In this document: positions 1-64,000 of the stretch, one piece after another
Layout of the letters: the number at the start of each line of letters is the position of its first letter
Position numbering within the stretch: the first letter of the stretch is position 1
From: Escherichia phage vB_EcoM_G17
DNA: 64,000 bases
Sequence record: MK327931.1
Direction: 5' to 3' (one strand)
Translations under genes and position numbers: made by a program
Notes under the pieces: model-generated
The model's input: the letters and a program-made list of their open reading frames with translations, nothing else
Databases searched by the model: none
What the model was told of the DNA's origin: nothing

Positions 1-26
1 TACAGAAGAAGCTTTTTATTAAAAGA

Positions 27-3000
27 TTGCCTGAGTGGATGCAAGGCTTAGAAGATATTCAAAAAGTCAGTGATGATGTTATTCAACAATGGTTTAATCC
101 GGCTGAAAACGAATTAGTTGACGGCTATATTGGTGATATGGGTTCTCCTGCCGCTGCTGGTAATATCTTCTTACATGAAAGTACTGTAGCACGTCAACTT
201 TATCAGTTGTCCACTGCTTACGTCTCAAAAAATGATGATTCGACAATTCGTTCAATTCAATTTTATGATGATCTAGTTGGATACATGAATCATTATGGAG
301 CACTAACCGATAATGAAAGCCGTTTGTTCAACGGTAAGTTTTATGCATGGACTCCAGCTATTAACCCAAATAAAATGAACAATTTTAGCTCATATCTTTG
401 GGATACTAAAAACTCTTATAATATTACTTCACCTGATTACATTGTAATGGAACGTGGAGCACTTAATGGTAATACATGGTCACTACAAAACTTTTGGTAT
501 ACTTTAGGTGAAACATTAGAAGATGGCTCAATATTAACTGAAGAATTAATGCAAGATTCACGTTTTATTCGTGCACGTGCACCAATTATTGAATATAATA
601 AAAATATTGAGCTAATTAACTACGGTACAAAATTCCGTGGAACTGTTGATCTGTTCTCTGATATTATTAAACCTGAAGATATCGTTCAAAAAGATATTAA
701 TAGTGGTATACGTATTGATGGTATTATTCCGCAAGATGGAATGCGTATTCTATTCACCAGTATTGGTAACAATGGTGAAAACAATAGAATTTATAATGTA
801 TATGTGAAAAAAATGCAAGATGGTACTCGTGTTTATGGTTTAGCACTAGATCCAGAAGAAGAAACCGAATCACGCCCAAGTGGTGAACCTCAAGATGGTG
901 ATGTTGTTCTAATCACTAAAGGTAATGAGTATGGTAATAGTTCTATGTACTGGAATGGATCTTTGTGGGTTCGTGCACAATCAAAAACTAGTGTTAACGT
1001 ATTCCCTAAATTCCAACTTTATGATCGTAATGGTATCAAACTTGACAACAGTACTACATATCCATCAAGTAACTTTAAAGGTTCAGAGTTGTTTGGTTTT
1101 AAAATAAATTACAACTATGCAACTGATAGTGTATATGGATATAACATTGAACTTGGTGATTATAATTATTACATTTATGAAAACTTTTTACAATCCCAAC
1201 GTTATACCTATGACCATCTTGGAAAAGAAGTTGAAATTGATGGTTTATACTATTATAACATTATTGATGAAAATAATGAAATGAATCTTCAAACCGATTG
1301 GGTTCGTTCAGAAGAGTACTCTAAACAATTTGTAAAACAAACTCCACAAGTCCAACGTACTGATATGTATCGTGTATTCAGTACTGTTTATGATATGGAA
1401 GTTTTTAAAGAACCAGTTGATGGTATGTATGCATATGTTATTGAAGTTGATAGAACATATCAGTACTATAAAGCTGACCGTGAAACTTATCTAGATTGGC
1501 ATCCAATTACTGGTGATGGTGTTCAGATTGTAAAATATGACCATACATTCGAATTGGCACAAAAAGTTTTAGATAATGATTCTGATATTATTGAAGTTGT
1601 GGTTGATGGTGTTGATGTGTCCAAATATACCAAAAATGTTTCAAAAGGTCAAGTACAAAGCATCACTCTAGATAGTACTGTAGAATTGGATGAAGATTCT
1701 GTTATTCAAATTAGAACTTATAGCAGTACTGTAACTCCTAATAAAGAATTAGGTGCATATGAAGTTCCAATCAACCTACAAAATAACCCATATAATTCTA
1801 ATATTATATACATTAACCAAGGTGACTACACTTTACATTTTCAGGATATTATTCAAAAGAACATTACACGTGGTTCTTCTGATGATTTCAATGACTATGA
1901 AGAACGTTTGGCTAAAGGATTGGTTAATAATGGCGTAGGTACTAAAATTATCCAAAATGAAGCATCTATGCTTCCATTGATGGCACATACTGCAAATGAA
2001 GATATTGATTTGTTTGAAGCAACTATGTTTATGCAATCTGAATATTTTAGATTCATTAATAAATTTAATACACAAATGCTTCGTATGTATGATGAAAATC
2101 CATCAGACTTTTTACAAAATAGTGCTGCAAACATTGTTGATGCAATTTTAACTACTATTAATATGGGACGTGATAGTTCATTCCCATTCTATTATGATAA
2201 TGTTGGAAGTACTTCTGGATTCATTCGTGCATTTATACCACCAACACCACAGTTCTTAGGTATTCTTCAAGCATATGTACCAGAAAAAGCGACATTCCTC
2301 ACTGCTGGTAGTAAACCAAGCTGTTATAACATCAGTCATACTGGTATTATTTCCAAAGCATACCGTGTTATCAATGGTGTTGATAAAATGGATGATGTTG
2401 TATATGAATTAGAAAATAGAATTTTTAATAGTATTGATAATAAATTCAAAGATGTTGATTACGTACCAGTATTGAATAGTGATGACCTTTTCCCTACACC
2501 ATATTTCACTAAAACTGAATATAGTGCTGAAGAGAAACAAACATTATTACTACGTGGATACATTAACTTCACCGCAACTAATGGTATCAGTAATAGTACA
2601 CATGATTATGATCCTAACAATTGGAGAACTTGGAACTATACTGGCACTTATTATGTAGTTAATGGTCAAAGTACTGAAATTCCTGCACGTGGTTCATGGC
2701 GTGCCATTTACACTGACCAATATGGTACATATCGCCCAGCTACCCATCCGTGGGAAATGTTTGGCTTTACACAACGTCCAACTTGGTGGAACCAAGAATA
2801 CGAACCAACGGCTGTTCAAGTTGGTGAACGTGATAGTGATGTTGTATATGTATATGAAGCACTTGTTATGAATGAGCAAGGTGATTTAGTTCCTAGTGGT
2901 CTTTGGGATATTGACGGAACTATTGGAGATAGCAGTACTGGAACTATTTTATTTGGTGATCGTCGTGGTCAATATGACAAATATAAAAGATTTGGTGTAC

Positions 3001-6000
3001 AGCCATTCAAAATTACAAAAACTGGAAATAAAACATCTTCTGGTATTGATATTTGTGTGGTTGAATATATTGCACCTGAAATTTTAGGTTTAGTGTCTGG
3101 ATCTTTAAATCATAGAGCAGAACCTTGGACATATGGTGATATGGGTGACATGGAATTTACATACATGAACACTACATTGTTTGCATATGACCAAATGATG
3201 CTTTTGTATAAAGCTAAACCAGCACAATTTGCTAACTATTTCTGGGATACCCGCAACGATAACTTAAAAGAAGTATTCACTGATGGTTCACAATTCCTTT
3301 ATGGTGATACACGTAAGCGTATTAATTTTGATAAAAATACAGTAGTTCATGGTGAAAATAGCACAAGAACAATTGGTTATCAAATGTTTGTAAGTGACCA
3401 TTTGATGTATCAAAATAAAAATATTACCACCAAGTATGGGGATGTAGTTCGTTCTTCTTATATAAATGTTGGTCATAAAATTGGAGGATTTACTAAAGCA
3501 GATCAGCTAACATTCAATGCTAAATCTTTCGGTCTTATTTCACAAGAAAACCAAACCATTGGTCTTGTTCGTTCTAATAATATCCGTGATGAGCAAATGA
3601 GTGCGATCAAAATTACTTGGAATGGTAGTGCATATCAGATTGATGGATATGATCTAGTTGGTGCTAAATTTAAATATAAACTTCCAGTAAAAAATGGTAG
3701 AAAAGTAACTCTTAAATTGGAAAACCGTAATGTTGTTCATTATAATGAATGGAAGTCTGAAGCTTCAATTGAATATGGTAAAGTTTTCAATAGTTACCAA
3801 GAAGTTTATACTTTTATTTGTGGATATGGTGAATATCTTAAAGAACATGGTTGGATTTTTGAAGATGTAAATGATAGTGGTGCTCAACAAGATTGGAACA
3901 CTATTGCTAAAGATTTCGTGATCTGGAGTCAGAATTCTCTAGTAACTGGTGAATTTATTTCTTGTACCCCAAGTGCTGCAAACGCTAAATTTGGGGCAGA
4001 CTTTGGTTCAGTACAATCTATTACGCAAAATAATGGTGGTGTATGGTCATTACTTGATGATAATAACCAAGGTATTCGCCAATATGAAATTGAAACTTCT
4101 CGTATTGGAAATATCTTCACTGTTAGAACTTTAGAATCTAATAAACGCATTGCATTGATTCGTTTAAGTTTGTGTTCATATGAACATGCTGTTATTTTTG
4201 ATGATAAAACTATTTTTGGTGATTACATTTATCAGCCAACATATGGTTCTATTCAAGAACTAATTAAAATGTATGGATATATTACTGGTTCATGGACTGG
4301 TCGCCTACAAGCTCCTGGATTTATTATCTTGGAAGCTGGAACACTACCATCATTTGAAAAATTAGTGTCGGATTTCCAACATTATTATGATAGTGAAACT
4401 CCAGTAAGTGATGTACAATTACAAGAGTTGTCAAACCATTTGATTGGTTATCAATCTCGTGATTATCTACAGCGTATGATTAGTAGTGATGTTAGTCGTG
4501 TTGATTTCTATAAAGGATTCATTCACGATAAAGGTACTAACCAAGTTTTAGAACGTGTACTTCGTGTTTCTAAATCATATGACACTGATGAATATAAAGC
4601 ATTACAAGAATGGGCATTTAAAATTGGTACATATGGTAATATTGATGGTAAGAAAAACCTTCAATTTAAACTAATCAATGACCAATTTAAACAACAACCT
4701 CAAATGGTTTCTTTTGATGTAAATGCAACTTCAAATGGTAATGGTAATCATATTGTATACTTCGGTGAGCAAGGTAAAGATCCTCGTTGGATTACACGTC
4801 CAAATGGTAAGTTCTCATTCCCAATGCGTAGTGGAAGAAGTGAAAACATCCAACTTCCAGATATTGGTCCAGTAACATTGGATGAAGTATCGTACACAAC
4901 AAAAGATTTCAGTACTGCATATAATGACCGCATAACTTATACTAATGGTAAAGGTGAAAATCCTGAATCTGTGTGGATGTTTAAAGACGGTAATGGTTTG
5001 TGGAACATTTTTGAATTGGTTGATACTAATGTACAAATGGTTTCTATAACACCTATTGAAAATACCGATGTGTATGCTGAACAATTTTGTAAAGTAACTT
5101 TAACTGATAATGTACCACTTGAAGATGGTGATTATTATTATTTTGTTGATGAAACTAACTTTATGCCAGATACTTTAACAGTAGAAAGTCAATATTATAC
5201 TGCTGGTTCTGATCCTAAAGTTATGGTAGTTCCATTTGACACTTCTATTGATATTGAATTTACTGATCCAGATACACGTCCACGTTTGTATCGTTATGTA
5301 TCACGTTTTGCCAGTACTGATGATCGTCAAGCTTACATTGACAAGAAATATAGTTTTAAAGCACCACAAAGTACTTTATTTGATCGTCCAACGACATATG
5401 ATGAACGTACTAACATTACTGAGCTATATCTAAACGTTTATGACCCAATTAATGGTGTTATTCCAGGTGCGGCTATGCAAAACGTAACATATACTTCACC
5501 AGTTGATCCTGCACAGTATAATAGTAATGGAGAGTTAATCCAGGCTTGGGGTGCTGATAAAGTTGGTCAAGTATGGTGGAACACTAGCACTGCATTTTAT
5601 TTGGATTATACTCGTGCAATTTATGACGCAGACGGTAATGTTGATATTGATGCAACCAATGAATACAAACGTTACAACTGGGGCCGTTTGTTACCACATA
5701 GTACCATTGATGTGTTAGAGTGGGTTTGTTCACCAGTTGAGCCATATAACTGGGACAAATACTGTAAAGATGTTGCTAAGAAAAACAAAAATAATACTAT
5801 GTATCTACCAAGTGGAACTGCACTTGAAGATAATTATAGTACATTTTTGGAATATGATAGTTCAACTGATAGTTATGTAACAAAATACTATTTCTGGGTA
5901 CGTGATACAATTTATGTACCACCACTACATACCAGAACGAAATCATGTACTGACATTGCTCGTATTATTAAAGATCCAACACAGCTAAACATTCCTTGGT

Positions 6001-9000
6001 TCGCTCCAATAAATGAAAACTCGTTTATTCTTAGTAATATGCAATTTAAAGTGAATGATGATACCAGTATTTTAACTGTTTCTTATTACATGGATAGTAC
6101 TGAAGTTGTTAAACATGACCAGTATCAACTATGTAAAGAAGGTGACAGCTATAACTTTAACCCACTAATTTGGGATTCAATGTGGAACTCACTAATTGGT
6201 CAAGAAACAACTGAATCAGGTTCTGTGATTAATTTATTATATCCAGATGTTGATAACGGTTTAGGATCAAACAAAACTTGGTTCCAAAATGTTATAGAAG
6301 CTCGTAGAAACTTTGTAGAAAGTGCTAATAATTATTATAGGTCACAAAACATAACCACTAATAGTGTTGTTATGGAAGATGTGTTTAATGTTAAAACCAC
6401 TGAAGTTAACCCTAATGAAGTTTCTTTCCGTGTGTTGTCTTACAATAATGAATTAGTTATTGCAGTTGAAAGTGATAAATTTAAAGAAAATGACGCTGTT
6501 ATTTTAAGTACTAGTGGATATCTACCAAATCCATTAACTTCTAGTGCTGTTTATTTTATTCACTTCGACGAAAATGGATATATTCAGTTAATGAATAGTC
6601 CAGCAAACGCGGGTAGTGTTGTTACTATAACGTTAGAAAACAAAGGTGAGGGACAACATAAAATGATTAAACAATCTGATTATGTTGAATCACTAGGAAC
6701 CTCATTAGACATGACTCAGTACTGGTCATATGCTGATTGGTATGATGTTGGATATGATAGTAACACGACTTATACTCAAGAGTCAAGCTTAGAAGATGCT
6801 AATACTAAAAACTACCAAGTTGGCGATATTATCAGAGTTACCGATAGTGAAAACATTTGGACATTGTATATTAAATCACAATCACGCGATTCAATTTATT
6901 GGAAAGCGATTGGTCGTGAAAACAGTACAGTTGAACTCAATGATATGCTTTACGCAGATTATAGTGTTCATAATGATAATGGTTCACTAAGCAATCGTGA
7001 AATCAACGTTCGTAAAGCACTAGCTTTACTCAAAAATTCTTTCGATTTACATCAAAGCGAAATTGTTTTTGATATGGTCAAATATGTACATGTTGAACAA
7101 AGTGTTGTGGATTGGGTATTTAAAACATCATATATCTATATTGTTGGTTTGGAACAATCATTAGTTCAAAACTATTCAAACGATAATTTGATTAATCAAA
7201 TTGTTGAATATTTTGAAGAAGTTAAACCTTATAGAACTAAAATTCGTTCACAAATAGAGCAAAAGACATCTGATGATGATTTAATAAAAGGTCTATGTAA
7301 TGATTTAGATCCTAATGGATATATTTTCGTTGATGGTTCTTGGATCAAAACTGAAAAAGATATTTGGGATTATGAGTACGCTCAATTTAATGAAATTACC
7401 CAAAAATGGGAACAGGTAGGTTCACTACCAAGTGATTTCGTTACACCAAATAGAAGATTCCAAGAAATTGATATTATTATGCATTATGATAATATTCAGT
7501 GTAAACCAAATGAAGATTTGGCAAGCATAAATGAATTAGTAAGTGTTAATAACAAATATCAATCCAATGAAAAGGATGCTGTTAGTAACTATGAATTACA
7601 ACGTTATATATATTCTTTCCCAGAATATAGTGAAGAAACTTTCGATCTTCTTATTGCTTATCAAATGCAAATCTACTATCCAGAATTGGATGTAACACTA
7701 GGAACAGCATATGGCGTTAACCAGTGGTATAAAGACCATGCGGAAGATTTAGAAGCAACTGATGAATTCACTGCTACATTGGAACGTGTTTATAAAGAAT
7801 CAACGCATAACGATATGTTTACTGACCTTAGACAATATGTTCAGTATAACACATTGGCAAACCGTTTGAAACTTTATAAAGATATAAGTGATGAGAAAAT
7901 TCACGATGAAGTTGGATGTGGATTTAGTGGACTTACTTATAATGACAATCCTAGTACTAGACTTCCATTAGGCTTTTCTTCTAGTAATGATTATAACTAT
8001 GGATATTTTGAAATAAGCAGTGAATTGTATCAAAAATACATTTCATTAATTAAAGATAAAAATCCTGACGCATCAGACTATGAAGTAAAAGTTAAACTTG
8101 AAGTTGAGTATGGTGTATATGTTTATCGTTATGATGAAGTAGGTGGTGATACCCGTTTCTATACTGATGCTATTCACGTATTAGCAGGTATGAGAGGGTT
8201 ATTCGACAAAGACGCTACTGATAAGTACGAAAAAGCTGAAGAGATTCTTAGTAAGACCCCAATTGATATCTATGCAATTACAATGATTCCACGAAAATAT
8301 GTTTACTTAAATGTTAACGGTGTATATCAAAGTATACCTGATGAACAAAGTATTGATGATTTCATGGAAGATTATTTTATCACAAATGGTGAAATGGTTG
8401 AACTAGCTGAAATAAATCTTGATGATTTACCACTAGATCAAAATAATCCAATGTATTCTGATTATCAATATATACTTGATAGTATTACTGAAGCTAAGTA
8501 CTTCAATGATATGAATGCATTTGATAACCTAGCATTGGAATCTCAAACTTCTTCAATAAAATGGGAAGTTAAAGATGATGAAGTTGATCCTTATATTGTG
8601 GATATATCTGACATAAACCCTTCTGGGCGTGATGTAGGTCAAATTAGATTTACAGTTGATGGATATGGGTTTGACAATGTATCTCTTGTACAATTACGTG
8701 ATAACAGCAGATATCAAACTGAAGGTATGGCAATTATCAATCCATATAAACATACAGAAGCAATTGTAAGTATTCCTTCATATGCTAAGATTGAAAATGA
8801 TATTAATAAAACAACATCGAAGTTTGATGAAAAATATTTCTATCGTGTGAGATCTATTAATAGCTTAACTGAAGCAGAAATAGTTGACAATGACCTATCT
8901 GATGGTGATAAGGTGATGATTTTCACTCCTGATGGTGAAGATTTTGTGAGATATCAAAATCACACATGGGAAACAATCTTGCGTGTATCTAACATCAAAA

Positions 9001-9926
9001 ACAATACAACTCCGATCCTATTCACTGTAAGAAATACAGGTAAGGAAACGATTGAATTGATTGATGAGAGTACTGGTGCAGTTCTCCGTTATGATAACAT
9101 CACTCTTGCACAACAAAATGAGCCAGTACAGCCTCTAGCATTGAACATTGTTCGTGTTAGAACATTTGCTGACCCTGAATTTGTCAAGAATGGTATTAAA
9201 TTGTATGAACAAAATAGAAATTACACCATTGATGTAATTAATTATGATGTTTTCTACGATACTACTTTAAATGGTGGTAAGTACAATGACGGAATAACAC
9301 CAGATGACGTTGACGTTTGGATAATCTCTAATGAAATATTTGATGTTGATGGAATTACTATCGATAACGGTTATAACTTACCAATTACGGGTGCGGGAGT
9401 TCTTAGTGAATTGGCAAGAACTAAAATGACTGATAGTTTAGAAATCAACGTTATCGAATATGATTCAAGTGTTATTCAACCGTTTAGAAATAATGAAGGG
9501 ATATGGGTTTATGGATTCCCAATGGTTGACGGTATGTATATCGGTGTTGTTGGTGGTACTGTTACTAACATCACAACCATTAGTGAAGAAAATACAACCT
9601 ATGTTTCTCAACCTAAATCAATAAGTCCTTATAGTATTAGAAATAATGTTTTATCCGGTTCAGCCGCAAACATGAATGATATTATATCGATTGGATATGA
9701 AAAAGTTGAAGTTAGAAATGCAAATAATTTACTCCGTGGTGTAATGTATAGTGCAGAACATGATTTTAAACTTAATACTACATATTCTTTCAATGGAATT
9801 AATTTAGGTAATTATGATATGTTAAAACGTTACACACAAAATAGTTACACTATAGATCTTTCAGTATACACTGATAGTCTACAAGTTAGTGGTAATGATA
9901 TTAAAAATATATTATTAGTTAAGTAA
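27..9926 (+). CDS. Giant 3299-aa protein of unknown function (probable virion-associated protein); start uncertain
   Basis: Single uninterrupted 9.9-kb ORF; N/D/Y/T-rich, no motif recognised by eye. Track start is TTG; first ATG is at 39; frame is open to position 3, so the gene may begin upstream of the window. Ends at a hairpin terminator. Confidence 0.8.
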   Translation: MPEWMQGLEDIQKVSDDVIQQWFNPAENELVDGYIGDMGSPAAAGNIFLHESTVARQLYQLSTAYVSKNDDSTIRSIQFYDDLVGYMNHYGALTDNESRLFNGKFYAWTPAINPNKMNNFSSYLWDTKNSYNITSPDYIVMERGALNGNTWSLQNFWYTLGETLEDGSILTEELMQDSRFIRARAPIIEYNKNIELINYGTKFRGTVDLFSDIIKPEDIVQKDINSGIRIDGIIPQDGMRILFTSIGNNGENNRIYNVYVKKMQDGTRVYGLALDPEEETESRPSGEPQDGDVVLITKGNEYGNSSMYWNGSLWVRAQSKTSVNVFPKFQLYDRNGIKLDNSTTYPSSNFKGSELFGFKINYNYATDSVYGYNIELGDYNYYIYENFLQSQRYTYDHLGKEVEIDGLYYYNIIDENNEMNLQTDWVRSEEYSKQFVKQTPQVQRTDMYRVFSTVYDMEVFKEPVDGMYAYVIEVDRTYQYYKADRETYLDWHPITGDGVQIVKYDHTFELAQKVLDNDSDIIEVVVDGVDVSKYTKNVSKGQVQSITLDSTVELDEDSVIQIRTYSSTVTPNKELGAYEVPINLQNNPYNSNIIYINQGDYTLHFQDIIQKNITRGSSDDFNDYEERLAKGLVNNGVGTKIIQNEASMLPLMAHTANEDIDLFEATMFMQSEYFRFINKFNTQMLRMYDENPSDFLQNSAANIVDAILTTINMGRDSSFPFYYDNVGSTSGFIRAFIPPTPQFLGILQAYVPEKATFLTAGSKPSCYNISHTGIISKAYRVINGVDKMDDVVYELENRIFNSIDNKFKDVDYVPVLNSDDLFPTPYFTKTEYSAEEKQTLLLRGYINFTATNGISNSTHDYDPNNWRTWNYTGTYYVVNGQSTEIPARGSWRAIYTDQYGTYRPATHPWEMFGFTQRPTWWNQEYEPTAVQVGERDSDVVYVYEALVMNEQGDLVPSGLWDIDGTIGDSSTGTILFGDRRGQYDKYKRFGVQPFKITKTGNKTSSGIDICVVEYIAPEILGLVSGSLNHRAEPWTYGDMGDMEFTYMNTTLFAYDQMMLLYKAKPAQFANYFWDTRNDNLKEVFTDGSQFLYGDTRKRINFDKNTVVHGENSTRTIGYQMFVSDHLMYQNKNITTKYGDVVRSSYINVGHKIGGFTKADQLTFNAKSFGLISQENQTIGLVRSNNIRDEQMSAIKITWNGSAYQIDGYDLVGAKFKYKLPVKNGRKVTLKLENRNVVHYNEWKSEASIEYGKVFNSYQEVYTFICGYGEYLKEHGWIFEDVNDSGAQQDWNTIAKDFVIWSQNSLVTGEFISCTPSAANAKFGADFGSVQSITQNNGGVWSLLDDNNQGIRQYEIETSRIGNIFTVRTLESNKRIALIRLSLCSYEHAVIFDDKTIFGDYIYQPTYGSIQELIKMYGYITGSWTGRLQAPGFIILEAGTLPSFEKLVSDFQHYYDSETPVSDVQLQELSNHLIGYQSRDYLQRMISSDVSRVDFYKGFIHDKGTNQVLERVLRVSKSYDTDEYKALQEWAFKIGTYGNIDGKKNLQFKLINDQFKQQPQMVSFDVNATSNGNGNHIVYFGEQGKDPRWITRPNGKFSFPMRSGRSENIQLPDIGPVTLDEVSYTTKDFSTAYNDRITYTNGKGENPESVWMFKDGNGLWNIFELVDTNVQMVSITPIENTDVYAEQFCKVTLTDNVPLEDGDYYYFVDETNFMPDTLTVESQYYTAGSDPKVMVVPFDTSIDIEFTDPDTRPRLYRYVSRFASTDDRQAYIDKKYSFKAPQSTLFDRPTTYDERTNITELYLNVYDPINGVIPGAAMQNVTYTSPVDPAQYNSNGELIQAWGADKVGQVWWNTSTAFYLDYTRAIYDADGNVDIDATNEYKRYNWGRLLPHSTIDVLEWVCSPVEPYNWDKYCKDVAKKNKNNTMYLPSGTALEDNYSTFLEYDSSTDSYVTKYYFWVRDTIYVPPLHTRTKSCTDIARIIKDPTQLNIPWFAPINENSFILSNMQFKVNDDTSILTVSYYMDSTEVVKHDQYQLCKEGDSYNFNPLIWDSMWNSLIGQETTESGSVINLLYPDVDNGLGSNKTWFQNVIEARRNFVESANNYYRSQNITTNSVVMEDVFNVKTTEVNPNEVSFRVLSYNNELVIAVESDKFKENDAVILSTSGYLPNPLTSSAVYFIHFDENGYIQLMNSPANAGSVVTITLENKGEGQHKMIKQSDYVESLGTSLDMTQYWSYADWYDVGYDSNTTYTQESSLEDANTKNYQVGDIIRVTDSENIWTLYIKSQSRDSIYWKAIGRENSTVELNDMLYADYSVHNDNGSLSNREINVRKALALLKNSFDLHQSEIVFDMVKYVHVEQSVVDWVFKTSYIYIVGLEQSLVQNYSNDNLINQIVEYFEEVKPYRTKIRSQIEQKTSDDDLIKGLCNDLDPNGYIFVDGSWIKTEKDIWDYEYAQFNEITQKWEQVGSLPSDFVTPNRRFQEIDIIMHYDNIQCKPNEDLASINELVSVNNKYQSNEKDAVSNYELQRYIYSFPEYSEETFDLLIAYQMQIYYPELDVTLGTAYGVNQWYKDHAEDLEATDEFTATLERVYKESTHNDMFTDLRQYVQYNTLANRLKLYKDISDEKIHDEVGCGFSGLTYNDNPSTRLPLGFSSSNDYNYGYFEISSELYQKYISLIKDKNPDASDYEVKVKLEVEYGVYVYRYDEVGGDTRFYTDAIHVLAGMRGLFDKDATDKYEKAEEILSKTPIDIYAITMIPRKYVYLNVNGVYQSIPDEQSIDDFMEDYFITNGEMVELAEINLDDLPLDQNNPMYSDYQYILDSITEAKYFNDMNAFDNLALESQTSSIKWEVKDDEVDPYIVDISDINPSGRDVGQIRFTVDGYGFDNVSLVQLRDNSRYQTEGMAIINPYKHTEAIVSIPSYAKIENDINKTTSKFDEKYFYRVRSINSLTEAEIVDNDLSDGDKVMIFTPDGEDFVRYQNHTWETILRVSNIKNNTTPILFTVRNTGKETIELIDESTGAVLRYDNITLAQQNEPVQPLALNIVRVRTFADPEFVKNGIKLYEQNRNYTIDVINYDVFYDTTLNGGKYNDGITPDDVDVWIISNEIFDVDGITIDNGYNLPITGAGVLSELARTKMTDSLEINVIEYDSSVIQPFRNNEGIWVYGFPMVDGMYIGVVGGTVTNITTISEENTTYVSQPKSISPYSIRNNVLSGSAANMNDIISIGYEKVEVRNANNLLRGVMYSAEHDFKLNTTYSFNGINLGNYDMLKRYTQNSYTIDLSVYTDSLQVSGNDIKNILLVK

Positions 9927-9934
9927 TAAAAAAA

Positions 9935-9967
9935 GGAGAGCATTATGCTCTCCTTTTCTTTTTTTAT
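9935..9967. terminator. Bidirectional intrinsic terminator between convergent genes
   Basis: Perfect 8-bp stem GGAGAGCA/TGCTCTCC with 3-nt loop, A-run upstream and T-run downstream; sits between the stop of the giant ORF (+) and the stop of clpA (-). Confidence 0.65.
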
Positions 9968-12252
9968 ACTAGTGCTTTATCTACAGCTTTGGTACGTTTC
10001 GGCTTAATATCGATTTTACCATCAATAACATCAAATGTAATGTTACCACCATTCACAAGTGAACCACACAACATTTCTTTAGCTAGTGGTACACGAATGT
10101 TTTGTTCAATGGTACGTTTCATTGGACGTGCACCCATACCAACTTTTACCCCATTTTTCGCAAGCCATTCACGTGCAGCTTTTGTCAATGTAACTTTAAC
10201 ATTACGGTCTTTGACTTGTTCATTCAAACCACCCATGAACTTATCAATGATGCTGTCAATAGCTTCACTGCTTAGGTCTTTAAACGTAACGATACTATCA
10301 ATACGGTTAATAAACTCTGGTGGCAAGAATGCTTTAATTGCCTTGTCCTGTGCAGTGTCACTACCGCTCATACCAATGCTACGCTTTGTTGAATCAGCCG
10401 CACCAAGGTTTGTAGTCATAATAACAGTTACGTTATTAAAATATACAGTTTTACCTTGAGAACCAGTCAGACGACCTTCATCCAAAACCTGTAGGAAGGT
10501 TAGTAGTACTTTACGATCTGCTTTTTCAATTTCATCAAGTAACAGTACTGCATTAGGGAACTGCTCAATTTTATCCAACAGTAAACCGTTACCAGAATCA
10601 TGACCAACATAACCTGGAGGTGAACCAATTAGTTTAGAAACAGTATGTTCTTGAGAAAATTCTGACATATCAAAGCGAATGAGTTCCGCACCAGTTGCGT
10701 CTGCTAATGCTTTGGTAATTTCTGTTTTACCAGTACCAGATGGTCCAACAAACATAAATGCACCCTGAACACTAGATTTGTCACGCAGTCCTGCACGAGC
10801 TACCATCACGTTATCAACTAATTTTTGAATAGCTTCCTCTTGACCGTATACACGTGAGCGTAGTGCATCTGGTAGATTACGCATACGATCACTTTCAGTA
10901 CATGCAACCACGTTGATATCCAAATTGGCAATACCAGCAACAACTTCTTGAATCAAATTGGCAGTAATAAGCTTACTATTGTTGTCACGTGAACGAACTT
11001 TAGCCGCAGCAGCATCCATTAGATCAATTGCTTTATCTGGGAAGTGCTTATTCTTCAGGAATTTATCACTGAGAGAAATTACAGCATCCATTGCATCAGA
11101 TGTGAACTCAACATTATGGAATTTTTCATACGTTGGTTTCAAACCATTAACAATTGCACGAGTTTCATCAATTGTCGGCTCAACTACGTCAATTTTCATA
11201 AAACGACGAGTTAATGCACTATCTTTCTCGATATTTTTACGATATTCATCATATGTTGTTGCACCAATTACACGAATCTCACCACGTGAAAGTGCTGGCT
11301 TAAGCATATTGCTCATGTCCATAGAACCATTACTTGCGGAACCAGCCCCAACCATAATATGAATTTCATCAATGAAAACAATAGTATTTTCACGTTTCTT
11401 TAGTTCTTTTAGCAAATTGTCGATGCGTTCTTCAAATTCACCACGATACTTAGTACCAGCAGTCAATGCACCAACATTTAGTGAAAGAATTTCAACGTCT
11501 TTTAGGTGTTCAGGTACGTTACCATCAGCAATAGCTTGTGCAAGCCCGTCGATGATTTGTGTTTTACCTACACCAGCTTCACCAGTGAGAATAGCATTCT
11601 TTTTGGTTTTGCGAGCAAGAGTCTCAATCAATGCAGACAATTCTTTCTGGCGACCAATCATAGGATCTAGTTTGCCTTCTTTTGCAAGAGCAGTTAGATT
11701 CGTTGTATAGTCTTCCAAACCTTTTTGTTTAGATGATTGCTGCTGTTGGGCCACTTTTTTATCTCCAATCGGTTCGTCATTAATACTTTGTAAGTTGATA
11801 CCCTTATCAAGTGACTCAACGTGTTTCTGTAATGCACGTGCAGCTTCAGTACAGCTAACACCTTCTTCTTTTAACGCAGCTTCTAGTGCTGTGTTAGGGA
11901 AAGACAGACATTCGAATAGAACAAAATATGCATCAATCGAAAAATCATCACTTTTTAGTTGTTCAATAACTGATTTTTTAGAAAGCTCATGTACAACGCG
12001 ATTCACTAGAAGTGAAGTGCGATTCGCGTCTTCATCTTTAACACTTTTTGGTGCATGTGGAACTGTTGTATTTTTAAGATAGTTCATTAGGCGGTTGTGC
12101 AGTTTGTCTGCATCAATGTTCATATCTTCAAATACGTTCTTGATGCTATCAATAGTCAGTACTGTGGCACTTACGTGGTCAATAGTCAAGAATGTATGAC
12201 CTAGAGATGTTGCCAGTTCGTCGCTTTTTTTGAACAATTGAGTAAGATTCAT
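9964..12252 (-). CDS. clpA: ClpA-like ATP-dependent Clp protease ATP-binding subunit (two AAA+ domains)
   Basis: Walker A GEAGVGKT (D1) and GPSGTGKT (D2), Walker B FIDEIH and [16 protein letters not shown] sensor motif; co-linear with E. coli ClpA by eye (N-domain, TTNL..DP.IGR.KEL, no M-domain); IGM tripeptide at the ClpP-docking loop position. Trimmed to ATG at 12252 (AGGAGA SD); track start 12273 is GTG. Confidence 0.9.
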
Positions 12253-12292
12253 GTATTCTCCTATGTGATTCACGTCACTCTAATTAATAAAC

Positions 12293-12320
12293 ATTATATC
12301 ACATTCTTACGGTTTGTCTA
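12293..12320 (-). promoter_or_regulatory. sigma70-type promoter upstream of clpA (TAGACA-N16-TGnTATAAT)
   Basis: Minus strand reads TAGACA, 16-nt spacer, then TGATATAAT (extended -10); about 40 nt upstream of the clpA ATG. Shares the core GTGATATAAT with the promoters at 36353-36474. Confidence 0.5.
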
Positions 12321-12362
12321 CAAGGTAAATAAAGATATACCCGATTTATTTTGGAGACAATC

Positions 12363-13856
12363 ATGACATATAGAATGTGGAAAAAAGGTAGAACCAATGA
12401 TTACAAGTTCATTGATTCTGCCATTGCTGAACAATACAACATTGGTGGAGTTGACATGTGGCTTTATGCATATGTCGGTCCAAAACAAGTTGCTGACAAC
12501 ACTGACTTATCCTATGGAGGTGATTATACATCTTCAGGATCAGTTGTGTCAAGTATTGGCGATTTAATTTTTGGTGACACACCAAACAGAAACTACAACC
12601 TTGAAGCTATCACACTTAGTTGTGTCTATCAAGTTCAAGAAGCAACTCCAGACTTGAAAATCCCAGGATTGTTCTTTAATTTCAACACTATGGACATCAC
12701 AATCCATTATAATACAATGATGCAGCGTTTAGGTAGAAAAATCATGCCAGGGGATGTGATAGAACTACCAAATTTACGTGATTTTGATGTATTTGGTAAA
12801 GATACAGGTCTAAACCGCTTCTATGTCGTCCAAGATGCATTTCGTACATCTGAGGGATACTCGGTTACGTGGCAACATCACATTTATAAACTTAGAGTTA
12901 AACCGCTAACCGACTCACCTGAGTACTCCGATTTACTCGGTAACAATAATTATCCTGATAATCCAGATGACCCTAATAATGGTAATGGAAATACCGATGA
13001 TGGTTCGTCGGAAAACAGTAACTATGGCAATGAAATGGATATCATGAACCGTATCATCATGCAAGCTGATGATGAAGTACCCTATATTCATTATACAAAC
13101 GAACATTTGTATGATGATCGACCTGATACAGTAGATTTATCAAAATATATGCTTAACGGTTATGATTTTCCAGAAGAACCTGCCGATGGAATGTATTTTT
13201 TGAAAAAAACATACCCAGTACTCAAAGAGTTTGTTAATGATACATGGATTTCTGTGGAAGTCAAGCGTGGAACCATCTTTCCCAGAAAACCAATGGATGG
13301 TGACTTCTTCTTTAAAGAAAATGACGCAGATGTGACAGGTTATACGTTGTATCAATATGATAAAAGTGCTAAAAAATGGTTAAATTGTGATGTAGAATAT
13401 ACTACCAGTGATGTTCCACCAGAAGATGTGGAAGATTTTTGTATTTTTTATAAAGAACCACACATTTATCAGTATAATGATGACAAGTGGGGGGAACCAA
13501 AGGTAACTTATGTCAATGAACCATTCACGTCCAATTGTGTATATGGTAATATTGATTCGCAACAAGATTATCGTCCTAAAATTCCACCAGCACGAGGTAC
13601 AGTCCCTGAAGGAAATATGTTCCCAACTGATGCAGTAGATGGTGACTATTTCTATCGCACCGATTATACTCCAGTTACGTTATGGGAATTCAATGCAACT
13701 AAGAATTCATGGGTTATTTTTGATTATGGTGGAAGAAAACCGTGGGAAGGTGCAGACTTAGCACTTACACAGTTTGTAAATAGTGATAACAAAGTTCCAT
13801 TACATGACGCAGTTAAACCTAATACTGTTTATCGCATACATAAGGACACAGAATGA
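12363..13856 (+). CDS. Hypothetical protein with internal repeats (possible structural protein)
   Basis: ORF with GGAGA SD before ATG at 12363 (track start 12351 is TTG); repeated P-x-DG-[MD]-[YF]-F and Y-x-Y-x3-KW motifs; stop overlaps next start (ATGA). Confidence 0.7.
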   Translation: MTYRMWKKGRTNDYKFIDSAIAEQYNIGGVDMWLYAYVGPKQVADNTDLSYGGDYTSSGSVVSSIGDLIFGDTPNRNYNLEAITLSCVYQVQEATPDLKIPGLFFNFNTMDITIHYNTMMQRLGRKIMPGDVIELPNLRDFDVFGKDTGLNRFYVVQDAFRTSEGYSVTWQHHIYKLRVKPLTDSPEYSDLLGNNNYPDNPDDPNNGNGNTDDGSSENSNYGNEMDIMNRIIMQADDEVPYIHYTNEHLYDDRPDTVDLSKYMLNGYDFPEEPADGMYFLKKTYPVLKEFVNDTWISVEVKRGTIFPRKPMDGDFFFKENDADVTGYTLYQYDKSAKKWLNCDVEYTTSDVPPEDVEDFCIFYKEPHIYQYNDDKWGEPKVTYVNEPFTSNCVYGNIDSQQDYRPKIPPARGTVPEGNMFPTDAVDGDYFYRTDYTPVTLWEFNATKNSWVIFDYGGRKPWEGADLALTQFVNSDNKVPLHDAVKPNTVYRIHKDTE

Positions 13857-15196
13857 AAATAGATTATTATTATGACGGTCAATTTCGCAGAGTACTGAAA
13901 CATCTTATCAGAGTTTTTGGTGAATTTCAAGTACAAAATGGTATTGATGCTAATGGAAACCCAAAATACAAAAAGGTTCCATGTCGCTATGCCGATATTT
14001 CAAGAATGGCAGCAGCAATTATAAATGGGAATAGTGAAAATGTTCTCCCATCAGCACCTATAATGACCATAAGTGTTAATCAACTAAAGTTGGATCGTAA
14101 AAATATTCGTTCTAATGCCAACGAAACTATAGTAATGGGGTCTAACAAGTCCCCTGCTATTAATGAGTACACAAAAGATCTTGACACACAATACAAAATT
14201 GTAAGACATAACCCAGTACCTTGGACTTTTACGTTTGATTTGAATATTTGGGTAACTCAAACTCAAACTAAAATGGAATTATTCGAACAAATCTCAACTT
14301 TGTTTGCACCTAGTATACAACTTCAATTATCTGATAACCCGTTAGATTGGACATCGCTTAGTGATGTTGAACTAATAGATTGTCAGTTTTCTACTCGTGG
14401 TTTTCCACAAGGAACTGACCCAGATTTGGATATAATGGTTTTAACATTTGAAACGACAATATGGTTTTCTTTACCAGCTATTGTTGAAAAACCAAAATTA
14501 ATCCAACAGATTACTACAAATATTAAAGGTGCTCGTGACGAATTTGATTTTGAAATGGGAAATTATTCAGATATAATAACAGATGTTTTTACACCCAAGA
14601 ATTTATGCATTAAAGTTGAAGAAATTACTAATTCCAAGTATAATTTACCTGATACATACCAACTTACCTTGGTTAGCCAATCGCTATCTGCGGTTTCTCC
14701 CAACGGTGGAATATATTCATGGGAAAAATATCTTAAATATCTAGAACCAAATTTTGATGACAAAAAAGTAGGGATTAAATTTCAACAATCTATTGAAGAA
14801 GACAACCCACTAAAAGGTCATATAGCGTCGTATGGTGAAAATGAAGATGCCAACAAAATTATAGTACAGCTTGATAATACCAATTATACTGTTGATTACA
14901 CTATACATGGGTTTGTGCAGAAAGATTCAGTACTTTCAAGTGCATTACCTGAACAATATTATGTAAATAACAGTATACATAACATCATTTATAAAGAAAC
15001 CGAAATCCCATCAAATTATTTGTTTAAAATTACAAATGACGGTGCACAATTAATTGATCCATCTACTGTACGAAATTACATTTATAATAAAGAAGACAAT
15101 GGTTATTATAGATATAATGACAAATTTAAATGGCATAAAAGTATCATGCCTGTGTATCGTCAGGGATATTGGAAAATAACTTTCACTGACAAATAA
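13853..15196 (+). CDS. Hypothetical protein, translationally coupled to upstream gene
   Basis: ATGA start/stop overlap with the previous ORF; 447 aa; no recognisable motif. Confidence 0.7.
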   Translation: MKIDYYYDGQFRRVLKHLIRVFGEFQVQNGIDANGNPKYKKVPCRYADISRMAAAIINGNSENVLPSAPIMTISVNQLKLDRKNIRSNANETIVMGSNKSPAINEYTKDLDTQYKIVRHNPVPWTFTFDLNIWVTQTQTKMELFEQISTLFAPSIQLQLSDNPLDWTSLSDVELIDCQFSTRGFPQGTDPDLDIMVLTFETTIWFSLPAIVEKPKLIQQITTNIKGARDEFDFEMGNYSDIITDVFTPKNLCIKVEEITNSKYNLPDTYQLTLVSQSLSAVSPNGGIYSWEKYLKYLEPNFDDKKVGIKFQQSIEEDNPLKGHIASYGENEDANKIIVQLDNTNYTVDYTIHGFVQKDSVLSSALPEQYYVNNSIHNIIYKETEIPSNYLFKITNDGAQLIDPSTVRNYIYNKEDNGYYRYNDKFKWHKSIMPVYRQGYWKITFTDK

Positions 15197-15209
15197 AGGA
15201 GGTGTTGTT

Positions 15210-15674
15210 ATGAATGAAGCGGTTGGTGCTATATTTTTATCAAAAAGTACTGGACATATGATGTTAAACTTGCGTTCTGAAAGAAGTACCTATTCTAACA
15301 ACTGGGCATTTGTTGGTGGAAAGCTTGAACATAACGAAACACCACTACAAGGTCTGATGCGAGAAATTAAAGAAGAGTTGGGCAACTCAATACCTAACAT
15401 TATTGATATTATACCGTTTGATGTATTTTGTACAAAAAATGGTAAATTTAAATATTATTCATTTGTTATTGTAGTTGAGAATGAATTTGTACCAACTTTA
15501 AATCATGAAAGCTCTGGTTATGCTTGGGTTAGAATTGGTTCTTGGCCTAAACCATTACACCCTGGTGCTAAAAATACTTTACTTAACACAAACTTAATGA
15601 AAGATTTTTACTCACTATGGGAAAGTATACGTGAAGGTACACAGTTTGTCAACAGTTTACCATATAGATATTAA
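15210..15674 (+). CDS. Nudix hydrolase
   Basis: Nudix box GGKLEHNETPLQGLMREIKEELG (Gx5Ex7REuxEExGu); AAGGAGG SD 7 nt upstream of ATG. Confidence 0.8.
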   Translation: MNEAVGAIFLSKSTGHMMLNLRSERSTYSNNWAFVGGKLEHNETPLQGLMREIKEELGNSIPNIIDIIPFDVFCTKNGKFKYYSFVIVVENEFVPTLNHESSGYAWVRIGSWPKPLHPGAKNTLLNTNLMKDFYSLWESIREGTQFVNSLPYRY

Positions 15675-15682
15675 AACAAAAA

Positions 15683-15706
15683 GGAGCCGTGTGGCTCCTT
15701 TTTTTA
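15683..15706. terminator. Bidirectional intrinsic terminator
   Basis: GGAGCC-GTGT-GGCTCC hairpin followed by T7; between convergent Nudix (+) and the 366-aa gene (-). Confidence 0.6.
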
Positions 15707-16804
15707 TACTCCAATAATCGGAATACCTGTAATATTTAACAACACGGATGCTTGTAGTTTAACGGATTCACCAGCAGTTAGATTACTAATACTACCATCA
15801 ACTCGAAAACCTAAATTTTTATTTGAGTTTAGAGAATTGATAACCCAATTTTCATAATCAGCTTTAGATGTTCCATTAGGATTTGGGATAGATGGATCTA
15901 CACCATTAATAACAATATTTACGTCCCAGTTTGGGCGACTACTGGTAATAACATCTTTAATGGATTCTAATTGTGTAATCCTACGTGGGTCTGGCATTTG
16001 ACTTGCCCCCACCGAACCAGGAACAAAAGTTCCTTGATTATCTACATAAAATTGCCCTTTTATAAAAAAGGTTTTGGAATTGTATGGAAGAGAAACTATC
16101 TCACCAGAAGAATCATTTACTTCTCTAATCATAATTTTTAATTCATAGAAATAGTTGCTACCAAATTCAAAGACACCTGTACCATTAGTTAATGTTGTCC
16201 AGTTATTTGTATCTACTTGTGAAGTACCACCTAAGTTAAAATACGCAATCGGTTTAGTACTATTACTTTGTGTGAACTCTATATATTTTTTACCATTATC
16301 ATAGTTAATATCTAATAATGATGAATACTCTTTGTTTTCTGGTCTAGATGTTTGAATTTCACGCCATTCTTTGTTTTTCATTAACACACGAAGAGAATCA
16401 CCGTTACTAGTTAATACCATACGACCCATAACACTATTTTCACCATCAGGTACTGTGTTAAAAACAGTAATCATAGGGATAGACGCCCATTCAGCTTCAC
16501 TTACCATATCAGCAGGTTGTCTAGCATTATCAACTAATGATATCAATAACTCACCAGTACTACCAGTGTTTCTATACCAAAGTTGACCATTGACGTTGCC
16601 ACGTGGTGCAGATGCTGAACTGAAATTTTCAACTAAATGTAAAAAGTTTTCATTCCATGCTTGACCGTAACTTACTTTATTTCTACCAACTAAATTTAAC
16701 GGAACTGGGTTACTTCCGGGCTGGTTTGGTCCTAAAATAACATTATTTGGAATGGTAGCATAAACACTACCATTACTTCTATAAATTGTATAATTAACAC
16801 TCAT
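15704..16804 (-). CDS. Hypothetical protein (366 aa), first of three tightly spaced minus-strand genes
   Basis: ATG-start ORF; 12-nt gap to upstream gene; no motif recognised. Confidence 0.65.
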   Translation of the reverse strand: MSVNYTIYRSNGSVYATIPNNVILGPNQPGSNPVPLNLVGRNKVSYGQAWNENFLHLVENFSSASAPRGNVNGQLWYRNTGSTGELLISLVDNARQPADMVSEAEWASIPMITVFNTVPDGENSVMGRMVLTSNGDSLRVLMKNKEWREIQTSRPENKEYSSLLDINYDNGKKYIEFTQSNSTKPIAYFNLGGTSQVDTNNWTTLTNGTGVFEFGSNYFYELKIMIREVNDSSGEIVSLPYNSKTFFIKGQFYVDNQGTFVPGSVGASQMPDPRRITQLESIKDVITSSRPNWDVNIVINGVDPSIPNPNGTSKADYENWVINSLNSNKNLGFRVDGSISNLTAGESVKLQASVLLNITGIPIIGV

Positions 16805-16816
16805 TATATGTCCCCA

Positions 16817-17425
16817 TTATTGTAATTGTACACGAACTGTGTATTTAATTTGTAAGACACGGTTTGCACTTTTCTCAACTGGGTGAAAAATGATATGGGT
16901 TAAAGGAATACCACTATCGCCATCCGTGTATAATCCCAATTCATCAAACACATAAGTTCCATCCATGCTTGTCCCTGAGCTTACACCTTGGTCGGATGGT
17001 TCACCTAACCCTAGAGTACAAATACATACAATATCAGTATAGGACTGTCCTGGTATATGTACAGTTGTAATATTATTGTATTGTGAATCAATACCTGCCG
17101 TAATTCGTGGGTTGATTTTTTTCAAATATGTTTGTGAATACAAACCACCAAATGATGTAACACGTGGTTTTTTATAAGTAACACGACCAGTACTTAAAAC
17201 TACTGTACCACCATTACCAAAACGCATCTCGCTAATAGAACCAATAGGAATACCAGTACTGTCTTGATTATATGCTAACGCATTAGCAATGGCAGTACTC
17301 ATATTTTCAGGGTGAATAGCGTTAGATTTATCTAAAACGATTTTTTGATTTGATGGATCAGTAACGTCAGTAATTAGGACATGACCTTTAACAAATAGTT
17401 TTGGTTGTTCTGTTTCTAATTTCAT
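16817..17425 (-). CDS. Hypothetical protein (202 aa)
   Basis: ORF in operon arrangement with flanking minus-strand genes. Confidence 0.6.
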   Translation of the reverse strand: MKLETEQPKLFVKGHVLITDVTDPSNQKIVLDKSNAIHPENMSTAIANALAYNQDSTGIPIGSISEMRFGNGGTVVLSTGRVTYKKPRVTSFGGLYSQTYLKKINPRITAGIDSQYNNITTVHIPGQSYTDIVCICTLGLGEPSDQGVSSGTSMDGTYVFDELGLYTDGDSGIPLTHIIFHPVEKSANRVLQIKYTVRVQLQ

Positions 17426-17434
17426 TTCTAATCC

Positions 17435-17932
17435 TTAGTAGTTAATTAAAATTTGTTCTAACTTCCCAGCTAAACTTTTTTGGACATCTGATGGATACTT
17501 ACTAATATAATCACGGTCTATACCAACTTTAAGGTAAGTAAAATTACCAGTTACTGTTTCAGCAAATGTTCCGGTAGTTCCTTGTTGTCTAATTAAATCC
17601 CCACCATTTGGATTTAAAATAACCATATCAGTAAATTCAAGATAATAATTACAACTTTCAGTGAATTTAATTGGAAACCAATCATCATCAGTAGGATTAC
17701 TAGCTAATGTAGCTAATACATAAATTCTACCAATAAAATTACGTAGTGTAAATGAAATAGTATGTAAACCTGTAGTACAGCCATAGTAGCCACCACTTGC
17801 GAGTGGTAACGTTTGTTCATTCCAGTGATAATCCAAGTTAGCTGGATACCAGCTATCAGATTCAGGAAAATCTTGCCATGAACCATCTTTTGTTTTTCTT
17901 CTGAAGAGAAAGTCTTTTGATCTTAATGCCAT
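17435..17932 (-). CDS. Hypothetical protein (165 aa)
   Basis: ORF; ATAAATAA motif about 30 nt upstream on the minus strand. Confidence 0.6.
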   Translation of the reverse strand: MALRSKDFLFRRKTKDGSWQDFPESDSWYPANLDYHWNEQTLPLASGGYYGCTTGLHTISFTLRNFIGRIYVLATLASNPTDDDWFPIKFTESCNYYLEFTDMVILNPNGGDLIRQQGTTGTFAETVTGNFTYLKVGIDRDYISKYPSDVQKSLAGKLEQILINY

Positions 17933-18042
17933 TGTTTAAGCCCTTTTAGTAGTGAACTTTCATTTATTTATTAATGATAACGAAATGTATTTTGTACTGA
18001 TAAATATTGGTATATGACATTAACTCATACAAGGGAAATATT

Positions 18043-19158
18043 ATGACAATTTCATTTAATGGTTCATGTAATAACTCCGGCATCAAAAGTCTAGTTATTA
18101 ATGGTGCTGGGCATTTAATTGTAACCTATGCAGATAACACAATTCAAGATTTAGGTCTTGTTGTAGGACAGAATGGCGAGAATGGTAAAAACTTTTATCC
18201 TAATGAGATTGGTTTTGAAATTCCTTCCGAACAATTTAAAGTTGGTGAACCACTTGGGTGGTGCTACTTAAGCTTGGCTAACAATACCAGTACTCTATAC
18301 TTTAAATCAAATGATGCACAAGATCCGACAAGTACATGGATTAGTGTTGAGTTTGGTAAAGGTGATACGGGTGAAGCGGGTAAGCCGTTCCACATTGATA
18401 GTGCTGGAACTACTTTCCCAACAACTGGTCTTTTTAATAACTATACATTTTATAATACTCAAGATGGTAAACTTTATTTCTATCAAAGTGTAACTGCTAC
18501 TTGGAGTGATGGTATACCTTTCCGTGGTGAACAAGGTCCGCGTGGTCGTTTCCATATTGATAGCAGTGGTGATCAATTTCCAAGTATTGAAAATCTTCCA
18601 GTTGATTATTGTTTTTATAACAACACTGATGGAAAACTATATTATGTTGATGAAGTAACTACAACTACCCCTCCTTCAAAAGAGTGGAGTGATGGTATTC
18701 TATTCCGTGGTAAAGAAGGTCAGCAAGGTATTCAAGGTATACAAGGCGAACCAGGTGCACCAGGTAAAGATACAATTTCTATTAGAAATACCATAGATAG
18801 CTCATGGACTAACGCACTATTAGTTATTGGTACATGTCCTGCTGGATATGTAGTTTCTAATATTGATGTAAACGTTATACAACCTTATTCTCTTCCAGTA
18901 ACTGATATGTTTGTACGTTTTGGTGGTGAAGCACAAGAAGATATTGGCGGGACGGTAATTGCACCAACTTCCTACTTTGATATCAATCGTCAGATGCGTT
19001 TTATTGTTAATGAAACTAATCATGCAGCATCCGATGATGATGAAATTATTTCATGTGTATTCAACGATTCTGTTAACAACAGTCCTTATGGAAAAATGGA
19101 AATTATTTGTACTCTTTCATGGCAAGCTCCTATCCAACCGATTCAAGATAATATTTAA
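18043..19158 (+). CDS. Collagen-like repeat-containing fibre protein
   Basis: G-x-x triplet run FRGKEGQQGIQGIQGEPGAPGKD; two internal ~60-aa repeats (HIDS.G..FP...DGKLY.Y); AGGGAA SD before ATG at 18043 (track start 18007 is TTG). Confidence 0.65.
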   Translation: MTISFNGSCNNSGIKSLVINGAGHLIVTYADNTIQDLGLVVGQNGENGKNFYPNEIGFEIPSEQFKVGEPLGWCYLSLANNTSTLYFKSNDAQDPTSTWISVEFGKGDTGEAGKPFHIDSAGTTFPTTGLFNNYTFYNTQDGKLYFYQSVTATWSDGIPFRGEQGPRGRFHIDSSGDQFPSIENLPVDYCFYNNTDGKLYYVDEVTTTTPPSKEWSDGILFRGKEGQQGIQGIQGEPGAPGKDTISIRNTIDSSWTNALLVIGTCPAGYVVSNIDVNVIQPYSLPVTDMFVRFGGEAQEDIGGTVIAPTSYFDINRQMRFIVNETNHAASDDDEIISCVFNDSVNNSPYGKMEIICTLSWQAPIQPIQDNI

Positions 19159-19172
19159 GGGAGGATGTCATA

Positions 19173-21314
19173 ATGGCAGTATTTTCTAATTTTGAAGGAA
19201 CTATGCAGCCCAAATTCATATTGGGGAAAAAAGGTGCTTCAATAAATTTTATCAATGATTCAGTTTCTATAAAAGATTATCTAGGAGAACAGTTCCTACC
19301 ACTGAAGGTAGGAACTTCATCTGACCCTAATTCAGCAGTTAACGTAAAATATCTTGAAGATAACCCTAATGCATTATTTGGTGTTGTACCCCCTACCGAT
19401 GATGTAGGAAAGAACAATAATACGTATTTTCAAATTGATGAAGATGGTATTGTTGATATTTTTGCAAAAAGTAATGGTACATGGGTAAAATCATTATACA
19501 TTAATAAAAAAGTTCTATCCAGTAAAAATGGTGGCGATTTCATCGGACTTATTACTGGAGGTACAGTTCAACAGGCCCAGTTTTATATAACACCAGAAGA
19601 ATTTGGTGCTAAAGGTGATGGCGAAACTGATGACACTGCTGCTGTAAATTTATGTGCTGCTTATGCTAAAGAAAATAAAATCCAAATTCAGGCTGGTGGT
19701 AATTACCGTATCAAAACTGCAATATACCTAGAAGATGTAACTTGGTTTGGGGGAACTATTACTGGTAACGGTGGTACTATGGTATCTGTTATTAATTCCC
19801 AAATACAATTTGCAACACTTACTGGATGTTATTTAAAATTCTTCGGTGGCGATGGTAAGTTTTATTTTAATAAATTTATAAACATCACAAGTACTGCTGC
19901 ATTTTTAATGCAAGGTATGACACAACCAGGAACAATAGATTTTTGCTTTAATGAAATGACCCAATGTAAGTATGGTGTTCTTCAACAAGGTACTGGTGAG
20001 AAAATGAAGGTTGGTAGATATTCATATAACCATATTCATGATATCTATGGTGATGCAATTGAACTAAACGTAATTAACTCACATTATCCTGATGGTTTTG
20101 TGATTGAAGGAAACGTAATTGAAAACGTTGATGGTTCTAACGCTCCAATCCCACTTTCAAACTGGGGCATTGGTATTGGCGTTGCTGGTTCTGGTCCTTA
20201 TGGTTTAGATGCACCAGATACACAATATGTCAGAAACTTTGTTATTAAAAATAACAGACTATATAATGTTAGACAATGTATACACGTTGAATTAGGAATG
20301 GACTTTAAAATACTTAATAATGAAGTTTATCCATCATCTTTAGTTTCTGTTGGTACTGGATTAACCACTGCTGGTGTTATAACTTATGGTTCGAAAGAAT
20401 TCATTATTGATGGGTTGACTGGTCATTTGCTTAATGATCCTTCTATCACAAATAGAATGGTTTCAATAAACTGGGGTGTAACTTCTGGTCGTTTTGCTGG
20501 ACCACCTAGAAACTTTAAAATTTCTAATCTCTATATTCCAGAGTCTTCTATACTTGTTTATACTTCCGGTTCTGATAATTGGTTAAATAATACAGAATTG
20601 AGCAATATCACTTGTTCTAAAATCCTTTGGCGTGGTTTGCCATCATCATCTAAATTTAGTGATATTAGAACTAAAGAATTAGATGTAATTGGTCAACACC
20701 TCTCTACCGAAGGCGAAGGTGGTGGTATCTATACTCGCTCTAAATATACTTATACTAATTGGACTAACTGTGTTGTTCAAGATGATTGTAATGTTTCAAA
20801 ATATAGTTTTTCTAAAATGTATGTAGACAGAATAGACCAATCATCTAATAACTTTAAAGTTACAACTGCAATCGATGGTACAGGTCACCGTGGCCCAGTA
20901 CTGATACCTGTAGTTGAGCAATATTATATTCCATACGATACTTTTCCTGGGGGACGCTATTTCTCTGAAGGCACGATTATTCATAAACAATCGGGTGGAA
21001 AATATATTGTAACTGTTGGTGGTTCTTTTTTCGGAAAATATGACACAATTAGACAAACGGTAGCAGGACAAACATACATAGAAGCATTGGGTGTGTCATG
21101 GGGTGAAAACCAATATGCAAAAGCTGCTGGTACTGAGATCATTATATCCGGTGCTGGTGAAAATGGTGGTGATTTGAGAACGTATATAACTCGTGCAGTG
21201 TATGTTGTAAACAACGTATATAGAATTGATATTGCAGATCCTATCATAACAGCAACTGCCGCTGGTGCAGCATTAAAAGCTGCCCAACCCGTAACTTACA
21301 TAACCCTACCATAA
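19173..21314 (+). CDS. Tail fibre/spike protein with beta-helix-like central region (possible depolymerase)
   Basis: N-terminal ~25 aa nearly identical to the next gene; central region rich in short N/G/I/V-containing strands typical of parallel beta-helix folds; GGAGGA SD. Confidence 0.6.
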   Translation: MAVFSNFEGTMQPKFILGKKGASINFINDSVSIKDYLGEQFLPLKVGTSSDPNSAVNVKYLEDNPNALFGVVPPTDDVGKNNNTYFQIDEDGIVDIFAKSNGTWVKSLYINKKVLSSKNGGDFIGLITGGTVQQAQFYITPEEFGAKGDGETDDTAAVNLCAAYAKENKIQIQAGGNYRIKTAIYLEDVTWFGGTITGNGGTMVSVINSQIQFATLTGCYLKFFGGDGKFYFNKFINITSTAAFLMQGMTQPGTIDFCFNEMTQCKYGVLQQGTGEKMKVGRYSYNHIHDIYGDAIELNVINSHYPDGFVIEGNVIENVDGSNAPIPLSNWGIGIGVAGSGPYGLDAPDTQYVRNFVIKNNRLYNVRQCIHVELGMDFKILNNEVYPSSLVSVGTGLTTAGVITYGSKEFIIDGLTGHLLNDPSITNRMVSINWGVTSGRFAGPPRNFKISNLYIPESSILVYTSGSDNWLNNTELSNITCSKILWRGLPSSSKFSDIRTKELDVIGQHLSTEGEGGGIYTRSKYTYTNWTNCVVQDDCNVSKYSFSKMYVDRIDQSSNNFKVTTAIDGTGHRGPVLIPVVEQYYIPYDTFPGGRYFSEGTIIHKQSGGKYIVTVGGSFFGKYDTIRQTVAGQTYIEALGVSWGENQYAKAAGTEIIISGAGENGGDLRTYITRAVYVVNNVYRIDIADPIITATAAGAALKAAQPVTYITLP

Positions 21315-21330
21315 AGGAGATTATATTAAA

Positions 21331-22227
21331 ATGGCAGTTTTTTCTAATTTAGAAGGAACCATGAAGAAGTCCTTCATTCTTGGGAAGAATGGTGCACAGA
21401 TTACCACAAATGGTAGTGTTGTGCAAATTCAAAACTACTCAGGAACACAACTTCTTCCAATTTCAGCAGGTGAACCAACTGCAAACACACACTTGGTTAC
21501 ATTGGGATATTTAAACGCACACAGTGGTGGTGGTAGTTCTGGTATCTTACGTGGAACAACAGCACCATCCGATTCGATCGGTCTAGATGGTGACGTTTAC
21601 TTTTTGGTTGATAGTACTAATGTTCTTCAAATTTATATTAAAGATCTTGGTATTTGGAAACCATTTAAAGGTAGCTCACCTGGGACTGATAGCTCATATG
21701 TAACTACTGAAATAGTTCCTGTTTCTGCATTTACATTAGTGCCAGATACTACTGATCATTATACTTACACACTACCAGAATCAGTTCATGGTAGAGGTTC
21801 TGATATTATGATCCAACTACAAGGTGACCCAGGTAATGTTGCATTGGAATCAGTATTCCAAACCACAGTAACAGTTAGTGGTATTGGGGATATAACAATT
21901 GATGTGATTGGTCAAATCACAGATTATGCAAGTGTTAAAGTAAACATTATAGGAGCAACAACAATGACAGTACCTTATAGTAAATTGGTAAACCAAGCAG
22001 ATTGGGTTTCTAGTGATGGTGATTTTACAATCACTATTCCTGCATCTGAACACAATCAAACACCAGATAATTTGTATATTTCAATTTATGCAAATAAAAC
22101 ACCTGGGAGTGTTTCGTCATCTCCATTTGAATTGGTAGTGACTGATACACAAATTAGTAGTACTGGTGATGTAATCTTCACTTCTGATATTTCTTTCAGT
22201 GGTAAGATTGTCATCTCTGGTAAGTAA
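21331..22227 (+). CDS. Tail fibre protein (short), sharing N-terminal module with 19173-21314
   Basis: MAVFSNLEGTMKKSFILGKNGA versus MAVFSNFEGTMQPKFILGKKGA in the preceding gene; AAGGAG SD. Confidence 0.6.
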   Translation: MAVFSNLEGTMKKSFILGKNGAQITTNGSVVQIQNYSGTQLLPISAGEPTANTHLVTLGYLNAHSGGGSSGILRGTTAPSDSIGLDGDVYFLVDSTNVLQIYIKDLGIWKPFKGSSPGTDSSYVTTEIVPVSAFTLVPDTTDHYTYTLPESVHGRGSDIMIQLQGDPGNVALESVFQTTVTVSGIGDITIDVIGQITDYASVKVNIIGATTMTVPYSKLVNQADWVSSDGDFTITIPASEHNQTPDNLYISIYANKTPGSVSSSPFELVVTDTQISSTGDVIFTSDISFSGKIVISGK

Positions 22228-22235
22228 AAAAAATT

Positions 22236-22270
22236 AACCAGACTTGTTCTAAATAAGTCTGGTTTTTATT
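22236..22270 (+). terminator. Intrinsic terminator
   Basis: 9-bp stem ACCAGACTT/AAGTCTGGT with 9-nt loop, followed by TTTTTATTAT. Confidence 0.6.
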
Positions 22271-22365
22271 ATATTTGCTTTTGTCAAATAACATATTAAT
22301 TGTTGGATAACAGCATAATAAAACTAAATATATACATATTAACAAGGTTATAATGGAGGGTATAA

Positions 22366-25300
22366 ATGTACTCAATAAAAACTGACTTAGATATTACTGG
22401 TGCTGGTACGGTTGGTAAGGATCTTTTAGTCAAAGGAAATGCTGTTTTCAACAATAACCTAACTGTAAATGGTACTGTAACTTTTGCAAATGCAACTTTT
22501 ACTGCCATTGAATCATCAACTGCCAACATTACATCTACTTTAGATGTAGGTGGCAAAGCAACACTTTCTGGTGGTCTTGGTGTTGAGGGTAATACTACAA
22601 TCGGTAGTGCAGTTGTCGGGTCTGATACAGCAACAATTAATTCAAACGCTACCTTTAACGGTACTGTATCAGTTGGTTCTGATTTTACACAAACTGCTGG
22701 TACAACCACTCTACAAGCAACTAAAGTTAAAAACTTAGAAGTTGCTGAAACAACAGCATTTAAAGGTAATATTACTGCTGATGTTGGGACTACTGCTGCA
22801 TTTGATAAAATTACTGCTAATACCGCAGAAATTACTAATGTAAGTACAACAGATATTAGTAGTACTGGTACTGCTACATTTAACGATGTGACAATTAGTG
22901 GTACACTTGGTGGTGAGTTTAATCTATCTGACTTAAATGCAGTAACATTGAACGTTACTGGTGCATCTAACCAACAAGGTGCAGTAACTTTCGGTGCTAA
23001 CGTAACTGGTATTAACAGTACTGCTACTTTTAAAGACATTCGTATTGGTTCTAACTCTGAATCACAAACCTTCAGATTAAGCTTCCCTTACACTGCTCCT
23101 GGTAAACGCCCAACTGTTATTCTACAAAACGAAATTCAGTCCGAGCTAATGTCACCTGCAAACTTGACAGTATTGACCTCTGCTTCTTTTGGTAATGCGT
23201 CATTATCTTCTTATGGTATTACTGGTAATGGTCTAAACAAATTAGATTATCTAACAGTTTCTGGTAACAATACACAATCACCAGACACACCACTATTAGA
23301 AGTTCAAAAAGGAAAAACTAAAGTTGCTGACTTTGAAGTAACCGGAACTGCAACTATTCCAAATATCGAAAGTACTGGTACTGCTAATTTTAATAACATT
23401 AATGTTTCTGGTCTTCTTGGTGGAACGTTCCAACTAGACGATATTAATGCAGTATCTTTGAACGTTACTGGTGTAACTTCATTAGTTGGTGGTGTTACTC
23501 TTGGTTCTAATATTACTGGTTATAACAGTACTGCATCCTTTAAAGCTATCAGCTTAGGTCAAAATAGTCAAGATGCGGCAGTGAAACTAGGTTTTGGATA
23601 TACTGCACCAGGTCAACGCCCAACAGTTATTCTACCTAACGAAGTTCAATCAGAAGTCGTTTCTCCTTCTACATTGAACGTTCTTAAAACAGCAACTTTC
23701 GGTAACGCTTCTCTTTCCACTTATGGTATTACTGGTAACGGTCTAAACAAACTAGATTACCTAACTATTACTGGTAACGAAACACAAGCTCCAGGTACAC
23801 CATTCCTACAAGTTGGTGGTAAAGCAATTCTTAATGATGTTGAATTTACTGGAACAGTAACTGGACTAACTGTTGATGTTAGTGGGCAGGATCTAACACC
23901 TAATTCTGTTGTCGCGGCAGCAAATATTAAAGGTGCAACACTTGAAAGTACTGGTAACACTACCGTGGGTGCTAAACTAACTGTTACTGGTGATATTGCT
24001 GGTACAACTGCAACTCTTTCTGGTGCATTATCCGCTGGTTCAGTAAGTTCTGGTTCTATTACTGGTACAACTTCTGTATCTGCACCAACAATTAGTGCAT
24101 CTACTGAAGTAACGGCCCCTACTATCACTGCGAGTGGAACTGTAAGTGGGCAAACAATTAACGGTACTAATATTAGTGCAACAACTCTGACTGCACCAAC
24201 TATTAGTGGTAATACTAACTTTACAGAAAATGTTGATATTACTGGTAGCTTAACTGTTGGTTCTCTAGACTTGAGCACTACCGATATTAATGCTAAATCA
24301 ATCACTACTACTGCTGGTGCAACTATTGGTGGTGATTTAGTAGTTCAAGGCTCTTTTGATTTATCAGCAGCCGACCTTAATGTTAAATCATTAACTACTT
24401 CTGGTATTGTTAAAAGTAATGATCTTGTTAATGCTAACGTACTTCCAGTACTTAATAGTACTACCATAACGGCAACTACTGTTAATGCTGATGATATAAC
24501 TGTTACCGGATCTGCTAATTTGGGTACAATTTACTCAAGCTCATCTGTTCTAGTTGGGTCAACTTTAACTGTAACTGGTGAAACTACAACTGCATCGTTG
24601 GTTACCCCAACCATTTCAAATGCAAGTGGTGTCACTATTTCCAATAATACAAATGTAACTGGTGACCTAACTGTTACTGGTGCAGTTATTCCAGGCTCTA
24701 TCGATCTAGCAACAACTGATGTTAATGCTAAATCCATTACTACTACTGCTGGTGCAACTATTGGTGGTAACCTAACTGTTAATGGTACAGTAGATCTTAC
24801 TACGGCTGATGTTACTGTCAAATCTTTAACTAGTACTGGTGCAATTGTTAGTAATGAATCCACAATTAGTAGTGTTCTACCTAAACTTCAAAGTACTGAT
24901 GCAACTATTGCAACCCTTGGTTCAACAACTGCAAATATTACTAATTTGAATGTTACTGGTGCATCTACCGTAGCTGACGTAACTTCTTCAGGTAAAGTTA
25001 AAGCAGTTTCTGTAGAAACCCCAACAATTAGTAACGTTGATGGTGTATCTATTTCCAATAATACATCTATTACTGGTGACCTAACAGTTTCTGGTACAGT
25101 AACACCAGGTGCAATTGATTTGAGCACAACTGATGTAAGTGCAAAATCCATTACTACTACCGCTGGAGCAAATATTGGTGGAGATCTTGTTGTTTCTGGT
25201 ACAGTTGATTTAAGTGGTGCTGATGTATCTGTTAAATCTCTAACAAGTACTGGTATTATTACAGTTAGTAGTGCAGAAGGTATCAACGTTCTACCTAAAG

Positions 25301-27891
25301 TTCAAAGTACTGAAGTTACAGTGTCTGCTCTAAATGCAACAAATGCAGTAGTTTCTGGTGATGTTTCAGCAGCAACAGCTTCAATCTCAGGTGCAATTAC
25401 TGGTGGGTCAGCAACACTATCTGGTGTTGGAACTGCTCTAAATGTAACTAATAACGCAACTGTTGGTGGTGTACTTACTGTTGGTTCTATTACTTCAGCG
25501 GCAGAAAATGTATCCATTACTAAAAATACCGCGATTACTGGTAATTTAGCAGTATCTGGAACACTAACTGCGGGTGTTATTGATCTTAGCACAACTGATG
25601 TGTCTGTGAAGACATTAACTTCTCTAGGTGATGCAACCGTTCAAGGTAACTTAACTGTTGATGGTACTATTAACCTAAGTTCTGCAAACATCGTCGGTGT
25701 AACACTAGAAAGTACTGGCTCCACTACCGTAGGTACTGATTTGATACTAACTACTGGTAACATTACAGGTAGTCCATCTATTTCTGGTAACTTAGGTGTA
25801 ACTGGCACTACAACTTTAACTGGTGCAACAACAGTTTCAAATACATTGAATACTGCTGGTAAACTAACAGTTAATGCTGGTGGAATTCAGGTTGTTGCTG
25901 GTGGTATACAAGTTGATTCTGGAACTATTACTGCTTCTAGTGCTAATATTTCTGGTAGCTCAACACTTAATAGTGCTACTGTAACCACTACACTAGGTGT
26001 TACTGGTGCAGCAAGTATGAATGGTGGTTTAACTGCTTCTACATTGGATGTAACAGGTGATAGTACAGTACAAAAACTAACTGTTAAGGGTGTATTTGTT
26101 CCTGAAGGTGGTTTGGACTTATCCGGTGCTGATCTTAGTGTGAATAGCGTAACTGCGGCAACCACATTAAGTGTTACTGGTGCTAGTACTCTAACTGGTG
26201 GTGTTTCCACTTCAACTGTTACTGCATCCGGTAAGGTAACCGCACAAGAACTAAGTACTGGTACATTGGATGTAACCACAAATGGAACTGTTGGTGGAAC
26301 TTTAGGTGTAACTGGTAAAGCAACTGTTGGATCACTAGATTCAGGTGCAATCTCTGCAACATCTGGTACATTTAGTACTACACTAGATGTGACTGGTGCA
26401 GCGACCTTTGGTAATAATGTTAACATTACTGGTACATTAACCCCAGGTGCATTGGATTTAGCTAGTACTGATGTAGTTGCTAACAGTCTTTCTGTAGCTA
26501 CAACTCTACATTCAGATGGCAACGCAACAATTGGTGGCACATTAGGCGTAACTGGTGCAGTATCTGCTCCATCAATCGCTCTTAATGGTGAAGGTGCTGC
26601 GTTAGCAGTTACTAATAACGCAACAATTGGTGGTACATTAGGTGTAACTGGTGCTACAACTTTAGGTTCTCTAACAACCTCTGGTGCAGTTAAAACTGGT
26701 GCTGATGTTATTATCGGTACTAAAATTGGCGATCAACCAGAGACAGTTCAGATTTTCCCTAATACTTACATTGCTGGCTCCTTGCGTGTAGATGGTGGTA
26801 TCAACGCTGATATTGACGTTAGTGGTCAAACAATTGAACCTTATGCAGTTGTTGCGGCGGACACTATTAGTGCAGCGGGTAATATTACTTCTGGTGCAGA
26901 GTTGATTTCCAAATCAGCAACTATTGGTGATGTTGGTTCACAAAACAACAACTTAACAATCAATGGTAACGTAGTTAACAACGGTAACTTTACAGTAACT
27001 GGTCTACTTAACGCAACACTAAACCAAGCAAACTCTGACGTGGCTGTTAAATCATTAACTGCAACCAACAGTGTTGCTGCTGGTACTAGTATTACCGCAG
27101 GTACAAGTATTACTGCAACTGGTCTACTAAAAGGGAACACCCTTGAAGTAACTACTACTGGTTCATTTGGTGGTGCAGTAACAATGTCAAGTGGTGCTAA
27201 CATTACTGGAACCGTTGGAATTACTTCTGGTAACCTAACTGTTGGTGGTGATATTTCTGCAACAGGTACTGCAACCCTAGCAGCAACTTCAGTAACTACC
27301 ATTACTACTTCTGGTGCAGCAACACTTGCTAGTGCATCTGTTACTGGAGCAGCAACAATCGGTGGTACTTTAACTGTTACTGGTTTAATGACTGCAAATG
27401 GTAGTGTTGTTTTAGGTGACGCTGCTGCTGATACATTAACTGTCAATGCAACATCTTCTTTCAAAGAAAATGCAGTATTTGATAAAGATGTAACTGTAAC
27501 TGGTCAATTAACAACTACTAATGCTGACCTAACTACTACAACAGTAACTACTAAAAAATATGATGTTATTCCTAATCAAGTAACTTCTTCTGTTATCGCA
27601 CCAACTGGTACTTGGACCCCAGACGGTACTAGCAACGTATACTTTATCACTCTAGATCAAGATACCACTCTAGCACCAATCACTGGTCTAATCGGTGGTG
27701 GTAAAGCATCTTCAGTATACATTTATGTGAAACAAGATGCAACAGGTAATAGAAACTTTACTACTGATGGTACTTATGCGGTTGTTGATGGCACACTGAA
27801 CAAAACTGCAAACTCTGTAACTATCTACCAAGTCATTTATGACGGTGTGAGTCCAGTAACAGATATGTTTATTGCACAACGTACTGCTTAA
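22366..27891 (+). CDS. Long repetitive tail fibre protein (1841 aa)
   Basis: GGAGGG SD; T/S/G/N/V-rich with two families of long tandem repeats; antisense ORFs on the track inside it are composition artefacts. Confidence 0.75.
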   Translation: MYSIKTDLDITGAGTVGKDLLVKGNAVFNNNLTVNGTVTFANATFTAIESSTANITSTLDVGGKATLSGGLGVEGNTTIGSAVVGSDTATINSNATFNGTVSVGSDFTQTAGTTTLQATKVKNLEVAETTAFKGNITADVGTTAAFDKITANTAEITNVSTTDISSTGTATFNDVTISGTLGGEFNLSDLNAVTLNVTGASNQQGAVTFGANVTGINSTATFKDIRIGSNSESQTFRLSFPYTAPGKRPTVILQNEIQSELMSPANLTVLTSASFGNASLSSYGITGNGLNKLDYLTVSGNNTQSPDTPLLEVQKGKTKVADFEVTGTATIPNIESTGTANFNNINVSGLLGGTFQLDDINAVSLNVTGVTSLVGGVTLGSNITGYNSTASFKAISLGQNSQDAAVKLGFGYTAPGQRPTVILPNEVQSEVVSPSTLNVLKTATFGNASLSTYGITGNGLNKLDYLTITGNETQAPGTPFLQVGGKAILNDVEFTGTVTGLTVDVSGQDLTPNSVVAAANIKGATLESTGNTTVGAKLTVTGDIAGTTATLSGALSAGSVSSGSITGTTSVSAPTISASTEVTAPTITASGTVSGQTINGTNISATTLTAPTISGNTNFTENVDITGSLTVGSLDLSTTDINAKSITTTAGATIGGDLVVQGSFDLSAADLNVKSLTTSGIVKSNDLVNANVLPVLNSTTITATTVNADDITVTGSANLGTIYSSSSVLVGSTLTVTGETTTASLVTPTISNASGVTISNNTNVTGDLTVTGAVIPGSIDLATTDVNAKSITTTAGATIGGNLTVNGTVDLTTADVTVKSLTSTGAIVSNESTISSVLPKLQSTDATIATLGSTTANITNLNVTGASTVADVTSSGKVKAVSVETPTISNVDGVSISNNTSITGDLTVSGTVTPGAIDLSTTDVSAKSITTTAGANIGGDLVVSGTVDLSGADVSVKSLTSTGIITVSSAEGINVLPKVQSTEVTVSALNATNAVVSGDVSAATASISGAITGGSATLSGVGTALNVTNNATVGGVLTVGSITSAAENVSITKNTAITGNLAVSGTLTAGVIDLSTTDVSVKTLTSLGDATVQGNLTVDGTINLSSANIVGVTLESTGSTTVGTDLILTTGNITGSPSISGNLGVTGTTTLTGATTVSNTLNTAGKLTVNAGGIQVVAGGIQVDSGTITASSANISGSSTLNSATVTTTLGVTGAASMNGGLTASTLDVTGDSTVQKLTVKGVFVPEGGLDLSGADLSVNSVTAATTLSVTGASTLTGGVSTSTVTASGKVTAQELSTGTLDVTTNGTVGGTLGVTGKATVGSLDSGAISATSGTFSTTLDVTGAATFGNNVNITGTLTPGALDLASTDVVANSLSVATTLHSDGNATIGGTLGVTGAVSAPSIALNGEGAALAVTNNATIGGTLGVTGATTLGSLTTSGAVKTGADVIIGTKIGDQPETVQIFPNTYIAGSLRVDGGINADIDVSGQTIEPYAVVAADTISAAGNITSGAELISKSATIGDVGSQNNNLTINGNVVNNGNFTVTGLLNATLNQANSDVAVKSLTATNSVAAGTSITAGTSITATGLLKGNTLEVTTTGSFGGAVTMSSGANITGTVGITSGNLTVGGDISATGTATLAATSVTTITTSGAATLASASVTGAATIGGTLTVTGLMTANGSVVLGDAAADTLTVNATSSFKENAVFDKDVTVTGQLTTTNADLTTTTVTTKKYDVIPNQVTSSVIAPTGTWTPDGTSNVYFITLDQDTTLAPITGLIGGGKASSVYIYVKQDATGNRNFTTDGTYAVVDGTLNKTANSVTIYQVIYDGVSPVTDMFIAQRTA
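22870..23900 (+). repeat. Intragenic tandem repeat, about two copies of a ~515-nt (~170-aa) unit
   Basis: Protein segments LGG.F.L.D.NAV.LNVTG...PG.RPTVIL.NE.QSE..SP..L.VL..A.FGNASLS.YGITGNGLNKLDYLT occur twice in tandem. Confidence 0.7.
24230..25630 (+). repeat. Intragenic tandem repeat, about 3.3 copies of a ~420-nt (~140-aa) unit
   Basis: Segments [LI]DL.TTD[IV].AKSITTTAGA.IGG.L.V.G..DL..AD..VKSLT.TG recur at about 24260, 24700, 25110 and partially 25575. Confidence 0.7.
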
Positions 27892-27955
27892 TAATTATAA
27901 TAATAAAGGTGTCACTCATTTTGGGTGACACCATCATAACAAGTGAGGTAGTTAT

Positions 27956-28735
27956 ATGTTCACATATGTGAAAGGAAATTCAAAAGAAAATTATGAATTG
28001 GGAAACATTATTTCCAATCCAATTGGTGTAAAAGGACTTAAAGAACGTCCTGGTGCAACACCAGAAGATCCACAAACCTATCGTTATCTTTATAGTGATA
28101 TTAGAACTCTTTATGGTATTTCAAGTAAAGATGGTTCCCCAGTAGAACCTAATGATGCTGTTAGAAAAGAAGAAGGTTTTTGGTGGTTAGTGTATAAAAA
28201 TGTTGGAAATGTTAATGCTATTGAACAACCGTTGGAGTTTATTAAATTAAAAGATGAAAATCAACCTATTGTTGAATTTTTAGAAGACGCTACCGAAGAA
28301 TATAAAGCACTAACTGTTCTTAAAACATATCATTATATTGATATGCCAATAGCAGATGTTAAAGTTGATTTAAAAGCAAGAACTATATCAGAACGTACAA
28401 ATCGTATGAATTCTGGTTATATGTTCAATGGTCATCGTTACAGTACTGATATGTCTGGTCGTCAAATGCTTCTTAATTACTATACACAAGTCACTTCAGG
28501 TTCTGAAAGTGTTTCTATTTTTCTTGATGACGCAATTGTAAAATTATCTGCTACTGAAATGACACAACTATACACTGGAGCCTTTGCTATGATTGAGCAA
28601 TTGTTTACAGAATGTGACAATCAGTGTGCAGCAATTGATGCAGTTGATGATTTAGATCCTGATGCAATTTATAAGGCACAACAAGCTGCAACTTGGGTAT
28701 ATGAAGGTGTTGATATTCCTGAACGTATACGTTAA
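27956..28735 (+). CDS. Hypothetical protein (259 aa) between fibre genes
   Basis: ATG with GAGG SD; no motif recognised; position suggests a fibre-associated or assembly role (inference only). Confidence 0.6.
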   Translation: MFTYVKGNSKENYELGNIISNPIGVKGLKERPGATPEDPQTYRYLYSDIRTLYGISSKDGSPVEPNDAVRKEEGFWWLVYKNVGNVNAIEQPLEFIKLKDENQPIVEFLEDATEEYKALTVLKTYHYIDMPIADVKVDLKARTISERTNRMNSGYMFNGHRYSTDMSGRQMLLNYYTQVTSGSESVSIFLDDAIVKLSATEMTQLYTGAFAMIEQLFTECDNQCAAIDAVDDLDPDAIYKAQQAATWVYEGVDIPERIR

Positions 28736-28746
28736 TTTTTTAAGGT

Positions 28747-28776
28747 CAAGCCTATGCTTGGCCTTTTCTTTTAACT
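28747..28776 (+). terminator. Intrinsic terminator
   Basis: GTCAAGC-CTAT-GCTTGGC hairpin (one G-U pair) followed by CTTTTCTTTT. Confidence 0.5.
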
Positions 28777-28819
28777 AAAATAAATACATCATATAAATCT
28801 ATTCTGAGGAAATATTTAA

Positions 28820-30784
28820 ATGAGTATAAATCGAATTAGAGGTGATGGTGGTGTAATTATTGATAGTAAATCTTTTTTAGAGTTACCGAAAGCACCATCA
28901 AAAGAAACCGCTGATGTAATAAGATCAGGGATGATTAGATACAATAAGGAATGGAAATCATTTGAAGGTGTTCTGGATTTTGAAGATGGTACTATGGCAT
29001 ATCGCCGCTTTGCAAACTTAGATGCAAATGGTAAACTTCTTACTTCCCAATTACCAGATTCAGTAACTAGTGGTTTACAGTTTGTTGGTACATACAATCC
29101 TATCCCAGATGATATTGATCCACCTTTAGCACAAACACCACTACCAGCACCAGCAGCATCACTAAATGGTGATTATTATGTTGTTCGTGGTATTATGGAT
29201 GCCGCACAAGCCCATTATGAAGCAAATAATCCACAAACAAGTCCTGTTACATTTACACCTACAAATCCAACTGGACAAGGTAATTGGATTGAAATTTTAT
29301 ATTATGTTGACTCTAATCCAAATATATCTGGTGCTAAACTAGTAACATACGCTTTCGCTAGAATTATTCCTGCATCTATTCCTAGTACTGGTCATGATGG
29401 TCTTAAAAATTTAGCAACAGATGCTGACTTAACCAAACCATTTGCTTCAGGTGTTCCAATGAACCAAACCGCACTATCAGATGGTGATTGGATTATTATA
29501 ACTGAAGATAAAAACATACGTCTACGCCAGTCAAGAACAAGCATTTCCGCTGCTTCAGTATTATATGACAATACTGTAATGATTGCAAATCATCGTCAAT
29601 TTAGGACAAACGCAGGGACCGTTCAAACATCCATAGATAACGTTGTGATTGAGTGTTTACGTAGAACTGGTGATTCCATGTATAATGATGGAACAAGCGG
29701 CTCAGGGCGTTTTGGTGTGGTCTATGGTAGTGCAGCAGCACCAGCATTGACATTTAATAACAATCCATTTGATCCAACCAATAACCCAGGTAATGATCCT
29801 GCAAAATGGTCAGACGCTAATACTGGTATGTTTCATCCAGCAGATGATGCAATTGGTTTCAGTACTGCTGGAACTGAACGTATTAGAATTAATAATTCAA
29901 CATTAACATTATACCAAACAACTTCAACCCCAGCATCAACCCCAGTACTAAGATTTGATAATGCAACCAATACTAATGTTGGACTAAGTGCTAGTAGTAA
30001 TATTATTTCATTTAGTTCAATGAATAAAGTACAAGTTGAATTTAAAAATGGTGAAAGTGCGTTTCATGGTAATATTGTGGTTGATGGTACAAGTACATTG
30101 ACTGGTGATACATCAGCTAGTAATATCACTGCTAGTGGTAATTTGAACATTCAAGGTAATACTACATTAGGCGATGCTGCATCTGATACAATTACAGTTA
30201 ATGGAGTTAGTACGTTTACAGCAAACACTAATTTCAATGGAACAACTAATAAATTTAAAAATATAAATCTATTAGCTAATGGTATAATTACATTAGAAAG
30301 TACTACTAATCAAAGTACAATCCAATTAGTTAGTTCTGATTTAAAACTATCAATGGGTAATTATGCTGATGTAAGTATCTATGATAATGGAACTATAAGA
30401 ACACGTTTTAATAGATATGGTATCCAATTACCAGTACTAGCTACTATTGATAACTCTGTTGGCGTTGATGGTATGATTGCATACTCCAATACCGAGCGTA
30501 CTTCAATGCAAAAAGTTCAAGGTCAATGGGTTCCAATTGGTTCAGGTTCAGTGAGAACCGATGCTTTTACAATTTCATCTTGGGTATTAAGTGGTAACTA
30601 CTACACCCTTACTGTAACAGCCTCAAACATCGTCACAGCAGAGATACAGGAACAGGTTAGTCCTGGTGTCTATACTCGTGTTGAGGTCGATAGCGTTACG
30701 TTTAACGGCACTAACGTAGTGTTTAGTATACCTTCAACTCCTGATGTACGTTTCGACGGAAGAACATTGGTAACAATTAGATAA
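28820..30784 (+). CDS. Tail fibre protein (654 aa)
   Basis: GAGGA SD; T/S/N-rich with short repeated strands (GDTSASNITASGNLNIQGNTTLGDAASDTITVNG) typical of fibre shafts; ends at a bidirectional terminator. Confidence 0.6.
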   Translation: MSINRIRGDGGVIIDSKSFLELPKAPSKETADVIRSGMIRYNKEWKSFEGVLDFEDGTMAYRRFANLDANGKLLTSQLPDSVTSGLQFVGTYNPIPDDIDPPLAQTPLPAPAASLNGDYYVVRGIMDAAQAHYEANNPQTSPVTFTPTNPTGQGNWIEILYYVDSNPNISGAKLVTYAFARIIPASIPSTGHDGLKNLATDADLTKPFASGVPMNQTALSDGDWIIITEDKNIRLRQSRTSISAASVLYDNTVMIANHRQFRTNAGTVQTSIDNVVIECLRRTGDSMYNDGTSGSGRFGVVYGSAAAPALTFNNNPFDPTNNPGNDPAKWSDANTGMFHPADDAIGFSTAGTERIRINNSTLTLYQTTSTPASTPVLRFDNATNTNVGLSASSNIISFSSMNKVQVEFKNGESAFHGNIVVDGTSTLTGDTSASNITASGNLNIQGNTTLGDAASDTITVNGVSTFTANTNFNGTTNKFKNINLLANGIITLESTTNQSTIQLVSSDLKLSMGNYADVSIYDNGTIRTRFNRYGIQLPVLATIDNSVGVDGMIAYSNTERTSMQKVQGQWVPIGSGSVRTDAFTISSWVLSGNYYTLTVTASNIVTAEIQEQVSPGVYTRVEVDSVTFNGTNVVFSIPSTPDVRFDGRTLVTIR

Positions 30785-30791
30785 TAAAAAA

Positions 30792-30820
30792 GGGAGAACT
30801 GATGTTCTCCCTTTTCGTTT
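30792..30820. terminator. Bidirectional intrinsic terminator
   Basis: GGGAGAAC-TGAT-GTTCTCCC hairpin flanked by A-run and T-run; between convergent fibre gene (+) and thyA (-). Confidence 0.65.
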
Positions 30821-31748
30821 ATACAGCCATAGGTGCTTTAATTGTTGGCATTGGGTTGTAATTCACTAATTTAAAAGAATCCATAGTGAAATCTTCAATA
30901 TTAGTAATTGTAGGATCAAGCCACAATTCAGGTAATTCACGAGGTTTTCGCTGTAGTTGTTCTTTTACTTGTTCAACGTGGTTTTTATAAATGTGACAAT
31001 CACCACCATTCCAAATAAATTCACCAACATCTAAACCAGTAATTTGTGCAATCATATGAGTTAGTAGTGAGTAACTACTGATATTAAATGGAACTCCTAA
31101 AAATAGATCAGCGGAGCGTTGATGCAGAATACAGCTTAGTTTTCCTTGCACTACACAAAATTGCACAAAGCTATGACAAGGTGGTAACGTCATATCATCA
31201 AGCTCACCAACGTTCCATGCACTTAGAATGTGGCGACGGCCATATGGATCGGACTTTATACCTTTGATTAGTTCTTGTAATTGGTCAGTTGTACGTTTCA
31301 TAACAACACCATGTGAACCAGTATAATCGATAACTTTGTATCCTTTATCTTTTAATTCTTGAATTTCTTCAGTACTGGAACTAAATTTATAATCTTCCCA
31401 TTCACGCCATTGCTTACCATACACTGGACCTAACTCACCATCAGTATAACCAAGAGCAACGCCTTGATTTAGGTAATTATCTGTCCAAATAGTTTTCTTT
31501 TCTGTATCACGAGTTCCATGCAAAATTTCACAAAGGCGACGCTCATCATGGGAACCTTCAATAAACCATAGTAATTCTGAAGTCATTGCTTTCCAAGCTA
31601 GACGTTTTGTCGTCACTGCTGGGAAACCATCTTTAAGGTCAAAACGCATTTGTTGACCGATAAGTTTGATTGTTCCAACACCAGTACGGTCAACGCTTTC
31701 TACGCCTTCATCTAGAATTTTTTGATATAGTTCTTGTAGTTGTTTCAT
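30819..31748 (-). CDS. thyA: Thymidylate synthase family (ThyA, or a dUMP/dCMP hydroxymethylase homologue)
   Basis: Hallmarks R-TGVGT, DLKDGFP, LPPCH..VQF and GVPFN-SYSLLT; contiguous, no intron; start overlaps the stop of the upstream gene (TAATG). Confidence 0.85.
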   Translation of the reverse strand: MKQLQELYQKILDEGVESVDRTGVGTIKLIGQQMRFDLKDGFPAVTTKRLAWKAMTSELLWFIEGSHDERRLCEILHGTRDTEKKTIWTDNYLNQGVALGYTDGELGPVYGKQWREWEDYKFSSSTEEIQELKDKGYKVIDYTGSHGVVMKRTTDQLQELIKGIKSDPYGRRHILSAWNVGELDDMTLPPCHSFVQFCVVQGKLSCILHQRSADLFLGVPFNISSYSLLTHMIAQITGLDVGEFIWNGGDCHIYKNHVEQVKEQLQRKPRELPELWLDPTITNIEDFTMDSFKLVNYNPMPTIKAPMAV

Positions 31749-32341
31749 TATTCTTCCTTGAAAAATGTAATAAAATGTTCCATATGTTTTTCGGTGGCAT
31801 TGCGTGAACCAATACCAGTCCAGTTACCATGTGGTGCTGGAACGACGAATGTTTGTGTGAACTCTTTCAGTACTGTATCGAAATAAAATACTGAACGTGA
31901 ATTCATATCATAACAATAAATTTCAGGATTTTCAACTGAATCCATATACATCTGTACTGCCCATGCAGTACCACCACTTACCTTAGTTGGTGATGTGATA
32001 TTTGCAATACAATATATTCTTTCTGTATTAAGTATCTGATAACTATTCCTTGCAAGTAAGTTGTAAACATAAGAACCAGGTTTTGGTACTTTTCGCTGCA
32101 ACGAGTAACATGCAATGTTTAGTTGATTTAATATAGAAATATCAGATAGAATATTGGATGGTATTTCTAATATAGTACTTTCATCTACACTATGCTCATG
32201 ACCTTTGAATGAAAAATTAATAACTTCAAATCCATTATTTTTTGCATAGATAGAAAAAAGGCGGTCAGCACCTGCTGCCCCGCCACTAAAACATACATTA
32301 GATAAACCTTTAATTGCTTCATCTAATTCATTCTTTTTCAT
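31748..32341 (-). CDS. SLOG-fold (DprA/LOG-like) protein, translationally coupled to thyA
   Basis: N-terminal SGGAAGAD motif (DprA/YpsA-like G-x-G-x-D) and later SGGTAW (LOG-like PGGxGT); assignment by motif only. Confidence 0.4.
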   Translation of the reverse strand: MKKNELDEAIKGLSNVCFSGGAAGADRLFSIYAKNNGFEVINFSFKGHEHSVDESTILEIPSNILSDISILNQLNIACYSLQRKVPKPGSYVYNLLARNSYQILNTERIYCIANITSPTKVSGGTAWAVQMYMDSVENPEIYCYDMNSRSVFYFDTVLKEFTQTFVVPAPHGNWTGIGSRNATEKHMEHFITFFKEE

Positions 32342-32344
32342 ATT

Positions 32345-33001
32345 TTATTTTGCTTTACGTTCTGCAAATAGTTGTTTTACTTTCTCAATAGCTTTAGTCT
32401 GTGAAATACCTTCTGGAATTTCTAGATAAATTGTTTTACTATCTTTCGGTTGTTCAACAACTTGTGTTTGCGGACGCAAGCTTGGCTCTAAATTGTATGC
32501 ACGTTCATAATGTTCTTTAGCCAGTTTTTCATATTTTTGTGCATCAGTGAGAAGTTGTTCTACAATAGTAGCTTCTTCTACTTTAGTGTCCGCTTCTTGT
32601 GGATTGAATGGGTTAAAGTCTTTTACTTTACCATCTTCTTGTACTTTCGCTTGATTTTCATCTAATGCTTTGTTTAGAACATCAAGAGAAATTTTATTAT
32701 TACCACCAGTGTGCATATCAATGTCACAAGTACGAACGCGACGTAGATGCTGCATGTTGTGTAGAACATCTAGCATTTTGCGTCCATCGAGATAACCAAT
32801 TTTATGCATTACTTCCCACAAATCAATATTAGATTGACCATGACCCATAACAATATCAGTTACTGCGTGAACATATGCTTCTGGTAGTGAATCACGATAA
32901 ACGATAAGGCAGTGTTCAGGATCATCTGGTAGTGAACGCCAAACAACAAAAACACGAGAACCTGTATTACGCATTACACCAACATGACGAATAGCTGCCA
33001 T
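32345..33001 (-). CDS. Hypothetical protein (218 aa)
   Basis: ORF 3 nt upstream of the SLOG gene in the same operon; no motif recognised. Confidence 0.6.
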   Translation of the reverse strand: MAAIRHVGVMRNTGSRVFVVWRSLPDDPEHCLIVYRDSLPEAYVHAVTDIVMGHGQSNIDLWEVMHKIGYLDGRKMLDVLHNMQHLRRVRTCDIDMHTGGNNKISLDVLNKALDENQAKVQEDGKVKDFNPFNPQEADTKVEEATIVEQLLTDAQKYEKLAKEHYERAYNLEPSLRPQTQVVEQPKDSKTIYLEIPEGISQTKAIEKVKQLFAERKAK

Positions 33002-33003
33002 AA

Positions 33004-33264
33004 TTATTCTCCTTTATCTTCTTGAGTTTCACTATCTTGTGATTCAGCTTCTTCTTTAGCTGCATCTTCTTGTGCTTTAATATCTTCAAGAGCTACATTT
33101 GCAAAAGAAACAAATTTAGATACAACTGGAGCAACCTCAACAAGTTCTTCAACTTTAAAGGTGTTTCGTGCAACAGCAGCTTCCATGATTTTTGCAGCAT
33201 TGATTAGGTCTAGAAGGGTTAGTTGAATTTGATTATTTTCTTGTTCCATTTTAATACTCTCCAT
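33004..33264 (-). CDS. Small acidic hypothetical protein (86 aa)
   Basis: ORF; possible TATAAT at about 33284-33289 on the minus strand upstream. Confidence 0.5.
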   Translation of the reverse strand: MESIKMEQENNQIQLTLLDLINAAKIMEAAVARNTFKVEELVEVAPVVSKFVSFANVALEDIKAQEDAAKEEAESQDSETQEDKGE

Positions 33265-33322
33265 GTATATTGGTACATTAACTATTATATCATATTTTTA
33301 TAAGTTGTCCCACTTATAAAAG

Positions 33323-33357
33323 AAGAGAACGGAAAATTCCGTTCTCTTTATTTAGTA
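33323..33357 (-). terminator. Intrinsic terminator or attenuator after the VWA gene
   Basis: GAGAACGG-AAAATT-CCGTTCTC hairpin with T-rich flank on both strands. Confidence 0.5.
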
Positions 33358-33358
33358 C

Positions 33359-34783
33359 TTAACTACGTTGACGCTTTTTATCAGCTTCATATTCGTAGTG
33401 TACAGTCTCACCAAATGGTGCAACTTTATTTGGGTTACTGTGAATCACGAACAGTGTTTTACAGTAGTTTGGATCACCCCATGACTGCCACGGTTCACCA
33501 TCAGTAAACATTACAAGCTGTTTAGGCTTGTAGTTGTCGTTCTTCATATGAACCCATACTGCTTCAAAGTCAGTACCACCACCACCTTTTACTGGATATT
33601 CCAGAATCTTACGTTCTTCGCCAGTTTTGTAATCCTTTACAGTATAAACTTCAGTATCAAAAGTCATGATACGAATCTTAAACTGTTTGAATTGTTTAGT
33701 GATGCCAAGAACTTCACTAATGAAATCACGAAGCATATCTTCAGAAATAGACCCAGAAGCATCTAGTGCAATCGCAATATCAATATCATCATCTGGTTTC
33801 ATCCCTGGGTAAATTGGATTACCATAGAATGAACCATTAGAACCAAAACCAGCACCCCATGAACGACGAGAAGGACTTTGATACGTTGCATCAGACTTCA
33901 ACCAACTACGAAGTGTACGTTGAAGTTTTGAACGCCAGTCAATCTTTGGTTCTTTAAAGTTGTTAATCATACGAGCGATTTCTGCTGGTGTACCACCTGC
34001 ACGTGCAGCATTCATCATTGCTGTTTTGAAATCATCCATATAATCACGTTTTTGCTGTTCACTTGAACCACCTTCTTGACCTTCTTGTGGAACGTCATGC
34101 TGGTCAATGGTAGTACCTTTTGGTTTACCCTTACCATCTTTAATATCGCCAAAAGTACCGCGATTTTTACCTTCACCTTCACCGCCACCACTTTGTGGTT
34201 GACCTTCACCTTCACCATCTTCTTTTTGTTCTTCTTCTTCAAGAAGAATGTAAATCTCTTCTGCGGTCATACCTTCATATTTTTTATCATACAACCATGA
34301 ACTTTGGATTTTTCCAATTTTCTCACGAACGATGATTTGGTTAATGGCATAATCCGCTGCACGGTTATAACGTTGTGGATCACGCATACCACGACGAAGG
34401 AAGTGATCGTAAGCACAGTGTAGAATTTCATGACAAATTACAGCAATAAGGTTTTCATCAGTCAAACCTTCAGTCATTTCTTTTAATTGTTCGTCTGTAA
34501 CTTCAGGATGCTTTTCACGAATAGCTTCTTCATATTCTTTCTTTTTAGATGGGTCTTGAATACCCATTACAAATTCTACGTTGTAGAATAGATGTTTACC
34601 ATCAACTGCTAGAGTACGACACCATGTATTATTAGGAACTGGACGTAAACGTGAAGCGAGTACACCAAAGAATGGTGCAGTTAACATCAAAGATGTACGA
34701 GCCAGAACCAGACGATCTTGACATTCTTTCTGGAGTGCCGGAGATACTTCATTGAATCTGGAAGTAGATTTGTTATCTGACAT
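33359..34783 (-). CDS. VWA-domain protein with N-terminal HExxH metallopeptidase-like domain (partner of MoxR-like ATPase)
   Basis: HEILH (HExxH) near residue 119; VWA MIDAS motif DIAIALDASGSIS (DxSxS); Gly/Glu-rich linker between the domains. Confidence 0.7.
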   Translation of the reverse strand: MSDNKSTSRFNEVSPALQKECQDRLVLARTSLMLTAPFFGVLASRLRPVPNNTWCRTLAVDGKHLFYNVEFVMGIQDPSKKKEYEEAIREKHPEVTDEQLKEMTEGLTDENLIAVICHEILHCAYDHFLRRGMRDPQRYNRAADYAINQIIVREKIGKIQSSWLYDKKYEGMTAEEIYILLEEEEQKEDGEGEGQPQSGGGEGEGKNRGTFGDIKDGKGKPKGTTIDQHDVPQEGQEGGSSEQQKRDYMDDFKTAMMNAARAGGTPAEIARMINNFKEPKIDWRSKLQRTLRSWLKSDATYQSPSRRSWGAGFGSNGSFYGNPIYPGMKPDDDIDIAIALDASGSISEDMLRDFISEVLGITKQFKQFKIRIMTFDTEVYTVKDYKTGEERKILEYPVKGGGGTDFEAVWVHMKNDNYKPKQLVMFTDGEPWQSWGDPNYCKTLFVIHSNPNKVAPFGETVHYEYEADKKRQRS

Positions 34784-34799
34784 GTATATTTCCTCGTTT

Positions 34800-34837
34800 A
34801 GTTAAGATAAAAGAAGGATACCATTAGGCATCCTTCT
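34800..34837 (-). terminator. Possible weak terminator or RNA hairpin between the MoxR and VWA genes
   Basis: AGAAGGAT...ATCCTTCT 8-bp stem with 10-nt loop and short U-run on the minus strand. Confidence 0.35.
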
Positions 34838-34857
34838 TGTCAACAACTCTTTGTTAA

Positions 34858-36183
34858 TTAGCCAAGAGAGCGTGCTTTACGTACAAGTTCAGAGTACTTA
34901 GCGATGAAATCTTTAAACGCTGGTACATCTTTAATGGAAATCGCAACCTTATGAAGCGTGATGGTACGAATTGCCAGTACTGCCAGTTCTGCTTGAGTTG
35001 CAGAGAAGTTATGGTCTAGGAAGGTGATGAAGTTGTTACACAGTTTACCCCATTCTTCCACTGGTAGACGTTGTTCTTGCTTCTCATTGAACAGGTCGAT
35101 AATTTTATAAACCAAGTTCAGAGTGATAAAGTAGTTCGCAGAAATATCCAGCGTTGCGTCGATTTCTTTGATTTCACCAGACAGAATAGACATAGTATCT
35201 GGTAGTTTAGCAACGTTCTCAACGTACTCAATGTATTCAGTTGCAACACCTTCACCAACACGACCAGCAATCATTGCACGGAACACTTCTTTATCAATTG
35301 TCTTAGTTTTCTTGAGATCTTCGTAGCGTGCTACTGCTTCCCATGAACGTGGAGAAGTACCACCACTGTGAGAAGGATCTTGTGGACTAAGTGTGTTAAA
35401 GTACTTAGAACCAGTGTTGTTGATGAACGCAACAGTTGCTGGGTTCAAACGTTTTGCAATCGCATAATCGTTAATCCAATCTTGATGATAAGGAATCATC
35501 TCAATGTGAGTCATACGGTCACGCAGTGGTGTAGCAAGAGAGAAAGTTACACCGCCATCAGTTTCACGGTTACCTGCTGCAAGAATCAGTGCAGTCTTAG
35601 GTAGCTTCATCTCACCAACACAACGGTCGAGGATTAGCTGATAAGACGCTGCCTGAACAATAGGCATTGCAGAGTTAATTTCGTCAAACAGAATAACACC
35701 TTTCCAATCTTCGGACAATTTCAGAACTTTAGGTGCAGCCCATACTACCGCAGTTTCAGCTACATAATCTTTTGCTTCGGCAAGCTCAGATTCTTTCAGA
35801 AGAGAACCGTCAGTTTTACGGAAAAGCTTCTCTGGTACTGGAATACCGCGAAGGTCACTTGGTTCGATTTGAGACAAACGGAAATCGATAAAGTTAGTAT
35901 CTTGGTCGATTAGTTTTGCTTCAAATGCAGCCAGTTCACGGCGTAGCTGATCAGCATTTTCAGGGTCAGCTTCGATTTGTTGTTTCATGAACTCGATTTT
36001 AGCTACGTTATCTTTACGCAGTGGGTAATTTTCATCAGCGTATTGACGAGCGATTGCAGACTTACCGATACCTGGGCTACCCCAAATCATCAGGCTATCT
36101 TGAATCATGTCAGCTAGTGCCATTGCTTCTTTAGCTTTCTTTGGAGTCAGTTTAACGTTCAGGATATCGTTTTGAGTAGTCAT
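34858..36183 (-). CDS. MoxR-like AAA+ ATPase
   Basis: Walker A GSPGIGKS, Walker B ILFDEINS; 441 aa; immediately upstream of the VWA gene, as in MoxR/VWA or CobS/CobT-like phage pairs. Confidence 0.75.
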   Translation of the reverse strand: MTTQNDILNVKLTPKKAKEAMALADMIQDSLMIWGSPGIGKSAIARQYADENYPLRKDNVAKIEFMKQQIEADPENADQLRRELAAFEAKLIDQDTNFIDFRLSQIEPSDLRGIPVPEKLFRKTDGSLLKESELAEAKDYVAETAVVWAAPKVLKLSEDWKGVILFDEINSAMPIVQAASYQLILDRCVGEMKLPKTALILAAGNRETDGGVTFSLATPLRDRMTHIEMIPYHQDWINDYAIAKRLNPATVAFINNTGSKYFNTLSPQDPSHSGGTSPRSWEAVARYEDLKKTKTIDKEVFRAMIAGRVGEGVATEYIEYVENVAKLPDTMSILSGEIKEIDATLDISANYFITLNLVYKIIDLFNEKQEQRLPVEEWGKLCNNFITFLDHNFSATQAELAVLAIRTITLHKVAISIKDVPAFKDFIAKYSELVRKARSLG

Positions 36184-36352
36184 GTATATATTTCCTTTTG
36201 TTGGATAAAATCGTTTAAGTTTCTATTATAGCCAATCCGTGGGCAAAAGTAAAGGAACTGTGTTAAAATAATTTAACTTATCAGTTCCTTTGTTACTTCA
36301 TGAATCATCCGTGTGTTTAAAAGGTAAATCTCTTTGCTGTCTTGATGTGAAC

Positions 36353-36380
36353 ATTATATCACATCGTTTCAACTTGTCAA
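36353..36380 (-). promoter_or_regulatory. Consensus sigma70-type promoter (TTGACA-N16-TATAAT), proximal copy
   Basis: Minus strand reads TTGACA-agttgaaacgatgtga-TATAAT, with TG at -14/-15 (extended -10). Confidence 0.6.
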
Positions 36381-36446
36381 TCACTTTTTTTCTTTTTTTT
36401 TCAAACTCACATCTTGTGTCGCTTGAAAACTTTATGTCTGATGCTT

Positions 36447-36474
36447 ATTGTATCACATCATTCTATCTTGTCAA
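36447..36474 (-). promoter_or_regulatory. Consensus sigma70-type promoter (TTGACA-N16-TACAAT), distal copy
   Basis: Minus strand reads TTGACA-agatagaatgatgtga-TACAAT; spacer closely resembles that of the proximal copy (aga...gaa...gatgtga). Confidence 0.55.
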
Positions 36475-36498
36475 CATTTATTTTTAATTCATTTTTTC

Positions 36499-36879
36499 TT
36501 ACATATGAATAGAAAATAACTGTTTAAAATCGTCACAACACAATGTTAATTCAGTTATTATCATTGCATCTGTCAGATATATGTACTGACCTTCAACATA
36601 ATAAGGTGAAGTACATATTCTGTCAAGTGATGTAAACATTATAGAACTTTTAAATTCTCTTTGCAAGGGGATTTTTGTAAATTCATAAAGATTATTTTCT
36701 TTACAAATTCCATACCCAAACTTGCTAAGACGTAAACCACCGCCAGTTCTGAAATTTTCAAAAATTGACATCAGAAGCATACGGTCTGTTATTTCTGAAT
36801 CTGATTCATGTACTTCCCTAACTTTGGAAAGTACATTATTTTGATATTCAGTACTGTTATGTGATGGTTCTGGAAACAT
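36499..36879 (-). CDS. Hypothetical protein (126 aa)
   Basis: ORF at the end of the minus-strand virion block. Confidence 0.5.
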   Translation of the reverse strand: MFPEPSHNSTEYQNNVLSKVREVHESDSEITDRMLLMSIFENFRTGGGLRLSKFGYGICKENNLYEFTKIPLQREFKSSIMFTSLDRICTSPYYVEGQYIYLTDAMIITELTLCCDDFKQLFSIHM

Positions 36880-36882
36880 ATA

Positions 36883-37278
36883 TTAGTCTCCAACAAAACC
36901 TTGACGTGCAGCATATGATGGTGCACCAGGCTCATTATAGTGTTGTACGCCTTCTTTGTCAATTGTTGGTCCCATACCTTCAGTTCCAAAACAACCTGCA
37001 ATGGCTTCCAACACTTCTTCATCAGCAACTTCAGTACTTTCATCATTATATCGAATGTCAGACAAAATGTCACAGGCTTTTTGTAGTTTATCTACAATTT
37101 CTTTTTGGTCTTCACCAGATTTAATCTTATCAACAATATCAATAAGACATTTGGTAATATCCTTAAGAACATCAACTGCTACAACATCGGATTCAACTTC
37201 AACTGAAAAACTTTCGTCTTCATCTCTTCCGGTAATTTCGTCTAACGCTTCAACTAGTTCACGATAATTATATTGCAT
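36883..37278 (-). CDS. Acidic hypothetical protein (131 aa)
   Basis: ORF; strongly D/E-rich. Confidence 0.55.
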   Translation of the reverse strand: MQYNYRELVEALDEITGRDEDESFSVEVESDVVAVDVLKDITKCLIDIVDKIKSGEDQKEIVDKLQKACDILSDIRYNDESTEVADEEVLEAIAGCFGTEGMGPTIDKEGVQHYNEPGAPSYAARQGFVGD

Positions 37279-37279
37279 A

Positions 37280-38260
37280 TTATTTGTCTCCTAAAAATTT
37301 CTTGTATTTTTCTTGGAGACTTTCAAAAATATCTTCTACTTCTTCATCAGAATCATCTTCCAAGTCAATGTTACCTTCAGGTGAATCATCTTCTTCACTT
37401 TCATTAACATTTAGTGGGTTATCTCCTAATGCAGTGCCTGGGAATTTTGGTTCAAATTTATGAACACGATTTTCGTTCCCTTCATTATCATAATACTCAG
37501 GTTCTGGACGATTGTCAAGATCTTCATCTACAACACGTCTCCAATAAAATTGATTGCCTTTTGCAATTACAACAAAATGGTCACCTTCAACACCATTAGT
37601 CTTTAGTTGACCATCACGAACGGCATCAGCTTCTGTATCATATGGACCATAATCAGTACTGTTAGATGGTTCTTCATCTTCAGAGATACTTAGATCTGGT
37701 AGAAATTGGGTATCTTTCATTTCTTTATCGGTAGCAGGATTACCCTCTACTGAAAAATCTTCGTCTTCTTCTTCGTTAATACCAGCAAGAGATAGCATAC
37801 GACTAAAATCGAATTCTTCTTCAATAATTTCTTCTTCTTCCTCATCGTCTTCTTCAACTGATTCTAGTTGAGGTTGACCACTAAGGTCAAGAGAAAAATC
37901 TTCTTCACCTTCTACACCTGGTTCTGAAAATTCAGCATCCATACTAACTTCATCTGTGTCAGCACCAAAATCACCAACATCAGCGGAAAGATCATCAACT
38001 GCCGCTGCTAGTGGGTCTTCAACTGAAGTTTCAATTCCACCAATTTCTTCTTCAGCACCAATAGAATCGAGATCTAGTGGAGCAATAGGTGGAAGAGATG
38101 GAGTCATAGACCCCATAGATGGTACTGGAGCGGCAACTACTGGGTCTTGACGTTCAGCTTGACCAGCAAGAGCTAACATACGTGATAGAGTTTCCAAATC
38201 ATCAGATTCTAAACCTGCGATATCGATTTTAACTTGTGCTTCATTAATTTTTTTAGCCAT
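37280..38260 (-). CDS. Highly acidic protein (326 aa), poly-D/E segments
   Basis: ORF with long acidic tracts (VEEDDEEEEEIIEEEFDF, DLEDDSDEEVED). Confidence 0.6.
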   Translation of the reverse strand: MAKKINEAQVKIDIAGLESDDLETLSRMLALAGQAERQDPVVAAPVPSMGSMTPSLPPIAPLDLDSIGAEEEIGGIETSVEDPLAAAVDDLSADVGDFGADTDEVSMDAEFSEPGVEGEEDFSLDLSGQPQLESVEEDDEEEEEIIEEEFDFSRMLSLAGINEEEDEDFSVEGNPATDKEMKDTQFLPDLSISEDEEPSNSTDYGPYDTEADAVRDGQLKTNGVEGDHFVVIAKGNQFYWRRVVDEDLDNRPEPEYYDNEGNENRVHKFEPKFPGTALGDNPLNVNESEEDDSPEGNIDLEDDSDEEVEDIFESLQEKYKKFLGDK

Positions 38261-38282
38261 TTTAAATAAATCCTTTTAGTTA

Positions 38283-39800
38283 TCAATCATTATTATTTAA
38301 TGATTTTAAAATTTGCACTGTTTCATCCTTTTTACCTGAAAGTAAAATGTCAGCAGCAAGTAGAGAAACCTCATCACCACGAGTTAGTAGTACTGTGATT
38401 TTTTTAGCATAAGGTGACTCTTTAATTTTAGAAGCTAATGATTGTACATCATCACCAGCAATTGTTTCAGATTTAGTTTCTGGTTCAGAAACTTCGTCTG
38501 GTTTTTGTTCAGATTCTGGTTCTTTCTTAGGTTCTTCTTTTGATTGAATTTGCTCAGTACCAGAGTCTACTTCAGGTGTTTCATCACTTTTAACTTCTTT
38601 ATCTTGTTCATATTTGGCAAGTAATTTAGCAGCAGTTGCTTTTGGTATAAACTTACCATCAGCACTAATGAATCTGTCACCACCAACATACGAATATTCT
38701 TTGCCTTGTTTGGATTTAACTTTTGTACCGATTTTCATAGCACCGGAATTGTTATGACGGAAAATATCACGCTGTGCTGCTCGTTCAACACTTTTAGAAG
38801 CACTTGTGTTAAGTTGCTTTTTACTTTCGATATCATACCACAAGTTATTTTTCTTAGCGTATGTTTTTCCTTTAGAAGAAGTCATTCTATAACCGTCAGG
38901 AACAGTAATGCTTTCAAATTCTTCAATTTCTTCATCTGCTTCATTAATTGATTCTTTAGTTGCAAATACTGGCTGTTTAGCAGGGTGTGAAGCTTTATGT
39001 GGCTTTTCACCTGAACCAAAACGTTGCTCACTATGTTCTTGTTCACCCGTTAATGTAGGAAAATCACTTGGGTTATTCTTAACAAATTGCTGATATGCAT
39101 TAATAATTGCATGTGCATTTTGTTCTGGAATTACTACATTACCATCATTATCACAAAATTCTTTACCATTCCACTCACAACGTGTATTGCCTTGAACTAA
39201 GGTTGATTTGATTGGAATTAGTTTATTTTTAGAAGCTAACTGACGAGCAATACGCATACCTTCATCTGATAGTTTACGGGTCATTGCTGGATCAACTGCT
39301 CGTCCTGATTTCATATCAACAAAACGGTGATTCTTTGGCACAAATTTAAAACCACTTACTTCCATACCTGCTGGAATTGATATATCATCAGCATATGGTG
39401 GAAGAATGTAAAATTTTAATGCATTCCATTCTTTTTGTAGTGTTTCTTTAGAAACATTATATACTCGATGATCATCTGCCATTAATTCAGTGATGAATTC
39501 ACTTTCAGTTAATAGAATTCCATCTTTTGAATTGAAACGGTTTTCACCAATAAATGTACACTCTTTACCTTCAACAATATATTTGTTACCAATCTTATAT
39601 TCATTTGAAGCTAGATTGTGCTCGACAATCTGTTGTCGAGCACTTGCGTACATGGATGGGTATTTTCTAGGGTCTACCATTAACATATTATTGTCATTGA
39701 ACCAGAATCCTTCAAGAAATACATATTTTGCACCAGTATGTGACGTATATACATATCCATTAGGAACTGTGGTAGTTTCAGTACTGAAAAAATTATCCAT
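38283..39800 (-). CDS. Hypothetical protein (505 aa) with internal duplication
   Basis: N- and C-terminal halves share TVP[ND]GY..TS..G..Y and .KIG.K.......E.....G.RF.S.DG motifs. Confidence 0.6.
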   Translation of the reverse strand: MDNFFSTETTTVPNGYVYTSHTGAKYVFLEGFWFNDNNMLMVDPRKYPSMYASARQQIVEHNLASNEYKIGNKYIVEGKECTFIGENRFNSKDGILLTESEFITELMADDHRVYNVSKETLQKEWNALKFYILPPYADDISIPAGMEVSGFKFVPKNHRFVDMKSGRAVDPAMTRKLSDEGMRIARQLASKNKLIPIKSTLVQGNTRCEWNGKEFCDNDGNVVIPEQNAHAIINAYQQFVKNNPSDFPTLTGEQEHSEQRFGSGEKPHKASHPAKQPVFATKESINEADEEIEEFESITVPDGYRMTSSKGKTYAKKNNLWYDIESKKQLNTSASKSVERAAQRDIFRHNNSGAMKIGTKVKSKQGKEYSYVGGDRFISADGKFIPKATAAKLLAKYEQDKEVKSDETPEVDSGTEQIQSKEEPKKEPESEQKPDEVSEPETKSETIAGDDVQSLASKIKESPYAKKITVLLTRGDEVSLLAADILLSGKKDETVQILKSLNNND

Positions 39801-39813
39801 GTGTTGATTCTCC

Positions 39814-40356
39814 TTAAGAAAGCATACGTAACAGTTGGTCGCGTTGCTCTGGACTTAATTTTTGTAGAGCATCAGGGATACTGGAACCTTGTGCTTTTGG
39901 TTGTTCTTGTTGTGCTGGTTGCTCAGTTGAGGTCGATTGTGATGGTTGTGATTCTGAACTTTCTTCGCCACCTTGTTGGTCACGGTAGTCATTCATTATA
40001 TCACGAGCAGCATTTAATAGAGCAGTACCTACATCTTTTGGTGTAAAAGAACGACGAGGATTGTTCCCTAAATGTTTAATATCAAGATTGTTACCTTTAA
40101 AAAACTGTGCCACATCAGCGTAAGGTACTGATGGTTGAGCTTTACCATATTTACGTCCAACATAACGTTTAAACTCTGCCCATAAGCGGTTGGCTTCAGC
40201 ACCAACTTCTTGTGCACCTTGTTCAATCTGTCCACTACCAAAAAAGCCTTTTACTTTTCCTTTTGCACTATCAACTGCACTTTGTGAACGACTATAAGGA
40301 CGAGCTTCATTTAACTCATTGTCTTCATAATCTAACATTTCATTAAGTATACTCAT
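39814..40356 (-). CDS. Hypothetical protein (180 aa)
   Basis: ORF in the minus-strand virion block. Confidence 0.55.
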   Translation of the reverse strand: MSILNEMLDYEDNELNEARPYSRSQSAVDSAKGKVKGFFGSGQIEQGAQEVGAEANRLWAEFKRYVGRKYGKAQPSVPYADVAQFFKGNNLDIKHLGNNPRRSFTPKDVGTALLNAARDIMNDYRDQQGGEESSESQPSQSTSTEQPAQQEQPKAQGSSIPDALQKLSPEQRDQLLRMLS

Positions 40357-40359
40357 GTG

Positions 40360-40896
40360 TTAATCCTTTTTACCAAAACCAGCACTCATATATTGAGAGT
40401 ATTTATTGTCTTTTTTCGATGCTTCAATTGCATCATCAACGGCAGTGTTTGCACGTTGTTGTCCAGCTAAGTCATAACTGTCTTCTGGTTTACCAAAATC
40501 CACTCCAATAACTGGTTCATCAACATCATCAAAATCGATATCATCTTCCAAATCAGTCATTTCAATTTGACGAGGTTCATCTTTACTACGAACACGAATC
40601 AATGCTTCTGTCATGCTTAGTAAATTGCCAATTTCATACATTAGTACATTTGATTGAACGCCACGATGACATTTAAAGTCAAACATCCAAATTTCACCAC
40701 AATCTAATTCATAGAAATCTAATGGTTTTTCCATAAAAATTGTTTTCTTTAGTGCTCCAATTTCAAACGCATCATAGCGATCCATTAGTCGCTGGGTTAC
40801 TTTACTAAGTTGCTCAGGTGTTGGTTCAACTGCAAACTTAACTCGGTATTCATAAACTGGTTTCTTTTCAGTTAGGATTTGTTGTAATCTATTCAT
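40360..40896 (-). CDS. Hypothetical protein (178 aa)
   Basis: ORF in the minus-strand virion block. Confidence 0.55.
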   Translation of the reverse strand: MNRLQQILTEKKPVYEYRVKFAVEPTPEQLSKVTQRLMDRYDAFEIGALKKTIFMEKPLDFYELDCGEIWMFDFKCHRGVQSNVLMYEIGNLLSMTEALIRVRSKDEPRQIEMTDLEDDIDFDDVDEPVIGVDFGKPEDSYDLAGQQRANTAVDDAIEASKKDNKYSQYMSAGFGKKD

Positions 40897-40923
40897 TTTA
40901 ATAACTCCATAAGGTCGTTTAAG

Positions 40924-43031
<2,108 letters not shown>

Positions 43032-43042
43032 TCATTATCTCC

Positions 43043-43819
43043 TTAAAATCCTACACTACCAAAAACACGATCAATGATATCTAAACCTTGATTGACATTT
43101 TCAGGTAAAAGTGAATTAATTCTGGTACTATACATTTCTTCAATGTTATCAAATTGTATACAATTATCTGGTTTGATAGTCACTACCATTTCAACTGGAG
43201 AACTTGAACTATAGTCTAATGAATCGTATGATATGTTTTGAATAACACATCCGGTTAAAACAAAGTATTCCATAACACCAGCACTGTTATAAGAAGAACC
43301 ACCAATAAATTGATCTACTGCATTTACTAAGCCAGCATTATTTGTTGCAGCAGTTGCAGCATCTACTAGTGTATCTCTTCCTAGATTTTCTAGTGTATCA
43401 TCTGAGTTACGACCACTCAACATCTGTATAACTAAACCAAATTTATAAGAACCATAATCTTGGTCATTTCTTGAAGTTATTCTGCGTTGAAAGTCCAGTT
43501 GTTTTTGTAGTTGGCGTGATAATGCTTTTGCTGATGCATTTCCAACTGAATCACGTATAGATATAGTAATTGGTTCCCAATCATGACTACCTATATAGGA
43601 AGTATTAGTAGTAAATTGATATAGTTTATGAGTACTAAATGTTACAGTAGGTCTATCAATTTTATCAACATCTAATGCGATGTGATCACGTTCATCTATA
43701 TCAGTACCGAAATTATACACAATAACACGAAACTTGTATTTTGCTTTCGGTTGTAGCATTGAACGATTACGCCCCGATGGTAAAGGAACGCCATATTTAT
43801 TAATCATGTTATTTGCCAT
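43043..43819 (-). CDS. Tail tube-like protein, paralog 2 (258 aa)
   Basis: N-terminus KYGVPLPSGRNRSMLQPKAKYKFRV matches the adjacent paralog; both lie directly downstream of the sheath gene. Confidence 0.5.
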   Translation of the reverse strand: MANNMINKYGVPLPSGRNRSMLQPKAKYKFRVIVYNFGTDIDERDHIALDVDKIDRPTVTFSTHKLYQFTTNTSYIGSHDWEPITISIRDSVGNASAKALSRQLQKQLDFQRRITSRNDQDYGSYKFGLVIQMLSGRNSDDTLENLGRDTLVDAATAATNNAGLVNAVDQFIGGSSYNSAGVMEYFVLTGCVIQNISYDSLDYSSSSPVEMVVTIKPDNCIQFDNIEEMYSTRINSLLPENVNQGLDIIDRVFGSVGF

Positions 43820-43861
43820 AGCAACCTCTTTTTATTTTATAAGGCATTATACTTTATTTAG

Positions 43862-52331: not shown

Positions 52332-53444
52332 TTAGAACATTTGTTTGATTGCTTCGTAACGAAGTTCACAAACAAAATCACGAATTTCTGACGTTTCAAG
52401 TTCACCATCTTTGACCATTTGCTGAATATCAGGCAATTCAACATCAGTATAACGATCATAAACTTTAATAATTAGATCTTCAAGTTCTAAATCAATTTCT
52501 TTTCGCAAAATGAAGTATTCCAAAACTTTATAAAGGAATTCTTCACCTCCGTTATTTTTAATATTCATATCCAATAAAATATTACCCATTTCAATAGGGG
52601 TCTTTTTACGGAATGTTTTGATATCATCACGGAAACGTTTGATATAATTACTAAATTTAACATACTTAACTGGAACTTTAATAGCACCGTTAAGTACTGA
52701 ATCATTATTTACTTCTTCATTTTCAAGAAGAATAGACCACAGAAAATATGGTTTATATACATCAGTACAGTTATCTGAAATATAATCAATAAGGTCTAAA
52801 TTCTTTTTGGTCAAAGATGTATTAAACACCTTTTCGTAATAACCAAATTTACTTAGCGTCTTAAGGAACTTTGAAGGCTTTTCTTCAGAAAATGATTTTT
52901 CGAATTCCACAAAAACACGGTCAGGAACAAGATGATTTAGCTCACCACTATTGACCATTCCAATAGCGAGTTCCTCAGTGCTTTCATGGATAGTAAAGTC
53001 TGAATAACGAGTAGCAAATCGAGCAAGACGTAACACGCGTAATGGATCTTCTTTAAAATGGTCAGAAACATGACGTAGTATCTTGTTCTTGATATCAGCT
53101 TTACCACCGTATGGATCGATGTGAATTTGTAGTACTGGATCATACGCAATTGCATTAATTGTAAGGTCACGGCGATACAAATCTTGTTCTAGTGTTACGC
53201 CTTTTGTATCCACTTCAAAGCCACCATATCCAGTACCAGTTTTACGCTCAGTACGGGCTAATGCGTGTTCATTACCTTCTGGACTTAGATATACTGGGAA
53301 ATCCTTACCTACTTGCTTATAGCCAATACTTTGCAAGTACTTAAGATCAGATTCGGATGCACCAACAATGACATAATCTTTGTCTTTTGCACGGATGCCC
53401 ATTAAACGGTCACGGACGTAACCGCCAACCAAATACTTTTTCAT
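52332..53444 (-). CDS. cca: tRNA nucleotidyltransferase (CCA-adding enzyme), head domain only
   Basis: N-terminus MKKYLVGGYVRDRLMG-AKDKDYV matches the class II GGxVRD...D.D head; RRDLTINAIAYD motif; 370 aa, no HD domain apparent. Confidence 0.8.
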   Translation of the reverse strand: MKKYLVGGYVRDRLMGIRAKDKDYVIVGASESDLKYLQSIGYKQVGKDFPVYLSPEGNEHALARTERKTGTGYGGFEVDTKGVTLEQDLYRRDLTINAIAYDPVLQIHIDPYGGKADIKNKILRHVSDHFKEDPLRVLRLARFATRYSDFTIHESTEELAIGMVNSGELNHLVPDRVFVEFEKSFSEEKPSKFLKTLSKFGYYEKVFNTSLTKKNLDLIDYISDNCTDVYKPYFLWSILLENEEVNNDSVLNGAIKVPVKYVKFSNYIKRFRDDIKTFRKKTPIEMGNILLDMNIKNNGGEEFLYKVLEYFILRKEIDLELEDLIIKVYDRYTDVELPDIQQMVKDGELETSEIRDFVCELRYEAIKQMF

Positions 53445-53579
53445 GTTATTCCCCCATCAACCAATCACGTAGACGTTCCCAGAAGCCTTTTGGTTGGTAT
53501 TCTGGGTATTCATATTCATCTGTGCCTTGCTCGGAAACACCCCAATCTTCTTCTAACATAGCAATCATAATGCCTCCAA

Positions 53580-54002
53580 TTAAATTAATCTATCACGTAG
53601 ACGGTCGTAATATTTTTTGTGTATAGCTAGTATACACTGATATGCAGAATAGTCAATACCAAATGTATCATCAATGAACATGTACTGATCAAGTGTTTCC
53701 GGTCCATTATCATCAACTGGTAATGTCCCTTCTTTTTTTGATAGTGTGTGCCACATCAACTCACTTTCAATATGGTGAGTTGCGTATGTCAATTCTATCT
53801 TACTTTTTCGTAGTAAAATTAACAATTCATCATTGTCGTCGAGTGCATTACGAAATTTAATACGAACTGTACCCTGGAAATTATTAGTGTACATAACACG
53901 ATGATGATTGTATGAAATCAAACCACGTCTTTCAGTACTGATTTCGTGTTCAGCAAAGTACTTTAACGTTTCATTAAATTTTGGAATTTTAGTAACGTCC
54001 AA
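53580..54002 (-). CDS. Hypothetical protein (140 aa), tandem paralog A
   Basis: Shares Y.FI.DTFGID...YQ.I...H..Y motif with the adjacent gene. Confidence 0.55.
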   Translation of the reverse strand: MDVTKIPKFNETLKYFAEHEISTERRGLISYNHHRVMYTNNFQGTVRIKFRNALDDNDELLILLRKSKIELTYATHHIESELMWHTLSKKEGTLPVDDNGPETLDQYMFIDDTFGIDYSAYQCILAIHKKYYDRLRDRLI

Positions 54003-54405
54003 TCACATAATCCTCATAAAGTTCGTATACCCTCATTATACTCTGATATGTATCAAAGTCAATACCAAAGGTATCCTCAATGAACTGATATTGCAAAAAC
54101 TCTTCCTCTGTAGCAGCAATAGGAAGAGTCCCGTTTCGTTGTTCTGTGGATTGAACATCCTCAATATACATCAACACTATACCTTCATCCAGATTTATAT
54201 CTATCATAAAAACATCTTCACTATAAAATATGTTATATGTACGGATGAAGAGATTTCCTGTTCTATCATAACTTGACACGTGTGTTTCATAATACATTTT
54301 ATCTAAACTAAAGAACAAACCTGTACTATCTGGCTTTTTAGTATTTTTTAATTTAATTTCGATAGCATCAATAATAGGTTTAATATCAAACTTTTTCATA
54401 GACAA
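53989..54405 (-). CDS. Hypothetical protein (138 aa), tandem paralog B
   Basis: YQFIEDTFGIDFDTYQSIMRVYELYEDY versus YMFIDDTFGIDYSAYQCILAIHKKYYDR; 14-nt overlap with paralog A. Confidence 0.55.
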   Translation of the reverse strand: MSMKKFDIKPIIDAIEIKLKNTKKPDSTGLFFSLDKMYYETHVSSYDRTGNLFIRTYNIFYSEDVFMIDINLDEGIVLMYIEDVQSTEQRNGTLPIAATEEEFLQYQFIEDTFGIDFDTYQSIMRVYELYEDYVIGRY

Positions 54406-54581
54406 ATCTCATATCGATTAGTGTTTGGATCATAGCAATAATTATCATTAACTTTAACACCAGGTTTAAGTGTTATTGTTGTTCCTACTTCAGTACTGGG
54501 TTCTGCATCACAATAAATCATCACACCAACCCCGACTAGTAAGGATATGATACATATAACTATACATATTGTATATTCCAT
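54396..54581 (-). CDS. Small membrane protein (61 aa)
   Basis: One hydrophobic segment ICIVICIISLLVGVGVMIY. Confidence 0.4.
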   Translation of the reverse strand: MEYTICIVICIISLLVGVGVMIYCDAEPSTEVGTTITLKPGVKVNDNYCYDPNTNRYEICL

Positions 54582-54594
54582 ACATTTATCTCCA

Positions 54595-54990
54595 TTATAA
54601 AAAGCAATTATACAGTTTATTGTACAATATAAAAAGGTCTTTCACATTATCATAAGTAATATCAGATACATCATGAATTAATGATAACTGAAAAAATGAA
54701 GCTTCGTCTATTTCTGCTGGAATTATAACATCACCATCTTCTTCGTCCATTTTATTGGTGTAGTATTTTATGTGATCTACATTCAACTCAATAGAGAACG
54801 CAATGTTGGTTTTTGTATAATCTTCAATTAATCCAATATATTGAGATTTTTCATTAATAAAAAATCCAATCCCAACACAACGGTTATCTGGATATGGATA
54901 GTACCATCTATTAATAACTAGGTGTTCAGGTAAGTCCATATCATGTGTTGATATTAGAGATTTTACAATTTCCATCCAGGAATAATTCAT
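54595..54990 (-). CDS. Hypothetical protein (131 aa)
   Basis: ORF. Confidence 0.5.
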   Translation of the reverse strand: MNYSWMEIVKSLISTHDMDLPEHLVINRWYYPYPDNRCVGIGFFINEKSQYIGLIEDYTKTNIAFSIELNVDHIKYYTNKMDEEDGDVIIPAEIDEASFFQLSLIHDVSDITYDNVKDLFILYNKLYNCFL

Positions 54991-55043
54991 AATTAAAACT
55001 CCATAAGAAAAGGGACAGAATTAATCTGTCCCTTTAGTATATA

Positions 55044-55376
55044 TTACTCTTCGTTTTCTGTCAAATCATCAAGAACTGGGTGTTCTGGATGGTTTCGGCG
55101 GTGTAATTTAATGCTTTTGTCTTTACTGAATACAGTTTCCATCTTATCAAAAGATTCAACAATTGCTTTATACAAATCAGCATCATCAGCAGTTACTGAT
55201 TTACTACCAGCAGTTAAAGTTACAGCATATTGAGTTTTATGCTCTTTCTTAACATGAACACCAATGTCTAGTACTGAAGAAGTACGGTACTTATCCAGAC
55301 TTTTTGCTTCATTGTAAATAGCATCTTGGATTGCTGGAGTGATATCAACGTTGCCTTGGATATTTAGATTTAGCAT
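55044..55376 (-). CDS. hpf: Ribosome hibernation promoting factor / RaiA (YfiA) family protein
   Basis: Co-linear with E. coli HPF by eye: MLNLNIQGNVDITPAIQDAI...LDKY versus MQLNITGNNVEITEALREFV...LEQY, then V.VK.E.....A.L...G......A...D.Y.AI....DK and C-terminal K..H; AGGAAGG SD. Confidence 0.7.
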   Translation of the reverse strand: MLNLNIQGNVDITPAIQDAIYNEAKSLDKYRTSSVLDIGVHVKKEHKTQYAVTLTAGSKSVTADDADLYKAIVESFDKMETVFSKDKSIKLHRRNHPEHPVLDDLTENEE

Positions 55377-55393
55377 ACTTCACCTTCCTTTTT

Positions 55394-56353
55394 TTAGAGT
55401 GAACTTAACAACAAATCTGCTCGGTTTGTAACTTGACGATACCATAAGGAATTCATAATTTCTTTTTTAAATTTCTTAGGGTTATCATTTTTCACACTTT
55501 TCCAAAGTTTATTAAACGTTGCTAATTTATCAACACCCATTGTATAGGACATTTCATAAAGAATACGTTGTTGTTCTTTGGTCAGATTTACTGCTTCTTT
55601 TTTCTGCATCAATAATAAAAAGTCATTATATGTTCTTTTCATATCTTGCATTAAAAGTTTATTGGCTTGAGCTTTGGTAATACCGTTTCTGTACTTAATC
55701 GCATCAGATTCTTTTCTACCCAAATAATGCCCATAACCTATTGTATAATTACCTTTCATGTCCTTGTAGGGATGAAATTTAGAATTGTGGAAAGGAACTC
55801 CGACTTTCCCACCAAGTAAACGGCGTTTGTTCTTGGACTGAAATTCAATTGAACCTTCAGCTTCTTTGATGTGATTGACAATTTCTGGATCATTATAATC
55901 AAACAGTACAGTCACATCTGGTAACAATACGTTCTTCAAATCCTCTTTTGTTGGGATAAAGATACCCTGAGAAGTATGAAGAGTAGCATTTAAATTGATA
56001 TTTTTCAACAAAATAACATACTCTTCAAGTTGTACATTTTTAGGTTTAAACTTTTTAGCAATAGAATAATAACTATCACCAGGTTGAACCGTATAATGCT
56101 TCTCGCCGCGTGGAACATCCTTTGATATTTCTACCTTTGGTAATTCCTGCTTTTGAATTTGCGTAACTTGTGGTTTTAAATTGTGTACCTGACTTTCGTC
56201 CGATGATGATACACGATCATTTTGAGAAAAACCATAAAATCCAATCGCAGCGACAAGTACTGTGCAAACTAGAACACCATAAGTAGTCTTAGTTTTCAGT
56301 GCTTTTTTCGCTTGTTTCAAAACGCCTCCTTTGTTGATTGTTAAGATGGGCAA
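55394..56353 (-). CDS. Membrane-anchored LysM-domain lysozyme (GH24-like); probable TTG start at 56320
   Basis: N-terminal hydrophobic segment VLVCTVLVAAIGFYGF; LysM-like HYTVQPGDSYYSIAKKF; C-terminal YKDMKGNYTIGYGHYLG resembling T4 lysozyme E..Y.D..G..TIG.GH; no ATG near the 5' end, but AAGGAGG sits 4 nt before TTG at 56320. Confidence 0.6.
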   Translation of the reverse strand: MPILTINKGGVLKQAKKALKTKTTYGVLVCTVLVAAIGFYGFSQNDRVSSSDESQVHNLKPQVTQIQKQELPKVEISKDVPRGEKHYTVQPGDSYYSIAKKFKPKNVQLEEYVILLKNINLNATLHTSQGIFIPTKEDLKNVLLPDVTVLFDYNDPEIVNHIKEAEGSIEFQSKNKRRLLGGKVGVPFHNSKFHPYKDMKGNYTIGYGHYLGRKESDAIKYRNGITKAQANKLLMQDMKRTYNDFLLLMQKKEAVNLTKEQQRILYEMSYTMGVDKLATFNKLWKSVKNDNPKKFKKEIMNSLWYRQVTNRADLLLSSL

Positions 56354-56488
56354 TCACAAAGATGGCAAAGAGGCCATTTGTAAAAGCCTCATCGGACTTT
56401 CTACAGTACAAAAACGTTCTTTTCAAATGTTTAAGTAGTATAGCATATTTTTATTTTATTACAAGACATATTTACTGTAAAAACCACA

Positions 56489-56899
56489 TTAATCGTAGTA
56501 GGTTCTACCTACAGTGATGTGATATTTAAAGTACTTGGTTGGTAGTCCTAGTTCATTTCTAATATGTGTGATGAAATCATCTTCAAATTCAATGATAAAG
56601 AATGAACCTGGATTCTTTTTATCTTTTACTATCTCAATACAAGGATTGAACTTTATCTTTACTTTCATTCCATCGTACTTTTTCCAGTACTCTGGATTTG
56701 GTGGCACTTCACCACGAACGATACTGACATGTGCTCCCCATTGTGGGTCTTTAATATCAATATGTAAGTCAGTTCTGATGAAGTACTGGTAGTATCGAAC
56801 CAACTGTAATGGAAGTTGTAGTACTAACCAGAAGTCCTTCTTCTTTTTCATAGTGCCACGTTCTGGATCATACACCAGAGTTCCTTCCATTTCAATCAT
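56489..56899 (-). CDS. 2H-phosphoesterase-like protein candidate (LigT/Acb1-like)
   Basis: Two H-x-[ST]-x motifs (AHVSIV, YHITVG) about 60 residues apart in a 136-aa protein. Confidence 0.4.
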   Translation of the reverse strand: MIEMEGTLVYDPERGTMKKKKDFWLVLQLPLQLVRYYQYFIRTDLHIDIKDPQWGAHVSIVRGEVPPNPEYWKKYDGMKVKIKFNPCIEIVKDKKNPGSFFIIEFEDDFITHIRNELGLPTKYFKYHITVGRTYYD

Positions 56900-56906
56900 A
56901 TGTTAC

Positions 56907-57125
56907 CTATAAAATTACATATATGTTTTTATTTTCAATACGAACATATGTTTCCAAAACATCTTTCGGAATTTTATTACTTGTTTTGAACCATGTAGTA
57001 TTCTCTACTAAAACAAAAGTTTCACCTTCAGTTTCACCAAATGTACTTAGTGCATAAATGAAGTAATTGGGTGATGCACTACAATATATATCAGCATTAA
57101 TTTCAATCATACTTTTACACCACAA
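56907..57125 (-). CDS. Hypothetical protein (72 aa)
   Basis: ORF. Confidence 0.4.
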   Translation of the reverse strand: MWCKSMIEINADIYCSASPNYFIYALSTFGETEGETFVLVENTTWFKTSNKIPKDVLETYVRIENKNIYVIL

Positions 57126-57257
57126 TAAAACTTAATACAACAAGTGTAATAAACACACCCACAATAGCAGTCATTTCTGGGTTTGCATCATATGTATAGC
57201 GTATACATTTTAGAAAATCTTTACCAAATTTCTTTAGTCCATTCATATATTTTCCTT

Positions 57258-57614
57258 TTATTTCTTGTGTAAAGGTTCATCACTTTCATAATAAATTGTA
57301 TCATTATTTCGCTCTATAGTAAAGCTCTTTTGACACAACTCTTCAGCTAAACCCTTTGCATAGTTTAATACATCTCGGTTGAGATATACTTCTTCTTTTG
57401 GAAAGCGTGGGTACTGAATAATACGAGCACACATCCCACTTTCAAGACCGCCAGTGTAGATATATTCACAGGGAATTAATTGTACACAAAAGCCATGCTT
57501 AAACGCAAATTTTCTTGTGTACTCTCTTGCTGTTTGAATATCACCAGCAATATGGATATTCCAGTACTGTGTCTCCACTGTACCTTTATCGATGTATTTC
57601 ATACTCATCTCCAA
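57258..57614 (-). CDS. Hypothetical protein (118 aa)
   Basis: ORF. Confidence 0.5.
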   Translation of the reverse strand: MEMSMKYIDKGTVETQYWNIHIAGDIQTAREYTRKFAFKHGFCVQLIPCEYIYTGGLESGMCARIIQYPRFPKEEVYLNRDVLNYAKGLAEELCQKSFTIERNNDTIYYESDEPLHKK

Positions 57615-57631
57615 TTATAGCACTAAAAATC

Positions 57632-58021
57632 TCACTTTCCCAACTCTTCTATGATTCTTTTTATTGAATCATGGTTTTCCAGACATAAAGTACTGAAATT
57701 TCTACCTGTTTTTTCATTTAGTTCGCTGATTTCAAGCATAAGATATCCATATGTAATATCTTGAACCCTACTTCGTTTTACCCTTGAGTACAGCTTGATT
57801 GGTACTGATACACGAGTATTCAAAAAGAATTCTGGCAAATCATAACGATATACCAGGTATTCATTCTTGTAACGTTTACGACTGTACGATTCGAAACACT
57901 GCGGATAACGTCTATCAAACATACTACTTCTTAGTTGAAGTATGATTGGATCTAACTTATGTGAGTAATATTTTTTGATTATTTTATCAAATCTTTTTAC
58001 ATGTCGTTTACGCCATCTCAT
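57632..58021 (-). CDS. Basic hypothetical protein (129 aa)
   Basis: ORF; K/R-rich. Confidence 0.5.
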   Translation of the reverse strand: MRWRKRHVKRFDKIIKKYYSHKLDPIILQLRSSMFDRRYPQCFESYSRKRYKNEYLVYRYDLPEFFLNTRVSVPIKLYSRVKRSRVQDITYGYLMLEISELNEKTGRNFSTLCLENHDSIKRIIEELGK

Positions 58022-58515
58022 GTTCTAACTCCTTTCAATAATACAATAGGAAAATACTGTGTATCTGTATCAGAAATACTATTACAGTACTCAATAATTT
58101 CTTGATGGAGTGTGTTTATATAAATGCTAGGATATGGAATTGGTGTTTGTATTAGTCCAGAACTATAAACACAATCAGTTCTTTGACAATCAATATAGTG
58201 TGTTGTTGGTATATCTTTACCACGTTCCTCAACTACAATTGAGTACGAGTCAGCAATAAAAATGAACGCATTGTTAATTGATACATATTGTAGGGAATAC
58301 ACATCATCATGAACTTCAATCAAAGGACCATCAAAATTCATCAATACCGAACGACGATATCCTAACACATCACTCATTGCATCGAACTGTTCTTGTGATG
58401 AAAGATAACAAAAACACGTATCACGACATACGTCAATAAAACGCTTAAATGTTTCTGTTTCTATAAGCATATAATTTTCCTTAAAAAAGACCCCACATAG
58501 TGAGGTCAAATACAT
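58018..58515 (-). CDS. Hypothetical protein (165 aa)
   Basis: ORF overlapping the downstream gene by 4 nt. Confidence 0.5.
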   Translation of the reverse strand: MYLTSLCGVFFKENYMLIETETFKRFIDVCRDTCFCYLSSQEQFDAMSDVLGYRRSVLMNFDGPLIEVHDDVYSLQYVSINNAFIFIADSYSIVVEERGKDIPTTHYIDCQRTDCVYSSGLIQTPIPYPSIYINTLHQEIIEYCNSISDTDTQYFPIVLLKGVRT

Positions 58516-58740
58516 TTAATCGTTATCATCATCCAATGCGTCACGGTAAACATAATAAACATGTGCACCTAGCAGAGCAATAAGTACAATAAAGATTAAC
58601 CAGAATGGTACAAAATGCAGTACTAGTGAAAACGCCAGTACTGTAATAACCATTACAACTGAACTGAAAATAAGACTTACTGCTTTTTCAAATCCAGATA
58701 GTAATTTTTTAAAGATTTTTTTCATAAATGAATCAACCAT
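58516..58740 (-). CDS. Small two-helix membrane protein (74 aa), holin-like topology
   Basis: Two hydrophobic segments (VVMVITVLAFSLVL and FWLIFIVLIALLGA) with charged C-terminus DALDDDND. Confidence 0.4.
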   Translation of the reverse strand: MVDSFMKKIFKKLLSGFEKAVSLIFSSVVMVITVLAFSLVLHFVPFWLIFIVLIALLGAHVYYVYRDALDDDND

Positions 58741-59083
58741 TTTTAATCCTCAAGAAAGTATGCTTACATTTTAGTTTATTACCATAGAATGAAATAGGAA
58801 CATTAAACATTTCAATCTTATCTTCTTTCAACAAACGTAGAATATCAGGATCGTTTTTTGTTTGAATGCAATGAAGACCATTAACCTGAATTTCTAAACC
58901 TTTCTTTAGATATTCATAAATTTTTTGACGACGCATCCCACCATAACTATCATTATGTACCACATCACGTAATTCTTTATATTCTTGCTTCAATGCTCGG
59001 TCTACAAGTGTTCCATCTTTCTTCCTGATCTCTGCAATACATTTATATTGATTTGAACCTCTAAGAGCCATGTTGTACCTCAT
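58733..59083 (-). CDS. Hypothetical protein (116 aa)
   Basis: ORF. Confidence 0.5.
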   Translation of the reverse strand: MRYNMALRGSNQYKCIAEIRKKDGTLVDRALKQEYKELRDVVHNDSYGGMRRQKIYEYLKKGLEIQVNGLHCIQTKNDPDILRLLKEDKIEMFNVPISFYGNKLKCKHTFLRIKNG

Positions 59084-59540
59084 TAGGGTATTTTTTCATC
59101 AATTCGTGTAAACGCTGAATCTCTTGTTCTTTTTTTCTATCACTCTCGTATTTTCGAGAAAGTTTCTTTTTTGTATTTGCTTCTTCTAATCTAATATCAG
59201 TACAGAATTTGTCATTTTTAAAAAAATTGATACGCAATGCATCGAAAACAGACTTGAAATCGTTTCCTAATTCTTTAGATGTGTCAGTATGATTATGAAA
59301 ATACATATTATTTGTCATATTTACATGTTCAATTACTGCACCATTGTGCGTTACGATAAACATTATATCTCCATACTGTTCACGTGGTTCTGTACGATAC
59401 AGATATATATGTTGACGTAAATAATCTTTTAATTCATGTTCAATGCCACTTTGTTCATAACTTTGATATACTAAAACCTCACCATCAGTTGAACTGTTGT
59501 CAGATTCATATGGTTCGCGGATAATTATAAGATTATACAT
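59061..59540 (-). CDS. Hypothetical protein (159 aa)
   Basis: ORF. Confidence 0.5.
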   Translation of the reverse strand: MYNLIIIREPYESDNSSTDGEVLVYQSYEQSGIEHELKDYLRQHIYLYRTEPREQYGDIMFIVTHNGAVIEHVNMTNNMYFHNHTDTSKELGNDFKSVFDALRINFFKNDKFCTDIRLEEANTKKKLSRKYESDRKKEQEIQRLHELMKKYPNEVQHGS

Positions 59541-59548
59541 ATTACTCC

Positions 59549-59830
59549 TTATACCGGAGATACGGTACTCAACATTAGTAAAGCTGTATTTTCATCAATT
59601 TCATGATAGTTGTCGCATACAAGTGTTTCCAACAAATCAGGATGATAATAATAATGTTCATAATCAGTATCATTAGGAATATGATGATATACAAATACAA
59701 TATCAAAAACATCATCATCATTTTCACACTTGAAACGCTTTAATTCATCGACACTTTCAACAAAGCCATATTCTTCAAAAGCAGTTGTACCATCTGGTAG
59801 TTTCATCCATGCACTTGCAACAATTTTCAT
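59549..59830 (-). CDS. Hypothetical protein (93 aa)
   Basis: ORF. Confidence 0.45.
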   Translation of the reverse strand: MKIVASAWMKLPDGTTAFEEYGFVESVDELKRFKCENDDDVFDIVFVYHHIPNDTDYEHYYYHPDLLETLVCDNYHEIDENTALLMLSTVSPV

Positions 59831-59847
59831 AAATTTGTGAATCCTTA

Positions 59848-60432
59848 TTATTTTGTAATGTTTAGTTTAGAAACGAAGTATTCTTTGGCTTCTTCATATG
59901 TCATTGAAGTATACATAGGATTCCATTTATCGTCAATATCGATAAGTACTTTAACTTCCATTACATCTTCTGGTGTATAGAATTGCCATGTATTGTGATC
60001 TGGCTCATAGTTAGGGTCCAGTACAAAAACCGTACCATCCTGACCATAAACTTCTCCATCCTCTAATAGCTCACGGAAGAAATCTTCTCCAGTAGTTGGG
60101 TCTTCGTATGCATTATAAAAACGAAAAACAACATTCTCAACATCTGTTCGGGTAGTACCATCGTCTTCATCATATTCCACCAAACGGTCCTGATGAAATA
60201 CTAGGTCAATTGCACCAATGCGAGGTTTATTATGTGGAGTTTTGATTTCTTGCTGGGAATTGTAATCAATACGTTCAGTACTGATGAATACTCCACTAGG
60301 GGTAATTTCAATACCAGACACATTTTCTGGTGAATAGTAAGCGTCACACATGTCATCAATGTGCATGTGCTCATGATACACTTCCATTTCAGGATTCTGC
60401 AACAACAGTGCTGCTAAGTCTTTTGCTTTCAA
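59848..60432 (-). CDS. Hypothetical protein (194 aa), paralog of 61168-61815
   Basis: N-terminus MKAKDLAALLLQNPEMEVYH...TPSGVF versus MKSHELAKLLLSQPNLEIYH...TPSGIF; C-terminal Y.EA motif shared. Confidence 0.55.
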   Translation of the reverse strand: MKAKDLAALLLQNPEMEVYHEHMHIDDMCDAYYSPENVSGIEITPSGVFISTERIDYNSQQEIKTPHNKPRIGAIDLVFHQDRLVEYDEDDGTTRTDVENVVFRFYNAYEDPTTGEDFFRELLEDGEVYGQDGTVFVLDPNYEPDHNTWQFYTPEDVMEVKVLIDIDDKWNPMYTSMTYEEAKEYFVSKLNITK

Positions 60433-60821
60433 TCTACAATCTCCATAGAATTATCATCATCATAATCATCACTGGTGTACTTAGTTTTTACCTCAATACC
60501 ATTCTCATGTAGGTATGTGATAAAACCATTACCATAAACGAATTGATTATAATATGTATTTTCTTCTACATGTGCATCATAATCATCTTCATAATATGTG
60601 GGTATTGTAACATCATGACCTACACTTTGCAAGTACTGGAACAATTCTTTCAGTACTACTTCGATATCACCTTCTTCTGTGCCATAACAATATGCAGGTT
60701 CACCGTGAGTGAATTTGAAACCTTTACAGGAAACTGTATAAATGTCACTCATTTGTATACCACAATCATCACATTCATGTATAGAACAATGCTGGTGGAA
60801 TTTAATCTTTTTGATTTGCAT
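60429..60821 (-). CDS. Cys/His-rich small protein (130 aa), possible zinc-binding
   Basis: HQHCSIHECDDCG and C..C pairs in the N-terminal 45 residues. Confidence 0.45.
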   Translation of the reverse strand: MQIKKIKFHQHCSIHECDDCGIQMSDIYTVSCKGFKFTHGEPAYCYGTEEGDIEVVLKELFQYLQSVGHDVTIPTYYEDDYDAHVEENTYYNQFVYGNGFITYLHENGIEVKTKYTSDDYDDDNSMEIVD

Positions 60822-61161
60822 TTAGAAAATCCTGTAAAGATGTAGTAGACATTGGACTATCAGCACCATCATACCACAGTGATGTATATGGCTGAACTGA
60901 ACTAATATCAATACAGAATCCTTCACGCTCACATTTTCGAGCGAATTCTTCAGTAGTTAGTTTGTTACCAAAAGAAATCTCAAATTCATAACTAGACATA
61001 TCAATATCAGTACTGTAAATCAATGCACCATCATATGTAATATGGAGTTTAGAATCTGCGTCAAAAAGACGATCTGAAATAGCTTCATAATCATCTTCAG
61101 GAACTGCTTCAATAAGACGTGCCATTAGTCCAGATGTTACGCGGTAATCACTCATGTTCAA
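60802..61161 (-). CDS. Hypothetical protein (119 aa)
   Basis: ORF. Confidence 0.45.
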   Translation of the reverse strand: MNMSDYRVTSGLMARLIEAVPEDDYEAISDRLFDADSKLHITYDGALIYSTDIDMSSYEFEISFGNKLTTEEFARKCEREGFCIDISSVQPYTSLWYDGADSPMSTTSLQDFLNANQKD

Positions 61162-61167
61162 CCTCTT

Positions 61168-61815
61168 TTATTTTTCAATTTTATCAATCATAGAAGGTGA
61201 TACTTTAACATTGAATTCAGAATCAGGAAAATCTTTAGAAAATGATTCATTTTGTTCTTGTGAAAGTTCTTTTTTCGGTGGAAATAACATTTTGGCTAAA
61301 TTTTTACCACATTCAATTGCTTCATCATATGACATATTTTCCCATGTTTCATGCCAAGTATTAGGATCATATTCTGTCAGTACTGAAATGAAATCAATAT
61401 CATCAGATGTATAACAAACAGCATGTTGATTAGAGAATTGTGTTGATTTATTTTTACCTAATAAAACAATTGGCTTTTCATAAGGAATGTTAAATACCAA
61501 CCCATATTCTAAGCTAAGAACAGTTTGAATATGTGAACCCTCCAATTTTGGAGTAATAGTACCATCCTTAAAGAAAATTTGCACATGACCCAAGAGGGGG
61601 GTTTCGTATGGTGTAAGTACATTTTCAGAAACTGATGTAGGTTTTACCGTTGTGAAAATACCAGATGGTGTAACCATTAATCTATTATCAAAATTCTGAT
61701 AATGCAAGTCACTCTCTGCATCATAATGATAAATTTCTAGATTTGGTTGAGATAGTAGTAATTTTGCTAACTCATGCGATTTCATATTATTTCTCCAAAA
61801 GAAAAGGAGAGTCAT
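61168..61815 (-). CDS. Hypothetical protein (215 aa), paralog of 59848-60432
   Basis: See paralog entry; AAGGAGAG SD. Confidence 0.55.
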   Translation of the reverse strand: MTLLFFWRNNMKSHELAKLLLSQPNLEIYHYDAESDLHYQNFDNRLMVTPSGIFTTVKPTSVSENVLTPYETPLLGHVQIFFKDGTITPKLEGSHIQTVLSLEYGLVFNIPYEKPIVLLGKNKSTQFSNQHAVCYTSDDIDFISVLTEYDPNTWHETWENMSYDEAIECGKNLAKMLFPPKKELSQEQNESFSKDFPDSEFNVKVSPSMIDKIEK

Positions 61816-61833
61816 AGCGACTCTCCATATAGT

Positions 61834-62274
61834 TTATTGTAAAACTTTAAGTTTGTAAAGTGTTCCTTCAACAAAACTCATAATATCTTCTAATGTGTTT
61901 ACACTGCCGTAATCACCCGATTCTTCAAGCATATCATGAATTGCTCTGCATTGCTCAACATATTCTTCAAGAATTGGTACACAATCTTCAATTGGTGTAA
62001 AACGATAACTATTACCAGTCCCAACTTGCAAAGCACCACGATTATTCATGATACCTTCAACAAATGCGTCTACATATTCTGGTAATTCTTTATATAGTTC
62101 ATCTAATTGTAAATGCTTTGTATAAAAATGACATTGTAAGTGCCAGTTATGTGCAGCAGAACTTAAAAACAAACTATTTTCAATAAAAGTTAATAGTACT
62201 TCATCATATGAATTATCTTCTTCAGTACTTCCGATAAAGTCCATTACGTGTCGTAAATCATTAATATCTTCCAT
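61834..62274 (-). CDS. Dps/ferritin-like four-helix-bundle protein candidate
   Basis: AHNWHLQCHFYTKHLQLDELYKELPEYVD resembles Dps helix A-B (HW...G..F...H..L.E.....E..D); C-terminal D....L.D.......L motif. Confidence 0.45.
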   Translation of the reverse strand: MEDINDLRHVMDFIGSTEEDNSYDEVLLTFIENSLFLSSAAHNWHLQCHFYTKHLQLDELYKELPEYVDAFVEGIMNNRGALQVGTGNSYRFTPIEDCVPILEEYVEQCRAIHDMLEESGDYGSVNTLEDIMSFVEGTLYKLKVLQ

Positions 62275-62306
62275 AATATCTCTCCTTAGAGTTATTCTCT
62301 TATTAT

Positions 62307-62735
62307 TTAGTTAATAATAAAGGTAATTTCAGGATTCATTTCCGAAACTGCATTGCGTTTACTTCTATCCCATAGTATTCTGTTATTATACAAAGAAGAA
62401 TCACATACTACAAGTAAGCAATTTCTTAATCTACTTACAGTACTTTGATTATTTAAATCAGTTTCTGAAATAAAAAATACATTTTCAGGAACTACTAAAG
62501 GAATAGATTTATCAAAAAACAAAACTACAATAGGTCTTGTTGTATGAACTGATTTAACGAAATCCAAAATACTATTATAAAAATTAGTTTCTTTAGTAAT
62601 TACTGACGGATCTTTAATTCTTTTCAAATATTGCTGTGGTAATTGATGTTCGTCTTTTATCTGAAACTCAAAATATTCTTTGAATAACATTTGTGTTAAT
62701 TCGGATTTATCGGATATTTTCGTTGTGTTACTCAT
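62307..62735 (-). CDS. Hypothetical protein (142 aa)
   Basis: ORF. Confidence 0.5.
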   Translation of the reverse strand: MSNTTKISDKSELTQMLFKEYFEFQIKDEHQLPQQYLKRIKDPSVITKETNFYNSILDFVKSVHTTRPIVVLFFDKSIPLVVPENVFFISETDLNNQSTVSRLRNCLLVVCDSSLYNNRILWDRSKRNAVSEMNPEITFIIN

Positions 62736-63425
62736 TCACTTCGTTCTCTCGTAACTCAAGAAGTCACTGCGTTTACTTCGTAAACTAGTTCCTTCTGAAA
62801 ATGATAATGTACTTTAAAAACTTGACGGGATTTGTTGAGGACTATTACATCCCCCCGCAGGGGAATGAAGGTAATAAAAAAGAGACAATTAAGTCTCTCT
62901 TGACGATGATGGCATCGGATATTATCGAATTGCGAATTTCTCAAATTTTGGACGGATCTTTCTTGTACCAAAATTTAGAGAGCGAAAGCGGGTTGCTCGG
63001 TTTCTCTCTATCGCAGTCATATGCAACGGTCGCTGGTCTTTTCATCAACAGCACTCAGTACTAACTCTATTCGATCAAAGTAGTACTTGTTCTCAAATTT
63101 TGGACGCAACTTTCTTGTAAAAATTGCGTCCGCTATTCTTGAACTCCCTTAGCAAATCTGGTAAGGTGCGAACCTTATACATCTATCTAGGAACTCTCTG
63201 TATGCTTATCGGAGTTCTTTATACAGCCGTGTCGCCGTGATTCGTGGTCTTACATCGTGTTTGTTTGAATGCCAGTACTCTAACAGGTTTCTTCTGCTGT
63301 TCGCTACAACGGTAAAGCTCATCTATCCTTTACATTTTCAAGAGAAGTAGGTTCTCAGTGTCCATTTTTCAATGTCCGTTGTCATTTTCTATATACATTA
63401 TATCATTGGAACATATAATGTCCCA
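62736..63425. other. ORF-free structured region with duplicated 30-nt motif; candidate ncRNA or regulatory region
   Basis: About 690 bp without a convincing ORF; visibly more G+C than the flanks; 17+10-nt direct repeat TTCTCAAATTTTGGACG-nnn-CTTTCTTGTA at 62938-62970 and 63089-63120; perfect hairpins including CCCC-CGCA-GGGG (62851), AGAGAC-AATTAA-GTCTCT (62881), GGACGCAA/TTGCGTCC (63102-63131) and TAAGGT-GCGA-ACCTTA (63160). Confidence 0.3.
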
Positions 63426-63902
63426 TTACATGTATACTTTTTTTAAATCCTTAGAACAACGATCAAAAATTGTGTTTATGAATTCAACATCTTCGATAAT
63501 ATTCGAATCGTTAGCAACATTTTCATTTCTTGTCGTGTTCCTATATGTGTGTTCAGGATGATTGTATACCACCTTGACTACATTATTTAGGTCTATAAAA
63601 TTTGACGTTTTTTGCGTATAGGAAGCCTGAAGCTTGATGAGTTTACCATCATTCTCAAGATTGGTTTTATGAATTAGTTCTTCAATGCCAGTTAAATGGC
63701 TATAGCTATCTTTTTCTTTTACAAAAGTAATAGTAACAAGAACTGCTTTCTCATCTCCCATATCGGAAATGTTTTTTACAGCACTGATAATTTCTAAGTT
63801 TGAAAAATCTAATTCTTTAAGCATTTTACAAATATTTCCACAAAGTTCGATAAGTGATAATTTCTTCTCTGGTAACAGAAACTTCATTGCACTTAACACC
63901 AT
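63426..63902 (-). CDS. Hypothetical protein (158 aa); start uncertain
   Basis: ORF; an overlapping 54-codon ORF in another frame begins at about 63987, so the true start and upstream context are unclear. Confidence 0.45.
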   Translation of the reverse strand: MVLSAMKFLLPEKKLSLIELCGNICKMLKELDFSNLEIISAVKNISDMGDEKAVLVTITFVKEKDSYSHLTGIEELIHKTNLENDGKLIKLQASYTQKTSNFIDLNNVVKVVYNHPEHTYRNTTRNENVANDSNIIEDVEFINTIFDRCSKDLKKVYM

Positions 63903-64000
63903 CAGTTTCAGTACTGAATGGTTGTACTGGTCTATCTTCTGTTAAACCTCGTTCATAAGTACAATGATAAAACTTATTTGTGCTCATGTCAAGAAATACG

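Follow-up and report, generated by a model that had tools for sequence, protein, structure and literature searches.

The 64,000-nucleotide stretch analysed here (the window) opens with a single reading frame of almost 10 kb, and the question it raises is what a phage protein of this size does. Its sequence matches that of Escherichia phage Sharanji (OR545507.1), an Asteriusvirus of the PBECO4/121Q/phAPEC6 group of RaK2-like jumbo myoviruses, with 100% identity, and the function of the encoded protein, Sharanji_gp376, is unassigned in every record examined. An initial annotation, made from the letters alone, had regarded the frame as exceptional for a phage and its product as a protein that is packaged into virions and injected. 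Our analysis indicates that gp376 is most likely a building element of the outer tail baseplate and not an injected protein. We assign a probability of about 0.6 to the reading that it is a tail-baseplate structural protein, equivalent in position and probably in function to T4 gp7, P2 gpI and T6SS TssG, but enlarged about three-fold into a peripheral scaffold.

A constrained gene with an upstream start

In the ORF listing of the window, the frame spans positions 27–9,926 of the plus strand and, counted from a mechanically assigned TTG, encodes 3,299 amino acids. The same frame can be read from base 3 and meets no stop codon ahead of position 27, so its 5' end lies outside the window, as the initial annotation had suspected. 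Upstream extension through OR545507.1 places the ATG 46 nt upstream of window base 1. The full coding sequence (207585–217556 in OR545507.1) specifies a product of 3,323 residues with a mass of 382.0 kDa and a pI of 4.6; the window holds its 3' part, 9,926 of 9,972 nt (positions 1–9,926, plus strand), with codon 17 beginning at base 3 and the stop codon at positions 9,924–9,926.

The gp376 ORF is a genuine, constrained gene. Given the local base composition, stops should occur about every 12 codons, and the probability of encountering none in 3,307 codons is ~1e-120. Furthermore, comparisons with two relatives give overall dN/dS values of 0.058 and 0.086, with 0.02–0.13 in each 300-codon window, including the C-terminus. 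Among the 25 records listed, 19 annotate the ORF as one feature, alongside the neighbouring ClpA-like gene, and two carry no annotation. Splitting of the frame, an outcome of resequencing that the initial annotation had named as refuting, is confined to four Salmonella phage SD-* records that list 2–5 hypothetical proteins in its place, two of which align to the ORF in three pieces. A sequencing artefact was rejected, since no fewer than 20 independent isolates carry the frame and purifying selection on it is strong. Such a frame is indeed exceptional among phages at large, although members of this clade regularly have a giant gene. Downstream, a hairpin whose 12-bp stem lies between an A-run and a T-run (positions 9,931–9,957) is terminator-like on both strands, coincides with a terminator annotated in UE-S1, and separates the giant gene from the convergent ClpA-like gene (positions 9,964–12,273, minus strand).

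Virion evidence and the baseplate-wedge gene block

That the product is packaged into virions is borne out by published mass spectrometry (MS). In phAPEC6, whose region is 99.9% identical in DNA to the giant-gene region, gp245 (381.88 kDa) was detected in virions with 17 unique peptides and 7.6% coverage (PMC7247149), and CBB_236 was detected in virions with 21 peptides (PMC5259590). Each of the two adjoins an MS-detected gp6-like 'baseplate wedge' protein (PMC7247149, PMC5259590). In addition, the RefSeq record of the PA5oct homologue (28% identical) bears the note 'ESI-MS/MS', and PHROG 10938, 'virion structural protein', matches gp376 end to end (5761 bits, profile positions 17–3324 of 3324). 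The family product is present in virions, and gp376 is an already catalogued virion protein of an E. coli jumbo phage. Beyond MS detection, the literature holds no structural or functional account of it, and the 25-Å phAPEC6 tail map does not localise gp245 (PMC7247149). The family comprises 995 clusters at 50% identity, nearly all of 2–6 kaa, and is kept in RaK2, PA5oct, Atu_ph07 and hundreds of metagenomic phages. With about a thousand clusters, it is probably among the most widespread large phage structural proteins that have neither a structure nor an assigned role.

The gene neighbourhood points to the baseplate wedge. In Sharanji, the order is gp53-like, a 749-residue virion protein, gp5-like hub/lysozyme, lysozyme, gp25-like, gp6-like and the giant gene, with a gp15-like gene and tail-fibre genes, whose products include gp384–387, further downstream. 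The gp6-like neighbour, gp375, lies outside the window; it matches PHROG 219 (E = 1e-20) and is named 'baseplate J-like' in PMC11895373. In all six loci examined (Sharanji, L003, L004, L007, L008 and PA5oct), the giant gene comes directly after a gp25-like and a gp6-like gene. In all four metagenomic relatives, which are about 25–28% identical, a triad of gp25, gp6-like (DUF8360) and giant genes persists even where hub genes are not adjacent, and the stop codon of the gp6-like gene adjoins or overlaps the start of the giant gene. Tail-fibre genes lie 3' of the giant gene in L003, and the PA5oct order (hub, gp25, gp6, giant, two small genes, T4 gp10-like protein) parallels T4 6-7-8-9-10. A gp7-type slot after a gp6-type gene is also found in the P2 order J-I and the T6SS order tssF-tssG.

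By comparison, sequence and fold searches returned no gp7-type signal. The gp7 Pfam domains PF21428, PF21456 and PF21427, all three of which occur in 120 of 120 T4 gp7 homologues, were absent from gp376 by hmmscan even at E ≤ 1, and hhalign of the giant family against a 16-sequence gp7 alignment gave a probability of 0.1% (E = 0.49); these negatives are softened by a calibration in which even the securely assigned gp6-like family reaches T4 gp6 at just E = 0.004. BLASTP, family HMM and hhalign comparisons with T4 gp5 through gp15, gp53 and wac were null, as was a profile of the N-terminal module against the same tail proteins plus gp25–54. An 18-sequence profile of this module retrieved contig-end fragments of the giant family, but no ordinary-sized wedge protein and nothing in the PDB. 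Paralogy with the neighbouring gp6-like family was undetected by hhalign, BLASTP of gp376 against every other ORF of the window and against the baseplate proteins encoded upstream gave no match, and no fold similarity of the gp376 models to solved gp7/TssG-type chains was found.

These results leave some room for gp376 to be a baseplate-associated peripheral or fibre-network protein that is not a gp7/TssG counterpart, bolted on from outside like phiKZ gp27/gp26/gp139 or T4 gp8/gp10, while another protein completes the (gp6)2 heterotrimer. Two upstream neighbours, X (gp369, ~250 aa) and Y (gp371, ~750 aa), are conserved in the same module; searches gave no assignment for them, and either could be the true gp7 counterpart. 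Consistent with this arrangement, the best of the weak fold hints for gp376 is to fibre-adaptor (gp10-like) domains, and in phiKZ the small wedge partner gp128 is encoded apart from gp87 and the periphery consists of separate proteins (PMC13250141). Against it, the giant gene occupies the canonical gp7/gpI/TssG position directly after gp6, as in T4; the triad of L007 stands with no X, Y or hub genes nearby; and no similarity of X or Y to gp6-like proteins or T4 gp7 was detected. We therefore consider a purely peripheral protein possible but rather unlikely, and take gp376 as the wedge counterpart in what follows.

Composition, domain map and predicted folds

The initial annotation had described the product as rich in N, D, Y and T and beta-like. 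Tyrosine is indeed high (7.2% versus 3.65% in neighbouring ORFs), as is tryptophan (1.6% versus 0.9%), and Asp and Asn are modestly above the neighbouring ORFs, whereas Thr is lower (7.0% versus 9.2%). The predicted models (residues 17–2416) contain 23–29% strand but also about 24% helix, and so describe a multi-domain, mixed alpha/beta protein in which long helices are absent, the longest being ~30 residues, rather than a purely beta one. No internal repeats were found by self-BLAST.

This predicted secondary structure effectively refutes a tape-measure or tail-length-determining role, for which the size of the protein and the lack of an annotated tape-measure protein in the window could be cited. 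Tape-measure proteins are predominantly long alpha-helices that span about 0.15 nm per residue. At 3,323 residues, gp376 would specify a tail several times longer than the ~120–130 nm tails of these phages (including PMC5259590).

The conserved core of the family amounts to ~2450 residues, and its architecture is modular. The N-terminal module (residues 1–150, of which 17–150 lie at positions 3–404, plus strand, as for all segments below) lies at the very N-terminus of every relative and belongs to the best-conserved parts of the protein; it comprises a predicted helix at residues ~20–47 followed by a conserved, low-confidence linker at residues 47–86, and is a candidate anchor into the wedge. 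Relatives carry an insertion hot-spot of 80–500 aa between core blocks 1 and 2. Core block 2 (residues 158–750, positions 426–2,204) is conserved and modelled mostly as small beta-domains followed by a helical domain, and the conserved core block 3 (residues 759–1740, positions 2,229–5,174) as mixed alpha/beta. Within the latter, residues 1407–1546 (positions 4,173–4,592) form the second of the protein's two best-conserved stretches and the sole long segment with a pLDDT of 28–50. This segment may be an inter-subunit interface that folds only on assembly, candidate interfaces having been chosen solely by high conservation combined with low pLDDT.

The variable linker (residues 1741–1814, positions 5,175–5,396) is the major insertion hot-spot of the family, at which relatives insert 500–1700 aa, including FG-GAP repeats. 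Core block 4 (residues 1815–2440, positions 5,397–7,274) is conserved and carries the invariant Trp/Tyr-rich motifs VWWDTST..., YEWV.SPV.P and YYFWV. The lineage-specific C-terminal region (residues 2441–3323, positions 7,275–9,923) is shared by RaK2-like relatives only (at least 44% identity), whereas distant members lack it or have other sequence in its place; purifying selection still acts on it (dN/dS 0.07–0.13). CBM5/12, FG-GAP, LamG-type and Gly-rich modules are carried by relatives, and the mapped CBM5/12 and FG-GAP matches (P0093, P0096) fall in the variable insertions and tail. Carbohydrate-binding and FG-GAP modules typically occur in proteins exposed on the outside.

No enzyme fold was recognised in gp376, of which residues 17–2416 were modelled. 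Pfam, NCBIfam, PDB phmmer and an 18-sequence family profile gave no match for the whole protein, only a sub-threshold hit to DUF6042 (E = 0.099), and the predicted folds match nothing solved so far. The initial annotation had seen no polymerase, peptidase or lysozyme motif by eye, and the Pfam scan and fold searches agree, recognising no pore-forming fold either. A fusion of ordinary domains was rejected because none was recognised.

Injection, by contrast, finds no support. Ejection into the host with the DNA, as for T7 gp16-type proteins or the N4 virion RNA polymerase, might be suggested by a very large virion protein of unassigned function; N4 gp50, of ~3500 aa, is the classical giant injected virion protein. 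It resembles gp376 in size and in being virion-borne, but no T7-like single-subunit RNA polymerase motif or fold was found in gp376, and the gene lies in a baseplate-wedge block in all six loci rather than in an N4 layout, so an N4-like polymerase was rejected. Likewise, no peptidase, transglycosylase or membrane-insertion signal was found, the exposed-type modules of relatives fit a surface protein, and a chain that must unfold through the tail tube would not be expected to be a compact alpha/beta protein of many domains with some 50 Trp and 240 Tyr residues. Ejection is consequently very improbable.

No more credit is due to the proposal that gp376 forms tail 'hairs' or whiskers, collar decorations or another extended appendage. 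The tails of phAPEC6 and CBB do bear unusual sheath fibres with no assigned proteins (PMC7247149, PMC5259590), and the weak fold matches of gp376 include pilin- and adhesin-like beta-domains. The hairs, however, are reported as atypical features of these two phages (PMC7247149, PMC5259590), whereas the family is widespread; moreover, internal repeats and coiled-coil-like long helices are absent, and the gp25/gp6 linkage indicates the baseplate.

A proposed outer-baseplate chain and its relation to known systems

For gp376 as the wedge counterpart, its site in the baseplate, its stoichiometry and contacts, and its part in docking fibres and relaying a signal are all inferred. One copy would be present per wedge and six per virion. 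The conserved N-terminal module, possibly together with segment 1407–1546, would hold each copy to a pair of gp6-like gp375 subunits as well as to the gp25-like and gp53-like proteins. The ~2450-residue core of many small alpha/beta and beta domains would supply the outer baseplate mass that is made in T4 by gp7 domains plus gp8/gp10/gp11 and in phiKZ by several separate proteins. The insertion hot-spots and the C-terminal ~880 residues would be surface-exposed and probably dock fibres, here the branched tail-fibre system, and/or might touch the cell envelope; fibre binding could then be relayed to the wedge ring to trigger sheath contraction.

A bolder form of this proposal is offered only tentatively. 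A single 380-kDa chain, with folds that have no solved relative, would take the place of the several proteins that make up the outer baseplate in phages of the T4 and phiKZ types, its conserved blocks being interrupted by hot-spots that swap carbohydrate-binding and adhesion modules. It might thereby act as a determinant of host range in a jumbo-phage clade that is very large and for the most part uncultured, with segment 1407–1546 as a new wedge-assembly interface unrelated to the gp7/TssG core bundle.

In RaK2-like and related jumbo phages, the gp7 slot holds a protein three times larger, with no detectable gp7 relationship or PDB fold match. If our reading is right, gp376 offers cryo-EM of jumbo-phage baseplates a concrete target, is a candidate for the platform on which the branched depolymerase fibres behind the therapy appeal of RaK2- and K64-1-type phages dock, and provides a phylogenetic marker for the clade in metagenomes. 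If the protein is merely peripheral, it is an ordinary, already catalogued structural gene product.

To our knowledge, the gp25-(gp6)2-gp7 wedge core is common to all contractile injection systems studied so far. The genes of T4 gp7, P2 gpI, Mu gp48 and TssG, like that of gp376, lie directly 3' of a gp6/J/TssF-type gene, and gp25 and gp53 belong to the same block. Similar to gp376, T4 gp7 (PDB 5IV5) is a virion structural protein and the largest of its wedge block, and the PA5oct giant is likewise followed by gp10-like and fibre genes. The obvious differences are in size, with 1032 residues in T4 gp7 versus 3323 in gp376 and far fewer in P2 gpI and TssG, and in the hot-spots of gp376 relatives, which, unlike gp7, bear CBM and FG-GAP modules. 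The gp10-like adaptor domains (CBA120 TSP4 N-terminus, PDB 7RFV/7REJ; G7C) are also among the closest known systems. In phiKZ, the periphery of gp27, gp26, gp139, gp130 and gp157 sits on a gp87x2/gp128 wedge (PMC13250141). That platform, which shows no sequence relationship to gp376, is assembled from many separate proteins, whereas a single 382-kDa chain is proposed here.

Reading frame and flanking signals

The ORF listing gives an open reading frame at 27–9926 (+; 3299 aa) from a mechanically assigned TTG start, and the frame, translated from base 3, runs without a stop back to the window edge. Megablast aligns positions 1–12000 with Escherichia phage Sharanji at 100% identity (OR545507.1, starting at 207631); PBECO4, 121Q, phAPEC6, SP27 and further Asteriusvirus jumbo phages (~350 kb) are 99–99.9% identical. 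The Sharanji gene, gp376 (207585–217556), has its ATG 46 nt before the first base of the window, and its product is 3323 aa long (382.0 kDa, pI 4.6). The 5' end of the giant gene (window 1–9926, +) lies outside the window, as the initial annotation had suspected. Independently, the match to PHROG 10938 (‘virion structural protein’, 3324 positions; 5761 bits) extends from position 17 to the end, indicating that only 16 residues are missing from the window. The ORF observation is thus confirmed and its boundaries are corrected.

At the local composition one stop is expected per ~12 codons, and the probability of 3307 open codons is ~1e-120. The dN/dS of the giant gene is 0.058 against UE-S1 (dS 0.59) and 0.086 against BF17 (dS 1.03), remaining within 0.02–0.13 in each 300-codon window, the C-terminal third included, and length is stable at 3310–3361 aa in ~60 full-length homologues (44–86% identity). 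In the Salmonella phage SD-* records OR699181–OR699183 and OR699188, the region of the giant ORF is annotated as two to five hypothetical proteins; in two of the four it aligns as three pieces at 99.4–99.5% identity. Candidate assembly indels would account better for these split annotations than true gene fragmentation.

Upstream of the window, gp375 is followed by a terminator-like hairpin and then by CATAAATA, 43 nt before the giant-gene ATG (14911–14918 of the upstream region L001), with GGAG 8 nt before the ATG. Downstream, a hairpin with a 12-bp stem and A- and T-run flanks (9931–9957) separates the giant gene from the convergent ClpA-like gene. Of the T4 late-promoter consensus TATAAATA, 9.5 ± 3.3 copies would be expected in the 64 kb, but there is none. 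ATAAATA, a 7-mer, is present nine times, and seven of these copies precede a start codon on the same strand by 35–58 nt; examples lie at 17971 (−), 18000 (+; counted by distance to the annotated gp384 ATG at 18043), 28780 (+), 40406 (−), 40931 (−), 44642 (−) and 47716 (−), and a further copy, outside the window, stands 43 nt upstream of the giant-gene ATG. The 7-mer resembles a late-promoter element in which the preceding base is A, G or C but never T.

Virion association, family architecture and predicted fold

For the 381.88-kDa ‘hypothetical protein’ gp245 of phAPEC6, ESI-MS/MS yielded 17 unique peptides (7.6% coverage); gp245 adjoins gp244, a 131-kDa ‘baseplate wedge’ with 21 peptides (PMC7247149); phAPEC6 DNA is 99.9% identical in the giant-gene region. 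In Pectobacterium phage CBB, CBB_236, with 21 peptides, adjoins CBB_237, also a ‘baseplate wedge’ (PMC5259590); the CBB homologue (P0030) is 58% identical to the giant protein. The Pseudomonas phage PA5oct homologue (3857 aa, ~28% identity over the core) carries the RefSeq note ‘ESI-MS/MS’. The giant gene is thus already known from databases and three proteomic data sets. The initial annotation had suggested a virion-packaged, injected protein. One half of this interpretation holds, in that the protein is carried in virions; the evidence favours a place in the baseplate over injection, and ejection into the host is unlikely.

A word-indexed search yielded 199 homologues of 2780–5638 aa, and an exhaustive search with residues 17–1216 yielded 995 cluster representatives at 50% identity, 587 of them with E ≤ 1e-30; nearly all measure 2–6.3 kaa, and the few short ones come from tiny contigs. 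Named carriers include all RaK2-like genera, the PA5oct group, Atu_ph07, RsoM2USA, Xoo-sp13 and RAS14, and in all of them the protein is annotated as ‘hypothetical’ or ‘virion structural protein’. BLAST mapping delineates four conserved blocks (residues ~17–150, 158–750, 759–1740 and 1815–2440), insertion hot-spots after residue ~150 and above all at ~1740–1815, where relatives carry 500–1700 additional residues, and a variable C-terminal tail after block 4. In relatives, FG-GAP repeats and a CBM5/12 module are located in these variable parts, and other modules of the family are of LamG type or Gly-rich. In one homologue (P0072, 2780 aa), block 4 is followed directly by the end of the protein. 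Only the RaK2-like lineage has the last ~880 residues found in the Sharanji protein, which are nevertheless under purifying selection.

Consistent with the reported lack of a recognisable enzymatic motif, the giant protein has no significant match in Pfam, NCBIfam or, by single-sequence query or 18-member family profile, PDB sequences. From 23-sequence alignments, AlphaFold2 gave two good models, of residues 17–1216 (pLDDT 80.9, pTM 0.68) and 1217–2416 (pLDDT 76.5, pTM 0.54), the second with fold matches to generic small beta-barrels only. A beta-like character was ascribed to the protein; both models are mixed alpha/beta, with ~24% helix and 23–29% strand. No helix exceeds ~30 residues, and a tape measure is unlikely. 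Tail hairs are likewise unlikely. Neither internal repeats nor paralogues among neighbouring genes were found for the giant protein. As for N/D/Y/T richness, Tyr is raised (7.2% versus 3.65% in neighbours) and Asp and Asn slightly so, but Thr is not; Trp is 1.6% versus 0.9%.

Conservation and model confidence are uncorrelated (r = –0.10; 240 ten-residue blocks, residues 17–2416). The two most conserved stretches are residues ~100–190 and ~1400–1570, the latter coinciding with the sole long low-confidence segment (residues 1407–1546, window 4173–4592, +; pLDDT 28–50), and the linker after the N-terminal helix (residues 47–86) is conserved yet poorly modelled. We infer that both segments are candidate inter-subunit interfaces folding only upon assembly. 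A profile of the N-terminal module matched only same-family fragments and no ordinary-sized wedge protein.

Baseplate neighbourhood and the gp7 position

In Sharanji, the genes preceding the giant gene encode, in order, gp369 (243 aa, virion protein), gp370 (gp53-like; PF11246, PHROG 7145), gp371 (749 aa, virion protein), gp372 (gp5-like hub with OB domain, beta-helix and lysozyme), gp373 (lysozyme), gp374 (gp25; PF04965) and gp375 (1153 aa, gp6-like; PHROG 219 at 1e-20), the last termed ‘baseplate J-like’ in PMC11895373. On the other side, 37 nt from the giant gene, lies the convergent gene of a 769-aa ClpA-like two-AAA+ ATPase (9964–12273, −; PHROG 4871 ‘ATP-dependent protease’). The ATPase could conceivably act as a chaperone while the 382-kDa protein folds or assembles; the adjacency is present in RaK2-like records and absent in PA5oct and four metagenomic relatives. 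Beyond this antisense gene follow a 501-aa virion protein, a gp15-like tail completion protein (PF16724) and a tail/tail-fibre cluster. Its 1841-aa fibre (22366–27891, +) has seven separate PHROG 4549 matches, and a 713-aa protein (19173–21314, +) matches PHROG 6117 ‘colanic acid degradation’ and tailspike-like N-termini; both appear to belong to a branched receptor-binding apparatus. The GC skew changes sign at ~30–33 kb, where gene orientation turns from mostly plus to mostly minus, and no tRNA or tmRNA genes were found in the 64-kb window.

The gp25/gp6-like (Pfam DUF8360)/giant triad is present in all four metagenomic relatives examined (L003, L004, L007 and L008), whose giant proteins are ~25–28% identical, with the gp6-like stop and giant start abutting or overlapping. 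Hub genes are not adjacent to the triad in L007, and Gp34-type and S74-type fibre genes follow the giant gene in L003.

All 120 listed T4 gp7 homologues contain PF21428, PF21456 and PF21427, none of which matches the giant protein even at E ≤ 1. Comparison of the giant-family alignment with a 16-sequence gp7 alignment by hhalign gave a probability of 0.1%; BLASTP, HMM and hhalign searches against T4 proteins were null, fold matches of the models included no gp7, gpI or TssG chain, and the gp6-type neighbour, expected to be a distant paralogue, showed no detectable relationship. These tests rule out classing the giant protein as a gp7-family member. They are weak evidence against functional equivalence, because the gp6-like family, whose identity is secure, itself matches T4 gp6 at only E = 0.004 (21-sequence search) and P1 BplA at E = 0.01 (PDB), and gp7 is faster-evolving.

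Formally, the rival gp7 candidates are gp369 (~250 aa in the family; L001:4393–5121; RRVRLRPK...GLVWPYTPTI motif) and gp371 (~700–890 aa; L001:5450–7696). Distant relatives retain both in their baseplate module, and neither has a match in Pfam, NCBIfam, PDB or T4 hub/tube proteins; the two are open candidates for gp27, gp29, gp48 or gp54 equivalents or for the true gp7 partner. In the main rival reading, which is considerably less likely than the one below, the giant protein would sit at the baseplate periphery and another protein would be the partner of gp6.

At a probability of roughly 60%, the best-supported explanation places the giant protein in the gp7 position as a scaffold of baseplate wedge and periphery, in which the conserved core would build the outer baseplate and the variable surface parts may dock fibres or contact the cell. 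New here are this positional assignment, the lack of gp7 homology and of a solved fold relative, the modular architecture and the family size. The T4 order is 53-5-...-6-7-8-9-10-...-15. In PA5oct, the annotated order is hub/lysozyme, gp25 wedge, gp6-like wedge (1319 aa), giant, two small genes and T4 gp10-like, all MS-detected except one of the small genes; the giant gene lies between the gp6 and gp10 equivalents and therefore in the gp7 slot.

Follow-up and report, generated by a model that had tools for sequence, protein, structure and literature searches.

ClpA of Escherichia coli, found in the ClpAP and ClpAPS complexes (PDB 1ksf, 6w1z, and 7uiv), has an N-domain, a D1 module, and a D2 module with a small C-terminal subdomain, and it has no M-domain. 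ClpA has already been mentioned in RaK2-like jumbo phages (PMC6102473, PMC7824862), and the proteins of 121Q (gp581), PBECO4, RaK2 (RaK2_00069), CBB (gp235), and GAP32 form one family, PHROG 4871. A literature search for ClpA, ClpP, and ClpS members of this kind returned genome descriptions only; biochemical or genetic data were not found. A ClpA and a ClpP are likewise encoded side by side in the genomes of PA5oct-type Pseudomonas jumbo phages (Wroclawvirus), and Agrobacterium phage Atu_ph07 has a ClpA with its own ClpP plus a ClpS, although the ClpAs of these phages are only 41% identical to the phage ClpA described here.

The clpA gene of an Asteriusvirus jumbo phage

The stretch of DNA that we analyzed (the window) is a 64-kb slice out of a 350-kb genome. 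It matches the sequence of Escherichia phage Sharanji (Asteriusvirus) at 100% identity, starting from position 207631 of the Sharanji record. Its clpA is identical to Sharanji gp377, annotated as clpA in GenBank, and the product belongs to PHROG 4871 (1037 bits). It is a gene of an Asteriusvirus jumbo phage of the 121Q/PBECO4/Sharanji group. Because of the GenBank annotation, the PHROG group, and the two publications cited above, the presence of a phage-encoded ClpA here is already known and is not a discovery. This clpA is 99.6 to 100% identical to Asteriusvirus records at the nucleotide level, and its product has 60 to 75% identity to the ClpAs of RaK2, Munch, CBB, and BF; the position of the gene is the same in both groups. 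Only the docking tripeptide (see below) changes between genera of RaK2-like phages, and the clpA in the window is the Sharanji allele.

As described in an earlier note on this DNA, clpA stands alone between a giant open reading frame and a structural block: it is monocistronic, is encoded on the opposite strand, and is flanked by the giant virion protein gene on one side and by tail/baseplate genes on the other. The adjoining giant virion protein is ~3,300 amino acids (aa) long. No tRNAs are present within the 64-kb window. The location of clpA is strictly conserved in Sharanji, RaK2, and CBB: in each of these phages it lies within the baseplate/tail block, beside the giant virion protein gene, and is encoded on the opposite strand. 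This conservation is consistent with a ClpP-independent unfoldase or chaperone that serves morphogenesis, for example by handling the ~3,300-aa virion protein or tail/baseplate parts, and Iyer et al. suggest a morphogenesis role for jumbo-phage ClpA/ClpX (PMC7824862). However, the conserved position may simply mirror whole-genome collinearity. In addition, ClpA was not detected in the virion proteomes of phAPEC6 and CBB, although proteins of neighboring genes were, and the phage ClpA is not a virion component; this counts against the morphogenesis reading, although a chaperone could assist assembly without remaining in the virion. We regard this role for ClpA as unlikely, also in view of the evidence from the docking loop and the partner genes given below.

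The earlier note correctly identified the gene as encoding ClpA but probably placed its start too far upstream. Its coordinates, 9964..12273 on the minus strand, are those of a mechanical open reading frame of 769 aa that begins with a GTG at 12273. The clpA coding sequence is 9964..12252 (minus strand; stop at 9964-9966), which encodes 762 aa, based on the open reading frame list, GenBank, TIGR02639, PHROG 4871, and the E. coli ClpA match. The ATG at 12252 is the likely translation start, because a ribosome-binding site read from the sequence (AGGAG, 12258..12262, minus strand) is located 5 nt before it, because no Shine-Dalgarno sequence was found when we looked upstream of the GTG, and because GenBank uses the ATG. 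The GTG follows the -10 element at a distance of ~20 nt, and the in-frame extension up to it (12253..12273, minus strand) is probably 5′ untranslated region, not coding sequence.

A sigma-70-type promoter with an extended -10 TG precedes the gene at 12293..12320 (minus strand). Its elements (TAGACA, 16 nt, TG-a-TATAAT) are an 11/12 match, in agreement with the earlier note's description of a near-consensus extended -10 promoter. Sites of this class are ~5-fold enriched genome-wide (111 versus ~23 in shuffles) and TG-extended sites are ~16-fold enriched (32 versus ~2 in shuffles). At the level of sequence, the clpA promoter is real. At the other end of the gene, a bidirectional intrinsic terminator hairpin at 9931..9957 (A-run, GGAGAGCA-TTA-TGCTCTCC, T-run) is common to clpA and the convergent giant open reading frame.

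The phage ClpA protein and its docking loop

The product scores 755 bits against the ClpA model TIGR02639, covering model positions 4 to 732 of 734, and HMMER aligns it with the E. coli ClpA structures 1ksf and 6w1z in one collinear stretch (query 24 to 748; E = 2e-180). Over 732 aa, its identity to E. coli K-12 ClpA is 43%. ClpA models score highest, whereas the alignments to ClpB, ClpC, and Hsp104 are each split in two. For ClpB and ClpC this is because the coiled-coil M-domain between D1 and D2 is absent from the phage protein, as is the case for ClpA-type proteins. Identity as ClpB, ClpC, ClpV, or ClpG/ClpK was rejected based on lower scores and the two-stretch alignment around the missing M-domain.

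Pfam matches (AAA, AAA_lid_9, AAA_2, and ClpB_D2-small) delineate two AAA+ modules with intact versions of Walker A and B, the KYR and GYVG pore loops, arginine fingers, and sensor-2, all of them identical or nearly identical to those of E. coli ClpA. In D1, these include Walker A (GEAGVGKT, aa 224 to 231, 11560..11583), the pore loop (KYRG, aa 268 to 271, 11440..11451), and Walker B (IVFIDEIH, aa 291 to 298, 11359..11382), all located by motif alignment on the minus strand. In D2, the same approach located, also on the minus strand, Walker A (GPSGTGKT, aa 503 to 510, 10723..10746), the pore loop (GYVG, aa 547 to 550, 10603..10614), Walker B (LLLDEIE, aa 570 to 576, 10525..10545), the arginine-finger segment (FINRID, aa 647 to 652, 10297..10314), and sensor-2 (GARPM, aa 707 to 711, 10120..10134). 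The pore-loop segments GTKYRGEFE and PPGYVGH align with GTKYRGDFE and PPGYVGF of E. coli ClpA, and in an alignment of 35 family members the ATPase and pore-loop motifs vary little or not at all. The first repeat of a very divergent Clp_N-type domain (aa 1 to 59, 12076..12252, minus strand) was recognized by Pfam PF02861 and by alignment to the E. coli ClpA N-domain, with a score that is weak but above threshold (21.7 bits versus a cutoff of 20.7; one repeat). The domain plan proposed in the earlier note, an N-domain and two AAA+ modules with intact Walker motifs and no M-domain, thus agrees with our results.

Based on these comparisons, the phage protein is a full-length, 762-aa, double-ring AAA+ protein of the ClpA unfoldase type, and it is predicted to be catalytically competent, with ATPase and unfoldase activity. 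Since its scores fall below the curated equivalog cutoffs (755 versus 993 bits for TIGR02639 and 655 versus 1350 bits for NF008263), it is best called a member of a ClpA-like phage subfamily rather than an equivalog of bacterial ClpA. The phage ClpA clade is separate, with at least 53% identity inside the clade versus at most 45% to all cellular ClpAs. Recent capture of a host clpA was rejected, given this sharp gap between phage and cellular proteins and the modest identity to E. coli ClpA.

The ClpP-docking loop, KRSIGMSG (aa 623 to 630, 10363..10386, minus strand), was located by HMMER alignment to 1ksf and by multiple alignments. It occupies the position homologous to that of the E. coli ClpA loop, as the earlier note had proposed: KRSIGMSG and E. 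coli ERKSIGLIH can be aligned residue by residue, which makes the tripeptide IGM (aa 626 to 628, 10369-10377, minus strand) homologous to I617-G618-L619. The phage tripeptide is IGM where that of E. coli is IGL, and the phage loop is 2 residues shorter, with the contact residues I620 and H621 missing. The Met at the third position falls outside the classical [LIV]-G-[FL] motif, which is matched by 21 of the 115 family clusters. The first position is I, M, L, or V in 112/115 clusters and the central Gly is kept in 96/115; S, N, or A replaces this Gly in the other 19, and some tripeptides read IGG, LGH, or TAI. The docking-loop insertion itself is kept in every member of this family that was aligned and is not known from ClpB or ClpV.

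Few D2 positions vary as much in the phage family as the tripeptide, which reads IGM, IGV, MNM, MSM, LGM, or VGM, among others, in phages of Escherichia, Klebsiella, Salmonella, Cronobacter, and Erwinia. This variability fits co-adaptation inside a phage ClpA-ClpP pair. The degenerate tripeptides of some lineages could also reflect relaxed selection and a ClpP-independent function there, and they count in favor of the morphogenesis reading; E. coli ClpA alone remodels proteins such as RepA. However, the persistence of the insertion in all members, with a first position that stays hydrophobic, argues against that reading.

The earlier note had reasoned that, with no clpP in view, the phage ClpA may dock onto the ClpP of the host. 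If this were the case, ClpA would dock mainly on E. coli ClpP and redirect host proteolysis, and any phage ClpP would have another role or enter mixed complexes. IGM differs from IGL only conservatively; the two are chemically close and exactly aligned, and IGM might allow host ClpP to be bound as well. Early in infection the host has plenty of ClpP, and clpA has a strong host-type promoter. In contrast, selection for binding to host ClpP would not be expected to produce such tripeptide variation among phages of these five host genera, because enterobacterial ClpP is, as far as is known, highly conserved, and the shorter phage loop is missing the fourth contact residue, I620.

A ClpP and a ClpS-fold protein elsewhere in the genome

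It is correct that the 64-kb window contains no clpP, but this does not apply to the genome. Outside the window, Sharanji encodes a ClpP, gp496 (record 304750-305445), which matches Pfam CLP_protease with 141 bits. NCBIfam models for ClpP proper give 155 and 152 bits, versus 51 bits for a ClpP-related head-maturation model (cutoff, 120), although gp496 remains below the ClpP equivalog cutoff (152 versus 309 bits). The Ser/His/Asp triad is intact, with the S97, H122, and D171 equivalents invariant in the alignment, and the axial-loop motif [IVM]PxV[VLI]E (IPxVVE) is conserved in phage ClpP; gp496 is therefore predicted to be catalytically intact.

A label of head-maturation protease, derived from RefSeq and PHROG, was rejected for gp496, based on the higher scores of the ClpP-proper models and the conserved axial loop. 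This role is also disfavored by the location of the gene among early/metabolic genes and by the presence of gp358, a separate T4-type prohead protease that covers head maturation. A single peptide in CBB virions is too weak an observation to revive the label.

We compared the docking pocket of phage ClpP with that of E. coli ClpP at 14 ClpA-contact positions (L23, L48, F49, A52, Y60, Y62, F82, I90, M92, F112, L114, L189, E26, and R192). Only 2 of these are identical and 12 differ. F82 is replaced by S or N, L114 by G (in 20/20 clade members), and R192 by P, E, or K, and an extra conserved C-terminal tail lies beside the pocket. As judged from this alignment, the pocket is present but remodeled, and it is not a conserved hydrophobic pocket of the IGL/IGF type. 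The ClpPs of the PA5oct-type phages and Atu_ph07 differ in being nearer to cellular ClpP (46% identity to E. coli) and in having no C-terminal tail, and their pocket is in part more cell-like, with L23, E26, L48, and F49 kept and an aromatic residue at F82, while L114 is Ser. Across 12 same-genome ClpA/ClpP pairs, a Phe at the third tripeptide position accompanies F112=F and L114=T; this co-variation is phylogenetically confounded, and we rejected it as independent evidence since the pattern follows phylogeny.

The second candidate partner outside the window is gp293 (record 135529-136074; 181 aa). Sequence searches with gp293 gave no NCBIfam match and no PDB sequence match, and the Pfam ClpS score is barely past the cutoff (24.7 versus 23 bits). 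Its AlphaFold2 model (pLDDT 84.5), however, has ClpS proteins as all of its top 36 Foldseek PDB matches, with a root mean square deviation (rmsd) of ~1.2 Å over ~83 residues. Structure prediction and fold search thus settle, at the level of the model, what sequence alone could not: gp293 has the ClpS core fold. Compared with bacterial ClpS (PDB 3o2h, 1mbu, and 2wa9), the core fold is similar (target-normalized TM score of 0.82 to 0.92; rmsd, ~1.2 Å), but gp293 is longer (181 versus 106 aa), with a conserved N-terminal beta-sheet/helix module and a C-terminal helix as extra modules, and its pocket is altered. In E. coli numbering, D35 and T38 of the N-degron pocket are kept, and N34D, D36P, M40A (the gatekeeper), and H66N are near-invariant within the phage ClpS-like family; this is not a canonical N-degron pocket. 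The equivalent of E79 is kept and K84 is replaced by F. A literature search for residues of the interface between ClpS and the ClpA N-domain found none; gp293 may bind the phage ClpA as ClpS does.

A strongly conserved extra N-terminal module combined with a divergent binding pocket is what might be seen if the ClpA-ClpP-ClpS set specifically destroyed host proteins of defense or stress, which the adaptor would target by means of its additional modules. The promoters of the three genes, all of host type, are compatible with this, and Iyer et al. propose that phage ClpS and ClpP target host proteins (PMC7824862). However, the claim about substrates is speculative, and it is a sub-case of the phage-protease explanation developed below, with no separate mechanism. 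No defense-related neighbors or known anti-defense homology were seen in the comparisons made here. We consider a counter-defense function to be quite improbable.

Peptidase partner of the phage ClpA

In the RaK2-like clade, ClpA (at least 60% identity) is found in ~70 records, ClpP in 69 + 2, and the ClpS-like gene in 71, and the host genera match. Within the record, clpA, clpP, and the gp293 gene are dispersed, at ~218, ~305, and ~136 kb, and do not form an operon. Part of the co-occurrence of the trio could come from the overall collinearity of genomes within one clade. Even so, the company of a ClpP and a ClpS-fold adaptor is a further argument against the morphogenesis reading. It also bears on the proposal that the phage ClpA exploits host ClpP: the phage has an intact ClpP of its own, found alongside ClpA in practically all related genomes, so the step from a missing clpP to host docking is not supported, and host-ClpP docking is no longer the parsimonious reading. 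We now consider it improbable that host ClpP is the main partner.

A phage-encoded protease is favored over use of the host peptidase because the same genome carries both a ClpP and a ClpS-like adaptor outside the window. Taken together, the co-occurrence of the trio, the variation of the tripeptide, and the remodeled ClpP pocket point to pairing within the phage system. We infer both the choice of ClpP partner and the timing of expression of the trio, and we think it more likely than not that the phage ClpA is the motor of a phage-encoded ClpA-ClpP-ClpS protease rather than a hijacker of host ClpP. In such a protease, a hydrophobic-Gly-hydrophobic loop (IGM) would anchor the ClpA hexamer to a tetradecamer of gp496. 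Substrates, which might be host or phage proteins, would be unfolded and threaded by way of the KYR and GYVG pore loops into the gp496 chamber, and gp293, with its additional N- and C-terminal modules, would modulate which substrates are chosen. Because clpA, clpP, and the gp293 gene each have a strong sigma-70-type promoter in the sequence, that of clpP being of the same design as that of clpA, host RNA polymerase could presumably express all three.

More tentatively, these proteins could constitute an orthogonal, phage-private Clp protease in RaK2-like jumbo phages, a possibility to which we give clearly less credence. In this case, the hydrophobic-G/S/N-Met loop would have co-evolved with the remodeled ClpP pocket (F82 polar, L114 Gly, and the C-terminal tail), the pair would be insulated from host ClpA, ClpX, and ClpP, and the ClpS-fold adaptor, with its novel N-terminal module and a gatekeeper opened by the change from Met to Ala, would deliver a new class of substrates.

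The absence of a partner gene from the window is weak evidence when a 350-kb genome disperses its functional partners. If only the phage ClpA and ClpP share this docking interface, the pair would represent a naturally occurring orthogonal AAA+ protease. Such a case would help in understanding how unfoldase-peptidase specificity is encoded, and it might possibly be adapted for targeted protein degradation in E. coli.

The clpA gene and its product

The entire 64-kb window maps exactly onto the genome of phage Sharanji (OR545507.1, Asteriusvirus) from record position 207631, and the gene is 100% identical to the Sharanji gene annotated clpA (gp377). The open reading frame (769 aa) spans window positions 9964 to 12273 on the minus strand, but the product is likely 762 aa (9964 to 12252), because a ribosome-binding site, AGGAG (12262 to 12258, minus strand), lies 5 nt before the ATG at 12252, which is also the start in GenBank, whereas the upstream sequence of the GTG at 12273 offers no ribosome-binding site and this GTG is ~20 nt from the -10 element. 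A sigma-70-type promoter (TAGACA, 16 nt, TGaTATAAT; 11/12, with an extended -10 TG) is found at 12320 to 12293 on the minus strand, and a hairpin terminator acting on both strands (9931 to 9957) is common to clpA and the convergent giant open reading frame. Since it has its own promoter and this shared bidirectional terminator, clpA is monocistronic and alone on its strand there, as the earlier note claimed. The giant frame (27 to 9926, plus strand) encodes a virion structural protein of ~3,323 aa (PHROG 10938); its full gene, record positions 207585 to 217556, starts just upstream of the window.

The best family matches of the product are TIGR02639 ClpA (755 bits, model positions 4 to 732 of 734) and PHROG 4871 "ATP-dependent protease" (1037 bits, full length). 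It aligns with E. coli ClpA structures in a single collinear stretch (E = 2e-180), with 43% identity to E. coli K-12 ClpA over 732 aa, while ClpB, ClpC, and Hsp104 each align in two stretches because the phage protein has no M-domain. When 35 phage-family and cellular homologues were aligned with E. coli ClpA, little or no variation was seen in the Walker A and B motifs of either ring, the KYR and GYVG pore loops, the two arginine-finger segments, or sensor-2. Phage KRSIGMSG pairs with E. coli ERKSIGLIH, and therefore the tripeptide IGM (aa 626 to 628; window 10369 to 10377, minus strand) is homologous to I617-G618-L619. These results bear out the earlier identification of a ClpA that lacks an M-domain and retains a homologous IG[LM] loop.

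Homologues with 60 to 75% identity occur in RaK2, K64-1, Munch/7t3, CBB, GAP32, BF, fHe-Yen9, and the pEa_SNUABM phages, and PA5oct-type Pseudomonas phages have a ClpA that is 41% identical. In a large protein database, identities to the phage family extend without a break from 93% down to 53%, and all other sequences are at ≤45%. This sharp drop rules out a recent capture from a host; clpA is an old phage lineage. The family has been annotated before, and Iyer et al. (PMC7824862) include ClpA/ClpX, ClpP, and ClpS in their list of genes found in jumbo phages. The Clp genes are not discussed in the Sharanji paper or in a 2026 review, and our literature search found no functional study of these phage Clp proteins. 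Annotation of the same gene is inconsistent among the matches (OQ708376.1, KC295538.1, and Salmonella phage SD-x records), where it appears as "putative virion protein and lysozyme murein," as "hypothetical protein," or as two split hypothetical proteins; the clpA of the SD-x phages and that of the E. coli phage share 99.6 to 99.8% identity.

Probable ClpP and ClpS-fold partners

The earlier note saw no clpP and proposed docking on host ClpP. None is visible in the window, but the inference is wrong at the genome scale: reading the whole Sharanji annotation revealed two Clp partners outside the window, gp496 and gp293. The first, annotated clpP (record 304750 to 305445, minus strand; 10750 to 11445 of genome slice L008), scores 141 bits against Pfam CLP_protease; in NCBIfam, ClpP proper comes first (152 to 155 bits), whereas the ClpP-related head-maturation model scores 51 bits, below its cutoff of 120. 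Identity to E. coli ClpP is 36%; Ser, His, and Asp occupy the triad positions, and the IPxVVE axial loop is conserved. Head maturation is covered by a separate T4-type prohead protease, gp358, in the Sharanji annotation, and the "head maturation protease" label that gp496 bears in RefSeq-derived records looks like a misannotation. After the strand lining the docking pocket, phage ClpP carries a conserved, family-specific C-terminal tail of ~20 aa (NExGxxxVKRRxGxxEWV) that is found in none of the cellular ClpPs; in gp496, a 3-aa insert precedes it.

The second partner, gp293, annotated "ATP-dependent Clp protease adaptor" (record 135529 to 136074, minus strand; 37529 to 38074 of slice L004), lies directly downstream of the phage infC gene (IF-3). 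By sequence it is only just recognizable as ClpS (Pfam ClpS, 24.7 bits; cutoff, 23), and neither NCBIfam nor a PDB sequence search gave a match. However, the best 36 PDB matches of an AlphaFold2 model built from 17 homologues (pLDDT 84.5) are all ClpS structures (target-normalized TM, 0.82 to 0.92; rmsd, ~1.2 Å over ~83 residues). Outside the ClpS core are a conserved C-terminal helix and a strongly conserved N-terminal module (aa 1 to 65; three strands plus helices), in which the motif VFSLxxFSVVKAxYKDSVYYLAGxNDITxY occurs. Relative to E. coli ClpS, the N-degron pocket has the substitutions N34D, D36P, M40A (the gatekeeper), and H66N, which are near-invariant within the phage family.

Searches of a phage collection (50,697 records) found ClpA at ≥60% identity in ~70 records, phage-type ClpP at ≥60% in 69 (and at 45% in two Xanthomonas phages), and the ClpS-like protein in 71, with host-genus counts that agree across the three. 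ClpA is also paired with its own ClpP in PA5oct-type phages and in Atu_ph07. In the PA5oct-like Pseudomonas phage vB_Pa-PAC2, of an unrelated lineage, ClpA is 41% identical and ClpP is encoded ~13 kb away; several pocket positions of this ClpP are more like those of cellular ClpP, and it lacks the C-terminal tail, which suggests that different jumbo phages acquired Clp sets independently.

The docking interface

In the ClpAP cryo-EM structure, ClpA I617, G618, L619, and I620 contact A52, L48, F49, and F82 of one ClpP protomer and L23, Y60, Y62, I90, M92, F112, L114, and L189 of its neighbor, with E26 and R192 on the C-terminal strand (10.1101/820209). Of these 14 contact residues, Sharanji ClpP shares only 2 with E. 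coli ClpP, compared with 34% identity overall. All five reference ClpPs (four from cells and one PA5oct-type) have an aromatic residue at the F82 position, where 16 of 20 ClpPs from the RaK2-like clade have N, S, or T; the L114 position is Gly in all 20.

Across 115 ClpA family clusters, the commonest tripeptides are IGM (17), MGM (16), IGV (11), LGM (9), and IGA (9), followed by LGL (8), MSM (8), VGF (6), IGG (5), MNM (5), and less frequent variants. The pattern [LIV]-G-[FL] fits only 21 clusters, 19 lack the central Gly, and the I620 equivalent is absent. Within the otherwise very conserved D2, positions 617 and 619 are at the 87th and 93rd percentiles of variability. ClpP is generally highly conserved across enterobacteria. 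On that premise, a loop under selection to fit the host protein should not differ this much between phages that infect Escherichia, Klebsiella, Salmonella, Cronobacter, and Erwinia. The sequences are better matched by co-adaptation to the pocket of the phage's own ClpP, itself variable, or by a loosening of constraint. Co-variation of tripeptide and pocket in 12 same-genome pairs is phylogenetically confounded. That phage ClpA docks mainly on host ClpP seems unlikely to us, although the difference between IGM and IGL is conservative; such docking is no longer needed.

Expression and possible function

The clpP promoter has the same design as that of clpA (TGGACA, 16 nt, TG-TATAAT; 11/12), and a perfect 12/12 sigma-70 consensus precedes the infC/clpS-like pair. 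The genome has a genuine class of such promoters: sites of at least 11/12 number 111 against ~23 in shuffles (~5-fold enriched), and TG-extended sites number 32 against ~2 (~16-fold). Of the 111, 100 are on the reverse strand and 11 on the forward strand; Sharanji has an RpoD-like sigma factor of its own, gp182. We lean modestly toward the explanation that ClpA is the unfoldase of a putative ClpA-ClpP-ClpS protease encoded by the phage, whose genes host RNA polymerase could express.

The position of clpA is kept in RaK2 and CBB, on the opposite strand between a ~3,300-aa virion protein gene adjoining a baseplate wedge gene and, on the other side, genes for a virion protein and a tail-sheath-stabilizer-like protein. 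This conserved position and the degenerate tripeptides of some lineages would suit a ClpP-independent chaperone in tail or baseplate assembly, an improbable role, as it leaves unexplained both the retention of the docking loop and the fact that ClpP and ClpS travel with clpA. ClpA was not detected in virions: both its neighbors are present in phAPEC6 virions (gp245, 381.9 kDa, the giant-protein equivalent, and gp248), but no Clp ATPase is in the list of 62 phAPEC6 virion proteins, and in CBB virions the sole Clp protein is ClpP, by one peptide. A counter-defense role for the Clp set, which we rate as very unlikely, would be a substrate-level subcase of the phage-protease explanation.

Converted from the Sharanji annotation, the minus strand of the window also encodes a ribosome hibernation/S30EA-type factor (gp425, 55044 to 55376), a CCA-adding enzyme (gp419, 52332 to 53444), and a Macro-domain protein (gp414, 50516 to 50992). 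Together with IF-3 and two GroES-like genes located elsewhere on the genome, these give the phage a broad toolkit for translation and proteostasis.

Follow-up and report, generated by a model that had tools for sequence, protein, structure and literature searches.

The gene for an 1841-residue fibre protein of Escherichia phage vB_EcoM_G17 contains large tandem repeats, which raises two questions: do such repeats still change in number and so alter the length of the fibre, and do they account for the long open reading frames (ORFs) on the opposite strand? We analysed a stretch of 64,000 nucleotides from sequence record MK327931.1 (hereafter the window), and the features on which the argument rests are as follows.

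22236..22264, plus strand: terminator-like hairpin (13-bp stem and T-run) in the gap that separates the fibre gene from its upstream neighbour, a candidate from a consensus scan only
22366..27891, plus strand: fibre gene, 5526 nt, 1841 aa (ORF, PHROG 4549, orthologue substitutions)
22366..22860, plus strand: N-terminal region, aa 1-165, ahead of unit A1; the single A unit of shorter relatives starts similarly
22861..23370, plus strand: unit A1, aa 166-335, 510 nt (self-blastn, diagonal scan, pairwise comparison)
23176..23265, plus strand: most conserved stretch of the A unit, with its partner in A2 at 23686-23775; candidate crossover zone for the extra unit of JP4 and CRJP21
23371..23880, plus strand: unit A2, aa 336-505, 510 nt (self-blastn); aligns to residues 205-445 of the phiTE long tail fibre (LTF; 9cuy_g)
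23881..24195, plus strand: linker, aa 506-610, with the motif TVDVSGQDLTPNSVVAA, which aligns to phiTE LTF repeats
24196..24630, plus strand: unit B1, aa 611-755 (B profile, i-E 2e-62)
24631..25044, plus strand: unit B2, aa 756-893 (B profile, i-E 2e-56)
25045..25509, plus strand: unit B3, aa 894-1048 (B profile, i-E 2e-57)
25510..25974, plus strand: unit B4, aa 1049-1203 (B profile, i-E 8e-46)
25975..26832, plus strand: degenerate units B5 (aa 1204-1342) and B6 (aa 1343-1489) (B profile, i-E 1.5e-4 and 1.7e-6)
27589..27888, plus strand: all-beta domain at the C-terminus, aa ~1742-1841, probably the distal tip (AF2, phiTE LTF homology)
27956..28735, plus strand: DUF4376 protein, 259 aa, downstream syntenic partner of the fibre gene (Pfam DUF4376, E 3e-8)
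22296..27464, minus strand: seven spurious antisense ORFs of 96-247 aa in one frame, with a stop count equal to the codon-shuffle expectation, at 22296-23039, 23757-24305, 24531-24863, 24888-25286, 25302-25592, 25887-26540 and 26841-27464

The source is an Asteriusvirus jumbo coliphage of the 121Q/PBECO4 type and the gene encodes a large virion fibre protein; the original prediction had called it a fibre gene. The ORF is present at the predicted position, its product matches the PHROG 4549 'tail fiber protein' profile (E 8.9e-227, 756 bits, 7 matched stretches), and substitutions relative to orthologues are skewed to the third codon position in the sense frame (56/41/161 and 58/38/188). A sequence search found the product to be 100% identical to 121Q gp571 and phAPEC6 gp256, and the gene is also 100% identical at the nucleotide level in 121Q, SHEFM2K, Sharanji and others. 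The identical protein of phAPEC6 (gp256, 180 kDa) was detected in virions through 15 unique peptides by mass spectrometry (PMC7247149), and the CBB homologue, CBB_226, likewise through 10 peptides (PMC5259590). CBB has a matching gene order around the fibre and DUF4376 genes (structural protein, fibre, DUF4376 protein, structural protein, thymidylate synthase), and CBB_225 is a virion protein with 68.5% mass-spectrometric coverage (PMC5259590). It is an ordinary fibre gene that has been annotated before. A tblastn search found no paralogue elsewhere in the 64-kb window, Pfam and NCBIfam returned no family for the whole protein, and PF26209, which appears in the precomputed annotation of homologues, gave no match in Pfam scans of this protein. 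Our literature search found no paper describing these repeats or a length polymorphism.

Two families of large repeats had been predicted, with about 2 copies of ~515 nt and about 3.3 copies of ~420 nt between 22870 and 25630. Self-blastn of the gene yields discrete off-diagonal matches with nearly identical extents and counts: family A covers 22861-23814, or ~1.9 periods of 510 nt, and family B 24195-25636, or ~3.3 periods of ~438 nt. The principal matches lie at offsets of 510 nt (22861-23304 against 23371-23814, 69% identity, E 3e-46), 435 nt (24277-24899 against 24712-25313, 69%, E 1e-56) and 465 nt (25044-25136 against 25509-25601, 77%, E 2e-15). A repeat search agrees on these registers, giving one set with a spacing of 510 (D10), another of four copies at 24195, 24630, 25044 and 25509 (D6), a third of three copies (D7) and a fourth of two copies of 275 nt at 73% (D8). 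Since the periods of 510, 435, 414 and 465 nt are all multiples of 3, the repeats are in frame, also as predicted. Tandem Repeats Finder, run at a low threshold, reported only short arrays of 9-21 nt and no period of 400-510 nt, because the copies of the large units are too diverged for it; the units were recovered by self-blastn, a BLOSUM diagonal scan and profile HMMs.

The protein is rich in Thr, Gly, Ser, Val, Ala and Asn (T 18.9%, G 12.1%, S 10.6%, V 10.2%), and short (T/S)xG-type motifs form a low-complexity background throughout the gene (sets D1-D5); its families of 29, 24 and 13 members, 33-43 nt long and 60-79% identical, are scattered over the gene, and the discrete units sit on top of it. 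This background and composition are what would favour a reading in which there are no discrete units and the signal is merely the low-complexity similarity of a Thr/Gly/Ser/Val-rich fibre sequence, a reading to which we give practically no credence. The diagonals are sharp and fixed in offset, with the blastn E-values given above; in the protein diagonal scan with 40-residue windows the top scores of 172 (offset 170 aa), 165 (138), 152 (145) and 133 (155) compare with maxima of only 54-60 in five shuffles; matches to the B profile attain i-E 1e-45 to 1e-62 per unit; and orthologues differ by exactly one period. Self-blastn, diagonal scan, B profile and orthologue gaps thus refute it, and self-comparison of 22366-27891 resolves units at fixed offsets that go beyond low-complexity similarity.

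The two A units share 67% nucleotide and 61% amino acid identity, with a longest exact match of 19 nt. In most shorter members of the family the best A match lies at about residue 160-330, the single A unit beginning at about residue 160-180. The region ahead of A1 carries a weak, sub-threshold bactofilin-like beta-helix signal. Four clear B copies occupy 24196-25974 at periods of 435, 414 and 465 nt; B1 and B2 have a longest exact match of 30 nt, B2 and B3 are 70% identical in nucleotides and 55% in amino acids, and only the first part of B4 resembles B1-B3 at the nucleotide level (self-blastn, offset 465). A profile built from B1-B4 and applied with hmmsearch detects the two further degenerate units, so the modular part runs past the end coordinate proposed earlier, to about 26832. 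The claim that repeats build much of the shaft is borne out, both families making up 50% of the gene, or 66% when B5 and B6 are included.

Comparison with homologues in related phages supports the predicted variation in copy number on an evolutionary scale, relatives differing by whole units of 510 nt and 336 nt. JP4 and CRJP21 have exactly one extra A unit (a gap of 510 nt, 170 aa), while UB, JP4 and CRJP21 have an extra B-like unit of 336 nt (112 aa), the gap falling at nt 4018 of the 121Q gene (about 26383 by alignment). The two copies of the B-like unit in UB and JP4 are 90-91% identical. Indels of 6 aa also separate homologues, and the outgroups ph0011 and UE-S1 (14-17% divergent) are without either insertion. 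Across 33 proteins of the wider family the number of A units ranges from 1 to 3, that of B units from 0 to 6, and protein length from 1065 to 2129 aa. These alignments show that, in the course of evolution, units are gained or lost whole and without a shift of reading frame.

It might be objected that the extra units of JP4, CRJP21 and UB are not real and stem from misassembly of repetitive sequence, since short-read assemblers can be misled by repeats and some records in the group are visibly poor, the CMSTMSU homologue being broken into many 'FliK' coding sequences. We regard this as very improbable. The copies are 75-90% identical rather than identical, which makes collapse or expansion unlikely; JP4, from sewage in China, and CRJP21, from river water, were isolated separately, differ by 0.6% and share one architecture; an ENA metagenome protein, P0002, has three A units too, at matching coordinates; and all reading frames in the genes with extra units are open.

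The three A units of JP4 bear on how such a gain might occur. The first is 96.8% identical to A1 of 121Q; in the middle unit, the head is 90.5% identical to 121Q A2 and the tail ~90% identical to the A1 tail (each position compared with that 510 nt downstream). Along the JP4 gene, identity between position i and i+510 climbs to 0.82-1.00 from nt ~811 to ~1400, and identity between i and i+1020 reaches 0.80-0.87 only at 811-870, so that high identity at +510 covers approximately one period and begins in the conserved zone. The pattern fits that expected from unequal crossing-over, and copy number may accordingly be pictured as changing through unequal homologous recombination where the units are most conserved; the partners may be diverged relatives that infect the same cell. 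A simple recent duplication was considered for the JP4 extra unit and rejected: JP4 and UB differ by 2.6% overall, the extra units differ from their neighbours by ~10%, and divergence between paralogues that exceeds divergence between genomes is a misfit to such an event. This suggests that the extra units of JP4 and UB were either imported from a diverged donor or gained earlier and lost repeatedly.

On the scale of closely related isolates the outcome is different, and here the prediction that the repeats are prone to copy-number change does not hold. In ten isolates with 98.9-100% nucleotide identity the gene is invariably 5526 nt long, from which it follows that the locus is not fast-switching; length differences first appear at a divergence of at least 4.6%. 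Unit copies in the window share 54-70% nucleotide identity, with longest exact matches of 19-30 nt, and this divergence, together with the constant length in ten isolates, leads us to infer that the array would now be a poor substrate for recombination in this genome. Were it a recent, unstable array of the VNTR type, one would look for head-to-tail copies of at least ~70-80% identity, detectable by Tandem Repeats Finder and with long exact matches; the program finds no array with a period of 400-510 nt, there are no long exact matches, and near-identical isolates do not differ in copy number, and that candidate was rejected. For the same reasons it is improbable that the repeats are a currently active hotspot that generates fibre-length variants within populations in the manner of a contingency locus. 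The whole-unit, in-frame differences among relatives speak for such activity, as do the newer copies in JP4, CRJP21 and UB, which are 90% identical with exact matches of up to 71 nt, so that those genomes could be less stable; against it stand the low identity and the short exact matches in the window (19 nt for A1/A2, 30 nt for B1/B2), the lack of any array in the Tandem Repeats Finder output, and the constancy of length in isolates from different countries and hosts.

Taken as a whole, we think it probable that the shaft consists of old, diverged in-frame modules whose copy number has shifted over evolution and is stable at present, and that the antisense ORFs have a compositional origin. 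The modules arose through old tandem duplications. Two A modules of 170 aa are followed by the linker and by six B modules of ~140-155 aa, four of them clear and two degenerate; beyond these lie the distal part of the shaft and, at the C-terminus, a compact beta domain. The last ~100 residues of an AF2 model of the C-terminal 190 aa have a pLDDT of 83-95; this domain is conserved across the family and homologous to the C-terminus of the phiTE LTF (51 bits, i-E 5e-13). Foldseek of the model against the PDB gave nothing significant, the best match being the capsid spike of Pseudomonas phage Pa223 (E 0.066, TM 0.34). Most likely the protein is an extended beta-helical fibre, probably a trimer. 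In that case each module would lengthen the span from the virion attachment end to the tip by a set amount of roughly 6-11 nm, and a change in copy number would then alter the length of the fibre; relative to 121Q, the appendage would be longer by roughly 6-8 nm in UB (1959 aa) and 16-19 nm in JP4 (2129 aa).

The A and/or B modules may instead be more than passive spacers and bind ligands, for example as a series of glycan-binding nodes, in which case copy number would tune avidity or specificity rather than length. The A unit has residues that are invariant across 28 diverged copies, aromatic and acidic positions among them (F75, Y77, D129, Y130, G135, N136), as well as a core, RLSFPYTAPGKRPTVILQNE...NKLDYLT, that looks non-solenoid, and a search of 1.84 billion representatives with its profile yields only 50 clusters, which marks the module as rare and fibre-specific. 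The conserved residues could equally be explained by trimer packing, however, and neither module has a Pfam or NCBIfam domain. The AF2 monomer of the A unit has no compact fold, being extended and without secondary structure (pLDDT 73, pTM 0.34), which makes it unsuitable for a fold search and is compatible with an intertwined oligomer. Such binding nodes are putative, and we hold this reading to be rather unlikely.

Similarly tentative is the assignment of the protein to a long tail 'hair' or whisker instead of one of the six short baseplate fibres. Hairs or whiskers are seen on the tails of phAPEC6- and CBB-type jumbo phages, and on phAPEC6 capsids too; in CBB the hairs measure 119 +/- 10 nm and the baseplate fibres 29 nm. 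By analogy with phiTE, whose 793-aa LTF is predicted to measure 51 nm, 1841 aa would correspond to about 100-120 nm, near the CBB hairs and far from the 29-nm fibres. If the whisker assignment is true, gain and loss of A or B units would adapt the whisker to different host surfaces by setting how far it reaches or how many binding nodes it has. The module map supplies natural in-frame cut points, with a 510-nt A unit and a 336-nt B-like unit tolerated in nature, that could be used to lengthen or shorten a 121Q-type fibre and so probe reach against host range.

Among known structures, the sole relative by sequence in the PDB is the LTF of the Pectobacterium myophage phiTE (9CUY/9MJN chain g, 793 aa; phmmer E 4.4e-30), which aligns over query residues 380-606 (chain 205-445) and 1657-1838 (chain 612-792). 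Shared features are one A-type module, DV-G-x-I-x-P-x-SV motifs and the C-terminal domain; the linker motif TVDVSGQDLTPNSVVAA aligns to the repeated DV(D/E)G..I.P.SV motifs of the phiTE protein. The phiTE LTF differs in being less than half as long and in having only one A module and hardly any B-type shaft, and comes from a phage group with genomes of ~150 kb, not from a jumbo phage. Similarity to its N-terminal baseplate-attachment region was not detected, phmmer aligning no stretch of chain 1-204 or of query 1-379. It is reported to be a trimer, with a predicted extended beta-helix of 51 nm, and the cryo-EM map builds residues 14-171 only, outside the part homologous to the query (PMC11972413). 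Another counterpart is the orthologous virion protein of Rak2-like jumbo phages (Mimasvirus and relatives), CBB_226 or the GAP32 'long tail fiber proximal subunit', whose alignment covers 77% of the query at about 35% identity; CBB_226 is shorter, annotated at 1553 aa. According to the CBB paper, RaK2 has no homologue of CBB_226 (PMC5259590).

The 121Q record carries the label of T4 gp34, the long tail fibre proximal subunit, which is historical and denotes a relationship that has not been demonstrated. Like the present protein, T4 gp34 is a very long fibre protein with internal repeated shaft segments, and fragments of it are present in the PDB. We found no similarity to it, a phmmer search of every PDB chain (E <= 1) giving only 9cuy_g, and no gp34-type family match in Pfam or NCBIfam. 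The likeness to bactofilin (PF04519) is weak, lying in a 6/12/18-residue periodic Gly/Val pattern, and is compositional or structural only: the fragment 24196-25509 scores 26.4 bits against a gathering threshold of 27.9, and the full protein gives no match.

Phage fibres and adhesins evolve modularly through in-frame repeat duplication and unequal recombination, as exemplified by the shaft motifs of T-even fibres, the collagen-like repeats of siphophage fibres and the repeat indels of tape-measure proteins. The whole-unit, in-frame gains and losses seen here, with junctions in the conserved parts of the units, conform to this; unlike the general case, the units stand out by their length (112-170 aa) and age, one protein combines two unit families, and there is no detectable instability among near-identical isolates. 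Repeat-built shafts are to be expected in phages, and the finding is correct but ordinary.

The remaining part of the original prediction, that the repeats generate the long antisense ORFs, fails. The antisense frame contains 31 stops, codon shuffles that destroy the repeats contain 32.0 +/- 3.9 and equally long open stretches, and overlap with the repeats is only 24%, 13% and 0% for the three longest antisense ORFs. Stops in this frame are possible only opposite Tyr, His or Gln codons of the sense strand, and all those observed lie at Tyr or Gln codons. The three residues together make up 3.0% of the fibre protein against 7.0-12.6% in neighbouring genes, and it is because these codons are few that the antisense ORFs are long: they are a by-product of amino acid composition, not of repetition. 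The first of them is interrupted by 2 stops in ph0011. As compositional artefacts, the seven should not be called in annotation; the GenBank record of PBECO4 calls antisense ORFs in its copy of the gene hypothetical proteins.

The fibre gene of vB_EcoM_G17 (22366–27891, +; 1841 aa, the extent originally given and here confirmed) contains two families of in-frame repeat units, A and B. About two copies of ~515 nt and 3.3 copies of ~420 nt had been noted at 22870–25630, and self-blastn, a repeat finder and a BLOSUM62 scan bore this out to within a few bases. Self-blastn of the gene aligned 22861–23304 with 23371–23814 (offset 510 nt, 69% identity, E 3e-46), 24277–24899 with 24712–25313 (435 nt, 69%, E 1e-56) and 25044–25136 with 25509–25601 (465 nt, 77%, E 2e-15), and a separate repeat search recovered B-unit registers at 24195, 24630, 25044 and 25509. 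The best 40-residue scores on BLOSUM62 diagonals were 172, 165, 152 and 133, at offsets of 170, 138, 145 and 155 aa, compared with maxima of 54–60 for shuffled fibre sequences. Every repeat period is divisible by three. Short Thr/Gly/Val motifs form a low-complexity background within the gene, which the large units clearly exceed, so that the similarity is not of low complexity only. Tandem Repeats Finder did not detect the large units because the copies are too diverged. Module boundaries were taken from profile HMMs built on the copies within the window:

22366–22860, +, N-terminal region (aa 1–165)
22861–23370, +, unit A1 (aa 166–335)
23371–23880, +, unit A2 (aa 336–505)
23881–24195, +, linker (aa 506–610)
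24196–24630, +, unit B1 (aa 611–755)
24631–25044, +, unit B2 (aa 756–893)
25045–25509, +, unit B3 (aa 894–1048)
25510–25974, +, unit B4 (aa 1049–1203)
25975–26391, +, unit B5, degenerate (aa 1204–1342)
26392–26832, +, unit B6, degenerate (aa 1343–1489)
26833–27588, +, distal shaft (aa 1490–1741)
27589–27888, +, C-terminal domain (aa ~1742–1841)

Judged by their sequences, the A and B units are old duplications. A1 and A2 are 67% identical in nucleotides and 61% in amino acids, and match exactly over at most 19 nt at a stretch. Nucleotide identity between pairs of B units is 52–70%, and the gene's longest exact repeat, at 24304 and 24739, measures 30 nt. The A1/A2 pair is already found in homologues merely 30–40% identical to the fibre protein.

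The gene is 100% identical in nucleotides to gp571 of Escherichia phage 121Q, and identical also in SHEFM2K, Sharanji, vB_EcoM_E9.1 and phAPEC6 (gp256); these phages are all jumbo myophages in the genus Asteriusvirus, with genomes of ~350 kb. Its database labels are ‘long tail fiber proximal subunit’, ‘tail fiber protein’ and ‘hypothetical protein’, and the product matches PHROG 4549 (tail fiber, E 9e-227). Purified phAPEC6 virions yielded the identical gp256 (180 kDa, 15 unique peptides; PMC7247149), and CBB_226, the homologue in the Rak2-like jumbo phage CBB, is likewise a virion protein (PMC5259590). Substitutions relative to the ph0011 and UE-S1 orthologues (56/41/161 and 58/38/188 by codon position) are dominated by sense third positions, indicating that the plus-strand ORF is the reading frame under selection. 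The protein belongs to a fibre family that Rak2-like and Asteriusvirus jumbo phages share, which has been annotated but not characterised and is a distant sequence relative of the long tail fibre (LTF) of the Pectobacterium myophage phiTE. A ‘gp34-like’ label finds no support, as searches of Pfam, NCBIfam and PDB chains gave no detectable similarity.

Comparison with homologues, as originally suggested, revealed a difference of one whole A unit. In an alignment of six orthologues, JP4 and CRJP21 (2129 aa) carry an insertion one A period long, exactly 170 aa (510 nt), and these two and UB (1959 aa) share a 112-aa (336-nt) insertion within the B5/B6 region; both are absent from the outgroups ph0011 and UE-S1 (14–17% divergent). 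Several 6–7-aa indels (18 nt at alignment positions 24258 and 24523, 21 nt at 27206) are consistent with a short structural period of the shaft. Across 33 homologues there are 1–3 A units and 0–6 B units, in proteins of 1065–2129 aa. Searched with a profile, 1.84 billion representative proteins yielded the A module in only 50 clusters; most shorter family members have their best A match at about residues 160–330, which suggests that the module was amplified in the jumbo-phage lineage.

The three A units of JP4 form a hybrid pattern. Unit 1 is 96.8% identical to 121Q A1, the head of unit 2 is 90.5% identical to 121Q A2, and the tail of unit 2 is about 90% identical to that of unit 1 (each position compared with that 510 nt downstream). 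Identity at the +510 offset is 0.82–1.00 over about one period, beginning where the unit is best conserved (equivalent to 23176–23265 and 23686–23775 of the window). Hybrid pattern and one-period identity are the expected footprint of an unequal A1/A2 crossover. A simple origin of the extra units does not fit, however, since they are ~10% divergent from neighbouring copies (JP4 gene nt ~811–1910; UB gene nt 3917–4662), against an overall JP4–UB divergence of only 2.6%. This hints either at import of the extra unit from a diverged relative that recombined during co-infection, or at an older origin followed by repeated losses; the disparity fits both alike.

The array had been thought prone to copy-number change. 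The 170-aa and 112-aa gaps uphold this on an evolutionary scale, but in vB_EcoM_G17 it is probably not so at present: the gene is exactly 5526 nt in all ten isolates compared (different continents and hosts, 98.9–100% nucleotide identity), and perfect homology between copies in the window extends at most 19–30 nt. JP4, CRJP21 and UB, whose newer copies are 90% identical with exact runs of up to 71 nt, would be better candidates for instability. Fibre shafts built of repeats and evolving through unit gain and loss are familiar in phage biology. The feature is an ordinary one, correctly observed and in part correctly interpreted. Peculiar to it are its two families of long units and its documented natural variants, and a literature search found no paper describing either.

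Duplication has also acted at the level of the gene. Some Asteriusvirus relatives possess two tandem whole-gene paralogues of about 1640 aa and 1906 aa (fEgEco12, locus L007, 3001–7935 and 8085–12347; BF17, L008, 1–2529 and 2679–8399). In CMSTMSU (L010, MH494197.1, 3001–10153) the homologous region is annotated as many short CDSs named ‘flagellar hook-length control protein FliK’, which look like frameshift or assembly errors under a misleading, composition-driven name.

The protein is rich in T (18.9%), G (12.1%), S (10.6%), V (10.2%), A (10.0%) and N (7.4%), with weak 6/12/18-residue periodicity of Gly and Val/Ile/Leu; matches to bactofilin-type beta-helices are all sub-threshold. Its sole relative among solved structures is the phiTE LTF (9CUY chain g, E 4e-30), and common to both are the C-terminal domain, one A-type module and a DV-G-x-I-x-P-x-SV motif that recurs. 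Only residues 14–171 of that LTF are modelled; it is described as a trimer, with an extended beta-helix of 51 nm predicted for 793 aa (PMC11972413). AF2, given 28 aligned units, modelled the A2 monomer as an extended chain without secondary structure (pLDDT 73, pTM 0.34); a chain forming sheets only within an intertwined oligomer would be expected to look so, though the model does not prove one. The last ~100 residues are modelled confidently as an all-beta domain, with no significant structural neighbour in the PDB. The fibre is inferred to be long, beta-helical and probably trimeric, with the A and B modules as shaft and the C-terminal domain as tip. Scaling from phiTE gives a length of about 100–120 nm, which matches the hairs of CBB (119 nm) and not its baseplate fibres (29 nm); that the protein forms the ~120-nm tail ‘hairs’ rather than short baseplate fibres is nevertheless an unlikely, speculative reading. 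The motif D-V/I-S/D-G-Q-x-L/I-x-P-x-x-V-V-A-A comes just after the A array (23881–23940, aa ~506–525) and the B array (~26860–26920, aa ~1499–1518); the phiTE LTF carries repeated copies that align with it, and it may serve as a hinge or node.

Long antisense ORFs had been attributed to the repeats; there are seven of 96–247 aa, all in one frame. They are spurious, as supposed, but repetition is not their cause. A stop in this frame requires sense TTA, CTA or TCA across codon positions 3-1-2, and so can arise only at Tyr, His and Gln codons, which make up 3.0% of the fibre against 7.0–12.6% of five neighbouring genes; stop densities are 1.6 and 3.1–6.0 per 100 codons respectively. Codon shuffling, which keeps composition and destroys every repeat, gave 32.0 ± 3.9 stops (31 observed) and open stretches of 117–431 codons (281 observed), and the three longest ORFs overlap the repeats as first noted by only 24%, 13% and 0%. 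The first is broken by two stops in ph0011. In PBECO4 (L004, KC295538.1) antisense ‘hypothetical protein’ CDSs (AGC35229–31; 2931–3674, 5955–6245 and 6561–7607, −) lie inside the fibre gene and are likely mis-annotations; the fibre gene itself is unannotated in this linear record, which terminates within it.

Directly downstream, and syntenic throughout the family, lies a DUF4376 protein (27956–28735, +). Its CBB homologue, CBB_225, is abundant in virions (MS coverage 68.5%), so the DUF4376 protein may act as a structural partner associated with the fibre rather than as a chaperone. A strong terminator-like hairpin (22236–22264, +; 13-bp stem and T-run) separates the upstream structural gene from the fibre gene, and its prediction suggests that the latter begins its own transcription unit. 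Two genes upstream, within the same adsorption-apparatus cluster, lies a probable depolymerase tailspike: a 713-aa protein with a pectate-lyase-like beta-helix (19173–21314, +) and a match to PHROG 6117 (‘colanic acid degradation’). The 3299-aa ORF at 27–9926 (+) showed no similarity to the fibre by tblastn across the window; its apparent counterpart in phAPEC6 is gp245, a protein of 382 kDa that is listed as hypothetical and was detected in virions by 17 peptides.

Follow-up and report, generated by a model that had tools for sequence, protein, structure and literature searches.

Organization of the thyA locus

The window, the 64,000-nucleotide stretch of DNA that was analysed (Escherichia phage vB_EcoM_G17, MK327931.1), matched Escherichia phage 121Q (Asteriusvirus, 348.5 kb), and its 2.7-kb region around thyA was 100% identical to gp566-gp568 of that phage (NC_025447). 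The genes are listed under their 121Q names in Table 1. The original prediction had described a thyA-like gene coupled to a SLOG-like protein in the interval 30819-33001, and the remainder of this interval was occupied by gp566. The start of gp565 is placed at 33249 in RefSeq. A hairpin resembling an intrinsic terminator marked the end of the transcription unit, and a second one on the upstream side isolated the four-gene unit gp565-gp568. A sigma-70-like promoter match was situated between the upstream terminator and gp565; it is a match to the consensus only, and the total of promoter-like matches in the region was not above the shuffled expectation.

The junction of gp567 and thyA read AAGGAAGAATAATGAAAC. 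In the TAATG of this junction the final A of the gp567 TAA stop was also the A of the thyA ATG, confirming, as a one-base overlap, the predicted overlap of the thyA start with the stop of a 197-aa reading frame. A Shine-Dalgarno-like element, AGGAAG, was found upstream of the thyA ATG. The dNMP kinase, glutaredoxin and two Nudix genes that had been predicted in the window were likewise recovered, each with a Pfam match above the gathering score.

Table 1. Genes and signals at and around the thyA locus (window positions)
Feature	Position	Strand	Description and evidence
thyA (121Q gp568)	30819..31748	-	309 aa; Pfam PF00303, NCBIfam, residue alignment
gp567	31748..32341	-	single-domain SLOG-fold protein (phrog_768), 197 aa; nearest families cpYpsA/YAcAr
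gp566	32345..33001	-	function not known, 218 aa (phrog_15894)
gp565	33004..33264	-	small acidic protein, function not known (phrog_13789); first gene of the unit
Intrinsic-terminator-like hairpin	30787..30816	-	13-bp stem, then T run; directly after thyA stop
Terminator-like hairpin	33323..33348	-	after upstream DUF2201 gene
Sigma-70-like promoter match	33284..33311	-	GGGACA, 16 nt, TG-n-TATAAT; 10/12 positions; consensus match only
dNMP kinase (gp550)	47754..48380	-	Pfam PF21448, 44.8 bits vs 27.1; phrog_139 E 3e-50
Glutaredoxin gene	51573-51821		Pfam match above gathering score
Nudix gene	51823-52221		Pfam match above gathering score
Nudix gene	15210-15674		Pfam match above gathering score

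Thymidylate synthase or hydroxymethylase

The ThyA of 121Q matched Pfam PF00303 with an E value of 8e-102 (340 bits against a cut-off of 24.3) and scored above the NCBIfam equivalog cut-offs for thymidylate synthase (NF002497, 342.9 vs 327 bits; TIGR03284, 326.8 vs 108.35). Its best solved relative was E. coli ThyA (E 1e-80), to which it was 53% identical; identity to RB43 Td was 50%, and to T4 gp42, a Kuttervirus thymidylate-synthase homologue and a 'pyrimidine hmase' it was 24-27%. The segments DRTG, GPVYGKQWR, LPPCH, HQRSAD, PFNI and GDCHIY lined up with the E. coli residues, and R21 (in DRTG), the GPVYGKQWR loop, L143, C146-H147, R166-S167, D169, N177 and H207/Y209 were all kept. The Tyr94 loop, the phosphate-binding Arg21 and Arg166, the catalytic Cys146-His147 and the dUMP-contacting Asn177 were thus present, and together with the PF00303 match they bore out the canonical folate- and dUMP-binding motifs that had been claimed for this gene. 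The fold and the full catalytic and substrate-binding residue set were the same as in E. coli ThyA and T4-type Td. Differences from E. coli ThyA were a 33-aa insertion at residues 119-151, at what we take to be the small-domain insertion site of Lactobacillus casei TS, and Tyr in place of Trp83, a Tyr also found in RB43 Td.

The catalytic Cys, the phosphate-binding Arg and membership of superfamily PF00303 are common to 121Q ThyA and the phage pyrimidine hydroxymethylases and hydroxylases. Three positions, L143, D169 and N177 in E. coli numbering, separate these enzymes from synthases (PMC13326640, 2026). An acidic residue at the L143 position gives water access to the methylene intermediate, N177D goes with dCMP substrates and D169N with 5-hydroxy-dCMP synthases, those of RB69/DLP3 being reported to have Asn at 169 (PMC13326640). 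Leu occupied position 143 in 121Q ThyA (DDMTLPPCH), where T4 gp42 and the Kuttervirus homologue had Asp. Asn177 and Asp169 were both retained (HQRSADLFLGVPFNI); T4 gp42 and the 'pyrimidine hmase' had Asp at 177. The C-terminus was IKAPMAV, the counterpart of the E. coli tail IKAPVAI, which seals the active site so that hydride can be transferred, and this tail, IKAP(V/M)A(I/V), was absent from all three homologues compared (T4 gp42, the Kuttervirus protein and the 'pyrimidine hmase'). The equivalog scores, the three residues and the tail argue against the predicted hydroxymethylase feeding DNA hypermodification. Judged from its sequence, 121Q gp568 is an ordinary folate-dependent thymidylate synthase (EC 2.1.1.45). 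The phage DHFR gene (gp42 of 121Q) would fit this role, in which dihydrofolate is made.

Evidence on a modified base in virion DNA

Nothing was found that pointed to the modified base suggested for this phage by the original prediction. The 121Q gene inventory was made by RefSeq product names and consisted of records 1-249000 and 257110-348532, the interval 249001-257109 (gp518-gp538; about 53.4-61.5 kb of the window) lying outside it. Most of its genes were named 'hypothetical'. Among the product names covered there was no hydroxymethylase, glycosyltransferase, other hypermodification gene or 5-hmdU DNA kinase, and no dCTPase/dUTPase that would remove a canonical nucleotide; one MazG-like gene, gp37, was listed. 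The annotated pathway genes were DHFR (gp42), two dCMP deaminases (gp469 and gp490), NrdAB, NrdDG and the dNMP kinase gp550. Published PFGE of 121Q DNA gave a size near the length of the genome, in contrast to the modified DNAs from phages PAU and G. RaK2 DNA resisted some restriction enzymes; its authors explained this by methylation and described no homologue of an HMase or a glucosyltransferase. The published data on 121Q and RaK2 gave no sign of a bulky modified base.

A scheme in which the ThyA homologue hydroxymethylates pyrimidines, with the SLOG protein contributing to the synthesis of a hypermodified base for the virion DNA, would agree with the translational coupling of gp567 and thyA, with the failure of some enzymes on RaK2 DNA and with the frequency of hydroxymethylases and hydroxylases among phage ThyA homologues (PMC13326640, PMC7824862). 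However, it is already at odds with the ThyA residue tests (synthase-type L143, D169, N177 and tail; equivalog cut-offs passed). The DHFR and dCMP deaminase genes, the inventory free of named modification enzymes in the records covered (all but 249001-257109), the RaK2 authors' reading of their restriction pattern and the normal PFGE size of 121Q DNA also count against it, making it highly improbable. This ThyA gene is no ground for counting 121Q and its relatives among the phages with possible thymine or cytosine hypermodification.

Fold and family of gp567

The 197-aa product of gp567 had a SLOG fold, with a Rossmann-like three-layer arrangement and structural neighbours among SLOG members. 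The predicted SLOG-type motifs, SGGAAGAD (residues 19-26) and SGGTAW (residues 122-127), fell on invariant or nearly invariant columns in an alignment of 107 homologues: S19, G20, A22, G24, D26, G123, T125 and A128 were invariant, and G21, A25, G124, W127 and Q130 were kept in at least 90% of the sequences. Both the glycine-rich loop that follows the first core strand in SLOG proteins (S19-D26) and the GG loop between a later strand and the next helix (G123-Q130) were therefore present. The family, which comprised 2715 clusters at 50% identity, carried the motifs SGGAxGAD, RNxxQ, GGTAWAxQ and TGIGSR; its conserved residues also included R98, N99, Q102, D134 and R180. Searches against solved structures, by single sequence and by profile, returned nothing significant.

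The nearest families were cpYpsA (PF12694; PDB 3imk) and YAcAr/DUF2493 (PF10686), from which the gp567 family was set apart by its signature GGTAWAxQ and LLxRNxxQ. We know of no demonstrated biochemical function for either; 3imk was deposited as a 'putative molybdenum carrier protein'. gp567 scored 20.2 bits against PF10686 (gathering score 28.2). Weak PF10686 matches occurred in 67 of the 107 family members (best E 4e-5), none of which reached the gathering score of PF12694 or PF10686. The SLOG family definitions used here were taken from Pfam names and two Iyer papers.

No Pfam match to the LOG family (PF03641) was found, and comparison of the family profile with E. coli PpnN by hhalign was not significant (probability 0.3). 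LOG/PpnN phosphoribohydrolases carry a catalytic Glu in PGGxGTxxE, where gp567 has SGGTAWAVQ with Gln130 when the GG dipeptides are aligned by eye; on this by-eye alignment, LOG-type hydrolysis is doubtful. The family profile was also compared with E. coli Smf by hhalign, and this was not significant either (probability 0.1).

RefSeq labels gp567 a 'DprA-like recombination mediator' and PHROGs calls phrog_768 'DprA-like', implying an ssDNA-binding or recombination-mediator protein. No family test that we ran backed the RefSeq label. PF02481 was touched by 7 of the 107 members, all below the gathering score (best E 0.006), and the sole local hhalign match to Smf, itself not significant, paired LLARN with FPRRNR. 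The order of motifs in gp567, SGxAxGxD ... RN ... SG(G/S), is presumably collinear with that of DprA. However, gp567 is a single domain of 197 aa, too short for the flanking domains of DprA (SAM-like and C-terminal), which serve dimerisation and RecA contact. Its pI of 5.75 (family median 6.3) was on the mildly acidic side, unlike that of a typical dedicated DNA-binding protein, and is a weak argument against ssDNA binding. 121Q already encodes its own UvsX/RecA and UvsY. Gene context in some other homologues was more favourable to a DprA-like protein: in Flavobacteriaceae the SLOG-family gene stood beside a WYL (WYL/WCX) regulator and a type IA topoisomerase gene, and in Caulobacter phage Cr30 it lay after an SMC_N-domain (RecF/RecN/SMC) ATPase gene and before a peptide deformylase gene, echoing the E. 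coli smf-def and smf-smg-yrdD neighbourhood. For jumbo phages, Iyer et al. 2021 suggested that DprA/SLOG proteins serve as an additional ssDNA-binding protein. Taken together, we regard a DprA-like function as distinctly unlikely.

Gene neighbourhood in related viral loci

In 80 related viral loci, each covered for 6 kb around the SLOG gene, this gene had a dNMP kinase gene as its immediate neighbour in 46 and thyA in 18, and thus one or the other in 64. The kinase gene was directly upstream in 44 loci, the most frequent junction being an overlap of 4 nt, and the order was reversed (SLOG gene, then kinase) in two. The kinase lay 1.4-3.3 kb away in six further loci, and neither gene was found within 6 kb in ten. 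Pfam scans of the neighbours in loci without kinase or thyA revealed no common theme (SMC_N ATPase, peptide deformylase, SPFH domain, Cpn10-like protein). After clustering at 70% identity there were 14 kinase-upstream, two kinase-downstream and four thyA-adjacent clusters; at 50% identity the 80 loci fell into 12 clusters, 7 of which had neither neighbour. Kinase-SLOG or ThyA-SLOG fusions were absent from the 80 loci. The kinases at these loci matched phrog_139 with E values of 1e-45 to 1e-50. The possibility that the kinase beside the SLOG gene is a 5-hmdU DNA kinase was set aside on these matches and those to Pfam DNMK, the comparison having been made with dNMP kinase models only.

In 121Q the dNMP kinase and tail sheath genes were immediate neighbours. 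More distant relatives had the SLOG gene between these two; in Rak2-like enterobacterial phages it was beside thyA, with the kinase still next to the sheath gene. The kinase-SLOG pair was kept across two flank arrangements (sheath and neck gp13). In all 18 thyA-linked loci, which were of the Rak2-like type, thyA was directly downstream of the SLOG gene and gp566 directly upstream. Direct overlap with thyA was confined to 121Q-like and RaK2-like loci, and other relatives had an extra small ORF (L011/L012) or a gap of about 300 bp between the SLOG gene and thyA.

The thyA adjacency was embedded in a fully syntenic block, and all kinase-linked loci came from one broad lineage of large phages. As homologous sheath and neck genes are common to the latter, the kinase linkage may be a single inherited arrangement. 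It could accordingly be argued that the small SLOG gene is an accessory one passed down in collinear genomes, its neighbours reflecting ancestry and carrying no functional meaning, an argument helped by the same six-gene block in all 18 thyA-linked loci and by the 7 of 12 clusters lacking either neighbour. However, the pair survived two flank arrangements and one reversal of order, most of its junctions overlapped by 1-4 nt at SLOG identities no higher than 32-40%, and the SLOG gene was beside a dNMP enzyme in both arrangements, whichever came first. A rough estimate put the chance of landing beside one of about 12 nucleotide-metabolism genes among about 600 at 4-5%. Ancestry alone is thus an improbable explanation. 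The recurrence of the gene beside deoxynucleotide enzymes makes the link to nucleotide handling, drawn from the SLOG fold in the original prediction, a reasonable one.

Other settings of the family and a possible counter-defence role

The same SLOG family was also found in settings other than those above. One member was fused to a histidine-phosphatase domain, the only identifiable fusion among ten mid-sized candidates from the top 150 family representatives. Of two giant family proteins that were scanned, one (2942 aa) had a NADAR domain after its SLOG domain (profile E 9e-50). Further members were part of giant crAss-like proteins, lay beside a helicase or, in Klebsiella phage Pylas, were found under a gene annotated 'RNA polymerase'; such giant crAss-like and 'RNA polymerase' proteins are likely injected with the DNA.

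The NADAR domain and the giant proteins would suit a counter-defence protein that senses or breaks down NAD+- or ADP-ribose-derived signals of host immunity (cADPR isomers and similar molecules), its place beside thyA or the kinase then being incidental. Iyer and colleagues predicted this role for most viral YpsA-like SLOG domains; in their survey viral SLOG domains were mostly of the YpsA-like clade, co-occurred with Macro, NADAR and Nudix, and were often located among morphogenesis genes (PMC9503650). 121Q had a gene annotated as a macro domain (no Pfam match) and a NudE-type Nudix gene within about 4 kb of its kinase gene, with Sir2 plus Nudix elsewhere in the genome, and in one related locus (L101) a Nudix gene directly followed the SLOG gene. 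However, within 6 kb of the SLOG gene Macro was detected in 0 and Nudix in 1 of the 80 loci (phmmer, E<1e-4; single-sequence queries, which may miss divergent genes), whereas a dNMP kinase gene or thyA abutted it in 64. On this balance the counter-defence role is rather unlikely, though it is a rival to be kept in view.

A proposed role in dNMP pool handling

Among the live explanations of gp567, we favour a role in dNMP pool handling over its rivals, ADP-ribose-signal processing and DprA-like DNA binding, because the gene was adjacent to the kinase in 46 and to thyA in 18 of the 80 loci. In the related loci sampled, the kinase gene was the partner seen most often. The analysis established the gene structure, the identity of ThyA, the SLOG fold of gp567 and the statistics of its neighbourhood; from these we infer its ligand, any catalysis and its physiological role as follows. 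The unit gp565, gp566, gp567 and gp568, set between terminator-like hairpins, ends in an ordinary thymidylate synthase that would convert dUMP, supplied by the phage dCMP deaminases, to dTMP. Phage DHFR would recycle the dihydrofolate formed, and dTMP would pass to the phage dNMP kinase, the base in the DNA being plain thymine. gp567, small and of SLOG fold, probably belongs to the YpsA/cpYpsA/YAcAr branch. Its glycine-rich pocket is intact and very highly conserved, and in the SLOG superfamily such pockets bind a nucleoside-5'-phosphate moiety; gp567 may therefore bind a deoxynucleoside monophosphate or a close analogue, possibly cleaving the N-glycosidic bond. It would then help to manage the dNMP pool feeding the kinase, either as an enzyme that edits this pool or as a regulatory subunit, and not as a base-modifying enzyme. 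The histidine-phosphatase fusion of one family member and the mild acidity of gp567 also count in favour of this explanation. Against it stand Gln130 at the by-eye position of the LOG Glu, the single lineage behind the kinase-linked loci, the syntenic block around thyA, the other settings of the family and the ten loci with neither gene nearby. This explanation as a whole (four-gene unit, ordinary ThyA, plain thymine and gp567 in pool handling) we judge about as apt to be right as wrong.

A more specific and speculative version, to which we give a small chance, is that the SLOG protein represents a novel type of dNMP-pool editor travelling with the phage dNMP kinase. It might remove dNMPs that are non-canonical or dangerous, such as dIMP, by N-glycosidase action or tight binding, before they are phosphorylated by the promiscuous kinase, and might so shield the phage from defences that exploit the kinase, as Kongming does via dITP. 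Such an editor would be analogous to T5 Dmp or human DNPH1, but on a SLOG fold. T5 Dmp, a Kongming counter-defence, is likewise a dNMP-directed accessory gene that travels with a phage dNMP kinase; it is a phosphatase with a proven activity and a proven anti-Kongming role, whereas the SLOG protein is likened to it by analogy only.

No paper connecting SLOG or DUF2493 proteins to dNMP kinases turned up in the literature searched. Phage dNMP kinases were recently shown to trigger the bacterial defence Kongming, which is countered by dNMP-depleting enzymes. The gp567 family, as a conserved partner of the kinase, is therefore worth a binding screen, and the lead it offers is a large uncharacterised SLOG family whose gene directly adjoined that of a dNMP kinase in 46 of the 80 sampled viral loci.

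Genome identity and gene organization

Over the 2.7-kb region around the thyA-SLOG genes, the window was 100% identical to phage 121Q (NC_025447, genus Asteriusvirus, 348,532 bp) and almost identical to phages Sharanji, SP27, PBECO4 and others. Position w of the window falls on the opposite strand of the 121Q record, at 310510 - w. The two genes are already in a published, annotated genome, where RefSeq names the thyA product (gp568) 'thymidylate synthase' and its partner (gp567) 'DprA-like DNA recombination-mediator protein'. The predicted overlap of the gp567 stop with the thyA start was observed as one shared base in TAATG (GAA TAATG AAA), with an AGGAAG element upstream. Genes gp565, gp566, gp567 and thyA appear to form a four-gene operon, and terminator-like sites were enriched (7 observed, 1.4 expected from shuffles). 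The dNMP kinase, glutaredoxin and two Nudix genes of the original prediction were also recovered.

Features of the window and of loci encoding gp567 relatives
Feature	Position	Strand	Details
thyA (gp568)	30819-31748	minus	ORF, 309 aa
SLOG-like gene (gp567)	31748-32341	minus	ORF, 197 aa
gp566	32345-33001	minus	ORF, 218 aa; phrog_15894
gp565	within 32345-33264 (gp566 + gp565 span)		86 aa, acidic; phrog_13789
Terminator-like hairpin	33348-33323		3' of upstream DUF2201 gene
Sigma-70-like promoter match	33311-33284		between upstream hairpin and gp565; consensus match only
Strong hairpin with T run	30816-30787		after thyA
dNMP kinase	47754-48380		Pfam family match above gathering score
Glutaredoxin	51573-51821		Pfam family match above gathering score
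Nudix genes (two)	51823-52221; 15210-15674		Pfam family matches above gathering scores
Flavobacterium/Paenimyroides loci with ~300-aa ORF	L108, L112, L115, L117, L122, L125, L126; around 5000-9100
SLOG homologues with C-terminal extension	L008 6001-6915; L009 6001-6831; P0072, P0084, P0093, P0096

No Pfam or NCBIfam match was obtained for gp565 or gp566. The upstream gp564 (33359-36183) carries DUF2201 metallopeptidase-like and VWA-like domains by Pfam, and its RefSeq/PHROGs name, 'HNH endonuclease', looks wrong; it adjoins the AAA ATPase gp563, and the two are conserved together on the upstream side of SLOG-thyA. The Nudix ORF at 15210-15674 (gp578 in NC_025447) lay one base away from its expected place when the 121Q coordinate system was anchored at 30.7 kb, indicating at least one indel relative to the RefSeq record between about 15.7 and 30.7 kb. 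A small cluster by the neck gene holds gp544 (50516-50992), a macro-domain (Appr-1''-p processing) protein per RefSeq with no Pfam match at E<=0.001, a NudE-type Nudix gene, the glutaredoxin and a CCA-adding-enzyme-like gene (52332-53444).

The ThyA homologue is of synthase type

gp568 matched PF00303 (E 8e-102) and exceeded two NCBIfam equivalog cut-offs (NF002497, 342.9 bits against 327; TIGR03284, 326.8 against 108); its closest solved structures were those of E. coli ThyA (E 1e-80). When the proteins were aligned, gp568 was 53% identical to E. coli ThyA and 50% to RB43 Td, whereas its identity to T4 gp42 (dCMP hydroxymethylase), a Kuttervirus thymidylate-synthase homologue and a metagenomic 'pyrimidine hmase' was 24-27%. 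In E. coli numbering, Leu at position 143, replaced by Asp or Glu in hydroxymethylases, keeps water out; Asn at 177 selects dUMP, and Asp dCMP; Asp at 169 becomes Asn in 5-hydroxy-dCMP synthases (PMC13326640, 2026). gp568 has Leu143, Asn177 and Asp169 (DDMTLPPCH; HQRSADLFLGVPFNI), whereas position 143 is Asp in T4 gp42 and the Kuttervirus enzyme. gp568 ends in the C-terminal tail IKAPMAV, which none of the three non-synthase homologues in the alignment has. The homologue had been proposed to be a hydroxymethylase feeding DNA hypermodification; however, cut-offs, discriminating residues and tail were all synthase-type. Judged by its sequence, gp568 is an ordinary thymidylate synthase, which would make dTMP in the standard way.

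Relative to both E. coli ThyA and RB43 Td, gp568 has a 33-aa insertion (residues 119-151, window 31296-31394; DYKFSSSTEEIQELKDKGYKVIDYTGSHGVVMKRT). Its site is presumably that of the small-domain insertion of Lactobacillus casei TS.

Pathway genes in 121Q RefSeq included DHFR (gp42), dCMP deaminases gp469 and gp490, NrdAB, NrdDG, a MazG-like pyrophosphohydrolase and the dNMP kinase, together with two DNA methyltransferases (gp91 and gp417). The product names in 121Q records 1-249000 and 257110-348532, between which lie gp518-gp538 (249001-257109; window about 53.4-61.5 kb), included no hydroxymethylase, glycosyltransferase or similar, the majority of 121Q genes being labelled 'hypothetical'. 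In PFGE, a sizing method blind to small neutral base changes, 121Q DNA ran close to genome length, whereas migration was retarded for PAU and G, whose DNAs proved to be modified (Hua et al. 2017, PMC5646251). For the relative RaK2, its authors saw no HMase or glucosyltransferase homologue and ascribed the restriction pattern to methylation (PMC3622015). The remaining 121Q genome thus fits plain thymine. Given the synthase-type ThyA, the gene inventory and the PFGE and RaK2 data, the central inference of a modified base in this phage is unsupported, and a canonical ThyA with no hypermodification module in 121Q is highly probable.

gp567 has a predicted SLOG fold

An AlphaFold2 model of gp567 built on 107 homologues reached a mean pLDDT of 97.3. 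Its best structure match was 3imk, followed by type-II LOG (7.6), ShosA/DprA (7.4, 7.1), YpsA (7.0) and PpnN/YgdH (7.0). On this model gp567 is a SLOG-fold protein, in agreement with the SLOG-type character first read from its sequence. The sequence matched phrog_768 (E 1e-26); against Pfam YAcAr it scored 20.2 bits, below the 28.2 cut-off, and family members gave weak matches to YAcAr (67/107) or DprA (7/107), none above cut-off. Among the 107 aligned homologues, S19, G20, A22, G24, D26, R98, Q102, G123, T125, A128, G176, I177, G178 and R180 were invariant, and at least 90% of the sequences shared G21, A25, N99, G124, W127, Q130 and D134; both motifs noticed originally, SGGAAGAD and SGGTAW, fall on strongly conserved columns. 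The DprA/YpsA fold begins with a GSR-type strand. That of gp567 is C-terminal (TGIGSR), consistent with a possible circular permutant and with 3imk as top match. With the GG dipeptide aligned by eye, Gln130 is the counterpart of Glu in the LOG catalytic motif PGGxGTxxE, so LOG-type chemistry should not be assumed. At 50% identity the family comprised 2715 clusters with E<=1e-3 and 665 with E<=1e-30.

DprA/SLOG proteins have been considered possible additional ssDNA binders in jumbo phages (Iyer et al. 2021, PMC7824862), and gp567 could possibly be a DprA-like DNA-binding protein. However, it is acidic (pI 5.75; family median 6.3) and consists of a single domain, and 121Q itself encodes UvsX and UvsY. 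The 'DprA-like' database name was not supported by the sequence tests run; gp567 is an uncharacterised member of the known SLOG superfamily.

SLOG genes often lie beside dNMP kinase genes

The ORFs of 80 of the 306 viral loci encoding gp567 relatives were searched with 121Q proteins and with kinases from other relatives' loci. A common block, ATPase - DUF2201 - gp565 - gp566 - SLOG - thyA, was shared by 18 loci (121Q, RaK2, GAP32, CBB, Serratia BF, Yersinia fHe-Yen9-04 and metagenomic relatives) with SLOG identity of at least 49%; gp566 and gp565 lay upstream of SLOG in all 18 of these Rak2-like loci. SLOG abutted thyA only in the 121Q and RaK2 loci (-1 and +2 nt). In the other loci of this type the two genes were about 235-330 bp apart, and in two related loci (L011, L012) an 89-aa ORF lay in that gap. 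By contrast, a dNMP kinase gene was immediately upstream of SLOG in 44/80 loci (SLOG identity 32-40%), most frequently with a 4-nt overlap. The order was reversed in two loci, the kinase was 1.4-3.3 kb upstream in six, and ten had neither kinase nor thyA within 6 kb. Clustered at 70% SLOG identity, the counts became 14 kinase-upstream, 2 kinase-downstream, 4 thyA-adjacent, 4 kinase-nearby and 10 neither. All kinases tested matched phrog_139 (dNMP kinase; E 1e-45 to 1e-50). Neck (gp13-like) and tail-sheath genes enclosed the kinase-SLOG pair, and these flanks came in two different arrangements, indicating that the pair was kept together through rearrangements; in 121Q the kinase and sheath genes directly adjoin each other and no SLOG gene intervenes.

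These counts are the chief evidence tying SLOG to dNMP handling, their weakness being that the linked loci represent one broad lineage of large phages. The conserved pocket of gp567 would most likely take a nucleoside-5'-phosphate as ligand, and the protein may cooperate with the dNMP-to-dNDP step, either as an enzyme that edits the pool or as a regulator. We hold this role in dNMP handling tentatively, as somewhat less probable than its opposite; jointly with a canonical ThyA without hypermodification, the reading is evenly balanced. Kongming immunity is set off by phage dNMP kinases by way of dITP, and T5 Dmp counteracts it by depleting dAMP (bioRxiv 10.1101/2024.12.20.629578). By analogy, the SLOG partner might shield kinase-carrying phages comparably, which we consider improbable. 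No paper describing the kinase-SLOG linkage was found among the papers searched, and the linkage is a modest, testable lead.

Viral YpsA-like SLOG domains, which co-occur with Macro, NADAR and Nudix, have instead been predicted to sense or degrade ADP-ribose-derived immune signals (Iyer et al. 2022, PMC9503650), a role that gp567 might share. However, single-sequence searches of the 80 loci, which could miss divergent copies, almost never placed Macro or Nudix at 6 kb or less from SLOG.

A conserved stretch of ~100 aa, HP(I/L)VE.P..GDIIY(V/I) ... GGWATV ..., extends the C-terminus of some SLOG homologues at kinase-linked loci; it had no Pfam match.

Other contexts of the SLOG domain

Further contexts blur the dNMP picture. 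A NADAR domain directly followed SLOG in the 2942-aa P0216, and an N-terminal histidine-phosphatase domain was fused to it in P0153 (368 aa). A viral structure library placed SLOG inside crAss-like giant proteins and a helicase; giant SLOG carriers were P0216, P0215 (3411 aa) and P0247 (4050 aa). In Klebsiella phage Pylas (MH899585, 70 kb), tblastn located SLOG at 42467-42958 under an 'RNA polymerase' gene, which we take to be an N4-like virion RNA polymerase. In the T4-like Caulobacter phage Cr30 (locus L071, 4288-7055), an SMC_N-domain ATPase gene, probably gp46/Rad50-like, was followed one base later by SLOG and then by peptide deformylase.

Relatives were also encoded at 52 cellular loci. 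A ~300-aa ORF followed SLOG in 7/7 Flavobacterium and Paenimyroides loci examined and was a WYL-WCX regulator in the three scanned (L112, L117, L122); L112 had a MiaB-like radical-SAM gene on the upstream side, and its next gene downstream encoded a type IA DNA topoisomerase. These Flavobacteriaceae loci resemble dprA-topA-type neighbourhoods. E. coli smf (dprA) adjoins def and smg-yrdD, so some SLOG contexts echo DprA neighbourhoods.

Outside the window, locus L001 (121Q record 117089-131255) holds about a dozen paralogous RCC1-like 'regulator of chromosome condensation' genes in a row, an unusually large array.

Follow-up and report, generated by a model that had tools for sequence, protein, structure and literature searches.

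The locus analysed here lies in a window of 64,000 nucleotides from Escherichia phage vB_EcoM_G17 (MK327931.1), a stretch whose identity is 100% with Escherichia phage Sharanji and 99.9% with 121Q. Its minus strand encodes a MoxR-class AAA+ ATPase and a VWA protein with an N-terminal zincin domain, followed by a second set of genes that includes thymidylate synthase. In the direction of transcription, the features are:

36447..36474, minus strand: promoter P1, TTGACA-16-TACAAT with TG (extended -10), 11/12
36353..36380, minus strand: promoter P2, TTGACA-16-TATAAT with TG, 12/12
36246..36299, minus strand: leader stem-loop predicted by folding, AAAGGAACUG...CAGUUCCUUU, then ACUUUUG
36225..36253, minus strand: weaker promoter-like site P3, TTTACT-17-TATAAT, overlapping the tail of the leader hairpin
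34858..36183, minus strand: MoxR-class AAA+ ATPase ORF, 441 aa, 49.5 kDa
34811..34838, minus strand: intercistronic 12-bp stem-loop, then UUAUCUU, between the ATPase and VWA genes
33359..34783, minus strand: zincin-VWA partner ORF, 474 aa
34214..34783, minus strand: N-terminal zincin domain of the partner, residues 1-190 (DUF2201_N, invariant columns, profile matches)
33794..34213, minus strand: linker of the partner, residues 191-330 (acidic/Gly-rich low-confidence stretch, D227-x-H229, then three helices)
33359..33793, minus strand: C-terminal minimal VWA domain of the partner and stop codon (MIDAS D341, S343, S345, T404, D428)
33323..33348, minus strand: intrinsic-terminator-like 11-bp hairpin, then CUUUUAU, after the VWA gene
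33284..33311, minus strand: promoter-like site with an extended -10, TGaTATAAT, ahead of the downstream unit
33004..33264, minus strand: small acidic protein, 86 aa, pI 4.2 (phrog_13789), weakly conserved beside the third partner
32345..33001, minus strand: candidate third partner, 218 aa, 25.0 kDa (phrog_15894), no known domain
31748..32341, minus strand: SLOG/DprA-like gene, second transcription unit
30819..31748, minus strand: thymidylate synthase ThyA, second transcription unit
30787..30816, minus strand: strong terminator-like hairpin, 13 bp and a T-run, at the end of the second unit

The 441-aa product is a divergent MoxR-class AAA+ ATPase, homologues of which are N4 gp24, 121Q gp563 and phAPEC6 gp265c. 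Translation reveals the Walker A motif GSPGIGKS (36058..36081, G35-S42), the Walker B motif ILFDE with D167 and E168, and the further motifs AGNRE (sensor 1), PLRDRM and SPRS. No variation occurs at K41, S42 and E168 across 119 sequences, and N205 (sensor 1), R223 (PLRDRM) and P278-R279 (SPRS, sensor 2) are invariant in the homologues; the sensor-1 Asn, the L-x-D-R-h Arg and the SPR sensor-2 Arg are read here as signature motifs of MoxR. The window protein itself produces a borderline Pfam match to AAA alone (21.3 bits vs a cut-off of 21.2), with AAA_3 at 16.7 bits, under its cut-off of 27, and AAA_5 not listed, whereas among 25 relatives with 31-37% identity AAA_5 is matched by 16 (best 3.2e-11), AAA_3 by 15 and bpMoxR by 10. 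Since insertions break the direct match and the relatives do match, membership in the MoxR class follows by transitivity. The insertions that set the jumbo-phage ATPase apart from its relatives are an extra two-helix segment (~residues 57-90) and a longer helix-2-insert hairpin. In the AlphaFold model (pLDDT 86.2), this hairpin follows helix 108-112 and consists of strands 114-123 and 140-149; a pre-sensor-1 hairpin of short strands (~187-194) lies ahead of strand 199-205. The fold search retrieved members of the clade (CbbQ, score 13.0; dynein, 12.9; NorQ, 12.8; midasin, 12.1; MoxR 2r44, 11.5) along with other AAA+ proteins (Hsp101, 13.1; ClpB, 12.3), so that the clade is enriched without being discriminated. 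We infer that the ATPase forms a hexamer and contacts the VWA protein.

In the 474-aa partner, a long flexible linker joins an N-terminal M48-like zincin domain to a minimal C-terminal VWA/MIDAS domain. Pfam identifies DUF2201_N (2.7e-34, 119.5 bits vs a cut-off of 23.2) followed, in the N-to-C direction, by DUF2201 (7e-21, 75.1 bits vs 26.4), and both domains are present in all 119 full-length proteins among the 120 matches listed, the remaining one being a 331-aa fragment. The translated protein carries the HExxH motif HEILHCAYDH (34403..34432) and a complete MIDAS (DASGS ... GGGGT ... FTDG); these residues, like the motif residues of the ATPase, are invariant or nearly so across 119-120 homologues. 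In 33 very diverse N-domains, H118, E119, H122, H127, R130, D144 and N148 are invariant, and so is D227-x-H229 of the linker among the homologues; in the partner model, pLDDT is below 50 at residues 191-221 and rises locally at ~221-230. A profile of the N-domain compared with solved chains matched the M48 peptidase 3c37 (E 2e-4) and the minigluzincin 4qhf (MJ1213; 2.2e-4) and, more weakly, BepA (0.08) and HtpX (0.14), with alignments that cover the preceding strands and the HExxH helix, marginal in significance but consistent. M48 was also detected by Pfam below threshold in 25 of the 33 N-domains, and the model places strands 47-50, 58-60 and 64-67 before the motif-bearing helix 109-127. Searches of PDB sequences with single sequences or with whole-protein profiles yielded only P-loop or weak integrin matches, and two fold searches with the partner returned only VWA matches, which swamped the N-domain. 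Given the HExxHxxxxH pattern and the invariant D144 and N148, the distal glutamate that usually provides the third zinc ligand in gluzincins probably does not do so in this protein, where H127 or D144 may take that place. The partner may be an active peptidase.

The first-pass annotation of this DNA had recognised a MoxR ATPase (Walker A/B) next to a VWA protein with an N-terminal HExxH module and had suggested a DUF2201-like peptidase-VWA architecture. All of this holds: both ORFs have exactly the limits given there, translation verifies the motifs, DUF2201_N together with the M48/minigluzincin profile matches supports the module, and Pfam finds both DUF2201_N and DUF2201. The peptidase module had also been presented as an unusual twist, which it is not: the zincin-VWA family comprises ~14,700 cluster representatives, so a peptidase-bearing VWA protein is the normal, standard architecture of the family, the same as in N4 gp25.

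Strict TTGACA-N15-18-TAYAAT sites occur 4 times in the 64 kb, compared to 0.59 expected. The two near-consensus sigma70 promoters described earlier, P1 and P2, are both real, but they lie outside the range 33359-36183 given there. Both promoters are retained in Asteriusvirus, whereas Klebsiella phage Muenster has P1 but not P2. A 126-nt stretch with the leader stem-loop folds at -25.5 kcal/mol (z = -3.55), and the stem-loop is conserved, Muenster having it shortened by 1 bp in a compensatory way; fHe-Yen9-04 also has a hairpin at this position, of a different sequence. This stem-loop could possibly function as an attenuator or a stabiliser. The 87-nt stretch with the intercistronic stem-loop (z = -4.47) has counterparts at the equal position but of other sequence in K64-1 and fHe-Yen9-04, and both phages also have post-VWA hairpins and promoter-like sites at positions corresponding to those in the window, where the 101-nt stretch with the post-VWA hairpin gives z = -4.39; in fHe-Yen9-04, as in the window, a hairpin lies 3' of thyA. 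An Rfam scan of 30.5-37.5 kb gave no match above noise for the leader and intergenic hairpins, and no late-type ATAAATA motif was found on the minus strand between 30 and 40.4 kb. The view that the operon continues into thyA is only partly correct: as predicted from these signals, here as in K64-1 and fHe-Yen9-04, a terminator and a new promoter part two transcription units, and in jumbo phages the ATPase-VWA pair appears to constitute a sigma70-type transcription unit of its own.

Among 50,697 phage records, the VWA partner is found in 617 and the ATPase in 815. Co-conservation of the two genes, named in the first-pass annotation as a check, is very strong: in 40 of 44 genome loci the ATPase gene precedes the VWA gene on the same strand, and the remaining four loci have no upstream DNA. 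The genes are adjacent, or parted only by a few small genes or homing endonucleases, in G7C, Littlefix, the PA5oct-like PAC2, Atu_ph07, K64-1 and fHe-Yen9-04, and lie 3.6-4.3 kb apart on opposite strands in Vequintavirinae. With a spread that includes N4-like, rV5-like and Rak2-like jumbo phages and marine myophages, the ATPase and VWA genes have been inherited together in phages that are very distant from one another and in bacterial mobile elements. Their neighbours comprise dCTP/dCMP deaminase, ThyX/ThyA, DNA helicase and polymerase, 5'-3' exonuclease, NrdD, DNA ligase, DnaN and thymidylate kinase, found in N4-likes, Atu_ph07, PVP-SE1, SCTP-2, marine myophage contigs and bacteria; glutaredoxin is also recurrent. 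In several phage lineages, the neighbourhood of the pair is one of DNA replication and nucleotide metabolism, often with ThyA or ThyX, rather than of morphogenesis, although this synteny may reflect shared timing only.

The search for a conserved third partner in related phages, likewise suggested earlier, led to the 218-aa protein gene at 32345..33001, which also follows the VWA gene in 8 other loci. The protein has at least 2373 homologues and occurs in 85 phage records, with a genome of >286 kb for each among those listed; a search that started from it recovered the ATPase-VWA pair in marine contigs. Across jumbo phages and marine myophages it is co-conserved with the pair. A PDB profile search with the 218-aa protein returned nothing credible (best eL28, E 0.12).

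The architecture of the pair was already known, and the window itself adds nothing new to it. Families, gene order and architecture are identical to those of N4 gp24 (AAA ATPase)/gp25 (vWFA protein), with no essential difference, and to those of the pair in group 2.2 jumbo phages, for which Iyer, Anantharaman, Krishnan, Burroughs and Aravind (2021, Viruses 13:63) proposed a role in virion assembly; compared with other relatives, the zincin domain in the window has a ~35-residue insertion. What is added here is the upstream-ATPase count, the third gene, the replication-type neighbours and the two-unit layout. In the literature on DUF2201, DUF3150, N4 gp24/gp25 and Schitoviridae core genes we found no functional study, and in the PA5oct transcriptome, Sharanji and CBB papers no gene-level data on the pair.

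Several characterized systems resemble the pair. NorQ-NorD and CbbQ-CbbO combine a MoxR AAA+ hexamer with one VWA partner. The phage pair likewise couples a helix-2-insert ATPase to a partner with an N-terminal domain, a long linker and VWA/MIDAS, and the logic of a ring on the VWA domain that remodels the linker is likely, by analogy, to be common to NorQ-NorD and the phage pair; the NorQD cryo-EM work (PMC13036017) serves as a mechanistic template. Unlike NorD, the phage partner has an N-terminal zincin with an intact HExxH, and its VWA domain is minimal (~135 residues), with no evident pore-inserting finger; unlike NorQD and CbbQO, the phage pair is without a fixed metal-enzyme target. M48 peptidases and minigluzincins (3c37, the MJ1213 projannalysin 4qhf, BepA, HtpX) share a profile likeness over the strands and the HExxH helix, but the phage protein has HExxHxxxxH, is soluble and is fused to VWA. 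By description, Acidianus two-tailed virus p618 (MoxR) and p892 (VWA) form another virus-encoded MoxR-VWA pair, which differs in belonging to an archaeal virus and in having no peptidase domain; a role in extracellular tail growth is documented for it.

By analogy with NorQ-NorD and CbbQ-CbbO, we consider the pair to be an ATP-gated, adaptor-targeted protease or remodeller at work in the early-to-middle phase of infection, that of DNA replication and nucleotide metabolism, and not in morphogenesis, a reading that we favour tentatively and to which we give slightly less than an even chance. The ATPase ring would dock onto the VWA domain of one partner molecule and, through ATP hydrolysis, twist or stretch the linker, whereby the N-terminal zincin would be positioned or unmasked; a client held via an acidic residue at the MIDAS would then be cut, or at least remodelled, by the zincin. 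Since the VWA domain lacks an obvious 45-residue NorD-like finger, the docking mode may differ. The best client candidates would be the small acidic protein and the 218-aa protein, or a protein of replication or nucleotide metabolism. The strong sigma70-type promoters upstream, the absence of the late motif and the replication-type neighbours all favour early-to-middle timing; the separated, opposite-strand genes of Vequintavirinae count against the reading as a whole.

The published alternative, proposed for exactly this ATPase-VWA pair, is a virion-assembly chaperone and maturation protease that folds or assembles structural proteins and trims them, much as p618/p892 serves tail development in Acidianus two-tailed virus (Iyer et al. 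2021). We regard it as unlikely. In its favour, the Asteriusvirus (121Q-type) unit lies directly downstream, on the same strand, of tail-tube, head-completion and other virion structural genes, an arrangement that speaks against a role outside morphogenesis, and a tail-fibre-like Mtd_N gene follows the module in marine contigs. The N4-like pair, however, shares a left-arm block with genes for RNAP2, deaminase, ThyX, helicase and polymerase, the sole annotated virion gene in the N4-like stretches that were fetched being G7C gp17 (32-kDa N4-type virion/head-decoration protein); Atu_ph07, PVP-SE1 and SCTP-2 share this replication and nucleotide context, and the promoters are of the sigma70 early type with no late motif nearby. 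Mass spectrometry of purified phAPEC6 virions detected the ATPase (gp265c, 49.52 kDa; 6 peptides, 19% coverage) and the 218-aa protein (gp262c; 1 peptide), which agrees with an assembly role, but the same list contains ThyA and not the zincin-VWA protein, so the preparation may contain abundant non-structural proteins. Furthermore, phages of the 121Q/phAPEC6 type already encode a prohead protease.

It is also conceivable, though rather improbable in our estimate, that the pair inserts a metal cofactor into, or activates, an enzyme of nucleotide metabolism or replication, in the manner of NorQD, CbbQO, CoxDE and CobST, with HExxH serving as a metal-binding or docking module and not as a protease. 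MoxR-VWA pairs characteristically perform target remodelling and metal insertion (PMC13036017), the layout of N-domain, long linker and VWA parallels NorD, and the recurrent synteny involves metal or cofactor enzymes (deaminases, ThyX/ThyA, NrdD, glutaredoxin). Against this, every homologue examined keeps the catalytic glutamate of HExxH, and retention of the general base argues for hydrolysis over mere metal binding; nor does any one partner enzyme occur in all lineages, as ThyA, ThyX, deaminase and NrdD alternate. More improbable still is a takeover or counter-defence protease that would destroy a host defence, nucleoid or transcription factor early in infection. Early-type promoters and the wide spread in virulent phages of many hosts are compatible with such a function, and bacterial conflict systems do use vWA-MoxR modules: Kaur, Burroughs, Iyer and Aravind (2020, eLife 9:e52696) described ternary systems with this core, occasionally with a metallopeptidase effector, and some relatives of the phage ATPase match Pfam bpMoxR weakly. 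The link to conflict systems raised in the first-pass annotation was nevertheless not substantiated. PADLOC gave no match, and an NCBIfam scan nothing relevant, for six genes of the locus; no VMAP-type third component was recognised, and the co-conserved neighbours are without a Pfam match. The phage pair also differs from the Kaur systems in having no VMAP/beta-propeller component or effector diversity and, as a third partner, an unrelated 218-aa protein. Conservation is equal across Roseobacter, Vibrio, Pseudomonas, Planktothrix and Saccharibacteria-associated contigs, evolution is slow and motif-preserving, unlike that of arms-race genes, and the co-conserved partners are phage-encoded.

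The ATP-gated protease reading can be extended to a more specific and somewhat unlikely proposal, in which at least four genes (the ATPase, the zincin-VWA protein, one or more small acidic proteins and a ~210-aa protein) would form a conserved early or middle module, with the pair as its core and not as a virion-assembly chaperone, that travels across myo- and podophages with replication genes and with ThyA or ThyX, which replace each other. The partner would be a latent protease in which stretching of the linker, gated by ATP, frees the invariant D-x-H from the zincin cleft and allows the processing of a protein associated with replication or dNTP synthesis. Among uncharacterised two-gene modules in virulent phages, the pair is one of the more widespread, and its catalytic motifs are intact; identifying the client would give a core pair of Schitoviridae and group 2.2 jumbo phages a function and would reveal, for the first time, a protease under the control of a MoxR-VWA machine.

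Annotations of the relatives are heterogeneous, GenBank labels including ‘N4 gp25-like’, ‘gp24-like’, ‘MoxR ATPase’, ‘putative metallopeptidase’ and ‘Sll7028/Sll7029’. The labels ‘HNH endonuclease’ and ‘T4 gp25-like’ would make the partner a nuclease or a baseplate protein, which we rejected, as Pfam finds neither an HNH nor a gp25 domain; ‘gp25-like’ refers to N4 gp25, and HNH homing genes are situated between the two genes of the pair in some phages. Similarly, the upstream ‘anti-sigma factor’ of Vequintavirus was considered as the ATPase partner and discarded, since the true homologue, a MoxR ATPase, is encoded 3.6 kb away on the opposite strand.

Both genes lie on the minus strand, with the limits assigned in the first-pass annotation, which had recognized a MoxR-like ATPase followed by a VWA protein carrying an HExxH module; motifs, Pfam domains and homologues bear out this identification. 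The pair and the two genes immediately downstream are:

34858..36183, minus strand: ATPase, 441 aa, homologue of N4 gp24
33359..34783, minus strand: zincin-VWA partner, 474 aa, homologue of N4 gp25
33004..33264, minus strand: acidic protein, 86 aa
32345..33001, minus strand: third partner, 218 aa, phrog_15894

Over positions 33000-36500, the sequence matches Escherichia phage Sharanji at 100% identity, 121Q and phAPEC6 at 99.9%, and other Asteriusvirus genomes at 79-87%. N4 gp24 and gp25 represent the same two families, whose members in N4-like roseophages were identified in 2009 as AAA and vWFA proteins, and the pair is annotated as N4 gp24/gp25-type in G7C, Littlefix, K64-1 and Muenster. The proteins are labelled “MoxR ATPase” and “N4 gp25-like protein” in phAPEC6 and are assigned to phrog_1297 (ATPase) and phrog_1314 (partner) in PHROGs. 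The 121Q counterparts are gp563, labelled “ATPase”, and gp564, to which RefSeq gives the wrong label “HNH endonuclease” and the note “Zn-dependent hydrolase (T4-gp25-like)”. The HNH label of phrog_1314, carried by many RefSeq records, is an annotation artefact that probably stems from HNH homing endonuclease genes inserted near the pair; such genes repeatedly occur beside or between its members, as in the numbered relatives' loci L002 (G7C), L004 (PAC2), L058 (Atu_ph07) and L062 (JSF3). The partner family comprises 14,674 cluster representatives at E <= 1e-3 (7,975 at <= 1e-10), and 617 phage records encode the partner and 815 the ATPase. No functional study of the pair was found in the literature.

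The 441-aa protein is classified as a divergent MoxR-class AAA+ ATPase on the basis of its motifs, predicted inserts, transitive homology and pairing with a VWA protein. Its translation contains GSPGIGKS, ILFDE, AGNRE, PLRDRM and SPRS, and the Walker A Lys/Ser, the Walker B Glu, N205, R223 and P278-R279 are invariant across 119 homologues. Assignment to the AAA_5/MoxR family holds for relatives at 31-37% identity, which match AAA_5 (16 of 25, best 3.2e-11), AAA_3 (15 of 25) and bpMoxR (10 of 25), but not directly for the window ATPase, which gives only a borderline match to AAA and falls short of the Pfam threshold for that family. In the AlphaFold model (pLDDT 86.2, pTM 0.78), strands 114-123 and 140-149 form the helix-2-insert hairpin, and a second, short hairpin precedes sensor 1; the model also has a two-helix insertion (57-90) that is confined to jumbo-phage and the closest environmental relatives.

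The partner has the DUF2201-like peptidase-VWA architecture initially suggested, with both Pfam domains present (DUF2201_N, 2.7e-34; DUF2201, 7e-21); this architecture is, however, ordinary for the family and already published, not a special variant. The motif HEILHCAYDH and the MIDAS elements DASGS, GGGGT and FTDG are present, and H118, E119, H122, D144, N148, D227, H229 and five MIDAS residues are invariant in 120 homologues. Among 33 much more diverse N-domains (N4-like, rV5-like, PA5oct-like and bacterial), H118, E119, H122, H127, R130, D144 and N148 are invariant. In the structural model (pLDDT 75.9), three short strands precede the HExxH-bearing helix; residues 191-221 then form an acidic/Gly-rich linker of low confidence, after which come three helices and the compact VWA domain. 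Fold searches returned lists filled by VWA matches that crowded out the N-domain. A profile restricted to the N-domain matched the M48 peptidase 3c37 (2e-4) and the minigluzincin MJ1213 (2.2e-4) and, more weakly, BepA (0.08) and HtpX (0.14), and sub-threshold Pfam matches to M48 and to SprT-like families were obtained for 25 and 12 of the 33 N-domains, respectively. These sequence matches to solved zincins and peptidase families point to a metal-binding peptidase fold, as originally predicted.

A scan of one genome per species shows that the pair is co-conserved: an ATPase homologue lies upstream on the same strand in 40 of the 44 loci, and the other 4 contigs end before that position. Asteriusvirus, Alcyoneusvirus, Eneladusvirus and Atu_ph07 carry the two genes side by side; in G7C, Littlefix and the PA5oct-like PAC2 they are interrupted by one to three small genes, a homing endonuclease or both, and in Vequintavirinae they lie on opposite strands, 3.6-4.3 kb apart. 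The search for a conserved third partner, proposed in the first-pass annotation, was made by all-against-all clustering of the neighbouring ORFs and yielded the 218-aa protein, whose gene is found downstream of the VWA gene, after one or two small ORFs, in 8 other loci; the 86-aa acidic protein is weakly conserved as well. The 218-aa protein occurs in 85 phage records, with a genome >286 kb in every record listed, and belongs to a large phage protein family, with at least 2373 environmental homologues of about 200-220 aa; Pfam assigns it no domain, and PDB sequences gave no credible match. A reverse search from two homologues recovered marine contigs that again encode the ATPase, the DUF2201 protein, two small ORFs and the third partner. 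The 218-aa protein shows genetic linkage with the ATPase-VWA pair in both jumbo and marine myophages. In the bacterial/Rhizobiales-type branch, the companion of the pair is instead a DUF3150-like gene (13 loci, largely Rhizobiales and MAG: L020, L021, L024-L030, L034, L040, L047, L048), which in 3 of them lies between the two genes; these loci may represent the replication module of a prophage or plasmid.

The tandem near-consensus sigma70 promoters noted earlier are present before the pair and are followed by a leader structure:

36474..36447, minus strand: P1, strict sigma70 consensus site
36380..36353, minus strand: P2, strict sigma70 consensus site
36246..36299, minus strand: stable stem-loop (z = -3.55), then ACUUUUG, between P2 and the ATPase start

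The 64 kb contain only four strict consensus sites (0.59 expected), P1 and P2 among them. The tail of the leader stem-loop overlaps the -35 of a weaker promoter, P3. The stem-loop is conserved: in Klebsiella phage Muenster a compensatory change preserves it, and Yersinia phage fHe-Yen9-04 has it with a different sequence. It has no match in Rfam and may serve as an attenuator or form the 3' terminus of a short early transcript. Between the two genes lies a 12-bp stem-loop with a U-rich stretch after it, which could reduce expression of the partner below that of the ATPase, an imbalance that would suit a 6:1 complex. A terminator-like hairpin and an extended -10 promoter follow the VWA gene, and a strong terminator follows thyA. 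The thyA-containing genes do lie downstream, but the hairpin after the VWA gene and the internal promoter divide the proposed single operon into two transcription units; K64-1 and fHe-Yen9-04 have the same hairpin/promoter plan with different sequences.

Iyer et al. (2021, Viruses 13:63) described the pair in jumbo phages and proposed a role for it in virion assembly with proteolytic processing. Two observations favour this proposal: in Asteriusvirus the unit lies immediately downstream of structural genes, and the published phAPEC6 virion mass-spectrometry list includes, with matching masses, the ATPase (6 peptides), ThyA (3) and the 218-aa protein (1). These proteins are either packaged or contaminants of the preparation; the zincin-VWA protein is absent from this list. 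A dedicated morphogenetic role is nevertheless argued against by the replication and nucleotide-metabolism neighbours that recur across lineages. Downstream of the pair, the window encodes a small protein, the 218-aa protein, a SLOG/DprA-like protein and ThyA, and many relatives encode a thymidylate synthase a few kb downstream, namely ThyA (fHe-Yen9-04, L016) or ThyX (G7C, roseophages, L010, L013); in Atu_ph07, some 9 kb separate ThyX from the pair, and it lies ~1 kb past gp250, the third-partner gene. JSF3 and Littlefix encode dCTP/dCMP deaminase, DNA helicase and DNA polymerase nearby; Atu_ph07 has glutaredoxin, polymerase, an NrdA-like protein and ligase; PVP-SE1 has thymidylate kinase and MazG; SCTP-2 has a DNA polymerase I-like protein; marine contigs have a 5'-3' exonuclease; Fervidicola has NrdD; and Pseudochrobactrum has DNA ligase with the DnaN sliding clamp. 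The additions made here are the third partner, the repeated presence of thymidylate synthase and replication genes nearby, and a conserved arrangement of two units with hairpins; together they modestly tip the balance away from the assembly hypothesis.

The best mechanistic template appears to be NorQ-NorD, in which, as described in PMC13036017, a MoxR hexamer grips one NorD molecule by its VWA domain and rotates, driven by ATP, which stretches the linker between this domain and the N-terminal one and so remodels the client. The phage partner likewise consists of an N-domain, a linker and a VWA domain, but its N-domain is a predicted zincin with an intact catalytic glutamate. By this analogy, the pair is proposed to be an ATP-gated, MIDAS-targeted protease/remodeller, which would act in the replication phase. 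The invariant D227-x-H229 has locally raised model confidence inside the otherwise disordered linker; speculatively, this segment might occupy the active-site cleft as a latency element.

The SLOG/DprA-like gene (31748..32341, minus strand; 30819..32341 together with thyA) belongs to phrog_768, with a weak Pfam YAcAr match; its last coding base doubles as the first of the thyA start codon (ATGA overlap), and phAPEC6 is annotated with two short fragments instead.

The late-type motif ATAAATA is absent from the pair's strand between 30 and 40.4 kb, and neither strand of the 64 kb contains TATAAATA, the T4 late-promoter octamer (9.5 +/- 3.3 expected). ATAAATA has only 9 sites in 64 kb, compared with about 45 by a rough estimate from base composition, always with A or G directly 5'. 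Examples are:

28780, plus strand: ATAAATA
40406, minus strand: ATAAATA
40931, minus strand: ATAAATA
43800, minus strand: ATAAATA
44642, minus strand: ATAAATA

Two sites lie 40-50 nt 5' of structural-gene starts (28820, 40356). This pattern fits a late-promoter motif avoided elsewhere, and a comparable motif has been proposed for phages CBB and GAP32. One perfect (12/12) and three 11/12 sigma70 sites fall within coding sequence:

36934..36962, minus strand: intragenic sigma70 site
37490..37518, minus strand: intragenic sigma70 site
37045..37073, minus strand: intragenic sigma70 site
36598..36626, minus strand: intragenic sigma70 site

Three are in genes annotated as virion structural and one is in a 126-aa ORF (36499..36879), all being upstream of or within this ORF, which suggests an early or middle island starting inside late genes.
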